DNA from: Alphaproteobacteria bacterium
GTDB lineage: Bacteria; Pseudomonadota; Alphaproteobacteria; Bin95
Length of the DNA stretch: 64,000 nucleotides
Assembly: GCA_963665325.3 (NCBI GenBank)
Contig: CAXXWS020000003.1
Coordinates: 832,001-896,000 of the forward strand
Direction: 5' to 3'
Part shown: piece by piece, positions 1 to 64,000 of the stretch
Numbering within the stretch: position 1 is the stretch's first letter
Layout of the letters: each line of letters begins with the position of its first letter
Program-made: the position numbers and the translations under genes
Notes under the pieces: model-generated
Database searches by the model: none
Told to the model about the DNA's origin: nothing
Seen by the model: the letters and a program-made list of their open reading frames with translations, nothing else

Positions 1-860
1 ATGCCCCGGAGTTCCGCCCGGTCGACATCGCGCTTCCCGGCGCGGGTCATCAGCGCGGCGCGCTGGGCGAGACGCTGGTTCTCCGCCGGGGTCCCCAGGC
101 CGCGGGCGTCCATGGCCGCCTCGATCTCGGCGCGCCGCGTCGAAAAGGCCTCCACGACCGCGCGGGACACCCCGGCGATCTCGAAACGGCCGTCGGCGTG
201 GGTCTTCTCGATGCCGTAGCCGAGCCGCGAGAGCCCGCGCGCCAGCTCGCTGCGGTAGAGCGCGCCGAGCAGCATCTTCGATTCGTAGAGCCTCTCGTTG
301 GCCATGGTCCGCCATTTGCCGTCCTCCCCCTTCACCATGTTGGCGAGAACCGCGTGGGTGTGGAGCTGGGGATCGAGATTGCGGGACGTGTCATGCCGGA
401 ACGTGGCGGCGATGATCTTCTGGTTGCCGGCGCGCACCATCCTGCCCGTGTCCGGATCCTTCATGCGGGTCTCGGCGGCGTTTCTCTCGACCCAGTCGAG
501 CGCCGCCTTCACCGCCCGGTCGTGGGCCTCGGCGATGCGGGCGTCGCCGCCGACCAGCGCGGCGAGGGATACCGATTTCGGGGCGGAGAAGGTGAGGTCG
601 CGGCCGGGACGGTGGGCGATCCCGCCGTCCGGGCCGCGTTTGCCCAGCTGCCGGCCGGTGCCGTCGGGCACCTTCCCTTCGAGCACGCCCCGGAACGCCT
701 CCGGATCGACCGGGCCCTTCAGCCCGAGGTCTTCCGCGCCCCTGCCGAACCAGGCGCTGGCGTCGCGATGCTCCGGGTCGTCCCTGGCATAGTAGCCATC
801 GCGCTCGTAGTAGCTCGCGCCCTGGGCGGCCGAGGCCAGCGCCCCGATCGAGGCCACCAT
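1..860 (-). CDS. traI: MOBF (TrwC/TraI-like) conjugative relaxase, N-terminal part, runs off window
   Basis: Minus strand from ATG at 860 reads MVASIGALASAAQGASYYERDGYYARDD..., then RPGRDLTFSAPKS and the HUH motif HDTSRNLDPQLHTHAV. Not in the ORF track because it is truncated by the window edge. Confidence 0.9.
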   Translation of the reverse strand, partial: MVASIGALASAAQGASYYERDGYYARDDPEHRDASAWFGRGAEDLGLKGPVDPEAFRGVLEGKVPDGTGRQLGKRGPDGGIAHRPGRDLTFSAPKSVSLAALVGGDARIAEAHDRAVKAALDWVERNAAETRMKDPDTGRMVRAGNQKIIAATFRHDTSRNLDPQLHTHAVLANMVKGEDGKWRTMANERLYESKMLLGALYRSELARGLSRLGYGIEKTHADGRFEIAGVSRAVVEAFSTRRAEIEAAMDARGLGTPAENQRLAQRAALMTRAGKRDVDRAELRG

Positions 861-877
861 ACCGGACCTCCCCGGGG

Positions 878-2911
878 TCAGATCTCGACGGGGCCGGTCC
901 GGGCGGCCTCGACGGGCGTTCCGGAATCCGCGCCGCCGGCCGCCCGGCCGCCGTTCGCTTCGGGCGCCGGCACCGTTTCCGTTTCGGCGGTTTTCGGTTC
1001 CGGGGCCGCTGCCTCGACCGCGCCGTCCTCCGCGACGAGCGCTTCGAGAGGCAGGCAGCCCTGGAGCGGTTCGGGTTCGGCCCCGGACGCCGGTTCGGGC
1101 TTCGCGGATTCCGCCCCGACCGCCGGTCCGGCCGCTGCCCGGGCGCTCTTGCGCGGCGCGAACCGCTCGGCGGCCCTGGGCCGCGCGACATAGTCGAGCT
1201 CGATGCTCGCGGCCGGAAGCGGGCCGGGGAACTTGAGATAGCCGGTGAGGTTGGGCAGCTGCATGATCTCGGAGGCGAGCGCCAGCGGGCGCAGCTCGCG
1301 CTTCGGCGTCAGCGAGACGCCGTCGCGGATGGTGTTGGCGCCGTAGGAGAAGCCCTCCGCGACCTCCTCGATCTCGGCCCGGCCGAGGCTCTCGGCGGAC
1401 CATGCGGCGGTGTCCTTGTCGGGCGCCGCGAGCACCACGCGGGTGCCGCAGAGCCCGGAGATGGTCTCGGCGCCGTTGCGGCCGTAGAGGTCGCGCAGCG
1501 ACGAGATCACCTGGATGCCGAGCACGAAGCAGCCGCCGAACTGGCGCGACTCGGCGAGGCCCGGCTGGAGCGACGGCACCTGGTGCAGGGTCGGCAGCTC
1601 GTCGAGCACGATCCAGACGCGCCGCCCGTCCTGCTGGTCGAGCGACAGCAGGGCGTTGACCGCGATCTCGATCCAGGTCGAGATCAGGCCCCTGAGGCTG
1701 GCGTGCTGGTCGCCGCGCGAGGTCAGGAACAGGAAGCTGCCGCCGTCCCCGGCGGCACCGGGGCGGCCGTCCTCCCGGGCGATCCAGTCGCGGATCGAGA
1801 ACGGCCCGCCGGTGTCCGGGAGGGTTTCGAGGGCGCCTATGTTGGCGGTCAGCATGGCGCGCACGCTGAGCGCGGTCTTCGGGTTCTCCGGGTCGACGAT
1901 CGACTGCGCGACGGTGCCCTCCATGGCCTCGGCGAGCGCGGTCAGGTCGGTCTTGAGCAGATGGTCGACCAGCACCCTGTTGTCGGTGACGCCGCGCTCC
2001 CGGAGCACGGCGGCGCCGTTGGCGAACAGCTGCCGCGCGGCGGTGACCCAGAACGGGTCCACCGTGTCCTTCTGCTGCGGGATCAGCGCCGCGGCCATGG
2101 TGTCGAAGTCGCGGGGATTGCGCGCCTCGAAGAACGGCGACCAGCGGGGGCTGCGGGCGTCGAGCGGGTTGAGCAGCACGTCGCGATCCGGATCGAAGAA
2201 CGAGCGGGTGTAGCTGCCCATCTTGTCGTAGATCACGCAGCGCTCGCCGCGGGCCCGGATCTGCGCCACCAAGTCCGAGATCAGCACGGTCTTGCCCGAG
2301 CCGGTGGTGCCCGAGACGATCGTGTGCTGGGTCTCGGCGCGCGCCGGATACGGCACCCCGGCGATGCGGCAGGACGCGAGCCGGGGCGACAGCGACAGCG
2401 CCGCCAGCAGCCGCGCATGGGGCGGCTCGACCCGGCGGCGCAGCTCCCGCGCCGTGACCAGCTCGGCGCCGCGCAGCCGATGCTTCCGGTTGAGCTGGAG
2501 GCCCCGGTACCAGAACAGCGCCAGGAACGCGGCGATCACGCCGGCGCCGATTTTGACGCCGAGCCACGCGCCGGCGAAGACCTCGCGCTTCAGCCGCTCG
2601 CGCACCGCCAGCGCCGGGCGCGAGGCGGCGATGTCGCGGATCGCCAGCACCGCGAGCGTGCCGTCCCGGCGGCGGACCTCCTGGCCCGAGTCCGGGCTGT
2701 AGCCCAGCGCGAGCTTGGCCTCTGCGAGCGTCACCATGCCGGCGGCGTACCATTCCGCGCCCGAGCCGTGGCGCCAGGCGTTCCAGGCCGGCACCGCGAC
2801 CACCAGCAGGGCTGCGGTCATCAGCGCCGCCTTGAACAGCTGGCTCCACATGCGCACCGCGTGAAAGAGCGTCTGGCCGCCCCGGAGCGTGCTGCTTCCC
2901 ATGCTTCTCAT
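878..2911 (-). CDS. traD: Type IV coupling protein TraD
   Basis: N-terminal TM segments, Walker A GTTGSGKT, LDELPTL Walker B; GGAGG RBS before ATG 2911; directly upstream of the relaxase. Confidence 0.9.
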   Translation of the reverse strand: MRSMGSSTLRGGQTLFHAVRMWSQLFKAALMTAALLVVAVPAWNAWRHGSGAEWYAAGMVTLAEAKLALGYSPDSGQEVRRRDGTLAVLAIRDIAASRPALAVRERLKREVFAGAWLGVKIGAGVIAAFLALFWYRGLQLNRKHRLRGAELVTARELRRRVEPPHARLLAALSLSPRLASCRIAGVPYPARAETQHTIVSGTTGSGKTVLISDLVAQIRARGERCVIYDKMGSYTRSFFDPDRDVLLNPLDARSPRWSPFFEARNPRDFDTMAAALIPQQKDTVDPFWVTAARQLFANGAAVLRERGVTDNRVLVDHLLKTDLTALAEAMEGTVAQSIVDPENPKTALSVRAMLTANIGALETLPDTGGPFSIRDWIAREDGRPGAAGDGGSFLFLTSRGDQHASLRGLISTWIEIAVNALLSLDQQDGRRVWIVLDELPTLHQVPSLQPGLAESRQFGGCFVLGIQVISSLRDLYGRNGAETISGLCGTRVVLAAPDKDTAAWSAESLGRAEIEEVAEGFSYGANTIRDGVSLTPKRELRPLALASEIMQLPNLTGYLKFPGPLPAASIELDYVARPRAAERFAPRKSARAAAGPAVGAESAKPEPASGAEPEPLQGCLPLEALVAEDGAVEAAAPEPKTAETETVPAPEANGGRAAGGADSGTPVEAARTGPVEI

Positions 2912-3109
2912 GCCGATGTCCTCCATGGCGGTTTCGAATGCGGGTCCGCCGGGTCCGGCGCGGCGAAGGCGCGCCCCCGGGGCGTTCTCCCGCCGGAGCG
3001 CCGCGCGGAGGCGGAGTCCGGCGGGGGCCGGGGCGAAGCGGACCGGGCCGGAGAAAGGCGCCGACGGCGGCGTCCGGCCGCCCGGCCTGCAGGACAGGAG
3101 GCCGCGGCC

Positions 3110-3508
3110 ATGACACGAACGGGATGCAGCGCAGGCGGCGGCCGGGCAGCGCGGCGCGGCAACGGGGGAGGGCGCCCCGATCCGGCAGGACACTCTCCCG
3201 CGAGCATCGAACGCGCCGTCGTGCTGGCGGGGTTCGCGCCCGCGATCCTCTGCACCCTCGTGCGGCTTGTCTTCGGCGCCGGCGGCGAGCTTGCCGCCGG
3301 ACTCTGGATCTCCGCGGCGCTCTGGGCCGCGCTCGCCTCCGCCGTGCTCGCGCTCCGGCGCGGCCTCCGCCATCGCGACTGGAGCGCGTTCGCCCGCTAC
3401 CGGCTGCCGGACGGGCGCGGCGAGCGCATCGACTTCGTCTCGCAGACCGGCCAGTACGCCTGGATGCGCATCGCCGAGGAGCACGAGCGCCTGATGCGCC
3501 GCGACTAG
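3110..3508 (+). CDS. Small two-TM membrane protein, candidate entry-exclusion protein
   Basis: AGGAG RBS, 132 aa with two hydrophobic segments, convergent with traG. Confidence 0.55.
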   Translation: MTRTGCSAGGGRAARRGNGGGRPDPAGHSPASIERAVVLAGFAPAILCTLVRLVFGAGGELAAGLWISAALWAALASAVLALRRGLRHRDWSAFARYRLPDGRGERIDFVSQTGQYAWMRIAEEHERLMRRD

Positions 3509-3516
3509 GGGCTCCG

Positions 3517-6429
3517 TCACGGCGAGCTGTCGCCCCAGCCCCGCTCGTCGGCCGGCCGGCCCGTGTCTGCCTTCGGGGCGCCGTCCGGCGCGGCGTTCCG
3601 GGCCGAGCCGTAGAGCTTGCCGGCGAGCCAGTCGCCGATCACCGGCACGTCCTTCGCCGCATGCTCGCCGAACGGCCTGTTCACCTCGACGGCGGTCCCG
3701 GCGCGGCCTTCGGCGGCCTCCTGCTTCGTCACCGTTTCCCGCGCGCCGCGCGCGGCGCCGCGCATGACGAGATCGGTCTCGGTTTCCACGCGCTCGTCCC
3801 GCGCCCGAGCGCCGGTCTCGCCCGGCTCCGGCGCGCCGGCCGCGCGCGCACGGTCGCGCACGCCTTCCGCCCAGCCGGCATGGGCGGCCCCGGTCTCGCG
3901 CGCATAGGCGTCGCCCAGCCGGTTCCGGGCAGCGTCGTATTCGGGCTGGCCGCCGACGGACGCCGGGTCGGGACGGGCCGGCTCGGGAAAGCGTTCGGCG
4001 ACGAAGGCGGCGGCATGGTCCCGCAGCTGCTCCGCATCCTCCGCCGTCTGGGGCGAGGCGATGCGCATGGCCCCGGCGGCGCCGATCGGCCGGCCGTCGG
4101 CGCCCTCGCGCTCGGAGAGCCAGGCGAAGAAGGGCTGGCCGAGTTCGCGTTCGATCGCCTGGGCGTCGCTGCGCACCCGCGCCGCCTGGTCGGACCAGCT
4201 CTCGGACTCCTGCCGCGCGAGCGAGGCCCGTTCGCCGTAGCTGCGCATCCGCGTCAGGTTGGCGCCGAGGCTCTCCTCCAGGCTCGCCAGCTCGCTGTCG
4301 CCGGTCTGGGTCGAGTAGCGCTTCGAGGCCTCCTCGACCCGGGACCACAGCCCGGTCACCCCGTGCTGGCGGTCGTATTCCCGGATCCGGTTCCAGGCGT
4401 CCTGCTCGATGGTCTGGCCGCGCCACATGGCGGAGCCGTCGGCGCCGACCCTGACGATGAAATCCCATCCGCCCCCGATCCTGGCCTCCCCGGTGAGCGC
4501 CGCGGCCTGGTTCTTGCTGATCCCGCCGATCTCGGAGAGTTTCTCGATATGCGAATCGAGTTCCTGCGCCTGCCGGCTCTCGCTCTCGGTCGCGCCGCGC
4601 GCATGGGCCTCGCCGGTGCTGACGTCATGGGAGTAGCGCTGCACCAGGGCGGTGGCGTCGGTCGCCGCGGCGGTGCGCGCCGTGGCCGCCTCGGCGGACC
4701 AGTTCCGGGCCATGGACCGGGCCTGGCCCGCGCGCTCCTCGTGGGAGGCGGCGAGCGACTCCGACAGCCTGACCCCGGCCGCCGGAATCCGGCTGGTGGC
4801 GCTGCCGGCGTCCGCCACCGCGGTGCCGTCGCCGGTGACGGTGAATCCGGCGCCGGCCGGCGCATAGCCCGTGTAGCGGTCGGTGTCGACATGGGCCGAG
4901 GTGCGGACCTGGCGGCCTTCGAGGGTGGCGAAGCGGTGGGTGTCGGTCTGCGTGTTGGCCAGCGACAGGTTGCCGGTCGTGCCCTCATGCGCGGCCGAAC
5001 TCGCCGCGTCCTGGCCGACCGCGAGCACCGACGTGGCCAGGACCGTCGCCTTGGAGAGCCCGTAGGCCAGCGCGGCGGCCAGGAACGGCACCGACATCGA
5101 GAGATAGCCCGACATCACGGCGACGTCCGACGCCACCGCCCTGATGCCGGCCTGGGCGACCAGCGAGATGCCGATGTCGCCCCCCGGCATCGCCGCCGCC
5201 GCGCTCATCCGTTCGGCCGCCTCGCCCATCGAGATGCGGTGCAGCACGGCGTAGAGCGGGCCCCACGACTGGAGCCAGACCAGCCCCGTCACATAGGAGC
5301 GGAAGATCGCCGTCCCCGCCGGCGTCAGCATCAGCAGCACCGCCATCGGGAAGGCGCCGACATAGAGGCACTCGAAGACGATCCGGAGCAGCGGCACCCA
5401 GGTCTCGGCCTGCCTGCCGATCGCCCGGTAGGCCGAGACGGTCTGGGCTTCGGCCCTCGCTTCGGTATAGGCGCGCAGGGCGGCGGCGTTGCCGGCCTCC
5501 GCCGCCCATTGCTCGCCGGCGTCGTGGACGGCGTTCAGCACCATCTGCTGGCGCATGATCTCGCCCGCGTTGCGCGCGGCGCCGATCAGGAAGTCGTGGG
5601 CGGCCGGCAGCGCCGCCAGCAGCTCGGCGCGGGCCAGCGCCTCGGTGCGCGCGTCCGGGAAAATGCGCCGCCCGAAGATCGTGCCCGCGCGCTGGATCTC
5701 CGCATTCCACTGCCCGCCCAGCCGCGCCGCGCCGTCGCGGCAGGTGACGATGGTGCGGTCGACGGTCGTGGCGCCGCCGGCGCCGGGCGCGCCGCGCGCG
5801 GCGAACTCGAACATGCGCGCGGGCGAGGCCCCGGCCGACGGCGAGCCCGCGGCCGTCACCAGGCGCCAGACGTCGGTCGACTCCCGGAGGTCGTCGGCGG
5901 TGATGTGGCCGAGCAGCAGCGCGTGGAACACGCATTGCCGGGCATAGTTCCGGAGATTGCGCGCGAACACCGCGTCGGTCACTTCCAGCCGGGTCGCCGC
6001 CGCCGCGAGCCGGGCCCCGAAGATCAGCCCGTGGCGCTGGTAGGCGAGGTCGTTCGGCAGGGTGAAGGCCTGTTCTGTGAGCCGCGTCAGCCCGTCGCCC
6101 ACCTGGGAGGTCAGCGAGGCGAACAGCGCGAGGCCGATCGGCACGTTGGCGACCACGGCCGGCGCCAGCGCCGGATCGAGCCGGTCGACCACCCGCACGG
6201 TCGCCTTCGGCACGATCATCGCGCCCCAGACGACGACGAACAGCAGCACCCACTTCGCGTTGTCCTTCCACGAGCCGCCGAAGGCGGTGCGGAACAGCAC
6301 CCAGCCGAGACCGGCGACGCCGGCGAGCTGGGCCAGCACCATGTAGGCCCCGCCCGAGGTAATCGCGGCGACCGCGTTCAGGAGATCGACAAGATAGGTC
6401 CCGCCGCCGAGGGTGAAGAACTCGTACAT
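3517..6429 (-). CDS. traG: Conjugal mating-pair stabilization protein TraG
   Basis: 970 aa; MYEFFTLGGG..LLNAVAA start, multiple TMs, WLQSWGPLYAVL motif, Ser/Ala-rich C-terminal region; follows traH. Confidence 0.9.
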   Translation of the reverse strand: MYEFFTLGGGTYLVDLLNAVAAITSGGAYMVLAQLAGVAGLGWVLFRTAFGGSWKDNAKWVLLFVVVWGAMIVPKATVRVVDRLDPALAPAVVANVPIGLALFASLTSQVGDGLTRLTEQAFTLPNDLAYQRHGLIFGARLAAAATRLEVTDAVFARNLRNYARQCVFHALLLGHITADDLRESTDVWRLVTAAGSPSAGASPARMFEFAARGAPGAGGATTVDRTIVTCRDGAARLGGQWNAEIQRAGTIFGRRIFPDARTEALARAELLAALPAAHDFLIGAARNAGEIMRQQMVLNAVHDAGEQWAAEAGNAAALRAYTEARAEAQTVSAYRAIGRQAETWVPLLRIVFECLYVGAFPMAVLLMLTPAGTAIFRSYVTGLVWLQSWGPLYAVLHRISMGEAAERMSAAAAMPGGDIGISLVAQAGIRAVASDVAVMSGYLSMSVPFLAAALAYGLSKATVLATSVLAVGQDAASSAAHEGTTGNLSLANTQTDTHRFATLEGRQVRTSAHVDTDRYTGYAPAGAGFTVTGDGTAVADAGSATSRIPAAGVRLSESLAASHEERAGQARSMARNWSAEAATARTAAATDATALVQRYSHDVSTGEAHARGATESESRQAQELDSHIEKLSEIGGISKNQAAALTGEARIGGGWDFIVRVGADGSAMWRGQTIEQDAWNRIREYDRQHGVTGLWSRVEEASKRYSTQTGDSELASLEESLGANLTRMRSYGERASLARQESESWSDQAARVRSDAQAIERELGQPFFAWLSEREGADGRPIGAAGAMRIASPQTAEDAEQLRDHAAAFVAERFPEPARPDPASVGGQPEYDAARNRLGDAYARETGAAHAGWAEGVRDRARAAGAPEPGETGARARDERVETETDLVMRGAARGARETVTKQEAAEGRAGTAVEVNRPFGEHAAKDVPVIGDWLAGKLYGSARNAAPDGAPKADTGRPADERGWGDSSP

Positions 6430-6441
6430 TATATATGGGGC

Positions 6442-7956
6442 CTACCGGGATCCGGCCCCGGCGCCGCCGCGCGCGAACGCCAGAGCGGCCCGCAGATCGG
6501 CGCTGAGCGCGCCAGCCAGCTCGGTCTCGATCAGCCGGAGCTTCTCGACCACCGCGAGCGCGGTGTTGAGCCGCTGGAGGCCCTGGTGGCGGTGCCGCGC
6601 CAGCGCGACGCGGTTGGACCGGAGCCCCTCGCGCCAGCGCCGGAGCTGTTCCCCGTCGGCGATGTCGAGCGTGCCGGCGCGCTCCTCGACCGTGCGGTGC
6701 AGGTCGGTGATCCAGACCTGCATGACGTCGAGCGCCACGGCCTCGGCGAGCGCGTCCATCTCCTGGTCGATCACCGCGCCGCGATAGGCCGCCGCCGTGT
6801 TGGCGACCCGGTAGACCGGCAGCGTGGTGAGGTTGACCAGCCCCAGCGCCGCGGCGGGCGGCGCGGTGTCCGTCCTGACCGCGTCGACCAGGTCGCGCAG
6901 CAGTTCGGCGACGCGCGCCCGGAAGCCGCGATTGGCGGGGACGGTCACCGTGCCGAGGGTGGGGTTGAGGCAGGCGGCTGTGGTGTCGCAGCGGTAGACC
7001 GGGAGCGCCCCGCCGCCCTCCATCAGCGTCTCGGTCACGCGCCGGTCGAGCGCGAGCGGCTCCAGGATGCGCACGCGGGGTCCCGAGGCGTCCGCATCGG
7101 AGGTCGGCGCGGTCACGATCAGGGTGCCGGTGACCGCCATGGCGAACTCGGCGAGCTGGGTGTCGCCCGCGAGGAACGCCGACGCCCGGATCGCCTTCCA
7201 GGCGTAGTTGACGTTGACCGGCACCTGGTCGGCCATCGCCCCGGAGGCCGACGCCAGGGTCGAGTTCCGCTTGCCGTCCGCGCCGCAGCCGTGCTTGGCG
7301 GCGGCATAGTCCGAGAAGATGCCCTGCGAGGTGCCGATCGCCGCGCAGATCGACGCGCTCGCCCGGTCGTTCTTCGACCAGGCGGCGCCGACCAGCGCCT
7401 GCGCGGTCTCGCAGCTGTTCAGGTTCTGGCTGTTGACCCACTGCGCCAATGCCCGGAGCTTGGCCATGGTCTCGGCGATCACCGGCGAAATGGTCTCCAG
7501 CGCGAGCTCGAAGGCGAAGCCGGCGGCGTTCTGGGCGACCGCGCGCCCAAAGGCGATGAGCTGGTCCGAGTTGATGAACGAGAACGCCCCGGCAAAGGCG
7601 TCGATGCCGCCGCAGCCGGCCCGGAAGCTCGGCAGGTTGACGGTGGCGATCTGCTCCGAGCGCACCGGGGCGCGGAGGTAGAGGTTGCCGAGCGTCCAGT
7701 GCCCGGAGGCCTGGCCCTGGAACGCCGTCGGCCCCGTCGTGTTGACCGCCGCGCCGCGCCAGAAGTTCGTCATTTCCGACAGCACGTCGGCGCGCGCCGG
7801 AGCGGCCGCAAGAAGGACGGCGGCGAGCAGGCCGGCCGATGCGGCGGCCCAGGGGATAGCCCACCGGAACCGCTGTTGTATACCGGACGGCCGCCATCGA
7901 CACGTCGAGCATACGGTATACAAACGGAACTGTATTCGGGATTCCCTAATAGTCAT
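6442..7956 (-). CDS. traH: F-type pilus assembly protein TraH (start uncertain)
   Basis: LPSFRAGCGGIDAFAGAFSFIN and NSCETAQALV motifs; signal peptide. Confidence 0.9.
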   Translation of the reverse strand: MTIRESRIQFRLYTVCSTCRWRPSGIQQRFRWAIPWAAASAGLLAAVLLAAAPARADVLSEMTNFWRGAAVNTTGPTAFQGQASGHWTLGNLYLRAPVRSEQIATVNLPSFRAGCGGIDAFAGAFSFINSDQLIAFGRAVAQNAAGFAFELALETISPVIAETMAKLRALAQWVNSQNLNSCETAQALVGAAWSKNDRASASICAAIGTSQGIFSDYAAAKHGCGADGKRNSTLASASGAMADQVPVNVNYAWKAIRASAFLAGDTQLAEFAMAVTGTLIVTAPTSDADASGPRVRILEPLALDRRVTETLMEGGGALPVYRCDTTAACLNPTLGTVTVPANRGFRARVAELLRDLVDAVRTDTAPPAAALGLVNLTTLPVYRVANTAAAYRGAVIDQEMDALAEAVALDVMQVWITDLHRTVEERAGTLDIADGEQLRRWREGLRSNRVALARHRHQGLQRLNTALAVVEKLRLIETELAGALSADLRAALAFARGGAGAGSR

Positions 7957-8791
7957 GGCCGGGCTCCAGGGCGGTGAGCGTGAATATCCGGTCCGCCAGC
8001 TGGTCCTCGGCCATGACGCCGAAGCCGACCGGCAGCACCTGTTTCGTCTTCGTGTCGAACAGCACGACGGCGGGCACCGGGGCGCCGGCGAGGCCGAGCT
8101 TCGCGGCGCGCCCGTTGTCGGGGACGGCCTCGGGCCAGCCCTCCAGCGCCTCGCCGCTGAGCGACACCGCCAGCACGTCGAGCCCGTGGCGCATGGCGAA
8201 GGCGCGCAGCAGCGGGCCGAACACCTTGCATCCGGCGCAGCCGGCGTGGCCGAGATAGATCAACCCGTAACGCTCCCCGAGCTTCGCCAGCGCGCCGGCC
8301 ACCGCCTTCCGCCGCCCGTCGGACCAGAGGCGCTTGGCGAGCGCGCCGACCGGGCGCTTCAGCGTGTAGTCCACCTCCGGCGTCGCCCACACCGTGCGCC
8401 GGAAGGCGTCGGAGAAGGCGGCTGCGCGCTGGAGCGTCTCCTGCTGAAGCCGCAGGTAGGCGGTCACGTTCGCGGTGGAGGGATCGAGGATCGCCGCCGC
8501 CCGCGTTTCCTCCAGGCGCTTCCGCATCTCTTCGATGAGGTCCGTCGCGGGCCGTCCGTCCGGAACGGTCGGCGCGGGCGCCGTTTCCGTTGGCTCCGGC
8601 TCGTCCTCGCGGTCGCAATAGAAATGCCAACCGAGGGAGGAACCCGATCCGGGGGCCTGCCCCGCGCTCGACCCGGGGTTGCCGCACCAGGAGCGCCACT
8701 CCGCTGCGCTCGACGAGGCGGTAGAGAGCAGCAGCGTCAGGCCCGCCCAGACGCCCATCGCCGCAACGGCGTATTTCGCGGCGCGGCCCAT
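7946..8791 (-). CDS. traF: F-type TraF (thioredoxin-like) pilus assembly protein
   Basis: GWHFYCD motif, AILDPSTANVTAY, CAGC thioredoxin-like motif, VLAVSLSG. Confidence 0.88.
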   Translation of the reverse strand: MGRAAKYAVAAMGVWAGLTLLLSTASSSAAEWRSWCGNPGSSAGQAPGSGSSLGWHFYCDREDEPEPTETAPAPTVPDGRPATDLIEEMRKRLEETRAAAILDPSTANVTAYLRLQQETLQRAAAFSDAFRRTVWATPEVDYTLKRPVGALAKRLWSDGRRKAVAGALAKLGERYGLIYLGHAGCAGCKVFGPLLRAFAMRHGLDVLAVSLSGEALEGWPEAVPDNGRAAKLGLAGAPVPAVVLFDTKTKQVLPVGFGVMAEDQLADRIFTLTALEPGHDY

Positions 8792-9939
8792 TACCGGCCC
8801 CGCCTGTAGAAGTCGCGGATGCGCCCGCGCATCGCGGCCCTTGTGTCGCCGCCGTCGGGCAGCGACACCGACGGCTCCATAGACCCGTCCATCAGGTTCT
8901 CGGTGAACTCCGAGAGGTCGAGCCGGTCGAAGTCGATCCGCTCGACCTCCGCCACCGTCAGCCCCCGGCAGCTGCCCCAGCCGATGCCGAGCTGGGTGCG
9001 CCCCTGCTGCTGCAGGATGCGCCCGAGCTTCGAGCCGAACACGCACCAGGCCCGCGCCCGGCGGATGCAGACGCCGAACAGGGTGCGCTTCGCGCAGTAG
9101 GCGCCGAGATAGTGGGTGTTGCCGCCGCGGCGCTCCTTCGCCAGCTCGATCTCGTCCCGGCTGCACCCGGCCATCCCGACCAGTGCGCCGGAGTTCTTGC
9201 AGCAGTTGGCGAGCCCGAACAGGCGGATCGTGCAGGCCCGGCGCTGGCCGGTGAAGAAGCGCATGGCGCCGCGGTCGAACTCGTCGCCGCCCAGCTCGAC
9301 CGCCATGTTGAGCCGGGAGGCGGCGTCGACGAACCCGGTGTTGGCCTCGGGCCGGACGGTCTCGCAGTCCGCTCCGACGCAGTACGTCACCCGCCCGCAG
9401 GATCCGCCGGCGTCGGCATCCGCGACCCGCGCTTTGCAGTCGTCGACGCCGCCCGAGGCGAGCCCGCCCGCGCCGTGGGCGGGCGCCTGCGGGTCGGCCG
9501 CGACGGTTTCGCCGCGCGCGATCTCCGGATCGCCCGCCGCGACCGGCCTGTCCGGCCGGGTCAGCGTCCCCTCGATCACCATGCGCCCGGCCTGGCCGCC
9601 GGGATCGCCGGGGTCGGCAAGCCGCGCTCGGGCGGCGTCTTCCATGCCGCCCGCCGTCACGCTGCGCTCGGGCACGTCCGTGCCGGCGTAACCCGGGACC
9701 GTGGCGGCGTTCGAGGCGTCCCTGGCGACCGCGCCGGCCGCCGCCGCGCCCGCATTGCCGATGGCGCGGGCCGCCGCTTTCGGGTCCCCTGCCCCGGACA
9801 ACGATCCGGGGTCCGCCTGCGCGGCTCCGCCGAGGACGATCCACAGCAGGAACCCGAACACGGCCGCGATGAGCGCCCAGGCGAGCAGACGGGTCGTCCG
9901 CGGCGCCCGCGTCCTCCGGAACACACGTCGCCCGGTCAT
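8791..9939 (-). CDS. traN: Mating-pair stabilization protein TraN (short form)
   Basis: Cys-rich C-terminus HYLGAYC...WCVFGSKLGRILQQQGR...CRGLT..E...IDFDRLDLSEF. Confidence 0.85.
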   Translation of the reverse strand: MTGRRVFRRTRAPRTTRLLAWALIAAVFGFLLWIVLGGAAQADPGSLSGAGDPKAAARAIGNAGAAAAGAVARDASNAATVPGYAGTDVPERSVTAGGMEDAARARLADPGDPGGQAGRMVIEGTLTRPDRPVAAGDPEIARGETVAADPQAPAHGAGGLASGGVDDCKARVADADAGGSCGRVTYCVGADCETVRPEANTGFVDAASRLNMAVELGGDEFDRGAMRFFTGQRRACTIRLFGLANCCKNSGALVGMAGCSRDEIELAKERRGGNTHYLGAYCAKRTLFGVCIRRARAWCVFGSKLGRILQQQGRTQLGIGWGSCRGLTVAEVERIDFDRLDLSEFTENLMDGSMEPSVSLPDGGDTRAAMRGRIRDFYRRGR

Positions 9940-10721
9940 CGCCGGTCTCCGTTCATGCGTTCGAGATGCGCCTTCGCGACCTCGCGGCCCGCATCGCCCT
10001 CGGCGGCGACCGCCTCCAGTGCGGCCGCGAGGCCGATGTTCCCGGCGACGAGATCGTGCGGCGGGGCAGGATCGGCCGTGCAGCCCCGGCTCCGGCAGGG
10101 CGGGACGCCGCCCGGCGCGACGACCACGGCGGGCACGCGCCCGATGCCGAACAGGCGGAACAGGCGCGGGTCGATGGCAACGCCGGCCTTCGCCCCGCCG
10201 AGGCGCTCGCCGATCCGTTTCGCGGTGTCTGCCAGACCGCCGGCGCCGACGCCGCGCAGCACCAGCGGCGCGCCGAGGCGCGCGGCGTCGCGCGCCCACT
10301 GCCGCCAGCTCGCAGGCGGAACCGACAGGCTGGTGAAGATGAGGATTTCGGCAGTGTTGGAGCGCGACCCCGCAAACGCGGTGGAATGACGTTCGGCCGG
10401 GAGCGGGGCCGGGGAGGCTCTCCCGCCCGCGCCCTCACCGGCATCGACACCGGCATCGACCCCGGCAGCGGTCCCGGATGCCGCCTTGCCGGCCCGTTCG
10501 AGCGCACGCTCGACGATTTCGCGGGTCCACGCGCCGAGCCCGCCATCGCCCGCCTCGCGCCGCACCTCGGCCGCCAGGTCGCGGGCAAGATTTTCCGGCA
10601 CCGACGACGTGTCATCGGCCCGCACCGGACAGGCGCACGCGCCCAGCAGAAGGACGGCCGCCAGCCCGGCGAGGACGGCGCCCCTGCGGGGCGGTTTCGG
10701 CGAATTCAGAGTGCGCAGCAA
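9936..10721 (-). CDS. trbC: F-type pilin assembly protein TrbC (start approximate)
   Basis: IFTSLSVP, LVLRG, IDPRLFRLFGIGRVPAVV motifs. Confidence 0.85.
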   Translation of the reverse strand: MLRTLNSPKPPRRGAVLAGLAAVLLLGACACPVRADDTSSVPENLARDLAAEVRREAGDGGLGAWTREIVERALERAGKAASGTAAGVDAGVDAGEGAGGRASPAPLPAERHSTAFAGSRSNTAEILIFTSLSVPPASWRQWARDAARLGAPLVLRGVGAGGLADTAKRIGERLGGAKAGVAIDPRLFRLFGIGRVPAVVVAPGGVPPCRSRGCTADPAPPHDLVAGNIGLAAALEAVAAEGDAGREVAKAHLERMNGDRR

Positions 10722-11710
10722 TTCCGTTTTCTCCACAGCAGGTAGCCGAAGCTCTCGCCCGAGACCGGCAGCTCGCGCAGCGTCTCCCAGAGCACGGACG
10801 AGCGCCCGGTCGGGTTGCAGCCGGTGCGCGGCGTCGTGGCCGGCACGGGCTGGGTCATCTGCCAGCGGTACTGGCTCTTCTTCATCACCGGCATCGGATA
10901 GCGCCCGCAGAGCGCGGCCGAGCCCGAGGTGCCCCAGGTGAGCCCGGCGCGGTGCAGCCGGTAGACCAGCCGCTGGGCCGCCAGCAGCGACGCCTGCACG
11001 CCGCCGACATGGGCGGCGACGTTGCCGGTCAGCGGATACATCCCGCCCTGGCAGCCGGCGCACCAGAACATGGGATCGAGCGGCAGCCCGACGGAGGAGG
11101 CCGCGCAGTCGGCCGCGCACGCGGCCTGCGCCGGCAGGTTGGCGAACAGCGCGGCTTCCGGGTTGAGCAGGAACGACAGCTCGTCGTCCAGCCAGGCCGG
11201 ATCGAGCTCCGAGGTCCAGGCGATATCCAGGCCGCCCCCTTCGAGGCAGCCGAGATCGAGCAGCGCCCCGATCCAGGACAGCAGCGGATACATGTAATAG
11301 TGCGCGTGCCAGACCGAGCCGGTGGCGCCGTCGCCGCCCGACGACCCCGTGCGCCCCCTTGCGGCCGGCAGCCCCGGATCGACGGTGAGGCCGCCCAGGT
11401 TGGGGAAGCACCAGGGTTTGCGGGTCACGTCCATCAGCCGGGCCGGCTCCCACACGCCGAGCGATATCCCGATCCGGGGAATCGGCGAGCCGCAGAGGCA
11501 GATCGGCGATCCCGGATTCGGCGTGTCCGGCGCGCCCGAAGCGCTGCCCATCCGGATCGGCCCGATCGATATCGGGAACAGGCACTCCCAGCACACGTCC
11601 GAGATCGGGTTGACGAACCGCCCGGTGCAGGCTTGCGCTGTGGCCGGGCCGGACCACAGCACGGCCGCCAGCAGGACCAGCGCCGGCAGCGGAACCACGC
11701 GGCGCATCAT
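10706..11710 (-). CDS. traU: TraU
   Basis: CTGRFVNPISDVCWECLFPISIG start and YLLWRKRNCC end. Confidence 0.93.
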   Translation of the reverse strand: MMRRVVPLPALVLLAAVLWSGPATAQACTGRFVNPISDVCWECLFPISIGPIRMGSASGAPDTPNPGSPICLCGSPIPRIGISLGVWEPARLMDVTRKPWCFPNLGGLTVDPGLPAARGRTGSSGGDGATGSVWHAHYYMYPLLSWIGALLDLGCLEGGGLDIAWTSELDPAWLDDELSFLLNPEAALFANLPAQAACAADCAASSVGLPLDPMFWCAGCQGGMYPLTGNVAAHVGGVQASLLAAQRLVYRLHRAGLTWGTSGSAALCGRYPMPVMKKSQYRWQMTQPVPATTPRTGCNPTGRSSVLWETLRELPVSGESFGYLLWRKRNCCAL

Positions 11711-12111
11711 GCCTCGGCATCCGGCTCGTCGGCGCCATCCCCGGCATCATGCGTTGCGTCGGCGGACCGCCGGCCCGACAGGATGTTGACGGCGTCCTGC
11801 CGTCGGGAGACGACGATCTCGGTGATCGTCCGGTCGGTCCCTTCCGGATCGCGGAAGGTTCGCGTCGCGATCCGGCCCTCGACCATGACCGCATCGCCTT
11901 TGCGTAGCATCTTCGAGACCGGCTCGACGGCCGGCCCGTAGACCACCACCCGGTGCCACTCGGTCGCCTCGGAAGGCCGGCCCTCGCGGTCGGTCCATTT
12001 CTCGGTGGTGGCGAGCGAGAAGACCGCCGCCTTGCTACCATTCTTCAGGTCGCGGATCTTGGGATCGCGCCCGGCATGGCCCAGCAGCGTCGTCCGGTTC
12101 ATGTTCAGCAT
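11707..12111 (-). CDS. ssb: Single-stranded DNA-binding protein
   Basis: LLGHAGRDP, FSLAT, TEWHRVV, LRKGDAVMVEGRI OB-fold motifs. Confidence 0.9.
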   Translation of the reverse strand: MLNMNRTTLLGHAGRDPKIRDLKNGSKAAVFSLATTEKWTDREGRPSEATEWHRVVVYGPAVEPVSKMLRKGDAVMVEGRIATRTFRDPEGTDRTITEIVVSRRQDAVNILSGRRSADATHDAGDGADEPDAEA

Positions 12112-12115
12112 GGTC

Positions 12116-12775
12116 TCAGTCCTTCCCTTCTGTGTTGGGTATCTCCCGGTCCTCGACCGGGATTTCCGCAATGCGGAGCCGCGTCCCGTCCTGCGCGACC
12201 AGGCTCGGCGTGAAACGCAGACCGAAGCGCACGGCGAGGCGTCCGCCCCGGTCGAAGAAGAAAGGCCGGCCGTAACGGCGCATCAGGTCGAGCGGCCGGC
12301 CGGCGAGCAGCACGATCTTCGCGGGACGGTCATGAGAGAGCGCCCAGGCGATTTCGGCCTCGCGCCGGCCGTCGACGAACAGCAGGTCGCGCGCGAGCGC
12401 GATCCGCTCCAACGGATTGACCCGCGTTCCTGCGGCAGCGATGAGCGTGCCGTCGGAGGTTCGGATGTCCCGCGCGACCGTAATGGCGGGATCGATCAAG
12501 CGGCTGCGTTCCCTCGTGGCGGGCGCGATTCCGGGCACCGGGTCCGGTTCCTCCAGCTTTCGCCGGGCATTGGTGAGGGCCTCCTCTTGCAGCCGCGCTA
12601 ACTCGCCCGAACGCTGCATCTCCAGCAATCGCGCCTCGATCTGCGCCAGCAGGTCGGGCTCGGCCACCGGCCAGGTCGCGCCGCGCACGCCGAGATCCTT
12701 CGCGGAAACGGCGCCCGGAAGCGCGGTCGCGAACAATACGGCGGCGGCAAGCGTCGTCGGGAATGGACCCCTCAT
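12116..12775 (-). CDS. traW: TraW
   Basis: DLGVRGATWPVAEPDLL, GTRVNPL, FFDRGG motifs. Confidence 0.9.
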   Translation of the reverse strand: MRGPFPTTLAAAVLFATALPGAVSAKDLGVRGATWPVAEPDLLAQIEARLLEMQRSGELARLQEEALTNARRKLEEPDPVPGIAPATRERSRLIDPAITVARDIRTSDGTLIAAAGTRVNPLERIALARDLLFVDGRREAEIAWALSHDRPAKIVLLAGRPLDLMRRYGRPFFFDRGGRLAVRFGLRFTPSLVAQDGTRLRIAEIPVEDREIPNTEGKD

Positions 12776-13428
12776 TGCACCGTCTCCAGTCGATCGTCCC
12801 GGGCATTTGCTGCATCTTCCGCCTCCCTGGGCGCCTGTCCCTCGGCTGGATGCGGCAGCACCGTGGCGGCGCCGTCAGGGGACCCGGCATCGTCAGGCCC
12901 TACCAGCGGCCCCTTCAGGCCGAGCCAGGGGATGTCCGGCAGGCGGACGGCGCGTCCGAGGATGCGCCCGCGCGGCACGAGGCCGATCTCCGCGTAGCGG
13001 CTGTCATGGCTGTCCCGGTGATCGGCGTGCAGGTAGAAATGCCCCGGCGGGATGACGCCCGGCGCGATGGCTTGCAGCGACCGCCCGTCGAGCGCGTGCG
13101 TCTTGGCCCGGCCGACCGCCTCGCCGTGCAGAAAGACCGTTCTGTCCTTTCCGACCGAGACGCGCATGCCCGGCACACCGCGCACCGTCTTGAGATACGG
13201 GACTGGGGAATCGAAGGACGGAGCCTGGCCCGGCCCCTGAGGCGGGCGCGGCTCGAACAGCACCCGGTCGCCGATCTCCGGATCCGCGCCGAACAGCGGG
13301 AAGGCGGCATAGCCCCAGGCGCCGTCGGACCAGCTTGCATTGACATGGACGCGCGAGGCTCCGGCGAGCCAGAGCGCCGCCAGCGCCACCATGACCGCCA
13401 GGCCGGCATTGCGGCGCCGCGCGGTCAT
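12772..13428 (-). CDS. Conjugative S26 signal peptidase (TrhF/TraF-P-like pilin processing)
   Basis: NASWS catalytic Ser region, YLKTVRGVPG, SHDSRY motifs. Confidence 0.82.
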   Translation of the reverse strand: MTARRRNAGLAVMVALAALWLAGASRVHVNASWSDGAWGYAAFPLFGADPEIGDRVLFEPRPPQGPGQAPSFDSPVPYLKTVRGVPGMRVSVGKDRTVFLHGEAVGRAKTHALDGRSLQAIAPGVIPPGHFYLHADHRDSHDSRYAEIGLVPRGRILGRAVRLPDIPWLGLKGPLVGPDDAGSPDGAATVLPHPAEGQAPREAEDAANARDDRLETVQ

Positions 13429-13802
13429 GGCCGCGTCCCGCGGTCCGGCGCCGCGGACCCCGCCATGGCCGCGTCCAGCGCCGCCTCGATCCCGGCGGTG
13501 AGGTCCGGCGCGCCCGCCGCGACCGCGCGGGCCGGCAGCAGCACGACCCGGTGACGGTCCGCGGTTTCCCGAAGCGTCCTTTCCAGCGCCGCCGCCCAGG
13601 CCCGGGTCCGCGCCGCGGACGCGTCCGCCGATGCCCCGCTGTCCGCCGCGCGAACGGCCCAGGCCGCGGTCAGCTCGCCCAGCCGCACGGTGGCGATGCC
13701 GGGCGCCGGCGCCGCGCCGAGACGCGTCACGGCGGCCGAGACCGCCGCCGCGACGCCGGCCGCAAGCAGCACGGCCGCGGCGAGAACCCGCAGGTCGCTC
13801 AC
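13425..13802 (-). CDS. trbI: TrbI-like F-type conjugation protein
   Basis: N-terminal TM, IATVRL, VVLLPARAVAAGAPDLT; position between traC and traW. Confidence 0.7.
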   Translation of the reverse strand: MSDLRVLAAAVLLAAGVAAAVSAAVTRLGAAPAPGIATVRLGELTAAWAVRAADSGASADASAARTRAWAAALERTLRETADRHRVVLLPARAVAAGAPDLTAGIEAALDAAMAGSAAPDRGTRP

Positions 13803-14116
13803 CGCCGGCCTCCCGCGCCCCGCCCGGGACGGTCGCAATCCCCGGGACGGTCGCAACGCCCGCGCGCGGGCATGAAGACGTAGTCGCGCGTCTCGCGGTG
13901 CTTGAACCAGGCGACGCCCGCCTCGTCGTGGAACATGTAGAAGTAGTGGCCGGCCCAGTCGCGGTCGGACGGCCTGCCCGACAGCACCCCGGCGTCGATG
14001 GCGGCGCGGAACACCTCCTCGGCGTCCCGCACGACCCGGATCCGGGGCGGCCGCCGGCGCCGGCGCCCGCCGCCCCGTTCGACCCCTTCGTGGGCGCCAT
14101 GCCGGTCACGCCGCAT
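13799..14116 (-). CDS. Hypothetical protein within tra operon
   Basis: Overlaps both neighbours; globular-looking core (AEEVFRAAIDAGVLS...HYFYMFHD...FKHRETRDY). Confidence 0.55.
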   Translation of the reverse strand: MRRDRHGAHEGVERGGGRRRRRPPRIRVVRDAEEVFRAAIDAGVLSGRPSDRDWAGHYFYMFHDEAGVAWFKHRETRDYVFMPARGRCDRPGDCDRPGRGAGGRR

Positions 14117-14906
14117 CGCGCTCTCCCGCGCGGTCCACCCGCGCCGCTTGCGTATCTTCCTGTTCCTTCTCCGGTAGGTGCGCGACATCCCCTGTCTCCC
14201 TGTCATGGTCGGTTTCGATCCGTTCGGGCGCCCCGGCGCCGGCGTTTCCCGGCGGGCGGGCGAGCGCCTCGAAGCGTTCCAGCCACAGCGCCGCCGCCCG
14301 GTCCGGCTCCAGCGGCCGGACGCGGCGCTTGAGCGGCGGGAACGCGACCCCCGGCCCGGCGTCGCCGGCGACGGCGAGATCGCGGCGCTCGGCCGCCGCC
14401 GCCATGCGGGCGACGAAGCGCAGCAGTTCGCGATGATCGTCCGCCAGCGCCGGATCGAGCCCGGCCGCCTCGCGCATCGCCCCTTCGATGCGGGCTGCGA
14501 GACGGTTCGCCCGGTCCGCCGCCCGCTGCGATTCCGCCGTCCCGGGACCGGATCGGCCGCCGGGCCGGCCGCCGGACCGGTCCCCGAGCCAGGCGGCGGG
14601 GGCGTCGGCGAGCAGCGCATGCAGCGCCAGCGCCCGGCGGTCCTCCGCGCCGAGCCCGTCGAGCGCCTCGATCTCGGCGCTCACCAGCACCGCGTGCCCG
14701 GCGAGCGAGTGGTAGGCCGCGATCCGCCCGCCATGGCGGCAGATGTTGGCGAGCACCCGGGCGACCGCCCGGAAGTCGATATCGGCGGCCGTCACGGTTT
14801 CCGGGTCGCCGGGCCAGTCGCCGGGCCAGTTCAGGGCAGGGCCCTCCCGCCCGCCTGCCGCCGCGGACCGGTGCGTCCGCGCCCCTCTACGCCTCGTTGC
14901 GCTCAT
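14106..14906 (-). CDS. YfbR/YfdR-like HD-domain phosphohydrolase homolog with degenerate HD motif
   Basis: LANICRHGG..YHSLAGHAVLVS..ALLADAPAAWLGD resembles the family pattern CRFNG..YSVAQHS..LLHDAAEAYLGD. Confidence 0.65.
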   Translation of the reverse strand: MSATRRRGARTHRSAAAGGREGPALNWPGDWPGDPETVTAADIDFRAVARVLANICRHGGRIAAYHSLAGHAVLVSAEIEALDGLGAEDRRALALHALLADAPAAWLGDRSGGRPGGRSGPGTAESQRAADRANRLAARIEGAMREAAGLDPALADDHRELLRFVARMAAAAERRDLAVAGDAGPGVAFPPLKRRVRPLEPDRAAALWLERFEALARPPGNAGAGAPERIETDHDRETGDVAHLPEKEQEDTQAARVDRAGERDAA

Positions 14907-17580
14907 CCGCGCCTCCTTGTGTTTGTGGTTCGTTCTTCGCCGGGTTCAAGAAAATGCCGCCCGGCGGTTTCGGGGAGCCGCCCGAAGCGCTCCCGGCGGG
15001 CGCACCGCCGGCGGCGATGCGGTCGATCGCCTCGACCGTGGTCAGTCCCTCGGCCTTCAGCGTCTCGACGGCCGCGAAGGCCGGGCCGCGCGAGGAGAAG
15101 AGCGCCACCGACCAGTCATCCAGCACGAGCCGCGCGACCCGCCAGCCGTCGGGACCGTGCAGGACCAGCTCGGCCCAACGCCCGTCGGCGGTCGCGAGGC
15201 TCTTCAAGGCCCGCTCCATGCCGGGGTCGCAGTGGATGCGCTTCTCCTGCTTGAGCAGTTCCACCGACTCGTCCTTCTGGGCGAGGAAGATCACCCAGTC
15301 CGAGTTCTCCCAGGCCGCCCGCGCCGCCGGGTTGGCGTAGTAGTCGTTGACGCTCTGCGTGCCCGTAATCAGCGCGCCGCGGTATTTGCGGGCGCGCCGG
15401 GCGGCGCCTTCAAGAAAGGCGCGGCTGTCCTCGCCCGAGAGCAGGTCCCAGGCCTCGTCGATGACGATCGCCTTCGCCCGCGTGCGCGGGCCGTGATACA
15501 TGCGCTGGGTGGCGAGAAAGACCACCAGCATGAGGACCACGCCCTGGACGTCGCCGCGACCCTTCAGCTCGGCGAGCTCGAACACGGTGAGCGGGTTGTC
15601 GAGCGACGGCGTCTGCGAGCCCTCGAACAGCCGCCCCATGGCGCCGCCCGGGCGCCAGGGGCCGAGCGCGGTCGCCATGTCCTTCGCGCGCCGGTCGTCC
15701 CGGTCCGCGAGACGGCCCTGCACCGTGCCGAGGTCGGCGCCGTTGCCGGCCTCGTCCCAGGCCGCCGCGATGGCCTCGTCGATCAGCGCCGCCTCGATGT
15801 CGTCCATGGTCCCGCGCCGGCGGCACATGCGCCGGACGACGCCGGCCAGCATCGCGAGGCACTCCTCGCGGTAGTCGCCGTCATGGGCGGCGGTCGCCGC
15901 GTCGATCATGGCGAAGGGGTTGAGCCGCGCGGGATCCTTGCCGAAGGCGATGAACTCGCCGCCGAGCGCCTCGGCGGCGTGCTGGAACGAGCGGCCGTCG
16001 TCGATCACCACGGCCTCGCCGCCGGCGCCGACGATGCCGGTCACCAGCTCCTGCATCAGCACAGACTTGCCGGAGCCGGACTTGCCGGTGACCGCGACGT
16101 TGTAGTTGCCGGCCTCGTTGGCGAAGGGCGACCAGCAGGCCGGCTGTCCGCGGCGGCCGACCAGGAACAGGGCGGGCGGGGTGTCGGCCTGCGCCGCGCT
16201 GCCATGCAACCCGCCGTGCAACCCGCCATGGCCGCGCCACTCGCCATGCACCGGCGCCAGATTGACGGCGGACGAGGTCAGCAGCGTCTTCATCCTGCCG
16301 AAGCGCTCGAGGTCGGCGTCGAGCCCGCCGGCCGCCGCCATCGGCAGGCAGGCGAGCCACGACGGCAGCTGGACGTAGCGTTCGGCGGCGACGCGCCAGC
16401 CCTGGCCGTGATAGATCGCGCGCACCGCCTGCTCGGCCTCGTCGATGGCGTCGAGCGGCGCGTAGACACAAGATGTGTAGCAGGCCCGGACCAGCCGCTC
16501 GCCGTCCTTGAGGCGCTCGGTGACGATGCGCCAGTCGCGCGCCTTCTCGGGCAGCCCCGGCAGATAGCGCGCGATGCCGGTGCCGGCCTGCTGGGTCGCG
16601 CGGGCCGATTTCAGGAACGCCTTCTCGCCGGTGGCCGCATCGCCGGTCCGGACCGTCAGCGCGGTCAGCACCGGGCAGCCGGGCTGGAGGAAGTCGCGGT
16701 GGAAGTCGCCGATCAGCGCGTTGCCGCGCCAGCCCGGCCAGACCTCGGGGAAGGCCAGCGCCGAGAGCGCCCGGACCGCCACGTCCGTACCGTCGGGATC
16801 GTGGAACACCAGCCCCGCCGGCGAGACCGAGAGCGCGCGGCCGGGCGCGGCGCACTGGAGGTGGATCGGATCGCGCGGCGACCAGCGCCGGCGCGGGCGC
16901 TCCATGGCTCCGTCTTCGTATTCGGCGCCGCGCTCGCCCGGGATGCGGGGCGCGGCCAGCTCGGCGGCGAGCGCGAGCAGCGCGTCCGGCTCCAGGCGCA
17001 GCGCCGCCGCGCCGGCCGAGGCGAGCGTGCCTTCGAGCGCCCGGCGGAACGCGCCGAGCGCGGTCTCCGAGGCCGGTCCCGGTCCGGCGGAATGCCCGGT
17101 TCCGCCCGCCAGGCAGGCGGTCACGAACACCCGGTAGTCCGAGAGGGTGAAGGGCGGGCCGCCGTCGTGCAGCGGCCGCCAGCCGGCAGGGGCGAAGAGC
17201 GCCCGGCGCCGGCGCGCCATGGTCGCGCGGGCGCCGCCGCCGTCCCGCGCCGCGGCCCAGGCCGCGAGCGGCGCGCCGAAGCGCGGGCTCGCCCAGTGGA
17301 TCACCTGGATGGTGCAATGCTCCGGCGCGGCGTCGGCGAGCGTGCCGGAGAGCGCGCCCAGCGTCTCGGCGTCGATGCCGGCGAACGGCGGCAGCTCGAG
17401 AACGAAGCCGCAGCTTCGCGCGTTGACATAGAGCTCGCTCGCCGGGTCCCAGGCCCGCCACGGCAACAGCTCGTGCAGCGGCGGCGGCATCTCCGGCGGC
17501 GCCCAGGGCGCCAGCGAGTCCGGTCCCGCCATCAGCGCCGTCAGCCGCCCGAACCCGGATCGGGTCGGGGACAGGGTCAC
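14887..17580 (-). CDS. traC: F-type T4SS ATPase TraC (VirB4-like)
   Basis: NYNVAVTGKSGSGKS Walker A, IDDGRSF, IVIDEAW, RRARKY..TQS. Confidence 0.93.
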   Translation of the reverse strand: MTLSPTRSGFGRLTALMAGPDSLAPWAPPEMPPPLHELLPWRAWDPASELYVNARSCGFVLELPPFAGIDAETLGALSGTLADAAPEHCTIQVIHWASPRFGAPLAAWAAARDGGGARATMARRRRALFAPAGWRPLHDGGPPFTLSDYRVFVTACLAGGTGHSAGPGPASETALGAFRRALEGTLASAGAAALRLEPDALLALAAELAAPRIPGERGAEYEDGAMERPRRRWSPRDPIHLQCAAPGRALSVSPAGLVFHDPDGTDVAVRALSALAFPEVWPGWRGNALIGDFHRDFLQPGCPVLTALTVRTGDAATGEKAFLKSARATQQAGTGIARYLPGLPEKARDWRIVTERLKDGERLVRACYTSCVYAPLDAIDEAEQAVRAIYHGQGWRVAAERYVQLPSWLACLPMAAAGGLDADLERFGRMKTLLTSSAVNLAPVHGEWRGHGGLHGGLHGSAAQADTPPALFLVGRRGQPACWSPFANEAGNYNVAVTGKSGSGKSVLMQELVTGIVGAGGEAVVIDDGRSFQHAAEALGGEFIAFGKDPARLNPFAMIDAATAAHDGDYREECLAMLAGVVRRMCRRRGTMDDIEAALIDEAIAAAWDEAGNGADLGTVQGRLADRDDRRAKDMATALGPWRPGGAMGRLFEGSQTPSLDNPLTVFELAELKGRGDVQGVVLMLVVFLATQRMYHGPRTRAKAIVIDEAWDLLSGEDSRAFLEGAARRARKYRGALITGTQSVNDYYANPAARAAWENSDWVIFLAQKDESVELLKQEKRIHCDPGMERALKSLATADGRWAELVLHGPDGWRVARLVLDDWSVALFSSRGPAFAAVETLKAEGLTTVEAIDRIAAGGAPAGSASGGSPKPPGGIFLNPAKNEPQTQGGADERNEA

Positions 17581-18164
17581 GGCAGCCTCCAGCGGGCCGG
17601 CGCGATCACCACCCGCACCCAGCCGGCCTCGCGGTAGACGCCGGCGCCGTCGACGAAGGGCGCGATCCAGATGCGCCCGATCACCTCGCCGGTCCGCAGG
17701 CCGCCGACCCCGGAGGCCGGATCGGCCTGTGCCGCCGGATCGGCCGGGGCGACCGGGCCGGAGGCCGCGGGAGCGGCCGCGACGTCCGGCCGGGCGTCCG
17801 GAACCGACCCGTCCGGCGGTTCGTCCGCCGCCTCCGGTTCGTCGGCCGCGAACAGCCCGGCGAGCCAGGAGAACGGGTTGCAGGTTCCGGCGCAGCCGTG
17901 TCCGCCGTCGCCGGCCGCGTCCCGCTCCGCCGCCGCCGCCGCGCGGATCTCGTAGAGCGGTTCGCGGATCGCCACGGTCCGGGCGGGGCCGGGCTTGGCG
18001 ACCGCCGGGTCGGCGCCGGCGACGCTGACGCAGGCCTTGCCCTGGGCCAGCGGGCACTGCCAGTCGCTGCCGACATTGGCGCCGGTGCAGCCCGCCAGCG
18101 CCAGCGCGGCGCCCAGCGCCGCCGCGGCCCGCAGCCGGCCGCATGGTGTCTTCGCTTCGGTCAT
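17577..18164 (-). CDS. traV: TraV lipoprotein
   Basis: Lipobox LAGC, C-x6-C, RIWIAPFVD motif. Confidence 0.88.
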   Translation of the reverse strand: MTEAKTPCGRLRAAAALGAALALAGCTGANVGSDWQCPLAQGKACVSVAGADPAVAKPGPARTVAIREPLYEIRAAAAAERDAAGDGGHGCAGTCNPFSWLAGLFAADEPEAADEPPDGSVPDARPDVAAAPAASGPVAPADPAAQADPASGVGGLRTGEVIGRIWIAPFVDGAGVYREAGWVRVVIAPARWRLP

Positions 18165-19420
18165 CTCGATTTCTCCCTGTTCGGACGTTTCGGTTCCGTC
18201 AGCCCGTCCAGGCGGGCGCCTTCAAGGAACACCACGGAGACGCGGGTCCCGGCGCGCAGCTGGATCACCGGCTGGTACTGCTCGGCGCGGCGGATCATGT
18301 AGTCGGCGACCTTCTGCCCGGCGCTCGACGCGCCGGCGCCGAGGCCGGCCCGGCCGATATCGCCGAGACCGGTATTGGCGACCGCGGCGCCGCCGCCGGT
18401 CGCCACCGCCTGCGGCCGGAAGGCGCCGGCGACGCCCTGGCCGACGCCCGAGACCATGCCGGCGAGGAAGGCCTTCTCGACCAGCGCCCCCTCGCGGCTC
18501 ACCACCGGGCCGCGCACGCCCGCCTTGCCGGAGCCGGCGACGAAGCCCGCGACCTCGGTCTCGACCACCGTGTCCGGCGCCTCGCCGGCGCAGGTCATGG
18601 TGCGGAGCCGCACATAGACCTTCTCGGACGAGAGGTCGCCATAGGCGGCGCCGGTGACGGTGCAGCCGGCGAGATCGACCTCGAGCGCGGCGCCGTTGCC
18701 CCGGACGCCGTTGCCATGGAAATCGGTCGCAGCCGCGGTCCAGGCCGGACCGGTGAGCCGCAGCAGCACCGGGCGCGGATCGCCCTGGGACGCGACGCCG
18801 GCCGAGGCGTCGACGCCCGCCAGCACCACGGCCTCGGCATGGCTGCCGGCCGGAAGCCAGCGCCCGAGCGGCTTCGCGCCGCCGGGCGAACCGCTGCGGC
18901 CCGCGTCGTCGAGGTCGAACCGCTCGATCAGCGGCACGGGCGCGAGCTCCGGAACCGGCTTCTTTCCCGAACCGCCGGCGGACGGAGCCGCGGGCGTTGC
19001 CGGGAAGAAGCCGTCTGCCGGCGGCGAAGTCTCCGTAGCCGGCGCCTGCGCCGCCCGGCGGGTCATCTCCTCGATGACCGCGGCCTGACGGTCGATCACC
19101 GCCCGCGCGTCCTCGGCGCCGGCGCGCAGCTGCCGGCGCAGCTTCTCGTTGTCGTCCGCCAGGCGGCGGTTGGCGCCCTCCATCTCGCGCAGCCGCGATT
19201 CGATGCCGCCGATGCGCGATTCCGAACGCCGGATCCAGGTCTCCTCGGCCGTGCCCGGCCCGGCCAGCTCGGCATCGATGGCCGCGCGCGGCACGGGGGG
19301 GCTCCCGCCGCCGGCGCCGATCCAGACCGCGACGCCTGCGAGCGCAACCGCGGCGAGCCCGGAGAACAGCACGAGCTGGTTGCGGCGGTTCTGCCGCGTC
19401 GCCCGGTCTTCCGTGCTCAT
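18161..19420 (-). CDS. traB: TraB (VirB10-like)
   Basis: TM plus coiled coil, LPAGS, GAAYGDLSSEKVYVR, ADYMIRRAEQYQPVI. Confidence 0.9.
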   Translation of the reverse strand: MSTEDRATRQNRRNQLVLFSGLAAVALAGVAVWIGAGGGSPPVPRAAIDAELAGPGTAEETWIRRSESRIGGIESRLREMEGANRRLADDNEKLRRQLRAGAEDARAVIDRQAAVIEEMTRRAAQAPATETSPPADGFFPATPAAPSAGGSGKKPVPELAPVPLIERFDLDDAGRSGSPGGAKPLGRWLPAGSHAEAVVLAGVDASAGVASQGDPRPVLLRLTGPAWTAAATDFHGNGVRGNGAALEVDLAGCTVTGAAYGDLSSEKVYVRLRTMTCAGEAPDTVVETEVAGFVAGSGKAGVRGPVVSREGALVEKAFLAGMVSGVGQGVAGAFRPQAVATGGGAAVANTGLGDIGRAGLGAGASSAGQKVADYMIRRAEQYQPVIQLRAGTRVSVVFLEGARLDGLTEPKRPNREKSR

Positions 19421-20271
19421 CGCCGCGCTCCCGCCGTTCCGTGGGCCGCGCCCCTGCCGGCCGCCCCGGACCGGGCATCGCCCGCATGGACGACCACCGC
19501 GATCCGGCCGCCCGACGGGCCGGTGCCCGGCGCCGCGAGCCACGCGGCGGCAACCCCCGCGCCTGCGGCCGCGGCGAGGCCGGCGGCGTCGGCGAAGGCG
19601 TCCGCGCCGACCTCGATCACCCGCGCCGTGAAACGCGGCCCGCGCCAGGTCTCGACGACCGTCATGGCGGCAGGATCGCCGCCCCGTTCGCCGCCCCCGG
19701 TCTCGATGACATGGCCGGGCCGCGGCTCGCGCCGCGCCACCGCGCGCACCAGCGCGGCGAGCGCGCCGATCCGGGCGCCGGACGCCGCCGCTTCGCCGGT
19801 CTCCGCGGACGCCGCGGCGGCCGGGTCGCGGATCAGGATCTGCGCCGAGGCCCGGTCCCTGACCGCCAGCGTCAGCCGGTAGGTGAAGCCCTTCTCGGTG
19901 CCGAGGAACAGCGTCACCGTCCTCTCGGGTCCGGAGAGGCGCCCCTCCGCCACGCCCGGTGCCGCTCCCGGCGCCGCGCCCGCCGCCCCGGCTGCCGCCG
20001 GGACTGCCGGGCGCAGATAGAGATCGCCCCGGGCCGGGTCGTGCTCGACCGCGAAGCCGTCCGGGGCGCGGATCACCCGCGCGATCCGGTCGTCCGCCAG
20101 CGCGATCCGGCTGACCGCCCGGCCCGAGACCTCGGCGCTCAGCTCGCCATGGTCGGTGGCCGGCAGTATCTGCATCGCCGCCGCCGGAGCGGGCGCTCCC
20201 GCGAGCAGCGCCGCGACGGCAAGCGCCGCCGGCCGGCCGGCATGGGGTCTGGTGTGAGACTCGGTGTTCAT
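19417..20271 (-). CDS. traK: TraK secretin-like protein
   Basis: Signal peptide, VSRIAL..DRI, GDLYLRP, TLFLGTEKGFTYRL; order traE-K-B. Confidence 0.82.
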   Translation of the reverse strand: MNTESHTRPHAGRPAALAVAALLAGAPAPAAAMQILPATDHGELSAEVSGRAVSRIALADDRIARVIRAPDGFAVEHDPARGDLYLRPAVPAAAGAAGAAPGAAPGVAEGRLSGPERTVTLFLGTEKGFTYRLTLAVRDRASAQILIRDPAAAASAETGEAAASGARIGALAALVRAVARREPRPGHVIETGGGERGGDPAAMTVVETWRGPRFTARVIEVGADAFADAAGLAAAAGAGVAAAWLAAPGTGPSGGRIAVVVHAGDARSGAAGRGAAHGTAGARR

Positions 20272-20273
20272 GA

Positions 20274-20825
20274 TCAGTCCTCCAGTTCCTCGAAGCGCAG
20301 CAGCCCGAGTCGGCCGCCGTCGATGCGGAAGGCGAGCCGGTAGCGCTTCTTCTTGCGCGAGGCCTCCTCGCGCCCGATCCAGGTCGCGAGCTCGCCCGAG
20401 ACCACCGCCTCCAGCCCGTCGGGCCCGATCTCGACGTCGCCCGGGTAGAAGGCGGTCGAGAGGTCGCGCCGGGCCATCCTTGCGGCCTCCGCCGCCACCC
20501 AGGCGCCGATCGCGCCACGCGCCGAGGCGTGGCTCATCCGCGCCGCCGCGTCGGCCGCGTGGCCGGCGCTCTCCGGCGTCAGCGTCAGCAGGAGCGAGGC
20601 CGCCGTGCGCGCGGCGTCCTCCAGATAGCGCCGCCCGGCCCGGCTCTCGCCGACCTGCCATTCCGGCCCGCCGGCCGCCGGCACCAGCACCGTCACCCGG
20701 TCCCGGGTGGCGAGCCCGTGCGCCAGCACCAGGTTGGCCGCCATCGCGAGGCCCAGAAACAGCGCCAGCACCGCGCGCGAATCGCGCGCCCGGCGGCGGT
20801 CGGCATCCATCCGTGCGCGTTCCAT
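20274..20825 (-). CDS. traE: TraE
   Basis: N-terminal TM, TVLVP, LLLTLTPES; order traL-E-K. Confidence 0.82.
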   Translation of the reverse strand: MERARMDADRRRARDSRAVLALFLGLAMAANLVLAHGLATRDRVTVLVPAAGGPEWQVGESRAGRRYLEDAARTAASLLLTLTPESAGHAADAAARMSHASARGAIGAWVAAEAARMARRDLSTAFYPGDVEIGPDGLEAVVSGELATWIGREEASRKKKRYRLAFRIDGGRLGLLRFEELED

Positions 20826-20831
20826 CGCCGC

Positions 20832-21137
20832 TCAGCCCGCGAAGCGCCGCATGCAGCTCGGCGGCGCGGCCTTCAGGCCGAGCACGAAGCCCGGCAGGAA
20901 CCAGTAGAGCGCGTGCAGGGCGACGTTCGCCCCGCCGCCGCGCTTGGCGCGGCGCAGCGCCAGCCAGCCGAGAACGCCCGCGACCAGGCCCGGAACGAAC
21001 TGGTTGGCGGCCAGGCCCAGCACCGCCGGGCCCATCAGCGCCGCCGCTTCGTCCAGGGTCCAGAACAGCCAGCGCTCCGGATCGTCGAGGCGGCGGGGAA
21101 TCGCCCAGTGTCCCGAGGGGCGGGTGAGATCGCTCAT
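20832..21137 (-). CDS. traL: TraL
   Basis: IPRRLDDPERWLFWTLDE and LYWFLP motifs. Confidence 0.88.
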   Translation of the reverse strand: MSDLTRPSGHWAIPRRLDDPERWLFWTLDEAAALMGPAVLGLAANQFVPGLVAGVLGWLALRRAKRGGGANVALHALYWFLPGFVLGLKAAPPSCMRRFAG

Positions 21138-21143
21138 CGCCGC

Positions 21144-21503
21144 TCACACGATCGCCGTGCCGACGAGGCCGGTGACGATGCCGGTGCCGGCGCCCGCCGC
21201 CACCCCGACGCCGACCGCGCCGAGCAGCTGCATCGCGTTGAAGCGCAGGACCGAGCCGACCAGCGCCGCGCCGACGGCGAGCGCCGCGGCGAGCTGGCCG
21301 CCGGTGCCCGAGACCATGCCGGTCACCGTGCCGAGCGGACCGGCGAAGGTCGTGTCCGAGGCCGCCCAGGCGGCGCCGGCGCCGGCAAGCAGGGCGGCGG
21401 ACGCCGCCGCGGCGGACAGGATGGCGGGAAGGGCGGGACGGGCCGCACGAAACGCGCGGCCGGCCTCGATGCGGCCGGAACCGGAACCGGCGCGCCGGGT
21501 CAT
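21144..21503 (-). CDS. traA: Conjugative pilin TraA
   Basis: Leader peptide then two hydrophobic helices; first structural gene of the operon, upstream of traL. Confidence 0.7.
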   Translation of the reverse strand: MTRRAGSGSGRIEAGRAFRAARPALPAILSAAAASAALLAGAGAAWAASDTTFAGPLGTVTGMVSGTGGQLAAALAVGAALVGSVLRFNAMQLLGAVGVGVAAGAGTGIVTGLVGTAIV

Positions 21504-22240
21504 TCCGGCCTCCGGGACGGGGGACCGCCCCGGTCCGGCCGGCCGCCCCGGTCCGGGGGAGTCTGCCGGTTCGCCGAGCCGTCGTCCGAGGTCGAACGCC
21601 GGCGCCGCGCCGCCGCCCAGGCCTCGACAACGGGGCGCCAGTAGCGCACCCGGCTGCCGAACTTGTTGAACTCCGGACCCTTGCCGGTCACCCGGTAGCG
21701 GTCGAGCGTGCGGTGCGAGAGACCGAGAAAGGCCGCCGCCTCGCGGGTGCTCATGTATTCGTTGCCGTCGTCGCTCATGGCGTCGTCTCCTTCGCTACAG
21801 CCGTCGGCAACGGGGCAATGCCCCGCCGCCGCCACTTCCGCGACCCGGGCGCGGATGCGCCGGGCCTCCTCCGCGCTCGCCTGCGCCGCCATCCAGGCCC
21901 GCGCCCCGTCGACCGTCGAAAGGCGCAGCGACGCGCCCCTGAGCACGCGGACCGCCAGCGACCGGCTGCCGGTCACCGCCAGGCCGAACTCCGAGCGCTT
22001 GACGCCGGTGATCTCCAGGAACGCCGCGACCTCGCACCGGAACGCCGGGCCCATCGGCGCCAGGCCCATGAAGACCAGCAGCCGGTCGGCCGTGGCCAGC
22101 CCGGGCGTCCGCCCGTCATCCAGCCCGCCGAGGAAGGACGGGTCCTTCATCGCCGCCTGGCCGAAGGCGCTGCGGCTCATGCCGCGGGCCCGCATGAAGG
22201 CGTCGATGGCGTGGCGGAGGATGGTTTCGGAAGACTTCAT
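21500..22240 (-). CDS. DNA-binding protein: two tandem Cro-like domains fused to an excisionase-type (HTH_17) domain
   Basis: Repeats AFMRARGMSRSAFG..DPSF..GRTP and AFLEITGVKRSEFG..; C-terminal YMSTREAAAFLGLSHRTL..GKGP..GSRVRY. Confidence 0.7.
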   Translation of the reverse strand: MKSSETILRHAIDAFMRARGMSRSAFGQAAMKDPSFLGGLDDGRTPGLATADRLLVFMGLAPMGPAFRCEVAAFLEITGVKRSEFGLAVTGSRSLAVRVLRGASLRLSTVDGARAWMAAQASAEEARRIRARVAEVAAAGHCPVADGCSEGDDAMSDDGNEYMSTREAAAFLGLSHRTLDRYRVTGKGPEFNKFGSRVRYWRPVVEAWAAARRRRSTSDDGSANRQTPPDRGGRPDRGGPPSRRPE

Positions 22241-22330
22241 GGGCCGGAACGTAGAAAGAACATTCGGCCCTTGCAATGGCTTTTGGTATTCAATACACTA
22301 CATCAAACGACAGACCTGCGAGGTGCTGCG
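22241..22330. promoter_or_regulatory. AT-rich divergent promoter region between Cro-like and CI-like genes
   Basis: 90-bp AT-rich gap between divergent HTH genes in an otherwise very GC-rich region. Confidence 0.6.
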
Positions 22331-23023
22331 ATGACAAGCGACCCGGTACGACAGAAAATCAGGGACCTGCTCTGGCGGAAGGGCGTCACCATGCGCGAGG
22401 CCTCCACCGCCATCGGCCGCGGCCCCAGCTACATGCACCAGTTCCTCGAACGCCGCACCCCCGCGGTGCTCAACTACGCCGACAGCGGCAGGCTCGCCGA
22501 ACTGCTCGACTGCGAGGCCGGCGAGCTGCGCCACGACGAGGCGCCGAAGCGCCGGCGGCAGAACCGCCGCCGCCGCCACGCCCCGGCGGCGGTCCCCGGC
22601 GAACCGGTCGCGCCGGTCGCCGAGATGGCGGTCGATATCGCCGCGGGGCCCGGCGCCGTCGCCGAGGACTACACCGAGGAGGCGGCGCGCTGGTACATCC
22701 CCGAGAACATGATCCGCCACGAGGCGGGCGCCGACCCCGCCGGCCTGCGCATCCTGCGCGTGCGCGGGAATTCCATGGAGCCCGAGATGCGCGACGGCGA
22801 CCGCATCGTCGTCGATATCGCCCGGCGCCTCCCCGCCACCGGCGAGATGTTCGTGCTCTGGGACGGCGGCGGGCTGGTGGTCAAGCGCGTCGAGCTCGTG
22901 CCCCACGGCGAGCCGCCGCAACTCAGGCTCCACTCCGCCAACCCGGAATACGAAGCCTATACCTGCCTCGCCGAAGAGGCCCATGTGGTCGGCAGGGTGG
23001 TCTGGACCGTCAGCCGAGTCTGA
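22331..23023 (+). CDS. CI/LexA-like repressor with S24 autopeptidase domain
   Basis: N-terminal HTH; Ala-Gly site IAAGPG; catalytic RVRGNSMEP (Ser) and VVKRV (Lys). Confidence 0.88.
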   Translation: MTSDPVRQKIRDLLWRKGVTMREASTAIGRGPSYMHQFLERRTPAVLNYADSGRLAELLDCEAGELRHDEAPKRRRQNRRRRHAPAAVPGEPVAPVAEMAVDIAAGPGAVAEDYTEEAARWYIPENMIRHEAGADPAGLRILRVRGNSMEPEMRDGDRIVVDIARRLPATGEMFVLWDGGGLVVKRVELVPHGEPPQLRLHSANPEYEAYTCLAEEAHVVGRVVWTVSRV

Positions 23024-23222
23024 GCGGGCCGCCAGCGGAACGTGGAATAGACGAGTTTTCCACGGAATCCGTCGTATCGCCGACCAGCTTTGCCGATGTG
23101 AATGACTTGATCGTCGGTGTCGTCACATTTGCCGGTCCCCGGGCGGCGTCATCCTTTCCCGCGCCGTACAAGAAGAGCTCGCGTTTCGCTCAGCATCGAA
23201 TGTTGTCGGCATGCATTGCTAA

Positions 23223-25292
23223 CCCAAGTTTAACGTTTTGGTGGCCGATTTTGTCGAGGTTGGCCGGCGCGGTGTCATCAAGCCATTGATATTGCTGGAT
23301 TGAGGTTTCCGGGGGCGCAATGTAGTGCCATAATATTTTCACTTGGGGATTTCGAGACCTTGCGCCCGCTCCTATGCTGTGCGCCATGTTCATTCGCCGC
23401 ACCAGGACCGGAACCGGCGAGCGCGGCGAGGTCTATTATTCCCATCGCCTTGTTCGCTCGGAGCGCGACGGCGGGAAGATCCGCCAGCGCACCCTGCTCA
23501 ACCTGGGGAGCGACTTCCCTGTCGAGCGGCGGCACTGGGCGGTGCTGTGCAGCCGGATCCAGCAGCAGCTCGACCGCCAGGCCGAGCTGGTTTCGCTGTC
23601 CTGTCCGGAGGAGGTCGAGCGGCACGCCCAGCGCATCGCCGCGCAATTGCTCAACAGCGCGCCGTCCGGCGGGACCGGGCGCCCTGACCTGCAGACGGTG
23701 GATGTCGGCTCCCTGGAGCTGATCCGCCCGCGTTCGGTCGGCGTCGAGCATGTCGGGCTGTGGGCCATGGAGCGGCTCGGCCTGGAGGCTTTGCTGGAGC
23801 GCCTGGGCTTCAACGGCACGCAGCGCGCGCTCGCCATGGCCACCGTGATCGCGCGCATGGCGGCGCCGGGCTCGGAGCGCGCCTCCTGGCGCTGGCTGTG
23901 CGAGCGTTCGGCGCTCGGCGAGTTGCTGGGGGTGGACTTCGAGCGCATGAGCATGATGCGCCTGTACCGCGCCTCCGACGCCCTGATGGCGCAGCGCGCG
24001 GCGATCGAGGCGCATCTGTTCGATCGGGCGACGGATCTGTTCGGCCTGCGCCACACGGTGACGCTGTACGACCTGACCAACACCTTCTTCGAGGGCGCGG
24101 CGGCGGCCCAGGCCAAGGCCGAACGCGGCCATTCCAAGGAGAAGCGCTCGGATTGCCCGCTCTTGACCCTGGGGCTGGTGCTCGACGGCTCGGGCTTCGT
24201 GCGCCGCTCCGAGGTGTTCTCGGGCGCGGTCAACGAAGACAGGACCCTGGCGTCGATGCTCGGCGCCCTGGGCGCGCCGGCGGACGCGCTGGTGGTGATG
24301 GATGCGGGGATCGCCACCGAGGCCAACATCGCCTGGCTGCGCGCGAACGGCTACCGCTATCTCGCGGTCAGCCGGGAACGCACCCGCCGCTTCGATCCCG
24401 AGCTGGCGCTGGCCATCGAGACCCGGTCGCGCCAGACGGTCCATGTCCACAAGGCGGTCGACGCCGAAGCTGGAGAGGCGCGGCTCTACTGCTACTCCGA
24501 GGCGCGGGCGAAGAAGGAACAGGGCATCGCAAACCGCTTCGCCGCGCGCTTCGAGGGCGAGATGCAGAAGCTCCACGACGGCCTCAAGCGGCCGCGCACC
24601 CGCAAGCGGCTCGACCATGTCTGGCAGCGGATCGGCCGGATCAGGGAGAAGAGCCGCGGCGCCGCGGCCCACTACGACATCGACGTCATCGCCGACGAAA
24701 GCGGCGAGAAGGCCCGGGCCGTCACATGGGAGCGCCGCCCGCTCGCCGGCACCATGGCCACCCATCCCGGCGTTTACTGCCTGCGCACCAACGTCGAGGA
24801 CTGGGACGAGGAGGCGCTGTGGCGGACCTATACCTCGCTCACCGATGTGGAGGCGGTGTTCCGATCGCTCAAGTCGGAACTCGGCCTGCGCCCCATCTTC
24901 CACCAGACCCAGAGGCGCTCCGACGGCCACCTGTTCATCACCGTGATCGCCTACCAGATGGTGCAGACCATCCGCCGGCGCCTCGCCGAGCACGGCGAAC
25001 ACGCCAGCTGGGCCAGCCTGCGAGCCATCCTCGAAGGCCAGCAGCGGGTCACCGCGACCTTCAGGCGCAAGGACGGACGCACCTTGCATGTCCGCAAGGC
25101 CACACGGGCCGAGCCCGAACAGCAAGAAATCTATCGCGCGCTCGGCATCGACCCCGCCCCTGGAGGCATCAGGAAAATGATCGTCTGATCCCGAACCGGG
25201 CGAAATAACCGAAATGTAGTGCCAGACGCGAAATTATTGCTCCGTAAGGCATTGATAATCAATGATCTTCAAAATGCTCTGTTAAACTTGGG
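23223..25292 (+). mobile_element. IS1634-family insertion sequence
   Basis: Perfect 12-bp TIRs CCCAAGTTTAAC (23223-23234) / GTTAAACTTGGG (25281-25292); CTAA on both flanks (23219-23222, 25293-25296). Confidence 0.88.
23386..25188 (+). CDS. IS1634-family DDE transposase
   Basis: MFIRR..RQRTLLNLG, YDLTNTFFEG, GHSKEKRSD, VVMDAG, VEAVFRSLKSELGLRPIFHQ. Confidence 0.92.
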   Translation: MFIRRTRTGTGERGEVYYSHRLVRSERDGGKIRQRTLLNLGSDFPVERRHWAVLCSRIQQQLDRQAELVSLSCPEEVERHAQRIAAQLLNSAPSGGTGRPDLQTVDVGSLELIRPRSVGVEHVGLWAMERLGLEALLERLGFNGTQRALAMATVIARMAAPGSERASWRWLCERSALGELLGVDFERMSMMRLYRASDALMAQRAAIEAHLFDRATDLFGLRHTVTLYDLTNTFFEGAAAAQAKAERGHSKEKRSDCPLLTLGLVLDGSGFVRRSEVFSGAVNEDRTLASMLGALGAPADALVVMDAGIATEANIAWLRANGYRYLAVSRERTRRFDPELALAIETRSRQTVHVHKAVDAEAGEARLYCYSEARAKKEQGIANRFAARFEGEMQKLHDGLKRPRTRKRLDHVWQRIGRIREKSRGAAAHYDIDVIADESGEKARAVTWERRPLAGTMATHPGVYCLRTNVEDWDEEALWRTYTSLTDVEAVFRSLKSELGLRPIFHQTQRRSDGHLFITVIAYQMVQTIRRRLAEHGEHASWASLRAILEGQQRVTATFRRKDGRTLHVRKATRAEPEQQEIYRALGIDPAPGGIRKMIV

Positions 25293-25563
25293 CTAAGTGA
25301 TGAGGGCCCTGATCGCCGACGATCTGTCACATGTTGAGCAGGTGCTTGTCGTGGACAAGCTGGCCGGGTCGATATCCGACCGGAGCGATCGAGCGGGCAG
25401 CTGGTTCATCCCCCCTCGACGGAGGATCCGAGCGTTAGGTGGGACCGTCGCCACGACGATTGCATGGAGAGAGTTGGCATCGTCCGCCAACAACTGATAA
25501 TAACGAGCGTCAAGATAGGCAGCCTCACAGGTTTGCCCGTCGAGCGGTGAGGGTGAACGCTCC

Positions 25564-25773
25564 ATGGAGAAGGAACCGGGCGATGTCCTGACGATCGAAG
25601 AATTGTCCGATTATCTGAGGATATCGCGCTCGACCCTCTACAAGCTGGCGCAGGAAGGCAGGGTTCCGTGCCAGAAGGTTGGGCGGCACTGGCGGTTCCG
25701 GAAGGAGGCGATCGACCGCTGGCTGGGGCAGGGCGGCGCGAACGATATGGCAGACGTGGGAGATGGCGCGTGA
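25564..25773 (+). CDS. Excisionase-like HTH protein heading the BREX operon
   Basis: LTIEELSDYLRISRSTLYKLAQEG..KVGRHWRF; its stop overlaps the brxF start (GTGA). Confidence 0.85.
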   Translation: MEKEPGDVLTIEELSDYLRISRSTLYKLAQEGRVPCQKVGRHWRFRKEAIDRWLGQGGANDMADVGDGA

Positions 25774-26246
25774 CGCACAGTCTCTCCGAGGCAGTGAACG
25801 AAAAAATTGAACATGCACGGAGGCTCTACCACCGCCTCGTCCTGCTCGTTGGCGAGCAGGGCGCGGGCAAGACTGGCGCCTTGAAGGAAGTCGCCGAGTG
25901 CACTGGCGCTACCCTCGTCAACGTGAATCTGGAACTCTCGCGTCGATTGCTCGATCTGGCCGAGCGGCAGCGCTCGCGTCATGTACAACATCTTCTTGAG
26001 GAGATCGCTGCCGGGACGGGAAGCGCTGTCGTCTTGCTCGACAATATTGAGCTTCTCTTCGAAGATTCGCTCCGTCAGGATCCGCTTCGACTATTGCAGC
26101 ATCTCTCGCGGCGCAGGACCGTGGTCGCGGCCTGGAACGGGTCCATTGAGGATGGCTCCATCCGATACTCCGAGCCAGGGCATCCCGAGTACCGGCACTA
26201 CCCGATGGAAGGCATTCTCACCGTGAGTGCGGAGGCGGTGACGTAA
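25770..26246 (+). CDS. brxF: BREX type 3 P-loop protein BrxF
   Basis: [44 protein letters not shown]. Confidence 0.85.
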
Positions 26247-29200
26247 TGAAATACGAAGACCTGATCCGGTTCGATCCGATCGAGACTGTCGTACAGCTCC
26301 GCGATGCGGACGACACGACGGCAGCGCGCCATCTCGTCAATAGCTATGTCATTTCCGACGACATGGCCGATAAGCTGTCGGCCTTGGTGTTTCCCCAACT
26401 CCAGTACGACAAGCCCGCCGACAACAAGGGAATTTTGATCGTCGGCAACTACGGTACCGGCAAGTCGCACCTGATGTCGCTCATTTCGGGAATTGCCGAG
26501 CACGCCGGGTTGTCGTCAGAACTCTCCAACCCGAGGGCCGCGAAAGAAGCGAACGTGGTGGCCGGCAGGTTCAAGGTCGTCCGGACCGAGATCGGCGCCA
26601 CCACGATGTCCCTGCGCGACATCGTCCTTGGCGAACTGGAGGAGCGCCTGGACGCGCTCGGAGTGTCCTTCACCTTTCCGAGTGCCGCCGAGGTCTCCGG
26701 CAGCAAGCGCGCCTTCGAGGAGATGATGGCGGCTTTCCACGACGCCTACCCCGATCACGGGCTGCTGCTGGTCGTGGACGAGCTTCTGGACTACCTGCGC
26801 TCGCGCAAGGATCAGGAACTGATCCTGGACCTCAACTTCCTGCGCGAGATCGGGGAAGTTTGCAAGGACCTTCGGTTCCGTTTCATCGCCGGCGTGCAGG
26901 AGGCAATATTCGACAGCCCCCGCTTCGCCTTCGTCGCCGACAGCATCCGTCGCGTGAAGGACCGCTTCGAGCAAGTTCTCATCGCCCGGCGGGACGTGAA
27001 GTTCGTCGTGGCACAACGCCTGCTCCGGAAGACCGGCGAGCAACAGGTTCGCATCAGGAAATACCTGACGCCGTTCGCCCGCTTCTATGGGCACATGAAT
27101 GAGCGAATGGACGAATATGTGGACCTGTTCCCGGTTCATCCCGACTACATCGACACGTTCGAGCGGGTGACGGTGGTCGAGAAGCGCGAGATTCTCCGAA
27201 CCCTGTCTCTGGCAATGAAGGATCTGCTCGGGCGAGAGCTTCCGACGGATTACCCCGGCCTGATCGCTTATGACGGCTACTGGTCCACGTTGCGAACGGA
27301 CCCGTCCTTCCGGGTCGTTGCCGACATCAAGGCCGTTATCGATTGCAGCCAGGTGCTGGAGTCCCGGATCGATCAGGCGTTTACCAGGCCCGCCTACAAG
27401 CCCATGGCGATGCGCGTCATTCATGCATTGTCGGTGCACCGGTTGACGACCGGCGACATTCACGCCCCCCTCGGCGCCACCGCCGAGGAACTGAGGGATG
27501 GGCTGTGCCTGTACCAGCCGGGAATCGAAGATCTCGGAGGAGACCCGGCCGACGATCTCCTGTCGCAGGTCGAAACGGTTCTCCGGGAGATCCACAAGAC
27601 GGTCAGCGGTCAGTTCATTTCGTCGAACCCGGACAACCGTCAGTACTACCTCGATCTCAAGAAAATCGACGATTTCGACGCCTTGATCGAAAAGCGGGCC
27701 GAAAGCCTCGATGCGACACGGCTGGACCGCTACTACTATGACGCCCTGCGGCGGGTGATGGAGTGCACCGACCAGACCTACGTCACCGGCTACCGTATCT
27801 GGGAACACGAACTCGAATGGCGGGCGCGTAAGGCGGCGCGCCGGGGATATTTGTTCTTCGGTGCGCCGAACGAGCGGTCGACCGCGGCGCCTCCGCGCGA
27901 TTTCTACCTGTATTTCATCCAGCCACACGAGCCGCCGCGTTTCCAGGACGAGAAGGCATCTGACGAAGTCTTCTTCCATCTGACCGGCGGGGACGATCGG
28001 TTGCGGAATGTCCTGCGCGGCTATGCGGCGTCCGTCGACCTGGCATCGACCTCGTCCGGCCATGCCAAGGCCACTTACGACTCGAAGGCGTCGGGTTTCC
28101 TCCGCGATTTGGTCAACTGGCTTCAAGAACACATGGGCTCGGCGTTCGAGGTCGGCTACCATGGCCGCCGCAAGGCGTTGCTGGAATGGGCCAAGGGGCA
28201 TTCCCTTCGCGAGCTCTCGGGGACCTCTCCCGCCGAACGCATCAACTTCCGGGACCTGATCAACGCGGTTGCCGGCATTTGCCTGGAAGCGCATTTCGCC
28301 GACCAGGCACCGGACTATCCGAGCTTCTCCGTACTGATCACGTCATTCAACCGTGCTCAGGCAGCTCAGGATGCGTTGCGGTGGATCGCCGGCGCCACCA
28401 GGACGAGACAGGCCACCGCGATCCTCGATGCGCTCGATCTTCTCGACGGCGACAAGCTCGATCCTTATCGGTCGAGATATGCGAACGACATCCTCGATCA
28501 AGTGCGCAAGAAGGGCCACGGCCAGGTCGTTAACCGGCCCGAACTGATCCAGGAACTGCTCGGTGTCGAGTATTTCGCTCCGCAAACTCTGCGCCTGGAG
28601 CCCGAATGGACCGTGGTTCTGTTCGCGGCGTTGGTTCATTCCGGCGATCTCGTGCTCGCGGTGCCCGGCCGGAAATTCGATGCCACAGACCTGACCGCTC
28701 TCGCCGCCCTGCCGCTCGACGAGCTTGTCCGCTTCAAGCATATCGAGCGGCCCAAGGAATGGAATCTCCCCGCTCTCAAGGCGCTGTTCCACCTACTCGG
28801 CCTCACTCCGGGCATGGCGACCCTTGTTACCCAAGGCGAGGAGGGTCCGGTTCAGGAGCTTCAGAAGGCCGTCGGCCGAACCGTGGAAAGACTCCTCATC
28901 GCCCAACGGGCCGTCCAGGGCGGGATTCCGTTCTGGGGCAGGAGCTTGATCGAAGAGGAGGAAGCCAAGCACCTGAGCACAACTCTGGAACGGACCAAGT
29001 CCTTCCTCGAATCTCTCCAAGCCTACACCTCGCCGGGCCGTCTAAAGAATTTCCGCCCCGATGCAGCGGAGGTAAATGCCCATGCGAACGGGCTGGAATC
29101 TCTCACAGAGGTGGAAACTTTCCAGGGGATGGCTTCGGAGCTGGGTCCCGCGGCTGCCTATCTCACAGCCGCGGAAGCGGCGCTTCCCCCGTCCCACGAA

Positions 29201-29974
29201 TGGGTTGGGCAAATGAAGGAGACCCGTAACGAGGTACTGGCGGAAATCGTGCGCGCGTCCGGGCGGGATGCGCCGACGCTCCGACGTCGGTCTCTACGCA
29301 CGCTGAACGACCTGAAGCAAGCCTTCGTCGGGGTCTATCTCGATCTCCACGCCAGGGCGCGGCTCGGAGTGAACGACGACAGGAGGAAAACCGCGCTGAT
29401 GCGCGACGGGCGGCTGGCGCGAATCCAGGCGCTCTCGGCCATCGACCTCATGCCGGTCCGGCATCTGACGGACTTGCAGGAGCGCCTTGGCGCGCTGAAC
29501 AGTTGCTCCGCTCTTACCAAGGGGGAGATGGAAGTTGCTCCGGTCTGCCCGCACTGCGGGTTCAGGCCTGCCCTGGAGACAATCGCGGTCGTTGCCGGAA
29601 AGACTCTCGAGCACCTGGACGAGAAGATCGACAGGTTGCTCGCCGACTGGACGCGGACATTGCTCGCCAACCTGGACGATTCAGCGGTTCGCGAGAATCT
29701 GTCGCTGCTGGAGCCGGTGCAACGGAAGCGGGTCGACTCCTTTGTGAAGACAGGAGAACTCCCCGATCCACTGGAGCCCGAATTCATCGAGGCCCTCCGG
29801 GAGGTCCTGTCCGGTCTGGTCAAAGTTGTGGTGAAGACCGAGGACCTGAGGGCCGCGCTCCTCTCCGGCGGTTCCCCCGCGCGCCCCGACGAGATGAAGA
29901 GGCGTTTCGAGGGACACCTGGATGGCCTCACGAAGGGGCAGGAGTTGGCCAGAGTCCGGGTGGTGCTGGAGTAG
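26246..29974 (+). CDS. brxC: BREX type 3 ATPase BrxC (DUF6079 family)
   Basis: 1242 aa; [10 protein letters not shown] Walker [12 protein letters not shown] Walker B, C-terminal CPHC. Confidence 0.88.
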
Positions 29975-29980
29975 GCGTCG

Positions 29981-31984
29981 ATGGAAAGAGAGGAATTGAT
30001 CGAACGCCTTAAGGGGTACGAATGGAACGACGTCGAGTTCAAGGAAGCGCGACGTGCTGTTCCGAAAAACGCCTACGAAACCGTTTCCGCGTTTTCCAAC
30101 ACCGGGGGCGGGTGGCTCGTGTTCGGCGTTCGGGACGGTGGCGGCGGTTTCGAGATCGTCGGAGTCCTGGAGGTCGACAAGGTCCAGAATGACTTCCTCG
30201 GCGCCTTGCGCTCCGGCCAGAAGCTCAACCGTGTCATCGCAGCGAACGAGCGGTTGATCGAGGAAGATGGCAAGGCGCTTCTCGTCTTCCATATCCCGGA
30301 GGCGCGCAGACAGGACAAGCCGGTTTACCTCAACAACGATATCCGACGGTCGTTCCTCCGCCGGGGGGCCGGCGACGAGCGATGCACGCAGGCCGAGATC
30401 GAACGTCTGCTGCGGGACGCGGCGGACGAGCGCTATGATGGGGAAGCCATAGACCTCGACCCCGAACGCTCCTTCGACGACGGATCGTTGCGCTGGTACC
30501 GCAAGCTGTTCGACGACCGGAACCCGGGCCAGGACGCCACCCTGTCGCACCTGGAGTTCCTCCATCATTGGGGGCTTGTCGTCGAAGTCGGCGGGAGGCT
30601 GTCGCCGACGCGCGCCGCGATCCTGCTGTTCGGCGCCGCGCCTGCATTCCGCCAGGTTCTGCCGCGTCCCGTCGTAGACTGGCAGTGGAGCCGCGGCGAC
30701 TGGTCGGAGGAACTGTCCGACGAACGCTGGGCCGACCGGCTGGTGATCGAAACCAACCTCGTGGAGACTTGGAAGACGCTCGTCGACCGCTATCTGCAGC
30801 GCGCCGAGAAGCCCTTCTCTGTCGACCCCGAGACCTTGCGGCGGGAAGACCGTCCGCCGGACTACATCGCCTTCCGGGAGGCTGCGATCAACCTGCTGAT
30901 GCACCAGGATTACGCGGATCACACCCGCAAGCCGGCAATTCGGATTTTCGACGACCGAACGATACTCTGGAATCCCGGCGATGCCTTCGCATCGGCCGAC
31001 GAGCTGCTCGATCCGGGCGAGAAAGAGGTCCGCAACCCCAGGATCGTCGCCGCTTTCCGCCGCATCGGTCTGAGCGAACAGGCCGGGACGGGCATCCGCG
31101 CCATAGTCGGAAACTGGCGACGACTCGGACGTGTGCCGCCGATTATCGACAATGATAGAGGGCGGAAAGCGTTTCAACTGATCCTGGTCAAGGAGGAACT
31201 CCTTTCCGAGGAACAGCTCCTGTTTCAGGCGAGCCTCGGGGTCCGCCTGGACGAGTCAGAAGCCAAGGCCTTCGCCTTCGCTTGCCGCGAAGGGAGGTTG
31301 CGTCCGCGCGACGTGCGCGCAGTCACGGGTCTGTCCGGTGCCGATGCACAGGCAGTACTGGAACGCTTGGCGGTCCAAAACCTCGTTTCCTCAATGGGAG
31401 GCGGCGAAACGTCGATCTTTGTCGTCGCAGAACATCTCAAGGGGCGACTCGGTCAGCTTGGCCGGGCCGGTGATCAGGTTGGCGCCGGATCGCCGGACTC
31501 GGCGACCGACCAAGTCCCGAAAAAGCAGGGCGGCTTGTCCACTGCACAAGCTGGTTCGGATTCGGAAGACTTGTCCACTGCACAACACGGGCTCCGACCG
31601 TCAACGACTTCGGGGTCCGGCATGCCGCTCCTGCCGGTCGCCGACCTGCGTATCGACGCCAGAACTGGAGCACCGGGCGTTGTAGCGAGGCCCGAAGCTG
31701 CCACGAAGCTTTCGGCGACTCAGGAGAAGATCGTCCGGTTTTGCGATACTCCCCGTCGGTTGGCTGAGATCATGGATGAGATCGGAGTGGCCAGCCGGGG
31801 CTATTTCAAGAAGCGTCACCTCGATCCCCTGTTGCAAGGCGGCGTGCTCCGCATGATCTATCCAGACCAAACCAACCACCCACACCAAGCCTATGTACTG
31901 ACCGAGGCTGGGATTGGGGTCAAGGCCCGCATCGTGAACCGGGATGCCGGGACGGAAAACAGGGATCGGACGAATGGCGAATAG
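29981..31984 (+). CDS. Schlafen/AlbA_2 domain + HATPase_c_4-like + C-terminal wHTH protein
   Basis: EWNDVEFKEA, SAFSNTGGGWLVFGV; REAAINLLMHQDY, NPG, RNPRI, EQAGTGI; C-terminal YPDQTNHPHQAY. Confidence 0.85.
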   Translation: MEREELIERLKGYEWNDVEFKEARRAVPKNAYETVSAFSNTGGGWLVFGVRDGGGGFEIVGVLEVDKVQNDFLGALRSGQKLNRVIAANERLIEEDGKALLVFHIPEARRQDKPVYLNNDIRRSFLRRGAGDERCTQAEIERLLRDAADERYDGEAIDLDPERSFDDGSLRWYRKLFDDRNPGQDATLSHLEFLHHWGLVVEVGGRLSPTRAAILLFGAAPAFRQVLPRPVVDWQWSRGDWSEELSDERWADRLVIETNLVETWKTLVDRYLQRAEKPFSVDPETLRREDRPPDYIAFREAAINLLMHQDYADHTRKPAIRIFDDRTILWNPGDAFASADELLDPGEKEVRNPRIVAAFRRIGLSEQAGTGIRAIVGNWRRLGRVPPIIDNDRGRKAFQLILVKEELLSEEQLLFQASLGVRLDESEAKAFAFACREGRLRPRDVRAVTGLSGADAQAVLERLAVQNLVSSMGGGETSIFVVAEHLKGRLGQLGRAGDQVGAGSPDSATDQVPKKQGGLSTAQAGSDSEDLSTAQHGLRPSTTSGSGMPLLPVADLRIDARTGAPGVVARPEAATKLSATQEKIVRFCDTPRRLAEIMDEIGVASRGYFKKRHLDPLLQGGVLRMIYPDQTNHPHQAYVLTEAGIGVKARIVNRDAGTENRDRTNGE

Positions 31985-34964
31985 CAAGCGGGACAGCCGA
32001 ACCGACCGCCTCTTTCGGAACCCGTCGGGACAGGACGAATTATTTGAGAAGTCCCATGAAGAGGAGCTTGAAGCTCGGCGCGGCCGGCCCATTGAGTGCC
32101 TCGGCCTTGTCTTCGAGAACGACGAGGCTCGGCGGACCCATTTCCTCGGCAAGTTGAAGGAGGGGCTGGAGGAGTTGCATGCGGCCTTGGGCGGCGTGCC
32201 TTACACCAATGCCGACGATACGGTGGCCCGCTTGGCGGCAATTGCGCACTGGCCGATGGGCGACGAAGTGCGGCTTCGCGAGCTTGCTGAGCGCATGCGC
32301 CATGCCGACTCGTCCAAAGACCTGCTCCAGCGCTGGAAGGACGAGGTCGGTTTTCCCCACGGAGAGATCGACGACATCCTAAGACTGTCCGATCCGCCCC
32401 GGCACACGGCGTGCCCGAATCCGTTCCTCGGCGCATTCGTGGAAACTTACGGCAGTGCTTACGATCCAGAGGAACCCTATCGCCGAAAGCCGTTCGCGGT
32501 TGATGTAAGCGAAGGCAAGACTCATCCCGTCTATCGGGCGCACGGTTACCATACCAAGGTGCCGCATCTGGCGATCGTCCCGTCGATCCTCCACTACACC
32601 GAGCCCGGCGACATCGTCTTGGACGGCTTCGCTGGCTCCGGCATGACCGGCGTCGCAGCGCAGTGGTGCGGGACGGCGCCGGAAAGCTATCGGAAATCGC
32701 TCGAGGCCCTGTGGACAAAGGAAGGACTCGGCGCACCGAAATGGGGCCTTCGGCGCTCCATCCAGAACGATCTGTCGCCGCTCGCCAGCTTCATCGCCGC
32801 CAACTATAGCCTGCCTTTCGATGTCAATGCCTTCACCGAGGCCGCGCGCGCGCTGCTCGACGAGGTGGCGGCGGGGTTCGGCTGGATGTACGAGACCCTG
32901 CACACGGACGGCGAGACCCATGGGCGAATCGACTACACCGTCTGGAGTGAGGTGTTCAGCTGTCCAGACTGTGGCGGAGAAATTATCTTTGTCAAAGAAG
33001 CTCTAGATCAGGATACCAAGCGCATAAGTTCGCAAATTGACTGTCCCCATTGTGGAGCTACTCAGCGAAAAGAAGGTATGGACCTTACATTCGAAATCTA
33101 TCAAGATCCGGCTGATGGTGAAATTCGCCACCGCCCAAAACGGGAACCAACATTGATATTTTATCAGGTAGACGGAGTAAAGTTCAATAAAATACCAGAT
33201 GAGAACGATATTGAAACTCTTGATCGTGTCAGTTCTCTACCATTCCCAAATGACTTTCCAACTGTGGGGTTTCCTGATTGCCAAATGACTCGCGTTGGCA
33301 GGGTGGCAACCACACAAACCAGAGCAATTCATGACATGTTTCTTCTTCGACCCGTGCATGCCTTGGCGCTAATGTGGCGGCGCGCGAACAATCATCCCGT
33401 CAAGCGCGTCCGTCATATGCTGTTATATTTCGTCGAGCAGGCCATATGGACAATGTCAATACTCAATCGATACCGGCCTACAGGTTATTCTCAGGTCAAT
33501 CAATACCTTACAGGAGTCTACTACGTTCCCTCACAACACTCTGAGTGTAGCCCTTGGTATGTCTTGGACGGAAAGCTGAAGAGGCTTGCAAAAGTTTTTC
33601 ACGAGTTGCCAACTATCGACAACTTTGGATGTGTCGTGACAGCGAGTACTACGGCATCGCTCGGAATACCGGACAACTCGGTAGACTATGTCTTCACCGA
33701 TCCGCCTTTCGGTGAAAACATATACTATGCCGACCTCAACTTCTTGGTGGAGTCCTGGCATGGCGTGCTAACCAACGCTACTTCGGAGGCCATCGTGGAC
33801 CGGGTAAGGCGCAAAGGCCTTCCCGAGTATCAGCGCTTGATGCAGCGCTGCTTGGTGGAATACTGCCGTGTCCTCAAGCCCGGCCGTTGGATTACCATTG
33901 TCTTTCATAATTCCAAGAACGCAGTATGGACAGCGATCCAGGAGGCAATGCTCGCAGCCGGCTTCGTTGTCGCCGATGTGCGTACGTTAGACAAGCAACA
34001 GGGATCGTTCCAGCAGACCAATAGCACCAACGCTGTGAAGCAGGATCTGGTGATCTCTGCTTACAAGCCGAACGACGGTCTGGAAGAACGCTTCGCACTG
34101 ACAAAGGGAACCGAGGAGGGAGTCTGGGACTTCCTGCGCACCCATCTCGCCCAATTGCCGGTTTTCGTGGCCAAGGATGGCCGGGTCGAGATCGTCAATG
34201 AGCGCCAGGCGCATCTGTTGTTCGATCGCATGGTTGCCTTCCATGTCCTGCGCAACGTCACGGTTCCCTTGTCGGTCGGCGACTTTCTCGCCGGCCTTGT
34301 CCAGCGTTTTCCAGAACGCGACGGTATGGTCTTCCTGCCTGACCAGGTCATCGACTACGACAAGAGGCGCTTAGCGGCCGGGGAGGTAACCCAACTGGAG
34401 ATCTTTGTGGTTGACGAATCCTCCGCAATCCAATGGCTCCGGCGGCAGTTGGCTCGTAAGCCCCAGAGTTTCCAGGACATCCATCCGCAGTTTCTCCGCG
34501 AGATCGCCGGTTGGCAGAAACACGAGAAGCTGCCCGAGCTATCGGAAATGCTGGACCAGAACTTTTTGTGCTACGACGGCGTTGGCGAGCTGCCGAGCCA
34601 GATTCACGCTTACCTGTCCACCAACTTCAAGGAACTGCGCAACATGCCCAAGGACCATCTGGCCCTGCGCGCCAAGGCCAGGGACCGGTGGTATGTGCCC
34701 GATCCCAACAAGGTGCCGGACGTAGAGAAGCGCCGCACCCGCGCCCTCCTGCGCGAGTTCGAGGAATACCGTCAATCCTCCGCGCGACGCCTCAGGCTCT
34801 TCCGTCTCGAAGCTGTCCGCGCCGGCTTCTTCAAGGCCTACCAGGACCGGGATTACGCCACCATTATCGCGGTCGCCGAGAAGATCCCCGAAACCGTTCT
34901 CCAGGAGGACCAGAAGCTCATGCTCTGGTACGATCAGGCAGTAACACGCATGGAAACGGCCTGA
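31974..34964 (+). CDS. pglXI: BREX type 3 DNA methyltransferase PglXI
   Basis: YHTKVPH, VLDGFAGSGMTG SAM-binding motif, CxxC zinc ribbon, YVFTDPPF catalytic motif, RVLKPGRW. Confidence 0.87.
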   Translation: MANSKRDSRTDRLFRNPSGQDELFEKSHEEELEARRGRPIECLGLVFENDEARRTHFLGKLKEGLEELHAALGGVPYTNADDTVARLAAIAHWPMGDEVRLRELAERMRHADSSKDLLQRWKDEVGFPHGEIDDILRLSDPPRHTACPNPFLGAFVETYGSAYDPEEPYRRKPFAVDVSEGKTHPVYRAHGYHTKVPHLAIVPSILHYTEPGDIVLDGFAGSGMTGVAAQWCGTAPESYRKSLEALWTKEGLGAPKWGLRRSIQNDLSPLASFIAANYSLPFDVNAFTEAARALLDEVAAGFGWMYETLHTDGETHGRIDYTVWSEVFSCPDCGGEIIFVKEALDQDTKRISSQIDCPHCGATQRKEGMDLTFEIYQDPADGEIRHRPKREPTLIFYQVDGVKFNKIPDENDIETLDRVSSLPFPNDFPTVGFPDCQMTRVGRVATTQTRAIHDMFLLRPVHALALMWRRANNHPVKRVRHMLLYFVEQAIWTMSILNRYRPTGYSQVNQYLTGVYYVPSQHSECSPWYVLDGKLKRLAKVFHELPTIDNFGCVVTASTTASLGIPDNSVDYVFTDPPFGENIYYADLNFLVESWHGVLTNATSEAIVDRVRRKGLPEYQRLMQRCLVEYCRVLKPGRWITIVFHNSKNAVWTAIQEAMLAAGFVVADVRTLDKQQGSFQQTNSTNAVKQDLVISAYKPNDGLEERFALTKGTEEGVWDFLRTHLAQLPVFVAKDGRVEIVNERQAHLLFDRMVAFHVLRNVTVPLSVGDFLAGLVQRFPERDGMVFLPDQVIDYDKRRLAAGEVTQLEIFVVDESSAIQWLRRQLARKPQSFQDIHPQFLREIAGWQKHEKLPELSEMLDQNFLCYDGVGELPSQIHAYLSTNFKELRNMPKDHLALRAKARDRWYVPDPNKVPDVEKRRTRALLREFEEYRQSSARRLRLFRLEAVRAGFFKAYQDRDYATIIAVAEKIPETVLQEDQKLMLWYDQAVTRMETA

Positions 34965-34981
34965 ACGGGCCTTGCCGGAAA

Positions 34982-36988
34982 ATGGAGGATTGGCGGGCCC
35001 GAATTCTGGAGAAATTCACGCCGAAGGCAGCACGTCTTACCCTGGCGGCTGATCCGGACGGGCTGTTGCTCGAAGGGACCCTCCTCGAAGCAATCCGAGA
35101 GAGGGGGTTCGAGTTCCTGGCCTTCGACGATGCCGTTGCTTTCCGCTTCGCATACGAATCCGGGTTCCGGTCCCGCTGGGACCGGGGCGAGCCCGTCGAT
35201 CTGGTGGTTGCCTTGCAGGCCGGAAAGCACGATTTCGCGGCTCTGCCTTGCGACCTCTTGCAGGCCGGCAGGCAGCTATCCTTCGGTCTGGAGGAACTGT
35301 TTCCCCGTCTCAGCTATCCCGTTGTCGCCTTGCTCGACCGAGGCGACCTCGACGCGCTCTACCAAGCGCAGGTGGGGCATGGTTCAAACGGGCTTGGCGA
35401 CGATGCAACGAAGGACTTCGCACTACTGCATGTCTTCGGGATCGCGCCCGCGCTCATCAGGCACGGTACGGAGCTGTTGCGCGTCCTGTTGCAGAAACAC
35501 TACCGACGTCAGCGGTTGCCGTGCCTATTGGAAGACCGCCTGATCCAACTGCTCCGACGAAGCGGAGTCTTCGATTCCTGGCCCCTTGAGACCATCGTCC
35601 CGGACCGGGATGCCTTCTTTTTGTTTCTTCAGGAGCGCTGGCCACTTTTTCTAGATCGCCTTTCGGGGGACACCGAGGAAGACCTTCAGGATGTGGGTGC
35701 GGCGTTCGACCTCGCGATCGAAGGGCCCGTGGATCTGCCTTTCGATCACGATGACGTTCGCATCTACATCGACAACCTGTTCGTCGAGGGCTTGCTTTCT
35801 CCCGTGTTTCACAGGTCAGGCGGTTCCCTCAGTGAAAAATGGACGACCGTCGGGGTTAGAACCGATCCCGATGCCGACAGATCGCGACGTCTCCGGAGCC
35901 TGATGGAGACTGTCACCGATGCGAACCCCGGTCCCGATGCGCGACACCGCGATTGGTCGACGTTCGCCTATCGCTGGGCTGAACTGAGTCTTCTCTGGTC
36001 AGAGACGACCGCCGCGGCGCGACCGGGCATGAATGAGCGCATTCTCGAGCTTCGGCGGGATGTAGACCGAACCTTTCTCGCTTGGGCCGAGCGCCGCTAT
36101 GCGGGACTTCACAATCAGCCGCCCGACCCACCGGCGATGGTCCATCATCTCCCGCGATATCTTGGACGGCGGCTTTCGGACGGTACCGGGGGCAAAGTTG
36201 CGCTTATCGTTGTTGACGGGCTCGCCCTCGATCAATGGATTGTGCTCCGGGACATTCTCGCAAGTCAGCAGCCGCGGCTCCGGTTTCGTGAAGACGCTGT
36301 CTTCGCCTGGGTGCCCACCGTCACCTCTGTCTCCCGACAGGCGATCTTCGCGGGAATGGCGCCGCTCTACTTTCCTTCGAGCATTTGGACCACTGACAGG
36401 GAACCATCGCTGTGGACCCGGTTCTGGAACGACCATGGTTTGACCGCACGCGAGGTGGCGTATGCGAAAGGATTGGGGGACGGCAGTCTTGACGATTTTC
36501 GCGAGCTCCTTTCACGGCCCGATGTCCGCGCCCTCGGTCTCGTGGTCGACAAGGTCGACAAGATCATGCACGGCATGGAGCTTGGCGCGGCCGGGATGCA
36601 CAACCAGGTTCGGCAGTGGGCCGATGAAGGGTTCATGACGCGGCTGCTGGACGCATTGCTCGATGCCGGTTTCGCCATCTTCCTGACCTCGGACCATGGG
36701 AACATTGAGGCGGAAGGCATCGGCCGGCCCTCCGAAGGTGCGATCGCCGACCTTCGGGGCGAACGCGCGCGAGTCTATTCCGATCCGGTCCTGCGGTCCC
36801 GTGTACACGAACGGTTCCCGGACGCGGTCGCGTGGCCCGCCTTGGGTCTTCCCGAAGACTGTCTGGCTCTGCTCGCCCCGAACAGGTCGGCGTTCGTGCG
36901 CAAGGGCGAACGCATCGTGGGGCACGGCGGCGCATCCCTCGAAGAGGTCGTTGTCCCGATGGTGGAAATCGAGCGGGTGGCGGCATGA
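34982..36988 (+). CDS. pglZ: BREX type 3 PglZ phosphatase/phosphodiesterase
   Basis: ADPDGLL start, IVVDGL, WVPTVTSVSRQAIF, TSDHGN, GHGGASLEEVVVP. Confidence 0.9.
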   Translation: MEDWRARILEKFTPKAARLTLAADPDGLLLEGTLLEAIRERGFEFLAFDDAVAFRFAYESGFRSRWDRGEPVDLVVALQAGKHDFAALPCDLLQAGRQLSFGLEELFPRLSYPVVALLDRGDLDALYQAQVGHGSNGLGDDATKDFALLHVFGIAPALIRHGTELLRVLLQKHYRRQRLPCLLEDRLIQLLRRSGVFDSWPLETIVPDRDAFFLFLQERWPLFLDRLSGDTEEDLQDVGAAFDLAIEGPVDLPFDHDDVRIYIDNLFVEGLLSPVFHRSGGSLSEKWTTVGVRTDPDADRSRRLRSLMETVTDANPGPDARHRDWSTFAYRWAELSLLWSETTAAARPGMNERILELRRDVDRTFLAWAERRYAGLHNQPPDPPAMVHHLPRYLGRRLSDGTGGKVALIVVDGLALDQWIVLRDILASQQPRLRFREDAVFAWVPTVTSVSRQAIFAGMAPLYFPSSIWTTDREPSLWTRFWNDHGLTAREVAYAKGLGDGSLDDFRELLSRPDVRALGLVVDKVDKIMHGMELGAAGMHNQVRQWADEGFMTRLLDALLDAGFAIFLTSDHGNIEAEGIGRPSEGAIADLRGERARVYSDPVLRSRVHERFPDAVAWPALGLPEDCLALLAPNRSAFVRKGERIVGHGGASLEEVVVPMVEIERVAA

Positions 36989-37734
36989 CGAGCTTCGAGC
37001 AGATCGGTTTTAGCCAACGTATTCGACTTGAATGGTTGGAATACACGGCGAACCTGCTGCTCGCCGGAAACCCGAGAGATGAGATCGTTGCGGCGCTAAG
37101 CGACAGGTTACGGGAGAAGCTGTCGGTCGGGAACGAACCGGCACGGGGGACACGGGACAAGGCAATCACGATCCTGACGAAGGTCTGGGTCACGGTCCCA
37201 AACGAACACAGAGCGCTCCGCGATCAAGGACTCGAATTGCTTCAGCGTCTGCCCGCTAGCGACAGGATGCTGGTGCATTGGTGCATGTGCATTGCGGCCT
37301 ACCCCTTCTTCGGCACGGTCGCTGATGCGACCGGACGGCTGCTTCGACTTCAGGGGACTGTCGGGGCGGCTCAAGTGCAACGCCGACTCCGTGAGCGATT
37401 TGGCGAACGCGAAACGGTGGCCCGTGCCGCACGGCGTATCCTGCGGGCATTCATCGACTGGGGCGCACTTCTTGAAACGGCGGGCAAAGGCGCCTATTGC
37501 ATCGCCCCCAAGAAGGTCATCGATGACCTCCCGCTCTCCATCTGGGTTATGTCGGCTATGCTCGCAGTCAACAATGCCAAGCCTCGGTCGGCTGCCTTTC
37601 TGCTTCGTGGACCTCACCTATTTCCATTTGATGTTGTCTTGCCCTCGACGATGGACCTGGAAGCCCACGGCGCATTCGAAATTGACCGATACGGGCCTGA
37701 TCAGGAAGTCTTGGTCAATCGGTCTGGAGGTTGA
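36985..37734 (+). CDS. brxA: BREX type 3 BrxA-like protein
   Basis: IGFSQRIRLEWL, AAYPFF..GRLL, GERETV..R..FIDWG; overlaps the pglZ stop. Confidence 0.72.
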   Translation: MTSFEQIGFSQRIRLEWLEYTANLLLAGNPRDEIVAALSDRLREKLSVGNEPARGTRDKAITILTKVWVTVPNEHRALRDQGLELLQRLPASDRMLVHWCMCIAAYPFFGTVADATGRLLRLQGTVGAAQVQRRLRERFGERETVARAARRILRAFIDWGALLETAGKGAYCIAPKKVIDDLPLSIWVMSAMLAVNNAKPRSAAFLLRGPHLFPFDVVLPSTMDLEAHGAFEIDRYGPDQEVLVNRSGG

Positions 37735-37787
37735 GCGTCAGGCCGGGTTCGAGCAGCTCGGATGGCACGATGGTGGGACAAAGCGAC

Positions 37788-38102
37788 ATGACGCTACGAC
37801 CGGATTACGGAACCCGATTGAAGAACGACGGTTATGACAGTCCACACATGGAACATTTCTTCTACGCGTTGCCGATTTGGGGATTCGATGCCCTTGGCCG
37901 CCCTGGCCAATACTCGCTCACGGTTGACACGATGTATGCCGGTGAACGCCATTGTCTTTCCCTCGACTTCGGTCCAACACCCCTGGCAGCAATCCTGGCG
38001 GCGTTGCCTGCACCCATCCAGCAGAGTATCGAGACCGAGCTGCACAGAGACCCGAACACGCCCAAGCAATTCAGGTTTCCGAGCTTGTCGTGGGAGGCAT
38101 AG
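37788..38102 (+). CDS. Hypothetical protein, possibly a truncated remnant
   Basis: ORF following brxA; no recognisable motif. Confidence 0.35.
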   Translation: MTLRPDYGTRLKNDGYDSPHMEHFFYALPIWGFDALGRPGQYSLTVDTMYAGERHCLSLDFGPTPLAAILAALPAPIQQSIETELHRDPNTPKQFRFPSLSWEA

Positions 38103-38460
38103 TCGATGTCGCGAATGGAACGCTTGCCGGTGCGGGCCTCAGGCAGGTTCCGGCATGGAATGAGGGAAGGAGCCTAATCCTTGCGCACTCATGCCCGGGC
38201 CGTGGTTGTCGGCGGCGGTTGGGTCGGCGTGTCGATCGCCTACTCCTTCCGCCCGAGCGCGGCGTCGCGCACGGCCTGTTCGGGGGCGCGGAACGGCGGC
38301 AGGTCCTCGGCGGAGCGTCTTGCGACGAAGCGGTGAGGTACCGATCAGCGCGGTAGAGGTATTGTGCGGGTGTTTCGATCCTTGCGCCGTTCCTTCCGAA
38401 TGTCGCATGTGGCGCGTTCCCTTTCCCGTTGATCCCTGGCTTCATTACGACTATCGTTGC

Positions 38461-38497
38461 GTTCCATATATTCATGGAGAGTTCCGAATAATGGAAC
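38461..38497. promoter_or_regulatory. Candidate IclR operator
   Basis: Inverted repeat GTTCC-GAATAAT-GGAAC (38481-38497) overlapping the iclR start, with a related GTTCCAT half-site at 38461. Confidence 0.5.
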
Positions 38498-39234
38498 AAA
38501 GCGCGGCTACAGTCGAAAAAGCACTAGACCTGTTGTTCCACCTCCACGACGAAGGCGGAGCGGTTGGCGTATCGGCACTGGGGCGGGCATTGGATATGCC
38601 CAAATCCAGTGTGCACCGTCTGTTGAGCGCGATGGTTCGCAAAGGCATCGTCGAGCGCGACGAACGGGCGCGTTATCGGCCAGGGACTGGTTTGCTCGCG
38701 CTCGGGCTCGGCGTTCTTGACCGCGAACCGGTGGTTGTATGTGCGCGGACCGTCTTGCCCGAATTCGTCGAAGAAATCGGCGAGACGATGTTCCTGGTGG
38801 GACAGCGGGGGCGGAAGCTCATTGTTTTGGACAAGTGCGAGGGCCGTGGTCTGCTTCGCGCGTCGCCGACGGTCGGGAGTGAAGTCCCCGTTCACTGCAC
38901 CGGCGCCGGAGCGCTGTTCATGGCGCACGCACCGGATGAGTTTTCGTCGGCAGCTGTCTCAGCAGAAACTCAAGGTGTCGCGGTCGATCCGGGGTACTTG
39001 CAATCCCGGGCAGCGGCTGCGCTCGTTCAGGGCTGGTCGGCCAATTTCGAACTTTGGCAGCCCGGCCTCGCGGTCCTTGCTGCGCCCGTCATCGTGCGCA
39101 GGCAGATCCGCGCTGTCGTCGCACTGGCCGCATCCGCTCCGCGCCTGGAAGAGCTTGGCGGCGAAGCGCTGGCGCCGCGTGTCGTTGCCGCCGCCGAGCA
39201 GATCGCCGCCCGGGCTGCAGGAGCGGTATCATGA
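38491..39234 (+). CDS. IclR-family transcriptional regulator
   Basis: TVEKALDLL, MPKSSVHRLL HTH, IGET, PVHCTGAG, LAAPV. Confidence 0.9.
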   Translation: MEQSAATVEKALDLLFHLHDEGGAVGVSALGRALDMPKSSVHRLLSAMVRKGIVERDERARYRPGTGLLALGLGVLDREPVVVCARTVLPEFVEEIGETMFLVGQRGRKLIVLDKCEGRGLLRASPTVGSEVPVHCTGAGALFMAHAPDEFSSAAVSAETQGVAVDPGYLQSRAAAALVQGWSANFELWQPGLAVLAAPVIVRRQIRAVVALAASAPRLEELGGEALAPRVVAAAEQIAARAAGAVS

Positions 39235-40130
39235 AGGTCTGGCTGGACGGTCGTATCGTGGACGGCGAACAGGCTCGCCTGAACGTGAGAGACCACGGAT
39301 TGTTATACGGCGATGGCGTGTTCGAGGGCATCCGCATCTACCACGGCCGCGCGTTCCGCTTAGCCGATCACTTGCGGAGGCTCGCGTTTTCCTCTGCATA
39401 CATCGGGCTGGTCCTTCCCTGTTCGCTAGCGCGTATTGGGGCAATCGTCGAGGAGACGGCCGCGGCCTTCGGCGAGCGCGAAGCCTACGTGCGACTGCTC
39501 GTTACCCGAGGCGTTGGTGAGTTGGGCGTTGACCCCTTTTCCTGCGAGGCGCCGCAACTCGTCTGCATGGTGGGGCGCATAGCCCTGTACGATCAAGAAA
39601 GCGTTCGTGCCGGAATCGACATGGTTACCGCTTCGGTGCGTAAACCCCCTCCGGATGTCCTGAATCCGGAGGTCAAGAGCCTGAACTACCTGAACAGTGT
39701 CCTGGCCAGGCGCGAAGCGAGGCTCCGTGGCGCGCACGAAGCCCTTGTGCTCAACCTGCACGGCAAGGTTGCCGAGGCGTCGGTCGCCAATGTGTTCGCA
39801 TGGATAGACGGCGCCCTCGTCACGCCGCCGACCGTCGACGGCGCGTTGCCCGGAATCACGCGTGCGACGGTGATCGAGCTTGCCCGCGCGCTCGGCATAG
39901 AGACGCAAATGCGGTCCATCGGTCAAGCGGAGCTGATGCGTGCGGAGGAGGTGTTCCTGAGCGGGGCAGGCGCGGGTCTGGTGCCGGTCGGGTGTCTGGA
40001 TACGGTCACGATCGGATCAGGCAAAAGGCCGGTGTTCGAACGCATCGACGACGCGTTCCGTGAGTTCACGTTGCACTCCGGTGAGGTCAGCTCGAGCACA
40101 GGTCAGCCGCATTCGGCAGCATATGCATGA
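39231..40130 (+). CDS. Class IV PLP aminotransferase (branched-chain aminotransferase-like)
   Basis: DHGLLYGDGVFEG, VKSLNYL catalytic Lys, LPGITR, EEVFLSG. Confidence 0.9.
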   Translation: MKVWLDGRIVDGEQARLNVRDHGLLYGDGVFEGIRIYHGRAFRLADHLRRLAFSSAYIGLVLPCSLARIGAIVEETAAAFGEREAYVRLLVTRGVGELGVDPFSCEAPQLVCMVGRIALYDQESVRAGIDMVTASVRKPPPDVLNPEVKSLNYLNSVLARREARLRGAHEALVLNLHGKVAEASVANVFAWIDGALVTPPTVDGALPGITRATVIELARALGIETQMRSIGQAELMRAEEVFLSGAGAGLVPVGCLDTVTIGSGKRPVFERIDDAFREFTLHSGEVSSSTGQPHSAAYA

Positions 40131-40248
40131 CAATCGTAAGCCTCCGGCATAGGCCGTCTTCCGGGATTCGTGTGATCGCGTGAAGCTGTCCGATTGGGAG
40201 TGGACACCATTGAGGTGTCCACCAGGGACCAAATGGACACGATCACGC

Positions 40249-40632
40249 ATGTCGACTGGATTGGAGAAGATGGGGTCGGGGCAGGCGCGCCCGGCTCAGC
40301 CGCGCCGCCGCTGGAGCGAGGCTGAGAAGCGCCGGATCGTTTCGGAGACCTATCAGCCCGGGGTTTCGGTCTCGATCGTGGCGCGCCGCAACGACGTGAA
40401 CGCCAACCTGGTATTCACCTGGCGTCGTCAGTATCGCGAGCGGGGCGGTTTGGTGCCGGTGGTTGTCGAGCCGGATCGCATGCTTCCGCCGCCGACCGAT
40501 GCCGGCTCGGGCGCGGTACCGGCGCCGGGCCGGATGGAGATCGCGCTGGCGGACGGGTCTCGGGTGATTGTCGACCGTGAGGTGGACGGCAAGGCGCTGG
40601 GGCGGGTCCTTTCGGCCCTGGGGCGGCGATGA
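40249..40632 (+). CDS. tnpA: IS66 TnpA
   Basis: RRRWSEAEKRRIV..VARR..NLVFTWRRQ. Confidence 0.88.
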   Translation: MSTGLEKMGSGQARPAQPRRRWSEAEKRRIVSETYQPGVSVSIVARRNDVNANLVFTWRRQYRERGGLVPVVVEPDRMLPPPTDAGSGAVPAPGRMEIALADGSRVIVDREVDGKALGRVLSALGRR

Positions 40633-40976
40633 TCCCGGTTCCGGGCGGCGTCCGCGTCTGGCTGGCGACGGGGGTGACGGACATGCGGCGCGGCATGAAC
40701 ACGCTGGCGCTTCAGGTCCAGGAGGATCTCGGGCACGACCCGCACGCGGGCGATCTCTATGTGTTCCGGGGACGCAGAGGCGACCTGATCAAGATTTTAT
40801 GGCATGACGGGGTTGGGATCTCGCTCTACGCGAAGCGCCTTGAGCGCGGCCGGTTCCAGTGGCCTGTGACGTCGGGGGGCGCGGTGTCGATCGGCGCGGC
40901 GCAGCTCGGCTACCTGCTGGAAGGGATCGACTGGCGGAACCCGGTCCATACTTGGCGACCGTCACGGGCGGGCTGA
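40629..40976 (+). CDS. tnpB: IS66 accessory protein TnpB
   Basis: TDMRRG, FRGRRGDLIKILWHD, KRLERGRF. Confidence 0.92.
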   Translation: MIPVPGGVRVWLATGVTDMRRGMNTLALQVQEDLGHDPHAGDLYVFRGRRGDLIKILWHDGVGISLYAKRLERGRFQWPVTSGGAVSIGAAQLGYLLEGIDWRNPVHTWRPSRAG

Positions 40977-41047
40977 TCGGCGGCGAAGCGGCTCGCCCGT
41001 GAAGATTGTTGTAGCGGCGAATCGGGTGCTGTGATTCGATCCCGTCG

Positions 41048-42733
41048 ATGCCCGACGGGACCAACATTGCAGCCCTGAAGACGGCGCTTGCGGCGGCCGA
41101 GAGCAAGGCTTCCGAGGCGCAGGCCAAGGCCACCAGGGCCGAGACGAAGGCGACCGAGGCCGAGACGAAGGCGACCGAGGCCGAGGCACGGGCTGCCGTG
41201 GCGGCGGCGAAGGTGTCGGACGCGGAAGCCGAGATCGTCTTCCTGAAGCTGACGATCAAGAAGCTCCAGCGGGAGCTCTTCGGCACGCGCTCGGAGCGCA
41301 AGCAGCGTCTGCTCGACCAGCTCGAACTCCAGCTCGACGAGCTTGAGGCGAGCGCGACCGAGGACGAGCTGGCGGCCGAGCAGGCGGCGGCGGAGACCAC
41401 GCAGGTTCAGGGGTTCACCCGCCGCAGGCCGGCCCGCAAGCCGTTCCCCGCGCACCTTCCGCGCGAGCGGAAGGTGGTTCCGCCGCCGACATCCTGCGCG
41501 TGCTGCGGCTCGGAGAAGCTGTCGAAGATCGGCGAGGACATCACCGAGACGCTGGAGGTGATCCCGCGCCGCTGGAAGGTGATCCAGACGGTGCGCGAGA
41601 AGTTCACCTGCCGGGCTTGCGAGAAGATCAGCCAGCCGCCGGCGCCGTTCCACCCGACGCCGCGGGGCTGGGCCGGCCAGCACCTGCTGGCGATGATCCT
41701 GTTCGAGAAGTACGGGCAACATCAGCCGTTGAACCGCCAGCGCGATCGCTACGAACGCGAAGGCGTCGATCTCAGCCTGTCGACGCTGGCCGACCAGGTG
41801 GGCGCCTGCGCGTTTGCGCTGAAGCCCCTGCACGACCTGATCGAAGCCCATGTCATGGCGGCGGAGCGCCTGCATGGCGACGACACCCCGGTGCCCGTAT
41901 TGGCCAAGGGCAAGTGCGCCACCGGCCGGGCCTGGGTCTATGTGCGCGACGACCGGCCGTTCGGCGGGCCGGATCCGCCGGCGGCGCTGTTCCGCTACTC
42001 GCGGGACCGGTCCGGCGATCACCCGGTCGAACACCTGGAGAAGTTCGCCGGCATCCTCCAGGCGGACATCTACGCCGGCTACAACGCTCTCTATGTCGCC
42101 GGCCGATCGCCGGGGCCGATCACCGAGGCTGCGTGTTGGTCGCATAGTCGGCGCAAGTTCTTCGAGCTTGCCGACATCGCGGCGAGCGCGCGACGGGGCA
42201 AGAACGCGCCGCCGATCTCGCGGCTGGCGCTGGAGGCGTTGAAGCGGATCGACGTGCTGTTCGACATCGAGCGCGGGATCGTCGGCAAGTCCGCCGAACA
42301 TCGTCTTGCCGTACGCAAGGAACTCAGCGCGCCGGTGCTGGCCGACCTCAAGGACTGGATGGAGACCGAGCGCAGGAAGCTGTCGAAACATGCCCCGGTG
42401 GCCAAGGCGATGGACTACATGCTCAGGCGCTGGGCGCTGTTCGCCCGCTTCCTCGACGACGGCCGCATCTGCCTGACGAATAATGCCGCCGAGAGGGCGC
42501 TCAGGGGTATTGCCCTGGGAAGAAAGTCATGGCTGTTCTGCGGCTCGGATCGTGGCGGCGTGCGGGCCGCGGCGATGTACACGCTGATCGGCACCGCCAA
42601 GCTCAACAATATCGATCCGCAAGCCTGGCTCGCCGATGTCCTGGGCCGGATCGCGGAGATCCCGCAGAGCCGGCTCGACGAACTCCTCCCCTGGAACTGG
42701 GTCCCCGAGCAGAAGCTCGATCGAGCCGCGTAA
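41048..42733 (+). CDS. tnpC: IS66 transposase TnpC
   Basis: FGTRSER, HLPRE, LHGDDTP, CWSHSRRKF, TNNAAERALR; N-terminal AETKATE tandem repeat. Confidence 0.93.
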   Translation: MPDGTNIAALKTALAAAESKASEAQAKATRAETKATEAETKATEAEARAAVAAAKVSDAEAEIVFLKLTIKKLQRELFGTRSERKQRLLDQLELQLDELEASATEDELAAEQAAAETTQVQGFTRRRPARKPFPAHLPRERKVVPPPTSCACCGSEKLSKIGEDITETLEVIPRRWKVIQTVREKFTCRACEKISQPPAPFHPTPRGWAGQHLLAMILFEKYGQHQPLNRQRDRYEREGVDLSLSTLADQVGACAFALKPLHDLIEAHVMAAERLHGDDTPVPVLAKGKCATGRAWVYVRDDRPFGGPDPPAALFRYSRDRSGDHPVEHLEKFAGILQADIYAGYNALYVAGRSPGPITEAACWSHSRRKFFELADIAASARRGKNAPPISRLALEALKRIDVLFDIERGIVGKSAEHRLAVRKELSAPVLADLKDWMETERRKLSKHAPVAKAMDYMLRRWALFARFLDDGRICLTNNAAERALRGIALGRKSWLFCGSDRGGVRAAAMYTLIGTAKLNNIDPQAWLADVLGRIAEIPQSRLDELLPWNWVPEQKLDRAA

Positions 42734-43037
42734 GCCGGCTCCCGCGAAGGCGGCGGCCAGATCCCGCCCCGGAGCTTCATCGCCAGCATCACCCCGCCAC
42801 CAAACTCAGCCCGAAACACCCCGCGGTCTTCGGCGGATGCTTACTGACAATCACGGTTGGGTCGGAAAATCAGTTAGTCGAACAACGACATGGTGCCACT
42901 TAGCTTGATATTGGATGCAGACTTTCTTGCATTGCCACATCAATCTCAATCTTTTCAGTGTGATCGTTCAGCCGCGACCTGCACGCTAAGACGCTGCGGC
43001 GATAGCGGCGCAATATCCCGAGCCTGCGGAGACTACA

Positions 43038-43484
43038 ATGCTTACAGACGAGATGCACACCCTTATCAACCGGTTTTCCGCTGGCGCCGTCGCGACAGTG
43101 AACGCCGACGGCACGCCGACGGTCTCGCCCAAGGCCACGTTCGTGATTCTGGACGACCGCACGCTTGCCTTCGGTCACATCCGCTCGCCGGGAACGGTGG
43201 CAAACCTGCGCCGCAATCCTGCGATCGAGGTCTGCTTCACCGACGTCGTGACCCGCAGAGCGGTGCGGGTGACAGGCGTGGCCTCGATCGTTCGCCGGAG
43301 CGACGCCGATGCCGCGCTCGACCACGCCTTCAATGCCGCGTGGGGTCCGTACGTGCTCCACATGGGCGCCTACGTGCGGATCGCTGTCACGGCCGCCCAG
43401 ATGATCCTCTCGCCGGCCCACGATCTCGGCCTGACTGAGGACGAGCTGCGGAAGACCAACCTCGAAAAACTGAACACCTATTGA
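43038..43484 (+). CDS. Pyridoxamine 5'-phosphate oxidase-like FMN-binding protein
   Basis: VATVNADGTPTVSPK, TVANLRRNP. Confidence 0.85.
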   Translation: MLTDEMHTLINRFSAGAVATVNADGTPTVSPKATFVILDDRTLAFGHIRSPGTVANLRRNPAIEVCFTDVVTRRAVRVTGVASIVRRSDADAALDHAFNAAWGPYVLHMGAYVRIAVTAAQMILSPAHDLGLTEDELRKTNLEKLNTY

Positions 43485-43830
43485 TGGAACTTTCGGATAC
43501 GCCGATACCCGGTGTTACGTTCCCGATGTTCGTGCGTTTGTACACGCAGTCCCCACCTGTCATGGCCTCGGCTGCGGAGTATCGGAACATGCCGATGCCA
43601 TGGACCTACCGCCATTCATCAAAGGAATGGCGAGCCATACTGGATGACTTGGAGGCGATGAGGAACGGGCTGGATCGCGTTCCGGCACAGCCTGAAGCTC
43701 ATCCACGTTTCGCCGGATGGCGCGGCCGGCACTGCCCCGGGTCCAGCGGTCGAACATCGCGGTCCGGAACCGCAGAAATTCCCTGCCATGCAACTGAAAC
43801 TGACCGGCGCGACCCTTCGTCGGGAATTTC

Positions 43831-44682
43831 CTAAACCCAATTCGCTTCGCGCAGTGCCCGGGCGTAGCGGCGGCTGACCGGCACTTCGGCGCCGTTCGCC
43901 AGATGGGCCTGGGTCCGACCGGCGCGCCGCGAAACTTTCTCCAGGGCCCCGCGTGCGATCCAGTGCGAGCGGTGGACCTGCATCCCTTCGGTTTCGCCCA
44001 GCTCTTTCAGCGCGTCGCCGAAGCGCATGAGCACGAGATCCGACCCGCGGTCGGTGTAAATCTCGACATAATGGTCGCGCATCTGAAGATGCAGCAGCCG
44101 GCCGCGGCGTTCGGCCGGCAGCCGCTGTAGCAGCGGCAGCGTTCCGGTCAACGCGGCCGAATCCCCGTCCGCCGCCGGCAACTCCGAGACGGGCGTGCCG
44201 CCCGCCTGCCGCATCGGCAACTCGATGGTTCCCCAGACGATCAGGCCCATCGCCAGGTGGATCAGGGCGACGGCCAGGAACAATTCGCCGGTCCGCAGCG
44301 TCTCCGGTACGGCGTGGGCGAACAGCAGTTCGATGACCACGATCAGCAGCGTTCCCGGCACGGCGGCGGTCAGGCCTCCGACCAGGACGCAGGCGATGGC
44401 CGGCAGGCGGGCGCTGAGCCGCGCCACCGCCGGCAGGATGCAGGCCAGCGCGATCAGCCAGTTGCCGGCCATTGCAAGGGTCCAATAGGCCATCCGTTCG
44501 CTGAGCGGCATTTGGACATAGGTGCCGAACGGGCCGAGATAACCCAAGACCAGACTCGCAACGGCGAGCGAGGCCAGATTCCAGCGCATCCGCCGCCAGG
44601 TGAACCATTCGCGAAGCGCGAACGGCGCTTCCCGCTCCGTTCGCGAAGTTTCCGGCCCGTTTGCGAAGCCGCCATTGGTCAT
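43831..44682 (-). CDS. Membrane-anchored LytTR-family regulator (start uncertain)
   Basis: About four TM segments incl. GPFGTY; C-terminal DHYVEIYTDRG..LMRFGDA..QVHRSHW..VPVSRRY. Confidence 0.87.
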   Translation of the reverse strand: MTNGGFANGPETSRTEREAPFALREWFTWRRMRWNLASLAVASLVLGYLGPFGTYVQMPLSERMAYWTLAMAGNWLIALACILPAVARLSARLPAIACVLVGGLTAAVPGTLLIVVIELLFAHAVPETLRTGELFLAVALIHLAMGLIVWGTIELPMRQAGGTPVSELPAADGDSAALTGTLPLLQRLPAERRGRLLHLQMRDHYVEIYTDRGSDLVLMRFGDALKELGETEGMQVHRSHWIARGALEKVSRRAGRTQAHLANGAEVPVSRRYARALREANWV

Positions 44683-44744
44683 TGCCGTCCGCCGTGTATC
44701 TACCTCGGGCGCAAGATACGCAACTCGAACCGGAGTACCCAAGG

Positions 44745-45200
44745 ATGAATCAAAAATCGCGCTTTGCCGTCGCGGCGACCATCGCCGCTTCTCTCACGCT
44801 CGCTGCGCCCGCAATGGGCGACGCGGCCCAGGCGGCCGAACTGACGATTGCGGTAAGCGGCGTCGAATCGGTCAAGGGCCGCGTCTACATTGCCCTCCAT
44901 CGCGCTGCCGCCGGCGTGAAGTTCCCCGATGCGAAAGGCGAGGTCGCCGGTGTCTGGCGGAAGGCACAAAAGGGCGGTTTCTCCGTCACCTTCGCCGGGC
45001 TCGCGCCGGGCCGATACGCCGTCAACGGATTTCACGACGCCAACGGCGACGGCGAGCTCGGCACCAACCTGCTGGGCATTCCCACCGAAGGCTACGGCTT
45101 CGGCAACGGCGCGGCCGGAAGCTTCGGGCCGCCGGATTTCGAGGCTGCCAGCATTGCCGTGCAAGGCAAGGCCAGCGTCGATCTGCCGATCGGCTATTGA
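44745..45200 (+). CDS. DUF2141 family exported protein
   Basis: Signal peptide; PGRYAV..FHDANGDGEL..LGIPTEGYGFGN..FGPPDF. Confidence 0.87.
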   Translation: MNQKSRFAVAATIAASLTLAAPAMGDAAQAAELTIAVSGVESVKGRVYIALHRAAAGVKFPDAKGEVAGVWRKAQKGGFSVTFAGLAPGRYAVNGFHDANGDGELGTNLLGIPTEGYGFGNGAAGSFGPPDFEAASIAVQGKASVDLPIGY

Positions 45201-45233
45201 TTCCATCCGGCAGCCATAAAGGGACCCGATCCA

Positions 45234-46760
45234 ATGACCAACACGAACATTTCCCGACGCACGTTCCTCGCCGCCTCGGCGGCTTCGGGCCTGGCCGGTC
45301 TTGCGCCTTTCGCGCCGGCGCTTGCCGCGTCCGGCAGCAACTGGGGTGAAGCGTTCGCCGCCGCCTTGGAGCGGAACCCGATGCTGCTCGGCTGGAAAAC
45401 GTCGCCGGACCGGCTGGATAGCGCGTCGCTCGCCATAACGGGCACATGGCCCGCGGGGCTGAAAGGCCGCTTTTTCCGCAACGGGTCGTCGATCCACGAC
45501 CGGTTCGGCCGGCGCTACCGGCACTGGTTCGACGGTGACGGCATGATCCAGGAGTTCACCGTCGACGGCGGCCGGGGCCGGATCGCCCATCGCGGGCGCG
45601 TTGTCCGCACGCCGAAGCTCGAGCGGGAAGACGCGGCCGGCCGGCGACTCTACAACGGCTACGGCACCCATCTGCCGGACAGCGTGCCGCTGCGCGAGCC
45701 GGACGACATGAACGCCGCGAACATTTCCGTCCTCCACCACGGCGGGGAACTGCTGGCGCTGTGGGAAGGCGGCTCCGCGATGCGGCTGGAAGAGGCGACG
45801 CTGGCGGCGCGCGGCTTCAAGAGCTGGAGCCCGCAGCTGAGCGGCGTCCCCTTCTCGGCCCATCCGAAGGTCGATCCCGACGGCACCCTGTGGAACATCG
45901 GCTGCAGCCTGCTGCCGCGGCCGGCGCTCGTGCTCTATCATGTCGACCGCGCGGGCCGGCTGGTTAAGGCCGGACCGGTCGATGCCGGCCCGATCGGCCT
46001 GATCCACGATTTTGTCGTGACCCGGAAATCGCTGGTCATCCTGATCCAGCCCTTCCTGTTCGATCCCGAACGGGCGGAACGGGCCAGCGTGCTCGATGCC
46101 CATGTCTGGAACCCGCAGGCGGAAACCCGCGCCCTGGTGGTCGACAAGGCCGATTTCGGCAAGCGCCGCTGGCACGCTCTGCCGGCCTGTTTCGGTTTCC
46201 ACTACGGCAACGCCTGGGAAGAGGCCGACGGCACAATCCGGCTCGACCACTGCCTGGCAGACGATCCCGGTATCGTCACCGGGACGCTACGCTATGTGAT
46301 GAAAGGCGAGTTCCGACCCTGGGCGCCGCTGCGCTATGCGCAGATCGCTTTGCCGCCCAAAGGCGACGGCCGGATCGCCGGCCGCGGCGCGGAGGCGGAA
46401 TTTGCCAAGGTGGCGCCCGCCGTCGTCGGCCGGCGGCACCGCTATGTCTACATGCTGGGCGCTCCGGACAATCCGAGGGGCTGGCTCCGCATGGTGGTCA
46501 AGCGCGACCTGGAAGGCGGCAAGGCGGAGATTTTCGACTACGGCCCCGGCAAGATTCCGGAGGAGCATATCTTCGTTCCGAAACCGGGTGGCCAGCGCGA
46601 GGACGACGGCTGGCTGATCGGCACGGTGCTGGACTGGCAGAAGGGCGTGACCGGGCTGTCGGCGTTCGACGCGCGGGCGGTCTCGGCCGGCCCGGTCGCG
46701 CAGGCCTGGTTGCCGTATCCGCTGCCGCTGGGCTTCCACGGCACTTTCGTCAGGGGCTAG
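45234..46760 (+). CDS. Carotenoid/stilbene cleavage oxygenase (RPE65 family) with Tat signal
   Basis: SRRTFL twin-arginine motif; HWFDGDGM; four Fe-ligand His (FSAHP, IHDF, FHYGN, GFHG). Confidence 0.9.
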   Translation: MTNTNISRRTFLAASAASGLAGLAPFAPALAASGSNWGEAFAAALERNPMLLGWKTSPDRLDSASLAITGTWPAGLKGRFFRNGSSIHDRFGRRYRHWFDGDGMIQEFTVDGGRGRIAHRGRVVRTPKLEREDAAGRRLYNGYGTHLPDSVPLREPDDMNAANISVLHHGGELLALWEGGSAMRLEEATLAARGFKSWSPQLSGVPFSAHPKVDPDGTLWNIGCSLLPRPALVLYHVDRAGRLVKAGPVDAGPIGLIHDFVVTRKSLVILIQPFLFDPERAERASVLDAHVWNPQAETRALVVDKADFGKRRWHALPACFGFHYGNAWEEADGTIRLDHCLADDPGIVTGTLRYVMKGEFRPWAPLRYAQIALPPKGDGRIAGRGAEAEFAKVAPAVVGRRHRYVYMLGAPDNPRGWLRMVVKRDLEGGKAEIFDYGPGKIPEEHIFVPKPGGQREDDGWLIGTVLDWQKGVTGLSAFDARAVSAGPVAQAWLPYPLPLGFHGTFVRG

Positions 46761-46771
46761 GATCGGTCTTC

Positions 46772-47845
46772 ATGTATGGGCGGCAAGATAAATCGGGGAC
46801 CGGGCGCCGAATGCGTTTGACCGCGACGGACCGAAACACGCTTCGCACCCTCGCAATTGTCGTCGGGTGTTCGACGATCGGCGGCGCCGCATTCGGATCC
46901 GCCATGACCGGTTCGAATGTAATATTCGACCCCAGGCCGGCAATGATCGGATCGTATAACGGGTTTCTGATCAGCCTGATCATCGCCGGTTTCAAGTTGT
47001 ATTCGCGCAGCGGGGCGGCGCGATATTGGCTCAATCGCGCCCCGTTCCTCGTCAACGTCATTCTGTGGTCGGTATTCTATCTCGCGGTCTTTACGCTCGT
47101 GATTCAATCCAGCTTTCTTGTCGTGGGCGTCGAAATCGAAGGGTGGGGCTGGCAGGAGGCGAATTTCCTGATCGCCGTCGGGGCTTCGTTTGCCGCAAGT
47201 ATCGCCGGTAACGTCATTGTGCGATTCGGCCAGATGCTGGGGCGCGGTGTGCTCGTCAAGGTCCTCACCGGCTACTATTACCGCCCGCGCGAGGAAGAGC
47301 GGATTTTCCTGTTCATCGATCTCGTAGACTCGACGGCGACTGCCGAGCGAATCGGCCATGTCGCGTTCCACCGCCTGCTGAACGATGTCATTCTCGATGC
47401 CACCGAACCGATCCTCGCTTCGCAGGGCGAAATCCATAGCTATGTCGGCGACAAAATTATTGTGACATGGGCGCCTGAACGCGGCTTGAAGCAGGGAAAC
47501 TGCATGCACTGCGTCAACGATGTCCGTCGTGCGCTGGAAAGGCGAGGCGACGCTTACCGCAATACGTACGGCATCGCGCCGAAGTTCCGCGCTGCCCTTC
47601 ACATGGGACCGGTGGTGGCGGGCGAAATGGGGTTGGTGAAGCAAGCCATCGTATATCTCGGCGATACCGTGAATACGACAGCGCGCATCGAAGCTGCCTG
47701 CAAGGAGCTCGACGCGGACATTCTCATCTCCGCAGACGTTGCCGACCGCCTTGCCGGGGTCGCAGGATGCGATTTCGTCGACCTGGGACCGATCGAACTG
47801 CGCGGTCGATCCGAATCGGTAGGGCTCTATAGGCTGGCGGCGTAG
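46772..47845 (+). CDS. Membrane-bound class III adenylate/guanylate cyclase
   Basis: N-terminal TMs; FLFIDLVDST, YVGD, GDTVNTTARIE. Confidence 0.88.
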   Translation: MYGRQDKSGTGRRMRLTATDRNTLRTLAIVVGCSTIGGAAFGSAMTGSNVIFDPRPAMIGSYNGFLISLIIAGFKLYSRSGAARYWLNRAPFLVNVILWSVFYLAVFTLVIQSSFLVVGVEIEGWGWQEANFLIAVGASFAASIAGNVIVRFGQMLGRGVLVKVLTGYYYRPREEERIFLFIDLVDSTATAERIGHVAFHRLLNDVILDATEPILASQGEIHSYVGDKIIVTWAPERGLKQGNCMHCVNDVRRALERRGDAYRNTYGIAPKFRAALHMGPVVAGEMGLVKQAIVYLGDTVNTTARIEAACKELDADILISADVADRLAGVAGCDFVDLGPIELRGRSESVGLYRLAA

Positions 47846-48008
47846 TGGGAGTGCGCCAGATGCCGTAATGGGGCGTGGCACCAACCGGCACCGTCGGAGC
47901 GTGTTGCGATAGTGGCGAATCAGTTGTCGTTGCCCTTACACGCTCAGCGTGTCCACGGGGTCTTGCCGAAAGGCGCGCCCCAAATCCTGGAGAGGAAAGG
48001 GCAACGAC

Positions 48009-49049
48009 ATGGATGTCTATATCGGGCTGGATGTATCGCTGGCAAGCACGGCGATCTGTGTTCTTGGCGAGAAAGGAACGATCATCACGGAGGCGCAGGT
48101 CGCCAGCGCCCCCGACACGCTGGTGTGCTTCATGCGCAAGCTGCCGTTCGGGATCGCCGCGATCGGTCTCGAGGCCGGTCCCCTGTCACACTGGTTGCAC
48201 AAGGGACTGTCGGATGCCGGCTTCGAGACCGTGCTGATGGAGACCCGACGGGTGAAGGCGGCGCTGAAGGCGATGCCGATCAAGACGGACCGCCGGGATG
48301 CCGAGGGTATCGCACGGCTTTTGCAGTTGGGCTGGTTCCGGCCGGTGCACTGCAAGTCGATATCGGCGCAGGAGATGCGGGCGCTGCTGACTTCGCGCAA
48401 GGCGGTGCTGAACGCGCTCAAGAATCTGGAGCTCTCACTGCGCGGCGTGTTGCGCAACTTCGGCTTGAAACTGGGCGTGGTCTCGAAGGGCCGCTACGAA
48501 GCCCGTATCAGGGAATTGACTGACGGCAATGAGATGCTGGAGGCTGCGGCCGAACCGATGCTGCGCGCGCGGACGGCTCTGCGGCGCGAACTGGCCGGCC
48601 TGGAGAAGAGGGTCCGCGATCTGGCTTGGCAAGACCGGACATGCCGTTTGCTGATGACCATGCCTGGCGTCGGTCACGTCATTGCTCTGACCTTCACCTC
48701 CGCGATCGACGATCCTGAGCGGTTCCGGAGATCGAAGGATATAGGTCCTTGGGTGGGGTTGACGCCGGGACGGGATCAATCCGGCGAACGGGATATTGTC
48801 GGCAGAATCACGAAGGCCGGAGATGCAGGTCTACGCACGGCGCTCTACCAGGCCGCGACGGTGATGTTGAATCGCGCGAGGCCAAACTGGCTGAAAGCCT
48901 GGGCACTACGGGTGGCGAGGTTCCGCGGCAAGAAGCGCGCAACAGTTGCTCTGGCCCGGCGCATCGGCATCGTGCTTCACCGGATGTGGCGGGACGGCAC
49001 CGAGTTCCGCTTCACGCGCAAGGAAGCAATGGAGCTTCGAGCGGCATAG
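48009..49049 (+). CDS. IS110-family DEDD recombinase
   Basis: YIGLDVS, GLEAG, KTDRRDA, MPGVG, GLTP..QSG (catalytic Ser), ARR. Confidence 0.93.
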   Translation: MDVYIGLDVSLASTAICVLGEKGTIITEAQVASAPDTLVCFMRKLPFGIAAIGLEAGPLSHWLHKGLSDAGFETVLMETRRVKAALKAMPIKTDRRDAEGIARLLQLGWFRPVHCKSISAQEMRALLTSRKAVLNALKNLELSLRGVLRNFGLKLGVVSKGRYEARIRELTDGNEMLEAAAEPMLRARTALRRELAGLEKRVRDLAWQDRTCRLLMTMPGVGHVIALTFTSAIDDPERFRRSKDIGPWVGLTPGRDQSGERDIVGRITKAGDAGLRTALYQAATVMLNRARPNWLKAWALRVARFRGKKRATVALARRIGIVLHRMWRDGTEFRFTRKEAMELRAA

Positions 49050-49476
49050 GCGTGGCTGCTTGACACCGACAGTCTGCATCCAGAGGAGAAAAGAACCGCG
49101 CCCGTAGGCGGAAGGTCACCGGTGTCCCCTCGCCGGGACGCGGTTCCCGATGATGCACGTAGTTAGCCTCGTCTGCCGCATCGTCTCATCGCGGTCGAGC
49201 ACGCAAGTCAGATTGGCACTCGGGAACCGTACTGGACCAGGCATGAAGTTGGCGGCCGCCGCGCCGACCACGGACGGAAGCGAGAGCCTGGCGACGGACA
49301 CATCCGGGATCGTAAGCCCTTCCCAGGCGCCCAATCCTGAACCGGAAACATGGCGGGCTCATGTTGTCGACACTCCGGGACCACGGCTGAGCCCATGCCC
49401 CCTGCACGTAGTGAAGGCTCGCGAAAGGGATCCTGTCGCGACGATGGGTCGTGGGAAAATGGCGCTTGACGACAAC
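49050..49476 (+). ncRNA. Candidate bridge/seek RNA region of the IS1111-type element
   Basis: About 430-bp region between recombinase stop and right IR, where IS1111 elements encode their guide RNA; RNA boundaries not determined. Confidence 0.6.
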
Positions 49477-49523
49477 CGCCCCATTACGGAAGTCGCTATT
49501 TTGCTCGGGCGGTCGAAGTTTAT

Positions 49524-49910
49524 GTGGATCATACGCAAGATGCGGCGATATCCTATGCCAAGATGGGGAGGGTCGTTTTGTTCGGTTTTGTCGCGATGGA
49601 GTACCCACGTCGCTGGAAGGGTACGAAGTTGCACGTTCGACATGGACAATTTGGTCAACATGACATAGAGTTGCCGTCTGACGTTGGAGAATTCATCTTT
49701 GGACGTGCCCGATTGGCTGCGAAAAGTTACTCGCAGATTTCAGAACGACAACATGCAAGAATCCGGGAATCTTATGATCAGAATCTTGGTCGTGCATCTC
49801 AGAGTGAAACTCTCCGCGCCATGCATCACGATGTATCGATGTTTGGCAGGAATGCCTTTGAGGCTACGCAATCAGGCATTGATAGTCGCGCGGAGAAGGG
49901 GACACAGTAG
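49524..49910 (+). CDS. Hypothetical protein
   Basis: 128-aa lower-GC ORF without recognisable motif. Confidence 0.35.
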   Translation: MDHTQDAAISYAKMGRVVLFGFVAMEYPRRWKGTKLHVRHGQFGQHDIELPSDVGEFIFGRARLAAKSYSQISERQHARIRESYDQNLGRASQSETLRAMHHDVSMFGRNAFEATQSGIDSRAEKGTQ

Positions 49911-50066
49911 GTCGGCCGAGGAGCATTCGTAACACGCTGTAGAAACACCGATGATCTCAATGGCTGCCCGAAACCGGCCACAATCTTCGAACGGCACGAT
50001 CACCGGAATTAACGACCGATAACATGCACCGATCCGCTCCGGGTGTGTCCCACCGCCCGATGGAGA

Positions 50067-51221
50067 CTACCCCACCATCTCGGCGATCCGGCTGGCAATA
50101 CGGTTGGCGGCGGACTTGACCGGGTCGTTGGCAAGATGGGCGTAGCGCGCCGTTGTCTGCACTTGCGTGTGGCCGAGCAGCTTCCCGATCATCGGAAGCC
50201 CTTCGCCGACCAGCAGTCCTCCACTGGCAAAGCTGTGTCGAAGGTCATGAATTCGCACATCGTCGAGCCCGGCCCGAGCCCGGATGCGCCGCCAGGGGTG
50301 TTGCAGGTCCGTCAGATGGCTGTCGGGCTTGCGCCCGGCGATCACCCACGGATTCCCCTCCTTCCGGTTGATTCCGCGCAGCACCGCGACGGCCGGATCG
50401 CCAAGATGCACCGTCTTGGCCCCCGACTTGCTGTCGGGTAGCCGCAATTCGCCCGCCTCCAGGTCGATATGCTCCCATCGCACCTTCTGGACCTCCGAGA
50501 GCCGGCAGCCCGTCAGCATCAGCAGCCGGATCGCCGCGATGGCGGCAGGCGTCTCCGAGCCGTCCCGGCCGATTTCCTTCAGGGTTTCTCCAAGGCGCCG
50601 GTACTCCTCGTCCGACAGGAACCGCTCCCGCTTCTCCTCGCGAAACCGCTTCACATGGCGGCACGGGTTCGATCCGTCCGGGCGCAGGCCCCAGACTTCG
50701 GCCATGTTGAACATCTTCGAGAGCACCCCGAGCGTCCGGTTGGCCTGGTAGGGGGTTTCCCGCATGCCGTGATGCAGCGCCGCAATGTCCTTGCGCTGAA
50801 TGTCGGGAACGCGGAGCTGGCCGATCCTGGGATCTATGAACAGTGTCACCGATCGGCGGTATTCCGCCGCCGTGCTCGGCTTGCAATGCGACGGCACATA
50901 TTCTTCCAGGAACCGCGTGCCCAGTTCCCGCATGGTCGGCGCGTTGGCATTGGCCCCGCCGCGCGCCGCCGGGTCCTTGCCCGCCCGTGCATCGGACATG
51001 ATCTCCGCCGCCCGGGTGCGCGCGTCGGCCGGCGTGACCGCGCCGTGGGGTCCGATAGTGACCTTGATCGCCCGTCCGCGGAAGCGCGTCTTGACGATAT
51101 AGACCTTGCGGCCGGAGGGATGGATGCGGATGCCGAAGCCCTTGAGATCGTCATCCCAGACAACGCGCTCGCGCTCCTGGGGATCGAGCGCGTCGACGGT
51201 TCTCTTGGTGATTTTGGCCAT
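50067..51221 (-). CDS. int: Tyrosine recombinase/integrase with arm-binding N-terminal domain
   Basis: VWDDDLKGFGIR arm domain; LTGCRLSE, HDLRHSFAS, LLGH..TTARYAH catalytic motifs. Confidence 0.93.
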   Translation of the reverse strand: MAKITKRTVDALDPQERERVVWDDDLKGFGIRIHPSGRKVYIVKTRFRGRAIKVTIGPHGAVTPADARTRAAEIMSDARAGKDPAARGGANANAPTMRELGTRFLEEYVPSHCKPSTAAEYRRSVTLFIDPRIGQLRVPDIQRKDIAALHHGMRETPYQANRTLGVLSKMFNMAEVWGLRPDGSNPCRHVKRFREEKRERFLSDEEYRRLGETLKEIGRDGSETPAAIAAIRLLMLTGCRLSEVQKVRWEHIDLEAGELRLPDSKSGAKTVHLGDPAVAVLRGINRKEGNPWVIAGRKPDSHLTDLQHPWRRIRARAGLDDVRIHDLRHSFASGGLLVGEGLPMIGKLLGHTQVQTTARYAHLANDPVKSAANRIASRIAEMVG

Positions 51222-51349
51222 GGCGCAATCCTCTCTTGCAATTCCCGATCAGGCACCATATAGGTACTCAGAGAACGCAAATCAAGGCGCAGGATGGCGT
51301 AAGGGAGCGCAGAAATGGTACCAATAATCCTATGTTTCATAGCTACTTA

Positions 51350-51368
51350 GCGCAATTCAGCGCAATTC
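51350..51368 (+). repeat. GCGCAATTC direct repeat, candidate integrase arm-type sites
   Basis: Copies at 51350-51358 and 51360-51368 between int start and att core. Confidence 0.5.
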
Positions 51369-51389
51369 TGTCTTAGTATTCCTATCAAA

Positions 51390-51434
51390 CTCATAACCTG
51401 AAGGTCGTAGGTTCAAATCCTACCCCCGCTACCA
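51390..51434 (+). other. att site: 3' half of tRNA-fMet (anticodon loop to CCA), not a complete tRNA
   Basis: CTCATAACCTGAAGGTCGTAGGTTCAAATCCTACCCCCGCTACCA; no D-arm or acceptor 5' half upstream. Confidence 0.92.
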
Positions 51435-53079
51435 CCGAGACCGACATTCCGCCTCGCGGGGTGTCGGTTCCGGTCCCTTTCCTTCCCGTCCCGCTCCCGG
51501 CCCATTCGAGGATGGTGCCGAGGTCGCCATGCAGCGCGGCGTGCAGCTCGCCGCGCTTCTCGCCGGGGGTGAGCACGATGCGCTCGATCAGCCCCCTTAT
51601 GGCCTCCGCCGCCTCGTCGCGATCGCGCGGGTCGGCTAGCGCCTCGGCGAGCCGCTCCACCTTGCGCCGGTAGATGTCCGCGATCTTCGGGTGGATGTCG
51701 GGCATGTCGGCCGGGACGGTGGATAGCCGCTCCTCGATCTCGTCCTGGCGGGCCTCAAGCTCGCGCATGCGGTCCATCATGCCCCGCGCATAGCCGCCGT
51801 CCTCGATCACCGCGACCATGGCCTTGATCTTCTTCTCTATGTCCGCAAACTCCCTGCGGTCCGTCGCGCCCGATGCGCGGCGCTCGCGGTTGAGGCGGTT
51901 GGTCTCCTCGGCATACGCCTTCATCGCCTCGGCGGCGGCCTCGGGCGCCATCAGCTTCTCCCTGAGCCCCGCCATGACCCGCTCCTCGATCTCGACGCGC
52001 CGGATGCCCCTGCCGTTGGCGCAAGAACCCGTCATGACGTGGTTGGAGCAGCCGTAGCGGTCCTGGCCGCGCTTGGCGTAGGAACCGCCGCACACGCCGC
52101 ATTCGAGCAGGCCCGACAGCAGGTAGCGGGGCCGGTGGGTGCTGTTGAGCCGGTTGGCATGGGCCGCGCGCGTCGCCGCGATGACGGTGGCGTATTTCTC
52201 GGAGATTTCCCCCTGCCGGGCCTTCGCCGCCTGCCACAGCGCGTCGTCCACGATACGAAGCTCGGGAACCTCGGCGATGATCCATTCCTCCGGCGGGTTG
52301 AGCCGCGCGACCCGCTTGCCGGTGTCCGGGTTCTTCATGAAGCGCTGCCGGTTCCACACCAGCCGGCCGATATAGAGCTCGTTGTTGAGAAGCCCGGTTC
52401 CCCGCTTGGCATGACCGCGCAGGACGGAATCGCTCCACAGCTTCCCCTTGGGGCCGGGGATGCCGTCCTCGTTGAGACGCCGCGCGATCGCGCGCGGGCT
52501 GGTCCCCTGGGCGAACTCCCGGAAGATGCGCCGCACGATCTCCGCCTCGGCCTCGTCGATGCTGCGCTCGCCCCGGACCGGCTCGCCGGCGGCGTCGTGC
52601 AGCTTCACCACGTCGTAGCCGTAGCAGATGCCGCCGCCCGACTTGCCGGCCTCGACCCGGCCGCGAAGGCCCCGGTGTGTCTTGGCCGCGAGGTCCTTCA
52701 GGAACAGCGCGTTCATGGTGCCCTTGAGGCCGACGTGAAGCTCGTTGATCTCGCCTTCCGAGAGCGTGACGATCATCACCCCCGCGAACCGCAGATGCTT
52801 GTAGAGCACCGCCACGTCGGCCTGGTCGCGGCTCACCCTGTCGAGCGCCTCCGCGACCACGATCTCGAACGCACCCCGGCGCGCGTCCTCAAGCAGTGCC
52901 TGGACGCCGGGGCGCAGGATCACGCTCGCGCCCGAGACGGCGGAGTCCTTGTAGGTTCCCGTGAGCTTCCAGCCTTCGCGTTCGGCAAGCTCGCGGCAGA
53001 TACGGAACTGGTCCTCGATGGAGGCCGCCCGCTGCTGGTCGGACGAGTAACGGGCGTAGAGCGCGCAGCGCAGGGTCAT
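51391..53079 (-). CDS. Large serine recombinase (resolvase + recombinase + Zn ribbon)
   Basis: CALYARYSS catalytic Ser, LDRVSRD, YGYD, LLSGLLECGVCG, YGC..C; C-terminus VAGVGFEPTTFRL read antisense through the tRNA fragment. Confidence 0.93.
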   Translation of the reverse strand: MTLRCALYARYSSDQQRAASIEDQFRICRELAEREGWKLTGTYKDSAVSGASVILRPGVQALLEDARRGAFEIVVAEALDRVSRDQADVAVLYKHLRFAGVMIVTLSEGEINELHVGLKGTMNALFLKDLAAKTHRGLRGRVEAGKSGGGICYGYDVVKLHDAAGEPVRGERSIDEAEAEIVRRIFREFAQGTSPRAIARRLNEDGIPGPKGKLWSDSVLRGHAKRGTGLLNNELYIGRLVWNRQRFMKNPDTGKRVARLNPPEEWIIAEVPELRIVDDALWQAAKARQGEISEKYATVIAATRAAHANRLNSTHRPRYLLSGLLECGVCGGSYAKRGQDRYGCSNHVMTGSCANGRGIRRVEIEERVMAGLREKLMAPEAAAEAMKAYAEETNRLNRERRASGATDRREFADIEKKIKAMVAVIEDGGYARGMMDRMRELEARQDEIEERLSTVPADMPDIHPKIADIYRRKVERLAEALADPRDRDEAAEAIRGLIERIVLTPGEKRGELHAALHGDLGTILEWAGSGTGRKGTGTDTPRGGMSVSVVAGVGFEPTTFRL

Positions 53080-53092
53080 GGTCTCGGGTCTC

Positions 53093-53293
53093 CTATCGGT
53101 CGTGCGCCTCCTTCTCCGGCGCATTGTCGTTGGCGGCTTCCGGCCGGGCGAATTGCTCGCGCGCGATCTGGCGCCCGAGCAGCCGGGCGAGGCGCATCAC
53201 CGCGTCCTCGATCCGCGCTTCCGGCCCGCCGTTGTCGTTGGCGGCCGGGCCGTGCACTGGCGCCCGCTCTCGGCCGTTCCCGTCTCTTCGCAT
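53093..53293 (-). CDS. Small protein upstream of LSR, candidate recombination directionality factor
   Basis: GGAGG RBS; 66 aa with AANDN twice flanking a helix LARLLGRQIAREQF. Confidence 0.55.
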   Translation of the reverse strand: MRRDGNGRERAPVHGPAANDNGGPEARIEDAVMRLARLLGRQIAREQFARPEAANDNAPEKEAHDR

Positions 53294-53465
53294 CGCCTCC
53301 GCCTTCCCGGATACCATGACCCTGGAAGGGAGATTTGAACCTGCGGGCAAGCCTTGTCAAACGGCGCATTGGGGGATTTCCTGCATGGAATCAATGCCTT
53401 GTCCGCACAAGGCACGCCCTGGCACGCTGTGGCCGCGCGTGGCTACGATGAAAAAAATTTCGCAC

Positions 53466-53894
53466 TCATCGCGTTTCCGCGTAATCGGCCAGCGTCAGGA
53501 TGGACTCGCCGTGCTCGGTCAGCGTCACGGAATTCGCGAATCGACGGTCTGCCGTCAGCATGACCGCGCCGATGCGATGGGCGAGCGCGAGATACACGCA
53601 ATCGTAAATCGGACGGTCGAGCGCCAGCGCCAGACGCACGGCGTCGGCGGAGACCAGTTCATCGGCGCCCCAGCGCACCGGCATATCCGGCACGTCCGCC
53701 AAGAGGATGCCCGCAGCGCGGCGCTCTATCTCGCCCGTCCGGGCTTTGCGCCAGATTGCATTGGCGACCTCGGACGCCATCAGGCGCGGCGCGTGAAGGT
53801 CGTGGCCGCTCGTCGCCAGTTCCTCCGCAACATCCGTTTCTTCCTCGGCGACCAGCCACTTGACCGCCACGCTCGCATCGACCACGAAGCGCAT
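53466..53894 (-). CDS. vapC: PIN-domain toxin (VapC/FitB)
   Basis: VVDASVAVKW, SEVANA, IYDCVYLALA, LTADRR. Confidence 0.92.
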   Translation of the reverse strand: MRFVVDASVAVKWLVAEEETDVAEELATSGHDLHAPRLMASEVANAIWRKARTGEIERRAAGILLADVPDMPVRWGADELVSADAVRLALALDRPIYDCVYLALAHRIGAVMLTADRRFANSVTLTEHGESILTLADYAETR

Positions 53895-54154
53895 CAGAAG
53901 TCGTCGCGATGGCCGTGGTCGCGGTCCTCGCGGATCAGCACTTCCGCCGGGGTCTGCTTGCGTCCTTCGGTCAGGGGACGCAGCCGCTTCATGGTTTCCC
54001 GGAACGCGGCGCGCTTCGCCGCCATGTCGTCGTCGGCCGCGCATTGCAGGATGTGGCGCGCTTCGCCCTCCAGGGAGCGGTTGTTCTGCGCTGCACGCTG
54101 CTTGAGGCGGTCCACCACGTCATCGTCGAGCCGCCGCACATTGATCGTCACCAT
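53894..54154 (-). CDS. FitA-like ribbon-helix-helix antitoxin
   Basis: INVRRLDD..LKQRAAQNNRSLEGEARHIL..LIREDRD; overlaps toxin start. Confidence 0.9.
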   Translation of the reverse strand: MVTINVRRLDDDVVDRLKQRAAQNNRSLEGEARHILQCAADDDMAAKRAAFRETMKRLRPLTEGRKQTPAEVLIREDRDHGHRDDF

Positions 54155-54371
54155 GGGTTCGCCTCCAACCGTCGGTTATCAAACTGTTATCAGGTTGTCG
54201 CGGGACATGCAAGCCCCGGCGGGTAGGACACTGGGCGACATTTGCGGCCACGGGCGGACAGCGGCGGACGCAGGTATGTTCGTCCCTTGTTCTGCGCTGT
54301 CGGAGCGCATATCTGGCAGGGATGGATCGGCAGGAATCCGCTCATTTCGAGTCCATCGCGAGGCTGCCGCG

Positions 54372-57300
54372 ATGGTAGCGTCCATCGGCAAGATCGCTTC
54401 GCCGTCGCAGGGCGTGGGCTATTTCGAGAAGGACGGCTACTACGCCAGGGACGACGGGGCGCACCGCGAGGCCAGCGCCTGGGCCGGTAAGGGCGCGGCG
54501 GCGCTGGGCCTCTCTGGGCCGGTCGATCCCGAGCGCTTCCGGTCGGTGCTCGAAGGCGAGGTTCCGGGCGGCCGCCGTCTCGGGCGCAGGGAGATCGACG
54601 GCGCCATCGCGCACCGGCCCGGCCGCGACGTGACCCTGAGCGCGCCCAAGTCGGTCTCGCTGATGGCGATGGTGGGCGGCGACGAGCGCATCGTCGAGGC
54701 GCACGACAAGGCGGTGACGGCGACGCTGGGCTGGATCGAGGCGAACGCCGTCGAGACCCGGATGCGCGACCCCGCGACCGGGGCGATGGTCCGCGCCGGA
54801 GGCCAGAAGACGGTCGCGGCAACCTTCCGCCATGACACTTCCAGGAACCTGGATCCCCAGCTCCACACGCATGCCGTCGTCGCCAACATGGTCCAGGGCG
54901 AGGACGGCAAGTGGCGGACGATGGTCGATGACGGCCTGTTCAAGGGCAAGATGGCCATCGGGGCGATCTACCGGGCGGAACTGGCGCAGGGGCTGAAGGG
55001 GCTCGGCTACGGCATCGAGAAGACCCATGCCGACGGGCGGTTCGAGATCGAGGGCGTCCCGCGCGAAGTCATCGACGCCTATTCCACGCGCCGCGCCGAG
55101 ATCGAGGCGGCGATGGCCGAGCGCGGCATGGGGGAGTCGAAGGACAATCCCCATCTGGCGGCGCGGGCGGCGCTGATGACGCGGGCGGCCAAGCGGGACA
55201 TCGACCGGGACGAGCTCGGCCGCTCATGGCAGCGCCAGGCGAAGGGGCTCGGGTTCTCCGCAAGCAAGGTCCGCGCCCAGGCCCGCAAGGCGGAGCGGGG
55301 CCTGCTCGGCCCGGACCTGTTCGCGGGTCCAGGCTATGCGGCGGGCGACGCGGCGGCCTGGGCGGTGGCGCACCTTGCCGAACGCCAGTCGGTGTTCGGC
55401 CATGCCGACCTGCTGGCGGCGACGCTCGCCCGCGAGCCGGGCGCGGTCACCGTCGATGCGGCGGAGCGCGCCATCGGGACCCTCGAACGCGACGGATCGC
55501 TCCACGCCGCGCGCGGCCTCGACCATGGCCGGCACTGGACGACGGACGCGGCGATGGCGCGGGAATCCGAGACCATCGCGCTGATGCGCGCGGGCCAGGG
55601 GGCGGAGAAGACCGTCATGCGACGCTGGGTGGCGGAGACGAAGCTGCACCGGGGCCGGCTCAACGAGGGCCAGAAAGAGGCGGTCAAGACGATCCTCGCC
55701 AGCACGGATCGCGTCGTCGCGGTCCAGGGCTATGCCGGCACGGGCAAGACGACGATGCTGAAGCGCCTGCGGGCGCTGGCCGCCAGCCAGGGCTACCGCA
55801 CAATCGGGCTCGCGCCCTCGGCCTCGGCGGCGAAGACGCTTCAGAATGAATCCGGCATTCAATCCGAGACCCTGCAACGCTACCTCGCGCGCCATGACGG
55901 GATTGCCCACGGGCGCGGCACGGCGGCGGGGTTGCGCAAGCTCCGCGCCGCCAACGCGAAGACGATGCTGGTGGTGGACGAGTCCTCGCTCGCCTCAAGC
56001 GAGCAAATGAAGAATCTCCTGCGCATTGCGACGACGCTGCGCCTGCCCCGCGTGGTGCTGGTCGGCGACGAGAAGCAGCTCGGCGCGGTCGAGGCCGGGA
56101 AGCCGTTTGAGCAACTGAAGGCCGCCGGGATGACCACGACGGTGATGGACGACATCGTTCGCCAGCGCGACGCCGAGCTGAAGGCGGCGGTCCGGGCGAG
56201 CCTGACCGGCGACGTGAAGACCGCGTTCAAGAAGCTCGGCGACAACATCCGGCAGGTCGAGTACGGCGATCTCGGCACCGAGACCGCGCGGCACTGGCTG
56301 AACCTGCCGCATGAACAGCGCGCGGCGACGGGGGTGATCGCCCCGACGCGGGCGCTGCGCGACGAAATCAACGCCACGATCCGGGAAGAGCTGATCGCCG
56401 AAGGCGCGATCTCCGGCCCCGCCCGGCAGGGCGAGAAGCTGGTGCCGCGCGACCTCACCCGCGCACAGATGGCCCGCGCGTCCAACTACACCATCGGCGA
56501 TACGGTGATATTCACCCGCCCCTACAAGACGCTCGGGGTGGACAAGGGCGACGAGCGGCGGGTCGCCGGCATCGATCGGCGCTGGGGCGTGCTGCGGCTT
56601 GAGGACGCGAAGGGCGACAGGACGCCGTGGCGGCCGGAACGCATCGCCGCCGCCAAGGGCGGGGTCGAGGTCTATCGCGGCGAGGCGATGGAGCTTCGCC
56701 GGGGCGACCGGGTGCGCTTCACGCGCAACGATCCCGCCTCCGGGCTCACCAACGGCGAGACCGCGACGGTGGAAGCCGTCGGCCGGGACGGGGTTCGCTT
56801 CCGTCTGGAAAACGGTTCGCTGGCCACGCTCCGGCAGCACGACCCGCAGCTCCGGCATATCGACCGCGCCTTCGCGGCGACGGTGCATGCGTTCCAGGGG
56901 CGCACGGTGGACCGGATCGTCGCGGCGATGCCCGTCGGCAACCCGAAGCTGACCGACCAGCGCGCCTTCTATGTCGCGATCTCGCGGGCGCGCGATGCCG
57001 CCCGGCTCGTCACGGACGATGCCCACAAGCTCGCCGACCAGCTCGAACGGGCGACCGGCGAGCGTCTCGCGGCGCTCGATGCGACGGCGAAACAGGCCGC
57101 CTGGGAGACCGTGTTCGGGCGGGACCGCGCCGATGAGCGGGGCGGCGATCATCTGACACGCGCTTCTGACGCGATGGATCGCGGGGCGGAAGTCGCCCGC
57201 GACGGGCAGGACGGGCATGGGCGCGAGCGGCAATTGGGTCGCGGAACGGGCCGCGAAGTCCGCCGCGCGCGCGAGCGCGACCATCGAATCGCGCGCGAAA

Positions 57301-57491
57301 CCGGCCGGGACCGCGACGGAAAATCGCCCGCGCGCTCCACGGATCGCGAGCGAAGCGGGAAGGAATCGGCCGGCAAGGCCCCCGGCATCGACCGTGGCGG
57401 CGATGGCCGGCAGGCTGTTCCCGGCGAATCCGAACTCGAAAAGGCCGCCGGCGCGAAGCAGAAATCGCGCGACTTCGACCTCGGCATGTAG
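54372..57491 (+). CDS. MOBF relaxase-helicase (TrwC/TraI-like)
   Basis: YFEKDGYY, SAPKSVS, HDTSRNLDPQLHTH; helicase VQGYAGTGKT, VVDES, TVHAFQGRT, FYVAISRAR. Confidence 0.93.
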   Translation: MVASIGKIASPSQGVGYFEKDGYYARDDGAHREASAWAGKGAAALGLSGPVDPERFRSVLEGEVPGGRRLGRREIDGAIAHRPGRDVTLSAPKSVSLMAMVGGDERIVEAHDKAVTATLGWIEANAVETRMRDPATGAMVRAGGQKTVAATFRHDTSRNLDPQLHTHAVVANMVQGEDGKWRTMVDDGLFKGKMAIGAIYRAELAQGLKGLGYGIEKTHADGRFEIEGVPREVIDAYSTRRAEIEAAMAERGMGESKDNPHLAARAALMTRAAKRDIDRDELGRSWQRQAKGLGFSASKVRAQARKAERGLLGPDLFAGPGYAAGDAAAWAVAHLAERQSVFGHADLLAATLAREPGAVTVDAAERAIGTLERDGSLHAARGLDHGRHWTTDAAMARESETIALMRAGQGAEKTVMRRWVAETKLHRGRLNEGQKEAVKTILASTDRVVAVQGYAGTGKTTMLKRLRALAASQGYRTIGLAPSASAAKTLQNESGIQSETLQRYLARHDGIAHGRGTAAGLRKLRAANAKTMLVVDESSLASSEQMKNLLRIATTLRLPRVVLVGDEKQLGAVEAGKPFEQLKAAGMTTTVMDDIVRQRDAELKAAVRASLTGDVKTAFKKLGDNIRQVEYGDLGTETARHWLNLPHEQRAATGVIAPTRALRDEINATIREELIAEGAISGPARQGEKLVPRDLTRAQMARASNYTIGDTVIFTRPYKTLGVDKGDERRVAGIDRRWGVLRLEDAKGDRTPWRPERIAAAKGGVEVYRGEAMELRRGDRVRFTRNDPASGLTNGETATVEAVGRDGVRFRLENGSLATLRQHDPQLRHIDRAFAATVHAFQGRTVDRIVAAMPVGNPKLTDQRAFYVAISRARDAARLVTDDAHKLADQLERATGERLAALDATAKQAAWETVFGRDRADERGGDHLTRASDAMDRGAEVARDGQDGHGRERQLGRGTGREVRRARERDHRIARETGRDRDGKSPARSTDRERSGKESAGKAPGIDRGGDGRQAVPGESELEKAAGAKQKSRDFDLGM

Positions 57492-57938
57492 CTGCCCCTC
57501 CCTCTTTCCGGCCAAATCAGCGCCCTGCGCAAAGGAAAAATCCGTCGCAGCGCGCGCCCATCATGGTCGCCGATTTGCCCGAAACCGGACAGCGGATGCC
57601 AGGAGCGGCCGCGCGGCGACGGGGCCGCGCTCCCCTGTCCTGGGGCGGCCAGCGAGCGCCTCGGCGGTCTTGGGAAAGTCTGTATGCTCCGGGCGCTACG
57701 GCGTGGATTGCTCCAGCACGCCGCCGGGGCCGTCGCGCGCCCAGGGTTCTCCGGAGAATTGCCCCGCTCGACCCTAAGCCCTTGAAATACTGCGATGTGT
57801 TTGAAGCGTGTTGCGACGCAATGCGCCCTGGCACAAATCGGGGCTCGCGCTTTTCCAAGGGGGTTTTCGGAGCATACATGGGGCCACAGGGGGACAGGGC
57901 GTAGCCCATCGTGGCCAAGCGTAGCCGGAACAGGACAG

Positions 57939-57964
57939 GCATCACCGATGCGGCAGGTGTGAGA
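57939..57964 (+). other. Candidate MOBF oriT/nic site
   Basis: GCATC-ACC-GATGC hairpin followed by GGCAGGTGT; resembles R388/R46/F nic architecture. Confidence 0.5.
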
Positions 57965-58217
57965 ACCTTAACGGGCGCCAGCCCGTCCATGCGGACTCGG
58001 CGTCCAGCCGCTATGTCGGGGAAGCTCGCAAGGGCGTTTTCCATGGTCAAGCCGCCGCGGCGCATGAGGGGTGCGGACCCACGTCATGAACGCATCGCGC
58101 GCCGGACAGGGCCTGCGCACGCTTACCGGCGGCGTCAATCGTGCCAGGCGGCACGGCACGGTCGATGACGGCGGCGCTGTCGATGTCGGCAGCCCCGACC
58201 GGGTCCGGCGTAAGTCA

Positions 58218-58256
58218 AGAACAGATGTCGAGAACGAATGTCGAGAACGAATTGAC
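58218..58256 (+). repeat. Three imperfect 13-bp tandem repeats
   Basis: AGAACAGATGTCG / AGAACGAATGTCG / AGAACGAATTGAC. Confidence 0.8.
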
Positions 58257-58286
58257 GCCTCACCCCGGGCAGTGCTTCAATACTCG

Positions 58287-58441
58287 TTGCAAACCTTCAG
58301 GCAGTCCCGCTGAGTCGGGTCTCCTGCTGAATAGAACAGCCTGATACGCGACGTGGGGTAGCTCCCTGCGTTTGGCGAATAGGCAGGGTCTCTCAATCTG
58401 TCTGAGGGTTTGCAAAGGCCCGGCACCAGTCCCGTGCCGGG
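58287..58441 (+). ncRNA. Candidate structured leader RNA
   Basis: 18-bp helix 58287-58304 / 58398-58415 whose only non-Watson-Crick pairs are G-U; nested stems; downstream hairpin 58419-58441. Confidence 0.4.
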
Positions 58442-58468
58442 ATGCAATGCCAACCACGGGAGCGACAA

Positions 58469-59518
58469 ATGACATACTCGGATAGAGGATTGGCGCGAAC
58501 GGCGACTCTGGCCGTTGTCACCGCATTCGCTTTGCTCACCCTAGCTGCCTGTGGCGGCGGCGGTGGAGGTGGAGGCAGAGGCAGCCCCACCTCGATGATG
58601 CCACCCGGCGGTGGTGGCGGGGGGCAGATGACGGACGGCGGCACATCATCTGGCAGCAATGCGACCTACACCGTGAGCGCGGACAGCAGCACTTTCGGTT
58701 CGACCCCGGTCACGGTATCGCCCGACGCCATCACTATTGCGAATCAGACGATCAGGTTCAACTCTGCGTCGCAGGTAGGAGCCCAAGTCGGAATTTACCG
58801 CGCTTTTGATTCGCCGGGGACAACTAGTGGGCCGGCGACGGAGGTTCACTACTTCGGGCAGCACGATGGATACAGTTATATTCAGTTCGGCTCTTGGGCC
58901 AAGGGAGTCGTCAGTCCCAACCCAGGGTTCAGAATCGGAGACGACTTTGGTGCTTTTGTTGCTCCCTACGCAGACTCGGGATTGACCCCCGTCTCGAATT
59001 TGCCCGCAACTGGAACTGCTACTTGGCTAGGTCAATATACCGGCTATGTCGACAGGCAAGGGGTTGGAGTCTCGCACGTGGTCGGAAGAGCAGCAATGGT
59101 GGCGAATTTTGGCCACTCAGTATTCGGCGTTGACGACGGCAGCATGGCGGTTGAGCTCTTGCCACCCGATCCGCGTCGCTCATCCTTTGCCGCACCGCCA
59201 CCAGATCTTTGTGTATTCACTTGTGTTCCCACGGAGTACGGTGATCGCGTGTTGATGATTGGCCCAATCGACGGGAATACGTTTGAGAGCGATGTCACCG
59301 CCACACGCACCCTCGCGGGACAAACATTCCCGCGAGGCGATGCCATCTCAGTGGCCAACACGCAGTCGTTCAGCAGTCTATATTCACACGGCGGCGCAAA
59401 CAGCGGAGGATTCAACGGCGGATTCTACGGAAATCGAGGCGGTGAGGCTGGCGGAACCTATCAATTCACGATTGGAACTACGAAGGCCGCAGGCTCATTC
59501 GGCGGTAAACTTCAGTGA
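58469..59518 (+). CDS. Surface lipoprotein with TbpB/HpuA-like C-terminal beta-barrel
   Basis: Lipobox LAAC, poly-Gly linker, LPATGTATWLG, GGFYG..GEAGGTY..GSFGGK. Confidence 0.75.
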   Translation: MTYSDRGLARTATLAVVTAFALLTLAACGGGGGGGGRGSPTSMMPPGGGGGGQMTDGGTSSGSNATYTVSADSSTFGSTPVTVSPDAITIANQTIRFNSASQVGAQVGIYRAFDSPGTTSGPATEVHYFGQHDGYSYIQFGSWAKGVVSPNPGFRIGDDFGAFVAPYADSGLTPVSNLPATGTATWLGQYTGYVDRQGVGVSHVVGRAAMVANFGHSVFGVDDGSMAVELLPPDPRRSSFAAPPPDLCVFTCVPTEYGDRVLMIGPIDGNTFESDVTATRTLAGQTFPRGDAISVANTQSFSSLYSHGGANSGGFNGGFYGNRGGEAGGTYQFTIGTTKAAGSFGGKLQ

Positions 59519-59707
59519 GCGGATGTGGCGAGAAATAGTGAGACGCTACATGCTACGGCGCGGTGTTCACGCGAGGTAGTATGAATCTATGAATCGGGGA
59601 TTGGTTCCCGAGAGTGCTGTCGGGGTGCCGCCTAACCGACATCCCGTTCAGCACCGCGCAGTTTGGCAGCACGGGACTACAGACAAATGGGTAATCCTAG
59701 ATTTTCA

Positions 59708-60034
59708 CTAACCGCGTTTGCGCGCGTCGTCGGCATCCCAGCGGCTGCGCCCCAGAAGCGCCTGCATACGCCACGGGCGCGACAGACCCGCCTGCTCCGC
59801 CATCATCCAGCCCGTCTTTCGCTCGATCCCCGACAGAAGACCGTCCAGAAACGCGCTCCCCGTCTCTCGAAGCTCACGGCGCCCAAACAAGGGACCCAGA
59901 CGCGACTTCCACAAACCCAACTCCCGCTCCCACTCCAGAAGCGAGCCCGACCAATCCGCTACACTCATCGTGCCTTCTCTCCGCTTTCACTTCGCGGAGT
60001 GAGTCACAAATTGCAACAAACCACAACTGTAGTA
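59708..60034 (-). pseudogene. Truncated IS701-family element (transposase N-terminus 59708-59968 and left end)
   Basis: LFGRRELRE..FLDGLLSGIERKTGWMMAEQAG..MQALLGRSRWDAD; end abuts CTAG at 60035-60038. Confidence 0.75.
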
Positions 60035-60049
60035 CTAGGGAGATCCCCT

Positions 60050-61822
60050 ATGCACGTTTGCCGACCGGCCGCGCTTTCCGCGTGCCTACTGCTGCTTCTC
60101 ACCGCCTGCGGAGGCGGAGGTGGTGCTGGGGGTTCGGCAGTTGGACCGGGGCCGGTTGAACCGTTGGCAGGTGTTTCTTTGCGCTTGCCCTCGGGCCACG
60201 GCCTGATGGCAGGCTCGGTCTCGGTCGCGCCGGGCGGCTCGGCCGAGCACGGCAACGTGGTCGTTTCGTGCCCGGCGAGCGGACAGGCGTGCGTGGTGAC
60301 CGTCGCGGCGGACGGCACGGCGAGTTACGACCGGACGGGCGGCATGCCCGGCGTCATGGCGGCGTATGGAGCATGGGCGCTGCCACCCGGCCACGGGCTT
60401 TCGGCGGGTGCGCTCCGGGTCGCGCCGGGCGGCTCGGCCGAGCACGGCAACGTGGTCGTTTCGTGCCCGGCGAGCGGACAGGCGTGCGTGGTGACCGTCG
60501 CGGCGGACGGCACGGCAAGCTACGACCGCACCGGCGGTGTCATGGTGGCGGAACCAGTGCTGCGTGAGCCGTTCGACACGGTCTCCGTGAGACTTGCCAA
60601 AGAGACGGGCAACCCGACATCGGCGGAGCTCTTGTCCTATTTGAGTACGCAGCTCGGTGGCGGTCCGTGGTACGCCGGTTCGCAATACATGTGGTCGGAT
60701 ATTCCCGGTTTGGGTCGGTATTCTTCGCCCCCAATGGTGCGTATTGTACAAGGAGCCTCTGCCCACGAACGCGCGATGGCCCACCACGCCGTCGCACTTA
60801 TCAACCGGGAACTTCCCAACCAGTGGCACATTCAAATTGGGAGTGACGCGCCGACGCTGGGAGCAGTCTCGGCTGTCCCTGACGGAGAATTATACGTCGG
60901 TTTCTTGGCCGTCGCCGAATATGAACTCAGTGGCGGAGGAAGACCGGAGTCTGAAGGATTAGCCTTTCCTGACCGTGTGTCCGAATGGGATGAACGACAG
61001 CAGCGCCATGAAGTTAAGGGGATGCGGGCTGCTCAGGTTTGGATGCGACCGGAAACTTGGTTTCGGTCCAATCAACGTTCAGAAGGCAACATGATGTGGG
61101 TACTGGTGCATGAATTGATTCATGCACTGGGATTAGACGGCCATGTTCCTGAAGGCGAGCACCCGGGCTCAATTATGAACGACTGCTGCCAACAATCGAG
61201 TATTGAGCGCATACCTGAGATTGACGGCACCGCCTTGCGCGCTATCTACACCCGCTACGAGAACGGCACGGGGTCGGAAGACCTGTCGCCGGAAAGTCTC
61301 GGGCCGTGGGAGACCAGCTCTCTTAATCTGTCAGGCGAGCTTGACACCCCCGGCGGCACGGTCTCATTTGGCGTGAAGCACCGTAACGGTATCAGCGTTC
61401 CTTGGACGAGTGGGCAGGAGCCGAGCTCCGCGTTGGCAGACAACCGTTCAATTACGGGAACGGCGACTTGGAGCGGCGGACTTCTGGGTTTCACGCCCCA
61501 CCAACTATCAGTGGGCGGTAATGCGGAGATCAATGTGAACATGGGCACGATGAACGGAAGTGCCGACTTTACTGACCTCCAGCGATGGCCTGCCGGGCAG
61601 GCGCCGGGCGCGCTGGGAACTGGTTCTCAGTGGGGTGAAGGAAGCCTTGGCTACACAATCTCCGTCAGCGGCAATTTCCTTCGGAGCACTGGCGGCGACG
61701 CCGGAGTGGTTGCTGGAAACTTCTACGGGAGCGGTCATGAAGGCGTTGCAGGCTCGCTGGAGCGCAGCGACCTAACGGCGGTTTTCGGCGCGAAGCATCA
61801 GTCGACATCCGACGCTCTGTAA
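60050..61822 (+). CDS. Lipoprotein: duplicated Cys-pair module + HExxH zinc peptidase + TbpB-like barrel
   Basis: Lipobox LTAC; repeat LPxGHGL..SCPASGQACVVTV twice; VHELIHALGLDGH..SIM metzincin-like motif; GTATWSG..GNFYG..EGVAG..AVFGAK. Confidence 0.78.
   Translation: MHVCRPAALSACLLLLLTACGGGGGAGGSAVGPGPVEPLAGVSLRLPSGHGLMAGSVSVAPGGSAEHGNVVVSCPASGQACVVTVAADGTASYDRTGGMPGVMAAYGAWALPPGHGLSAGALRVAPGGSAEHGNVVVSCPASGQACVVTVAADGTASYDRTGGVMVAEPVLREPFDTVSVRLAKETGNPTSAELLSYLSTQLGGGPWYAGSQYMWSDIPGLGRYSSPPMVRIVQGASAHERAMAHHAVALINRELPNQWHIQIGSDAPTLGAVSAVPDGELYVGFLAVAEYELSGGGRPESEGLAFPDRVSEWDERQQRHEVKGMRAAQVWMRPETWFRSNQRSEGNMMWVLVHELIHALGLDGHVPEGEHPGSIMNDCCQQSSIERIPEIDGTALRAIYTRYENGTGSEDLSPESLGPWETSSLNLSGELDTPGGTVSFGVKHRNGISVPWTSGQEPSSALADNRSITGTATWSGGLLGFTPHQLSVGGNAEINVNMGTMNGSADFTDLQRWPAGQAPGALGTGSQWGEGSLGYTISVSGNFLRSTGGDAGVVAGNFYGSGHEGVAGSLERSDLTAVFGAKHQSTSDAL
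60223..60516 (+). repeat. Identical 99-bp intragenic duplication
   Basis: 60223-60321 = 60418-60516, offset 195 bp (65 codons). Confidence 0.9.
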
Positions 61823-62070
61823 CTCTGATGGTATTCGTCAATCCATCCTCGTCGGGGTTCGGCGGATCTTCGTCGTGGACGACGCCTGCAACGGCTTACA
61901 TGACCGGGCAGAATCAATCGAATTCCAAGGCGAACTGGTATACACGACCTACCACGCGTGTTGTGGCCCCCAAGGAAGGCGGATGGCTACCGTAAGCTGC
62001 TGCGAGGGTGTGGCACAAACGCGTTATACTGCGCCCTTGTGTGCAGAACTCAGACATTGACAACAAGTAA

Positions 62071-62105
62071 GTGTCGGTTTCGGCTGTAGCGAGCCCCCGC
62101 AACCA
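62071..62105 (+). other. Right att site of the LSR element, including displaced tRNA 3' end CCCCCGCAACCA
   Basis: tRNA-fMet-type 3' terminus at 62094-62105, preceded by an arm that is the inverted repeat of 51428-51447. Confidence 0.82.
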
Positions 62106-62146
62106 AAAGAAGCCCCTGAAAACATTGATGTTTTCAGGGGTTTTTC
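62106..62146 (+). terminator. Rho-independent terminator after tRNA 3' end
   Basis: Stem CCCCTGAAAACA-TTGA-TGTTTTCAGGGG (62113-62140) followed by a T-run; A-rich upstream. Confidence 0.8.
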
Positions 62147-62199
62147 ATTTTCGGACAAGCACATTTGGCAGTTTGGCAAACTATTGGCAAACAACACTA

Positions 62200-62297
62200 G
62201 GTCGTGTACCCATAAGGTGTTTCATGATTTGCGAAGATGTGATTCAAGCTCCCAACCTCAGGGAGCTTGGAGATGGGCCGCTACGATCTGACGGACT
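62200..62297 (+). pseudogene. Left end of an IS5-family element interrupted by IS66
   Basis: End next to CTAG; GGAG RBS and ATG 62273 giving MGRYDLTD, typical of IS5 transposase starts, cut at 62298. Confidence 0.55.
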
Positions 62298-64000
62298 GTA
62301 AGCGGTTCGAACGCGGCACGTGGATTTCAGCTTGACGAGCTGACGAAGTTCCACGGGAGCAAGTCGTCGATCCGGTCGTTGGGATGGCCGGCCGCGATGG
62401 CTTCGAGGGTGGCCTTGAGCCAGGCGTAGGGCTCGACCCCGTTCAACTTGGCGGTCTGGGTGAGTGAAGCGATCCGGCCCCAGGCGACCGCGCCTTCGTC
62501 GTGACCCGCGAAGAGTGCGTTTTTCCTTGTAAGGGCAATCGGCCGGGCGAGATTCTCGACGGCATTGCTGTCCATCTCGACACGGCCGTCGGCAAGGAAG
62601 AGCCGGAGACCGTCCCAGTGGCGGGCGATATAGGCGAGCTTCTCGCCGAGCCGGGACTTGGGCGAGACGCGGGCGCGCTGCTGCTTCAGCCAGTCGCCGA
62701 AGGCCTCGACCAGCGGCGCGGCGCGCGTTTGTCGTTCGCTCAGACGCCGTTCGGGCGGGCTACCGCGGATGTCCGCCTCGATGGCGTAGAGTTCGGCGAT
62801 GCGGCGCAGGCCCTCGGCCGCGATCTCGGAGCCGCTGCTGTCGTAGATTTCGCGGAGCCGGCGCCTGGCATGGCTCCAGCAATATGCCAGCCGCAGCGGC
62901 GCGCCGCCCTTGCGGCCCCGGCCGGTCAGCCGGTTGTATCCGGCATAGCCGTCGACCTGCAGGATGCCGTCGAAGCCGTCGAGGAACTTTTCAGCATATT
63001 CGCCGCCGCGCCCGGGGGCATAGAAGTACACCACGCCCGGCGGATCGGGTCCGCCCCAGGCGCGGTCATCGCGGGCCAGCGCCCATAGCCAGCCGGTCTT
63101 CGTCCTGCCGCGGCCCGGATCGAGCACCGGCGCGCGGGTCTCGTCCATGAAGAGTTTGGAAGAGCGTTTCAGGTGCCAGGCCAACCGGTCGGCCACTGGC
63201 TTCAGATGGAACGAGGCCCTGCCGACCCAGCCGGCCAGCGTCGAGCGGTCCAGATCGAGCCCCGAGCGGGCGTAGATCTGCACCTGCCGATGCAGCGGGC
63301 AATGATCCAGGTATTTCGAGACGAGCACATGGGTGATCGTGCCTTCGGTCGGCAGCGCGCCCTCGATCGGCCAAGCTGGCGCCGGCGCCTGGGTGACGCC
63401 TTGCTCGCAAGCCCGGCAGGCGTATTTCGGCCGCACCGTGACGATCACCCGAAGCTGCGCCGGCACGATGTCCAGGCGCTCGCTCCGATCCTCGCCGATC
63501 TGCACCATCTCCCCGCAGCCGCAGGGACAGAGCGTGCTCTCCGGCTCGATCACCTGCTCGACCCGCTCCAGATGCTCCGGCAGATGGCCGATATTGCGCT
63601 CGGCACGAGGCCGCTTCGACGAGCGCGGCGACGACGGATCGCCAGCCGCAGCCTCCGCTTCCACCTCCGCAGACGCCCCCTCAAGGTCCTCGAAAGCCAG
63701 TTGGCGCTCGTCCGCCGTCAACCTCTCCGACCTCTTGCCATACAGAAGGCGGATCAGTTCCAGGTTCAGGTGTTCGAGACGGCGGATACGCTCCGCCTGC
63801 GTCCCGTTGCGGTCTGTCAGAACCTCGTTCTCGCCTGCAAGGCAGGCCTTCTCTTCCGCCAGCGTCTCGTTCTCGGCGCGAAGCGTCTCCAGCGCCGCGA
63901 TCGCCTGCACCGCGGCGTTACGCTGTTCGGGCGTCAGCGTTCCGAGGTCGATCTCCGCAAGGGCCGGCATGGCCAGTCTGGTAGCACAGTGTCGGGATAC
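62298..64000 (-). mobile_element. Second IS66-family element (runs off window)
   Basis: Terminal GTAAGC at 62298; tnpC on minus strand. Confidence 0.85.
62327..63970 (-). CDS. tnpC: IS66 transposase TnpC
   Basis: YGKRSER, HLPEHLER, LFMDET, CWSHARR, DSNAVENLARP, DLLPWN. Confidence 0.92.
   Translation of the reverse strand: MPALAEIDLGTLTPEQRNAAVQAIAALETLRAENETLAEEKACLAGENEVLTDRNGTQAERIRRLEHLNLELIRLLYGKRSERLTADERQLAFEDLEGASAEVEAEAAAGDPSSPRSSKRPRAERNIGHLPEHLERVEQVIEPESTLCPCGCGEMVQIGEDRSERLDIVPAQLRVIVTVRPKYACRACEQGVTQAPAPAWPIEGALPTEGTITHVLVSKYLDHCPLHRQVQIYARSGLDLDRSTLAGWVGRASFHLKPVADRLAWHLKRSSKLFMDETRAPVLDPGRGRTKTGWLWALARDDRAWGGPDPPGVVYFYAPGRGGEYAEKFLDGFDGILQVDGYAGYNRLTGRGRKGGAPLRLAYCWSHARRRLREIYDSSGSEIAAEGLRRIAELYAIEADIRGSPPERRLSERQTRAAPLVEAFGDWLKQQRARVSPKSRLGEKLAYIARHWDGLRLFLADGRVEMDSNAVENLARPIALTRKNALFAGHDEGAVAWGRIASLTQTAKLNGVEPYAWLKATLEAIAAGHPNDRIDDLLPWNFVSSSS

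Follow-up and report, generated by a model that had tools for sequence, protein, structure and literature searches.

Can the insertion of a mobile element rewrite the C-terminus of the integrase that it carries, and does the end that is lost matter? Serine integrases are the main tools for the insertion of large DNA, and the control of their directionality is actively researched. The large members of this group recombine attP with attB without host factors, and a directionality factor is required for excision. The locus described here lies in a 64,000-nucleotide stretch of alphaproteobacterial DNA (GCA_963665325.3, CAXXWS020000003.1:832001-896000; hereafter the window). An earlier note, made from the sequence alone, had placed the attP of a serine integrase inside the 3' end of its own gene.

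The Element and Its Attachment Site

Positions 51430-62093 very probably represent a 10.7-kb integrative mobilizable element, inserted into a 3' fragment of a tRNA-fMet gene, at its acceptor-stem end. The element and its flanks comprise the following features:

50070..51221, minus strand: P4-type tyrosine integrase of an adjacent ~114-kb island (Phage_integrase, Arm-DNA-bind_3)
51391..51429, plus strand: 3' part of tRNA-Met(CAT), from the anticodon loop to the core, with an initiator-type C1xA72 acceptor end
51391..53079, minus strand: large serine recombinase gene, integrated form, 562 aa counted from the start shared with homologues (MTLRCALYARYSS)
51423..51429: left core copy, CCCCCGC, with the putative crossover left of a T/A difference at 51430
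51427..51446, minus strand: P' arm of attP, 20 nt, encoding ...(M)SVSVVAG of the integrase
53469..54044, minus strand: PIN-domain ORF, toxin-like, a cargo or maintenance gene (PF01850, E 2.6e-12)
54384..57491, plus strand: TrwC-type relaxase fused to an SF1 helicase, MOBF-like, start approximate
57517..61822: cargo region with three ORFs (182, 358 and 719 aa)
62050..62093, minus strand: split-off integrase 3' end, 14 codons (ARYSRNRHLLVVNV) followed by the stop at 62050-62052
62072..62091, plus strand: P arm of attP, 20 nt, 17/20 match to the P' arm
62094..62105, plus strand: right core copy followed by AACCA, the original tRNA 3' end
62108..62150, plus strand: native tRNA terminator, hairpin and U-run, the same region as that 3' of the intact tRNA-fMet in a genome of the same genus (G021)

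The element carries its own serine integrase and a TrwC relaxase-helicase (PF08751, E 1.1e-84; AAA_30, E 1.9e-52) without recognised mating-pair genes, as no type IV secretion family was matched among the 11 ORF translations scanned within it. Homologues of the relaxase-helicase in L004, L006 and L011 align from the start at 54384, and homologues of the PIN ORF adjoin the integrase in L006, L075 and L004. The 182-aa cargo ORF is encoded on the minus strand, the 358-aa protein has a weak TbpB_B_D match, and the 719-aa protein has a sub-threshold matrixin match and contains a 195-bp duplication. No directionality factor was identified among the small ORFs of the element, which are without Pfam match. 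A 97-aa Arg-rich ORF overlapping the integrase start was considered as a gene or directionality factor and rejected: it has no Pfam match, and its conservation is mostly limited to ~25 residues, L005 aligning over residues 3-97 unlike most matching relatives.

The integrase has the catalytic Resolvase domain at its N-terminus (PF00239, E 1.3e-23, residues 21-161), then a Recombinase domain (PF07508, E 1.4e-23) and a zinc ribbon (Zn_ribbon_recom, PF13408, E 5.3e-9). It shares with its homologues the motif YARYSSDQQ, within which we take the catalytic serine to lie. In the AlphaFold model of a relative (P0123, not the window protein), the zinc ribbon is followed by a coiled-coil with helices at 157-204 and 210-232 (pLDDT 80-97). 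The mechanical ORF (51391-53124, minus strand) is longer than the gene counted from the homologue-shared start at 53079. Its C-terminus reads ...SVVAGVGFEPTTFRL, the final 10 codons being the antisense of the tRNA (VGFEPTTFRL) and the closing TGA, at 51391-51393, falling inside the anticodon loop. At the other end of the element, the minus-strand translation of 62050-62100 gives AG-ARYSRNRHLLVVNV-stop. The tail thus has 10 residues in the integrated state and 14 when the two ends are rejoined.

The target is a remnant. Positions 51391-51434 correspond to the 3'-terminal 44 nt of tRNA-Met(CAT), beginning in the anticodon loop, and differ from the intact gene on the same contig (G000:C4, L001 1449-1525) only by T for A at position 72. 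ARAGORN called no tRNA in the window and no 5' half is present there; 51391-51434 is therefore only a tRNA fragment. It is both the host arm of the left junction and the displaced right-hand repeat (attR) of the neighboring ~114-kb island, whose 48-bp repeat is broken by the serine-integrase element.

The 7-base core occurs at 51423-51429 and 62094-62100, and since the T/A difference sits at 51430, the crossover would fall inside the left core copy. The two arms, 62072-62091 on the plus strand and 51427-51446 on the minus strand, differ by three mismatches and are the only matches with up to three mismatches in the 64 kb (0.01 expected from 100 shuffles). Rejoined, they form an attP of ~46 bp with two inverted 20-bp arms, a 6-bp spacer and a non-palindromic CC/GG center. 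We infer that recombination is catalyzed by this serine integrase with crossover at the central CC. The terminator that follows the right core folds at -24.1 kcal/mol (z -6.3), a value equalled by 0 of 200 shuffles. Window search, shuffles and folding thus found core, arms and terminator where the earlier note had them, and ORF and minus-strand translations did the same for both protein tails and for the integrated stop in the anticodon loop. The only runs that contain the stretch (X17, X18, X20, X21) are assembled contigs from mixed samples, and neither a circle joint (62093 to 51430) nor an empty-site joint was among the joints listed, at least 30 more of which exist. Contigs lose rare forms, and these missing joints therefore say nothing either way on excision.

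Conservation of the Arrangement in the Family

The same arrangement recurs in relatives. Tails of the tRNA-antisense type [V/A/E/G]GFEPxTF[R/G]L directly follow S[VL]SVVAG in 90 of 121 proteins (the query and its best 120 homologues), and such tails end the integrase in 39/80 genome loci. In 20/80 loci the integrase stop lies inside an intact tRNA-Met(CAT) on the opposite strand, at a constant distance of 44 nt from the tRNA 3' end. The layout that the earlier note proposed to look for in homologues ending in GFEPxTF is thus common. Across the subfamily-1 loci inspected, the P' arm is kept at the DNA level. Family members come from Agrobacterium, Bradyrhizobium, Gluconacetobacter, Paracoccus, Devosia and many uncultured Alphaproteobacteria. 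A phage collection gave 633 matching records, all below 60% identity and the best-ranked at 38-46%, and the three plasmid matches examined had other tail types (ARNHLKL..., double SVS..AG motif) or a truncated gene.

Far ends consisting of host terminator, tRNA 3' end and 20-nt mirror arm could be placed in five of ten genomes searched, among them Devosia algicola and Gluconacetobacter liquefaciens. Located upstream of the integrase and on the expected strand, these far ends delimit elements of ~15 to 41 kb and match the P' arm at 17-19 of 20 positions (pairs compared by eye). In none of the remaining five genomes could a far end be placed with the integrase: none was found in G004 (L082), and in G002, G007, G008 and G010 far-end sites were on other contigs or strands than the integrase. 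The same-genus genome G021 has an empty site, with the intact tRNA-fMet joined to the homologous terminator, and in G018 this site is filled by a related far end. Natural arm-to-arm junctions also exist, with both arms and the core within the reading frame; the P' arm lies directly upstream of the far-end site in L093, L132, L222 and L225 (by eye), and the junctions found come after broken or partial ORFs.

The serine recombinase could instead be a passenger, the segment being part of the ~114-kb island and moved by the tyrosine integrase of that island. This would be in line with the tyrosine-integrase homologue found directly downstream of the serine integrase in 10/80 loci as well as in the window. 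However, none of the 20 loci in which the serine integrase abuts an intact tRNA has such a homologue directly downstream (in L015, one of these, the only match is upstream on the other strand). Moreover, far ends carry an inverted arm and not the tRNA direct repeat of the tyrosine-integrase type, and the 48-bp repeat of the island is interrupted by the element, all of which makes the passenger explanation extremely improbable.

The integrase gene almost certainly crosses the attP of its own element, and insertion would trade its conserved last 14 residues for 10 residues of antisense tRNA. The family junctions after SVSVVAG and the far arms in five other genomes agree with this reading, first made in the earlier note, and so do the same-genus empty site and the natural unrecombined arm-to-arm junctions.

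Probable Selection on the Stranded Tail

The tail left at the far end was compared across 115 unique sites, obtained from a metagenome scan and from the genome sites with the arms fixed by the search pattern. It has exactly 14 residues at 97 sites; the other 18 do not have a 14-residue tail, and some are plainly unrelated matches. The family consensus is [A/T/R]-R-N-H-R-[Y/D]-R-H-S-L-x-V-A-[I/V], of which the first eight residues are dictated by the P arm. The window version ends in LLVVNV where the family has S-L-x-V-A-I. The 97 sequences are mutually related and were preselected for a 14-codon tail and, with the arms fixed as well, the free evidence is therefore limited to the six codons outside the arm and to where the stop falls.

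The overlap could be a harmless by-product of a compact element, in which the ORF runs to the next stop either way and both tails are neutral. McMurdie et al. proposed this "trivial explanation" for dsiB, according to the available part of their report (PMC3146451). Most database copies have the tRNA-derived tail and appear intact, and the tail region is predicted to be without structure, albeit in a mediocre AlphaFold model of a native-tail relative (mean pLDDT 63.6, pTM 0.37), in which residues 311-347 have pLDDT <50 and no docking of the tail onto the protein is seen. Neutrality is nevertheless hard to reconcile with a length kept at 97/115 sites and a last residue that is I or V in all 97 (76 and 21, respectively), and it seems rather unlikely to us. 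Three different stop codons (TGA 73, TAG 15, TAA 9) occupy one position, and mean entropy over the six codons past the arm is 1.02, 0.56 and 1.53 bits at codon positions 1, 2 and 3, third positions varying most. Just past the stop the sequence becomes random (1.93 bits, no codon phase).

The same figures bear on a further possibility, namely that the 18 bases past the P arm owe their conservation to a role as DNA (an extended attP, an accessory-factor site or a promoter) rather than as codons. The arms are clearly constrained as DNA and the P arm fixes more than half of the tail, which would favor such an explanation. Against it stand the three-base periodicity with position 2 most and position 3 least conserved, the synonymous exchange among serine, leucine and isoleucine codons, the interchange of the three stops at one place, and the loss of conservation on either strand past the stop. 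We regard conservation as DNA as very improbable. An overlapping gene on the opposite strand was also rejected as the cause of tail conservation, for the same lack of conservation on both strands beyond the stop.

The stranded fragment thus looks like coding sequence under protein-level selection, and it is reasonable to think that the native tail is functionally important, which we consider probable. This peptide-level conservation of the split-off tail lends indirect support to the suggestion in the earlier note that the tails have a role. The native tail is not essential for all activity, since an integrated element must excise with the tRNA-tailed enzyme. Among database matches to the tail region, 1 of 23, a partial protein, had the native tail, a weak count based on a word index. 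Few natural genes are full-length and also encode the native tail.

Discussion

The window integrase resembles those of phiC31, Bxb1, A118 and SPbeta in its domain set, short attP, imperfect inverted arms and non-palindromic central dinucleotide. In these four systems attP lies outside the integrase frame, and the targets are protein genes or intergenic DNA. SSV1 Int is another integrase whose gene spans its own attP. The Int of myxophage Mx8 is reportedly a tyrosine recombinase whose attP is large and complex, unlike the window enzyme, a serine recombinase with a ~46-bp site of two inverted arms; its gene likewise runs across its own attP (IntP/IntX; Tojo et al. 1996, as cited in PMC4383910).

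The earlier note listed Mx8 and certain mycobacteriophages as precedents; the list was incomplete, as the dsiB overlap in Dehalococcoides has been known since 2011 (PMC3146451). A serine recombinase gene overlapping attL/attP is therefore not new in itself. In the available part of that report, the DsiB gene "always" overlaps attL at its 3' end with the stop outside the island, and McMurdie et al. (2011) suggested that its full function might require the circular form or an adjoining island. DsiB is, like the window enzyme, a large serine recombinase at an island edge that targets the 3' end of a tRNA-like gene and occurs in tandem islands. It differs in its tmRNA (ssrA) target, its Chloroflexi host, its CcrB-like nature and its second, small recombinase partner (PMC3146451), whereas the window family has a tRNA-fMet target, an alphaproteobacterial host and a single recombinase. 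Its tails are described as divergent in length and sequence (PMC3146451), in contrast to the stranded tail studied here, conserved in both. What looks new is this coding-type selection on the far-end tail.

In mycobacteriophage BPs and its relatives, according to the accessible text of PMC4557955, integration cuts the 3' end off a gene spanning attP; an ssrA-like degradation tag at the C-terminus is present on the product of the free form and absent from that of the integrated form, and the BPs-group integrase is also said to bear a C-terminal tag. There the split gene encodes a repressor and the integrase is a tyrosine recombinase (PMC4557955), whereas here the split gene is the integrase itself; the analogy is one of mechanism only. 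The Paracoccus aminophilus prophage vB_PamS_Pami6, as listed in the part of PMC6536676 available, is also alphaproteobacterial, with a serine recombinase and a tRNA-Met(CAT) integration site, and differs in being a 38.8-kb siphovirus prophage. A literature search outside subscription journals and supplements found neither a description of this family nor any tRNA-fMet-targeting serine integrase whose gene contains its attP.

How might the exchange work? When the element is circular or tandemly arrayed, its integrase gene would read through both arms and six more codons, giving a full-length enzyme with the family-conserved 14-residue tail. Integration would carry the 14 tail codons 10.7 kb away and fuse the gene to 10 antisense tRNA codons, and the swap could tie integrase level or activity to the state of the element. 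The apparently unstructured native tail may then act as a C-terminal signal on the free form only, one that either triggers turnover or remodelling or determines activity. A specific role as a tag for a protease, as the earlier note had suggested for LLVVNV, or for an unfoldase is doubtful. A tentative possibility is that the split is a built-in state sensor, the basic tail ending in V-A-I being recognised by an AAA+ unfoldase or protease. The tail end bears a loose likeness to RRKKAI, the tag of MuA given for ClpX (PMC8138137). The full-length integrase would be encoded solely by free circles and by elements that follow another one in tandem, and it would be short-lived, or stripped from the product complex, right after transfer; the chromosomal tRNA-tailed form would escape AAA+ control.

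The family offers a very clean attP of two near-perfect 20-bp arms, a highly conserved attB at the tip of the initiator tRNA gene, and an integrase C-terminus that would exist only before integration. It is thus a compact and well-defined set of recombinase and sites. Peptide-level selection on the exchanged tail would make the reprogramming of an integrase by its own integration directly testable. If the state-sensor proposal is true, the split would provide self-limiting integrase tools with a natural design, and if similar splits in other phyla behave alike, it would point to a general, so far unstudied layer of directionality and dosage control in serine integrases.

The element and its attachment site

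The tRNA sequence at 51391-51434 comprises the final 44 nt of a tRNA-Met(CAT), its first base lying in the anticodon loop; ARAGORN found no whole tRNA in the 64-kb window. An intact tRNA-Met(CAT) lies on the same contig, some 114 kb upstream (locus L001, 1449-1525), and carries a C1xA72 mismatch, the hallmark of an initiator tRNA. The repeat common to the fragment and the intact gene spans CTCATAA to ...AACCAAAA; the window's copy is broken after CCCCCGC and picks up again at 62101. The shared repeat and the tyrosine integrase beside it identify the fragment as the displaced repeat that belongs to an island of ~114 kb, with the element at 51430-62093 inserted inside that repeat. The island covers window positions 1-51390 and about 769,460-832,000 of the window's own contig (G000:C4, in L001). 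It is bounded by the intact tRNA-fMet on the left and by the fragment as right-hand repeat, with the tyrosine integrase at its right end.

Features of the element and its flanks
50070-51221, minus strand: P4-type tyrosine integrase, immediately left of the tRNA fragment
Within 51430-62093, minus strand: large serine recombinase (domains Resolvase, Recombinase and Zn_ribbon_recom)
53469-54044, minus strand: PIN-domain ORF beside the integrase
Within 51430-62093: TrwC relaxase-helicase
Within 51430-62093: three cargo ORFs
Right of the element, in order: AACCA, a strong terminator, a ~100-bp repeat with several genome copies, an IS66 transposase

Of the 11 ORF translations scanned in the element, none had a match to a conjugation-pore family; given its relaxase and integrase, we therefore interpret it as an integrative mobilizable element. 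Homologues share a start at MTLRCALYARYSS, so the true integrase is probably 562 aa long, versus 577 aa for the mechanical ORF.

The bases of the window bear out what an earlier note had claimed for the attachment site. The core CCCCCGC is present at 51423-51429 and at 62094-62100, the right copy being followed by AACCA and the strong terminator. The arm at 62072-62091 agrees with the reverse complement of 51427-51446 at 17 of 20 positions, as the claimed inverted repeat, and these are the only two matches at ≤3 mismatches in 64 kb, where 0.01 would be expected by chance. The centre of symmetry falls on the first two C's of the core. The left junction base is T, versus A72 in the tRNA, and the crossover must therefore fall within CCCCCGC. 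Both claimed tails are read in one minus-strand frame: in the integrated state it ends ...SVVAG-VGFEPTTFRL-stop, and at the far end it reads AG-ARYSRNRHLLVVNV-stop. The observation on the window is thus confirmed.

Several other features of the region deserve mention. In 51440-51468 the outer-arm motif appears a third time (TGTCGGT, 51462-51468) and pairs, across a 15-nt spacer, with the left (P') arm at its outer end. This copy lies within codons for TDTPRGGMSV; close relatives keep the TDTP and MSV codons, and distant ones do not. It may be an accessory binding site, a tRNA terminator, or a chance match. At 60186-60537, a 157-nt unit occurs twice (195 bp apart, 89% identity) inside a 719-aa ORF, an internal domain duplication in this cargo protein, which has a sub-threshold matrixin match. 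The ~100-bp repeat at 62193-62297 recurs at 98% identity in at least five other places of this genome, has many copies in genomes of the same genus (13 places in genome G015), and looks like a miniature repeat element.

The arrangement across the family

Of 8000 candidates scored in the protein search, 7904 had E ≤0.001, and tails were classed for the query and the best 120. The earlier note had singled out homologues ending in GFEPxTF as the place to look for the same arrangement, and a tail read antisense from the tRNA indeed directly follows S[VL]SVVAG in 90 of these 121 proteins. Of the others, 14 go on from the motif with AR..., 10 go on in some other way, and in 7 the pattern did not detect the motif. 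Among the best 80 of 178 confirmed genome loci, 39 have the tRNA-antisense tail, 12 the SVVAG motif with another tail, and 19 belong to a second subfamily (...AGPRNQ); two run off the contig and eight are unclassified.

The integrase stop codon lies within an intact opposite-strand tRNA-Met(CAT) in 20 of these best 80 loci, and its distance to the tRNA 3' end is invariably 44 nt. Among the hosts are Devosia algicola, Bradyrhizobium, Bosea, Nitratireductor, Gluconacetobacter, Komagataeibacter and Ochrobactrum. In ten others of the best 80, as in the window, a tRNA fragment broken at the anticodon loop is followed by a homologous tyrosine integrase, so that the tandem layout of a tyrosine-integrase island and then a serine-integrase element is recurrent. 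The P' arm is conserved at the DNA level, and in most loci its inner part exactly complements the tRNA 3' end, which is therefore exactly restored; in the window's clade it is restored with U72.

Far-end sites were sought in ten of the related genomes. In five, the site lies upstream of the integrase on the expected strand, giving element sizes of ~23 kb (Devosia), ~40 kb (G003), ~15 kb (G005), ~19 kb (G006) and ~41 kb (Gluconacetobacter liquefaciens). Four genomes have such sites on other contigs or strands, and in one of the ten none was found. Each of the five placed sites combines a host terminator with the tRNA 3' end, 2-3 bases and a 20-nt arm mirroring the P' arm; in four pairs compared by eye, the window's included, arms agree at 17-19 of 20 positions. 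Within the genus, G021 has an empty site, with a homologous terminator joined to an intact tRNA-fMet, and G018 has the same site taken up by a related far end. Arms also lie side by side in natural junctions (L016/L017, L027, L042, L093, L132, L222 and L225), some of them in arrays of several sites, which fits tandem elements. The family junctions, far arms, empty site and arm-to-arm junctions together support the proposal that attP lies inside the integrase 3' end and that integration exchanges the C-terminus.

The stranded tail as probable coding sequence

Scanning metagenome contigs for the site pattern returned at least 120 stretches and, with the genome sites, 137 matches; 130 of these are clear of contig edges, and the unique ones number 115. 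The frame after ...AG is exactly 14 codons long in 97 of the 115. Of the other 18, some plainly unrelated matches, six have 15 codons, six run on for at least 40 codons without a stop, two have 23, and single sites have 11, 25, 28 and 37. The 97 end in I (76) or V (21), with TGA (73), TAG (15) or TAA (9) as stop codon. In the six codons beyond the arm, unconstrained by the search pattern, codon positions 1, 2 and 3 have mean entropies of 1.02, 0.56 and 1.53 bits, respectively, in these 97 sequences, which were chosen by tail length, have their first eight residues set by the arm, and are mutually related. The 18 bases past the stop show 1.93 bits and no phase. A conserved opposite-strand gene over the tail region was considered; the random sequence past the stop rules it out. 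We read the pattern as purifying selection on the tail peptide, with the consensus [A/T/R]RNHR[Y/D]RH-S-L-x-V-A-[I/V]. This native peptide can be made only with both element ends joined.

Variants and relatives

The second integrase subfamily (L053-L077, 19 loci, e.g. L062, L071 and L070) is about 60% identical and has tails of the form ...VITKDVAGPRNQ... It uses the same tRNA core with the gene in opposite orientation. Its coding strand runs into the sense tRNA end CCCCCGCAACCA and then the host terminator, so this gene also crosses the junction. The subfamily's arm (GTTATAACAAAAG) precedes some first-subfamily far ends, suggesting mixed tandem arrays of both.

Variant gene ends of two types occur among L027 (Sphingobium lactosutens), L042, L132, L225 and L229. 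One has two successive SVS..VAG motifs with ~14 codons of arm-like sequence between them (GRSNRDRQKPGKSG), in effect doubling the attachment site where the gene ends. The other starts its tail with ARNHL... and of the far arm retains just the inner part. In L229 (4831-5466), on a Komagataeibacter plasmid, a vapBC pair comes after a related integrase and is annotated in the record as 'tRNA(fMet)-specific endonuclease VapC', a curious pairing of an annotated initiator-tRNA nuclease with an element whose target is the initiator-tRNA gene.

The P' arm of the window's clade (window 51430; L004, L006, L007, L011 and L089) has T, not A, at tRNA position 72. The native end of the host tRNA-Met in L006 is ...CGCTACCA; the clade may thus have moved from that tRNA-Met to the initiator tRNA, leaving a hybrid gene with a C1xU72 end.

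Possible role of the tail

The AlphaFold model for a partial relative with the native tail, mediocre overall, has pLDDT <50 over the last 37 residues, which suits a linear motif more than it does a folded element. The MuA tag RRKKAI is listed for ClpX in PMC8138137; the basic stretch and V-A-I of the tail loosely recall it, and we offer this as a lead. Precedents for an integration-dependent C-terminal switch are Mx8, where IntP has its C-terminal region changed on integration (as cited in PMC4383910), and phage BPs, where the free-form repressor carries an ssrA-like tag lost on integration and the integrase is tagged too (PMC4557955). The native tail cannot be indispensable to every activity, since integrated copies must still excise with the tRNA-tailed enzyme.

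For the Dehalococcoides serine recombinase gene dsiB, which overlaps attL with its 3' end, McMurdie et al. (PMC3146451) raised the possibility that full function is confined to the circle or to a copy lying behind a neighbouring island, and a table in PMC6536676 includes one Paracoccus prophage with a serine recombinase at tRNA-Met. A design of this kind is thus already known. In the literature searched, supplements and subscription journals apart, no description turned up of this widespread alphaproteobacterial family, of its clean palindromic attP or of selection acting on the tail. Regulation of the integrase by the swap of its tail, which the coding-type conservation of the native tail supports indirectly, is plausible.

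Follow-up and report, generated by a model that had tools for sequence, protein, structure and literature searches.

The 64-kb stretch of alphaproteobacterial DNA analyzed here (the window) raises the question of what mobilizes a 10.7-kb element that lies against a 114-kb integrative and conjugative element (ICE), and whether it depends on this ICE in particular. An earlier note had described it as a satellite-like integrative mobilizable element (IME) that subverts the adjacent ICE with a look-alike relaxase and stays alongside by targeting the same tRNA at a different sub-site. The present analysis confirmed, as far as sequence can tell, that the element is a genuine IME, with its own integrase, att-bounded ends, a canonical relaxase with catalytic motifs and a predicted oriT in cis. 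The gene content given previously (large serine integrase, small ORF, FitAB/VapBC pair, MOBF relaxase and two lipoproteins, with neither coupling protein nor T4SS) was borne out by family matches. No match to TraD or T4SS genes was found within 51423-62105, all the reading frames of the IME are intact and no tra remnants lie inside it. The features of the locus are as follows:

50067..51221, minus strand: tyrosine integrase (PF00589, PF13356, PF22022) at the right end of the neighbouring 114-kb ICE, outside the IME, adjoining the displaced tRNA fragment
51390..51434, plus strand: displaced 3′ fragment of tRNA-Met(CAT), 45 bp, matching tRNA positions 33-77 of the gene at C4:769382-769458 at 44/45 nt
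51423..51446, plus strand: IME attL, CCC core and element-side arm; the arm recurs at the junctions of related copies
51391-53079, minus strand: large serine integrase, 562 aa, with Resolvase, Recombinase and Zn-ribbon domains (Pfam)
53093..53293, minus strand: conserved 66-aa ORF just upstream of the integrase, with a conserved core in 24/24 aligned rows
53466-53894, minus strand: PIN/VapC toxin (PF01850)
53894-54154, minus strand: FitA-like antitoxin (PF22513)
54372..57491, plus strand: MOBF relaxase-helicase, 1039 aa (PF08751, E 6e-85; NF041492 above its cut-off)
57939..57962, plus strand: predicted oriT core, a short hairpin followed by a MOBF-type nick sequence, conserved in 8/8 aligned copies
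58469..59518, plus strand: cargo lipoprotein 1 (lipobox) with a C-terminal TbpB-like barrel (PF01298 just above cut-off)
60050..61822, plus strand: cargo lipoprotein 2 (lipobox) with an internal repeat, an HExxH motif and a barrel-like C-terminus
62072..62105, plus strand: IME attR, conserved element-side arm, CCC core (62094-62096), then the original tRNA 3′ end

The ends of the IME are supported by a copy from a congener of another species (G011), which aligns from 51423 to 62099, and contigs from public runs diverge from the IME sequence at 51423 and after 62100/62101. The joints listed for public contigs, which drop rare forms, include no circle junction, and no RNA run was listed as a carrier of the sequence; one public run gave an empty-site-like joint (51435 to 62109) with 90% likeness, which may stem from another organism. 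With a G011 copy, identity is 98-100% over the cargo half compared to 89% over the host flanks, which points to recent movement. The element could nevertheless be a decayed ICE remnant, or could now move only within its genome by means of its integrase: the same genome contains split ICEs as well as a frameshifted sibling on C5/C2 whose relaxase is reduced to a 111-aa stub, and one congener harbors five copies. However, the intact frames, the lack of tra remnants inside, the near identity of the cargo between two species and the extension of the traD-less relaxase clade (see below) over Pseudomonadota, Binatota and Acidobacteriota make both of these readings highly improbable.

The 12-nt tRNA end occurs at two places in the genome, the intact tRNA-Met(CAT) gene and the IME attR. 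This intact gene (C4:769382-769458), located in an rRNA operon and which we take to be of the initiator type (tRNA-fMet), lies 114 kb from the IME and retains an empty site. ARAGORN detected no intact tRNA in the 64-kb window, and Rfam models gave two chance matches only over 49000-64000. The displaced fragment is the attR of the neighbouring ICE and includes the IME attL, whose CC crossover is predicted at 51423-51424; the attL and attR arms together form a dyad. The claim of a single tRNA used at different sub-sites holds insofar as two sub-sites are used, the tRNA-fMet anticodon loop by the ICE and the acceptor end by the IME, but the latter is that of a displaced fragment and not of an intact gene.

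Ser12 and four Zn cysteines of the integrase are invariant in 20/20 aligned rows. Its frame crosses attL, the last 10 residues and the stop codon coming from the target site, and the C-terminal tails of the copies vary by insertion site. This integrase also accepts sites other than tRNA-Met(CAT). The five G011 copies, whose integrases are 91-94% identical to that of the IME, occupy a displaced fragment, a second tRNA-Met, two protein-coding genes and one further site, which span two tRNA types. Displaced fragments are the commonest of the 59 att-arm sites (22, compared to nine intact genes), and the adjacency of IME and ICE is therefore perhaps above chance; however, the intact tRNA-fMet gene ends an rRNA operon that often breaks assemblies, so intact sites are probably under-counted. 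Two of the five G011 copies are beside an ICE, and for the three others the closest traC of the contig is 0.63, 1.7 and 1.8 Mb away. These copies far from ICEs and the varied target sites do not support the idea that co-location is a targeting strategy, and the IME likely came to lie beside the ICE by tandem accretion, the tRNA being a hot spot for both.

The relaxase displays the motifs Y17/Y23/Y24, HxH at 165 and Walker A at 453. TrwC of R388, which encodes its own TrwB and T4SS, is a structure match, and the score of the TraA_Ti model is far below cut-off. Both N-termini that had been quoted in favor of a relaxase paralleling that of the adjacent ICE are present in the sequence and do resemble each other, but the six remaining ICE relaxases in the genome share this likeness. 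Identities of the IME relaxase with the seven ICE relaxases range from 53.3 to 59.9%, the neighbour's being nominally the closest (59.9%, with a bit score tied with another), whereas the other ICE relaxases are 69-74% identical to that of the neighbour. In a tree of 84 relaxase rows (10 truncated loci left out; all trees were built in quick mode or with FastTree, with no bootstrap), the IME relaxase belongs to a 32-row clade with no traD match in the available flanks, as searched by tblastn with one query and with short flanks for 8/32 rows. Its sister is a 47-row clade that includes all 29 traD-adjacent rows. The traD-less clade bears Pseudomonadota, Binatota and Acidobacteriota labels, and an AU test rejects the grouping of the IME and neighbour relaxases as one clade (p-AU 6.5e-61). 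Plasmid records gave no match with at least 60% identity, the best matches listed reaching 36-40%. The phylogeny, which the earlier note had suggested as a check, thus separates the relaxase from the one that it was thought to mimic, and the best reading of these sequences is that the likeness of relaxase and oriT reflects common descent with the ICE family and not imitation of the neighbour.

The oriT had been announced as a candidate with no position; a hairpin-plus-nick oriT is newly placed here at 57939-57962, about 450 bp downstream of the relaxase gene, with a nick predicted between 57960 and 57961. Each of the seven F-type ICE relaxase genes in this genome is followed by the same hairpin-nick motif. 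A profile built from IME copies only gave as its top five non-self matches sites downstream of ICE relaxases, each weak (E 0.05-0.8). Allowing up to four mismatches, the 23-nt core was found at eight places, i.e., itself, six ICE sites and one other; the site of the neighbouring ICE is absent from this set and is the least IME-like of the seven. A hairpin scan gave nine hits compared to 0, 0 and 1 in shuffle controls, a partly circular control since the scan was designed from the hits. No counterpart of the nick motif was seen around the eight orphan relaxases that are more distantly related. As an alternative oriT, the 217 bp preceding the relaxase gene were considered; they do not match the ICEs, and the downstream motif was preferred. 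Position 18 of the nick site is G in 15/20 sites of the traD-less clade and T in 12/12 plus 7/7 ICE-clade sites. The oriTs of the IME and of the neighbouring ICE point away from each other.

Relaxase and oriT are retained together in 20/26 loci of the clade. This matters for the possibility that spread occurs mainly in cis, with ICE integration duplicating the integrase target and a copy located in the intact tRNA or inside an ICE riding as cargo. One G011 copy is indeed within a 108-kb ICE span, another genome (G008) carries an element with an IME-type integrase at the intact tRNA within such a span, and the empty site of the intact tRNA in the present genome fits this scheme. However, the IME studied here sits outside the ends of the neighbouring ICE, and a passive passenger would presumably not need to keep both relaxase and oriT; we regard a mainly cis spread as improbable.

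Could the IME instead be a satellite of its neighbour, which it would mimic, depend on and accompany by targeting the same tRNA? The nominally closest relaxase, the full F-type gene set of the neighbouring ICE, the predominance of displaced fragments among att-arm sites and the recurrence of the ICE-fragment-IME layout in G011 and at another locus (L068) agree with this. However, the integrases of the recurring neighbours differ (62%, 80% and 29% identical), and one genome (G041) harbors the IME at a displaced fragment but neither TraC nor full-length TraD. Together with the rejected relaxase pairing, the oriT ranking and the three G011 copies distant from any traC, these data render a satellite of this ICE in particular very unlikely. 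More generally, a hand count placed 5/22 clade relaxases on long contigs at 120 kb or less from traD or traC. Frequent homologs in genomes devoid of the ICE family had been put forward as an argument against dependence on ICEs: F-type TraC is lacking in 9/21 genomes with the IME relaxase clade, so this argument applies in part, although completeness is not given for these genomes and helpers can be lost later. Within the genus, 12/16 congeners have F-type TraC, with or without the IME, and co-occurrence there cannot discriminate.

Dependence on a helper is still likely, although not on the adjacent ICE specifically: the IME has neither coupling protein nor T4SS, its relaxase falls in a sister clade of the ICE one, its oriT is ICE-like and F-type is the sole mating-pair system detected in the genome. 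The latter carries six complete F-type tra-traD-relaxase regions and one split by a transposon, with seven TraC, and PF03135 (VirB4/TrbE) has no match in it. It also encodes two VirD4-type coupling proteins, so TraD is not the sole coupling candidate. The element is thus probably a canonical IME mobilized in trans by any resident F-type ICE and accreted in tandem at a shared tRNA hot spot. Its serine integrase would act on an attP that is a dyad with a CCC core, with the tRNA-Met(CAT) acceptor end or displaced fragments as favored targets and other sites accepted as well. Excision, perhaps helped by the product of the 66-aa ORF, would generate a 10,671-bp circle. After nicking at 57960/61 by the relaxase, the cargo would lead the strand into the recipient and the relaxase gene would come last; export would rely on a TraD-type coupling protein and the F-type T4SS, both from a co-resident ICE, and FitAB would aid retention of the IME.

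A bolder proposal, which we hold as tentative and rather unlikely, is that of a cross-phylum lineage of orthogonal hitchhikers, which would have split once from F-type ICE relaxases and changed a nick specificity base, neither side processing the DNA of the other; the nick-to-att cassettes of surface lipoproteins would be swapped between hosts, and the integrase tail, rewritten at each insertion or excision, would act as a directionality or stability switch. With or without it, this work maps a precise and testable helper-passenger system in uncultured bacteria rich in ICEs. The matched related relaxases and nick sites could inform how a passenger shares a coupling protein and keeps its own origin, and a serine integrase is added whose attP has been reconstructed, whose preferred target is a tRNA end and whose secondary sites are known. 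A satellite of the neighbour is not needed to account for the locus, which is accordingly less surprising.

A literature search, mostly outside subscription journals, retrieved no description of this IME lineage; the comparisons that follow draw on the available parts of the cited papers. The canonical relaxase-encoding IMEs of PMC5704250, like the present one, have their own integrase, oriT and relaxase, lack coupling protein and T4SS and are often in tandem accretion with ICEs, low-specificity members reaching 2-6 copies. However, those with serine integrases are from Firmicutes and insert within genes, whereas the present IME is MOBF and prefers tRNA ends. The Mesorhizobium MOBF IMEs (e.g., IMEMlR88B, PMC8627217) are also alphaproteobacterial and share att sites, including tRNA-Met, with ICEs; one encodes an adhesin and sits downstream of an ICE. 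Serine integrases are described there for five of the IMEs and for one ICE, and the six-element tRNA-Met (b) group of the supplement may correspond to these six, judging from the figure text. According to that paper, these IMEs have a Ti-like traACD locus in which traA and traC are divergent (on the Ti plasmid, these two genes flank oriT), and their resident ICEs are trb-type, whereas the present IME has no accessory gene, FitAB is divergent from the relaxase gene and the resident systems are F-type. By its description, Paracoccus phage vB_PamS_Pami6 (PMC6536676) also uses a serine recombinase at tRNA-Met(CAT) in an alphaproteobacterium, but is a prophage and not a mobilizable island. Islander (PMC4383910) reported displaced tRNA fragments, distinct sub-sites and integrases extending across attP (Mx8, SSV), as found here, with tandem arrays accounting for 125 of 3919 islands. 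In 2014, serine integrases were not known to target tRNA genes according to the available text of that paper, whereas the present one targets an acceptor end and has a site-dependent tail. Like multi-targeting large serine recombinases (PMC10083194), close orthologues (91-94% here) occupy several unrelated targets with a short core; however, the IME integrase has a clear preferred target and no DUF4368 match listed. The criterion of that study is more than three unrelated targets per 90% cluster, and the IME targets were counted without this clustering. The R388 nic site (PMC4176350) has the same layout as the predicted one, a hairpin and then a nick sequence, and the two agree at G17, G22, T23 and T25 and in having a purine at position 26. 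At position 18, which that paper presents as conserved and important, the IME has G and the ICE sites have T.

The remaining genes deserve brief mention. The 66-aa ORF matched no Pfam or NCBIfam family, and Atlas gave only unnamed clusters as weak leads; its position makes it a candidate directionality factor. The FitAB pair is accessory, being missing from several copies and carried by 2/5 G011 copies. The PF00413 match of lipoprotein 2, whose repeat is 157 nt long, and that of the Slam-lipoprotein model to lipoprotein 1 are below cut-off. GC3 is 0.60 for lipoprotein 1 compared to 0.89 for the relaxase gene.

The 10.7-kb IME carries, all with open frames, the genes ascribed to it in the earlier note: a serine integrase, a 66-aa ORF, a PIN toxin, a FitA-like antitoxin, a 1039-aa MOBF relaxase-helicase and two lipobox proteins. 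The claimed absence of a coupling protein and T4SS was likewise confirmed, as tblastn with TraD and eight tra proteins of the adjacent ICE found no match within the element. We read it as probably a canonical IME, mobilized in trans by whichever F-type ICE is resident and brought to this place by tandem accretion, a process described for IMEs (PMC5704250). With every gene open, a conjugatively dead remnant is highly unlikely. This class is already known: Mesorhizobium MOBF IMEs share ICE sites including tRNA-Met, some having serine integrases (PMC8627217), and in six pathogen species, integrative elements of the relaxase-only kind are more numerous than ICEs (10.64898/2026.01.13.699239). In the literature covered, which mostly excludes subscription journals, we found no account of this lineage.

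The integration involves the following positions (C4 being the contig on which the window occupies 832001-896000):
50067..51221, minus strand: tyrosine integrase of the adjacent ICE
51390-51434: match to the final 45 nt of the tRNA-Met(CAT) gene at C4:769382-769458
51423..62100: IME
62094-62105: sole recurrence of the final 12 nt of that gene

The window contains no tRNA gene. The intact tRNA-Met(CAT) gene stands after tRNA-Ile and tRNA-Ala; its unpaired first base, together with its place in an rRNA operon, leads us to take it as tRNA-fMet. Genes for fMet occur in rrn operons (PMC11476347). Between this gene and the fragment lie 114 kb with a full F-type set (TraL, E, K, B, V, C, peptidase, W, U, TrbC, N, F, H, G, D and relaxase) and the tyrosine integrase at the end. 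The proposal that ICE and IME use two subsites of one tRNA was borne out: the ICE crossover is the anticodon loop and that of the IME the acceptor end of the displaced fragment, which is why the IME lies outside the ICE. The element-side arms of the IME are arranged as a dyad around a central CC pair; at non-tRNA sites, a CCC core is all that copies have in common. Alignment to a copy in the congener G011 spans 51423-62099, and public contigs depart from the sequence at the points where this alignment ends. The integrase frame continues through the insertion site, ending in VGFEPTTFRL here, in EGFEPPTQGL at a second tRNA-Met and in other tails at other sites; for the excised IME, the predicted integrase is 566 aa long and its last 14 residues differ. 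Integrases extending across attP are already known (PMC4383910), as is a serine recombinase at tRNA-Met in a Paracoccus phage (PMC6536676). At 51430, the insertion changes one base of the fragment's acceptor end from A to T; a tRNA rebuilt upon ICE excision would keep this change, its first pair being unpaired as before.

A census of attL arms (40 metagenome, 27 genus and 2 genome loci, giving 59 distinct sites), which describes an integrase family that also serves elements without the IME relaxase, yielded 22 displaced fMet fragments, 9 intact fMet genes, 5 tRNA-Met genes presumably of elongator type, 12 non-tRNA sites, 10 mirror or junction-like sites and one that was too short. Five integrase-plus-relaxase copies are present in G011. 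The first is in a displaced fragment adjoining an ICE, the second within the 108-kb span of that ICE, in a gene recognised by eye as an IS66 transposase, and the others in a second tRNA-Met, in a gene that we take to be cbb3 oxidase-like and at one further site. For these last three copies, the nearest traC on the contig is 0.63-1.8 Mb away; therefore, the integrase needs no ICE-made site, and of the suggested co-location through a shared tRNA, only the two subsites are supported. Movement by riding inside ICEs is improbable. Displaced fragments outnumber intact tRNA genes as sites, the same layout is seen again in other genomes, and no circle junction indicating excision was among the joints listed for public contigs; all of these count against the canonical reading.

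Related elements were also observed. L054 (G011:C2, ~27.7-37.5 kb) shares integrase, att arms and oriT region with the IME (91-93% identity) and has no relaxase, making it a candidate oriT-only passenger of the IME relaxase. A degenerate sibling in the source genome (C5:369-372 kb and C2:184-187 kb, two overlapping contig stretches) lies at a non-tRNA site, with a frameshifted integrase (89% identical DNA) and a relaxase cut to 111 aa. In L052 (G033:C9), a 62%-identical integrase and the same small upstream ORF belong to an element with trb-like conjugation genes (by eye); the integration module is therefore common to ICEs and IMEs.

Besides six complete F-type regions and one that is split, the source genome has some eight orphan MOBF genes of more distant relationship. 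Identity of the IME relaxase ranges over 53.3-59.9% against the seven ICE enzymes and 39-45% against the orphans; the neighbour's enzyme shares 69-74% with those of the other ICEs. In an 84-row FastTree phylogeny (67 of 77 loci, 12 own relaxases and 5 congener copies, with 10 truncated or frameshifted loci left out), the IME relaxase falls within a 32-row clade showing no traD match in the available flanks and labelled Pseudomonadota, Binatota/Thermodesulfobacteriota and Acidobacteriota; the sister clade (47 rows) includes every one of the 29 rows with an adjacent traD, its other 18 having none. A 14-row IQ-TREE analysis was concordant and rejected an IME-neighbour clade (p-AU 6.5e-61), although the trees carry no bootstrap support, a weakness for the canonical reading. 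Copying of the relaxase from the neighbour, and with it the view of a look-alike relaxase, is not supported: on these trees, the likeness is one of old common descent. A satellite specific to this neighbour is very unlikely. Beyond Alphaproteobacteria, clade members lie near tyrosine integrases or no detected integrase; therefore, the transfer module teams with different integration modules. In the source genome, tyrosine integrases often form tandem pairs.

The F-type is the sole mating-pair system detected in this genome, which also encodes two VirD4-type coupling proteins. Clade loci led to 21 genomes, of which 12 encode an F-type TraC and 14 a TraD-type protein of full length; no VirB4/TrbE was found in four chromosome-titled records (completeness unstated) checked further. 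In the genus, TraC is present in 12 of 16 genomes, whether or not they have the IME. By a hand count that assumes contig numbers to follow record order, traD or traC is no more than 120 kb away from 5 of the 22 clade relaxases situated on long contigs. By these counts, co-location of IME and ICE is common but dispensable; the expected co-occurrence holds in part, nine of the 21 clade genomes showing no F-type TraC.

About 600 bp 3′ of the relaxase stop are kept in all eight aligned copies, one without relaxase. With a profile from IME-type copies only, the five best non-self matches, each weak, are sites downstream of ICE relaxases, aligning with the IME on a hairpin followed by TGCG-N4-GTGT, the same layout as the R388 nic site printed in PMC4176350; the nick is predicted at 57960/61. 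A 23-nt core (up to 4 mismatches, 5.58 Mb) occurs at eight places: the IME site, six at ICEs and one next to tandem integrases. The neighbour has a more divergent oriT-like site (C4:817769), and its origin is oriented away from the IME. Of 26 clade loci, 20 have the motif 3′ of the relaxase; in the sister clade, it was detected at 12 of 41 loci. At R388 position 18, 15 of the 20 clade sites have G, whereas all 12 sister-clade sites and all seven ICE sites of the source genome have T. Since T18 is conserved and important (PMC4176350), the IME relaxase may be the only one to act on the IME origin; however, five clade sites carry T. With this polarity, cargo would enter first and the relaxase last. 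A candidate oriT-only island is located at C1:1789419, where a nick-like hairpin adjoins a tandem pair of tyrosine integrases and no MOBF gene is close by.

Against L042, a G011 copy, identity is 83-94% in the left half of the IME and 98-100% in the right, with zero mismatches from 57890 to 59430; host flanks are 89% identical. The switch in identity is no more than about 70 bp from the predicted nick, the opposite end is att, and cargo differs in other copies. This fits nick-to-att cassette exchange, which would proceed by site-specific or homologous recombination. A ~140-bp non-coding stretch 5′ of lipoprotein 1 (58296-58442), with about eight look-alikes in the genome and no Rfam match, may be a regulatory element common to these places. 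Further content of the neighbouring ICE includes a DUF6079/methylase/PglZ (BREX-like) block at 26246-36988 and cas1/cas2-like genes recognised by eye (C4:818-830 kb). Past the window, a 5538-aa repetitive ORF (C4:910492-927105), probably an adhesin, precedes a transposon and half of an ICE (traD and relaxase), the remainder of which seems to lie on C2.
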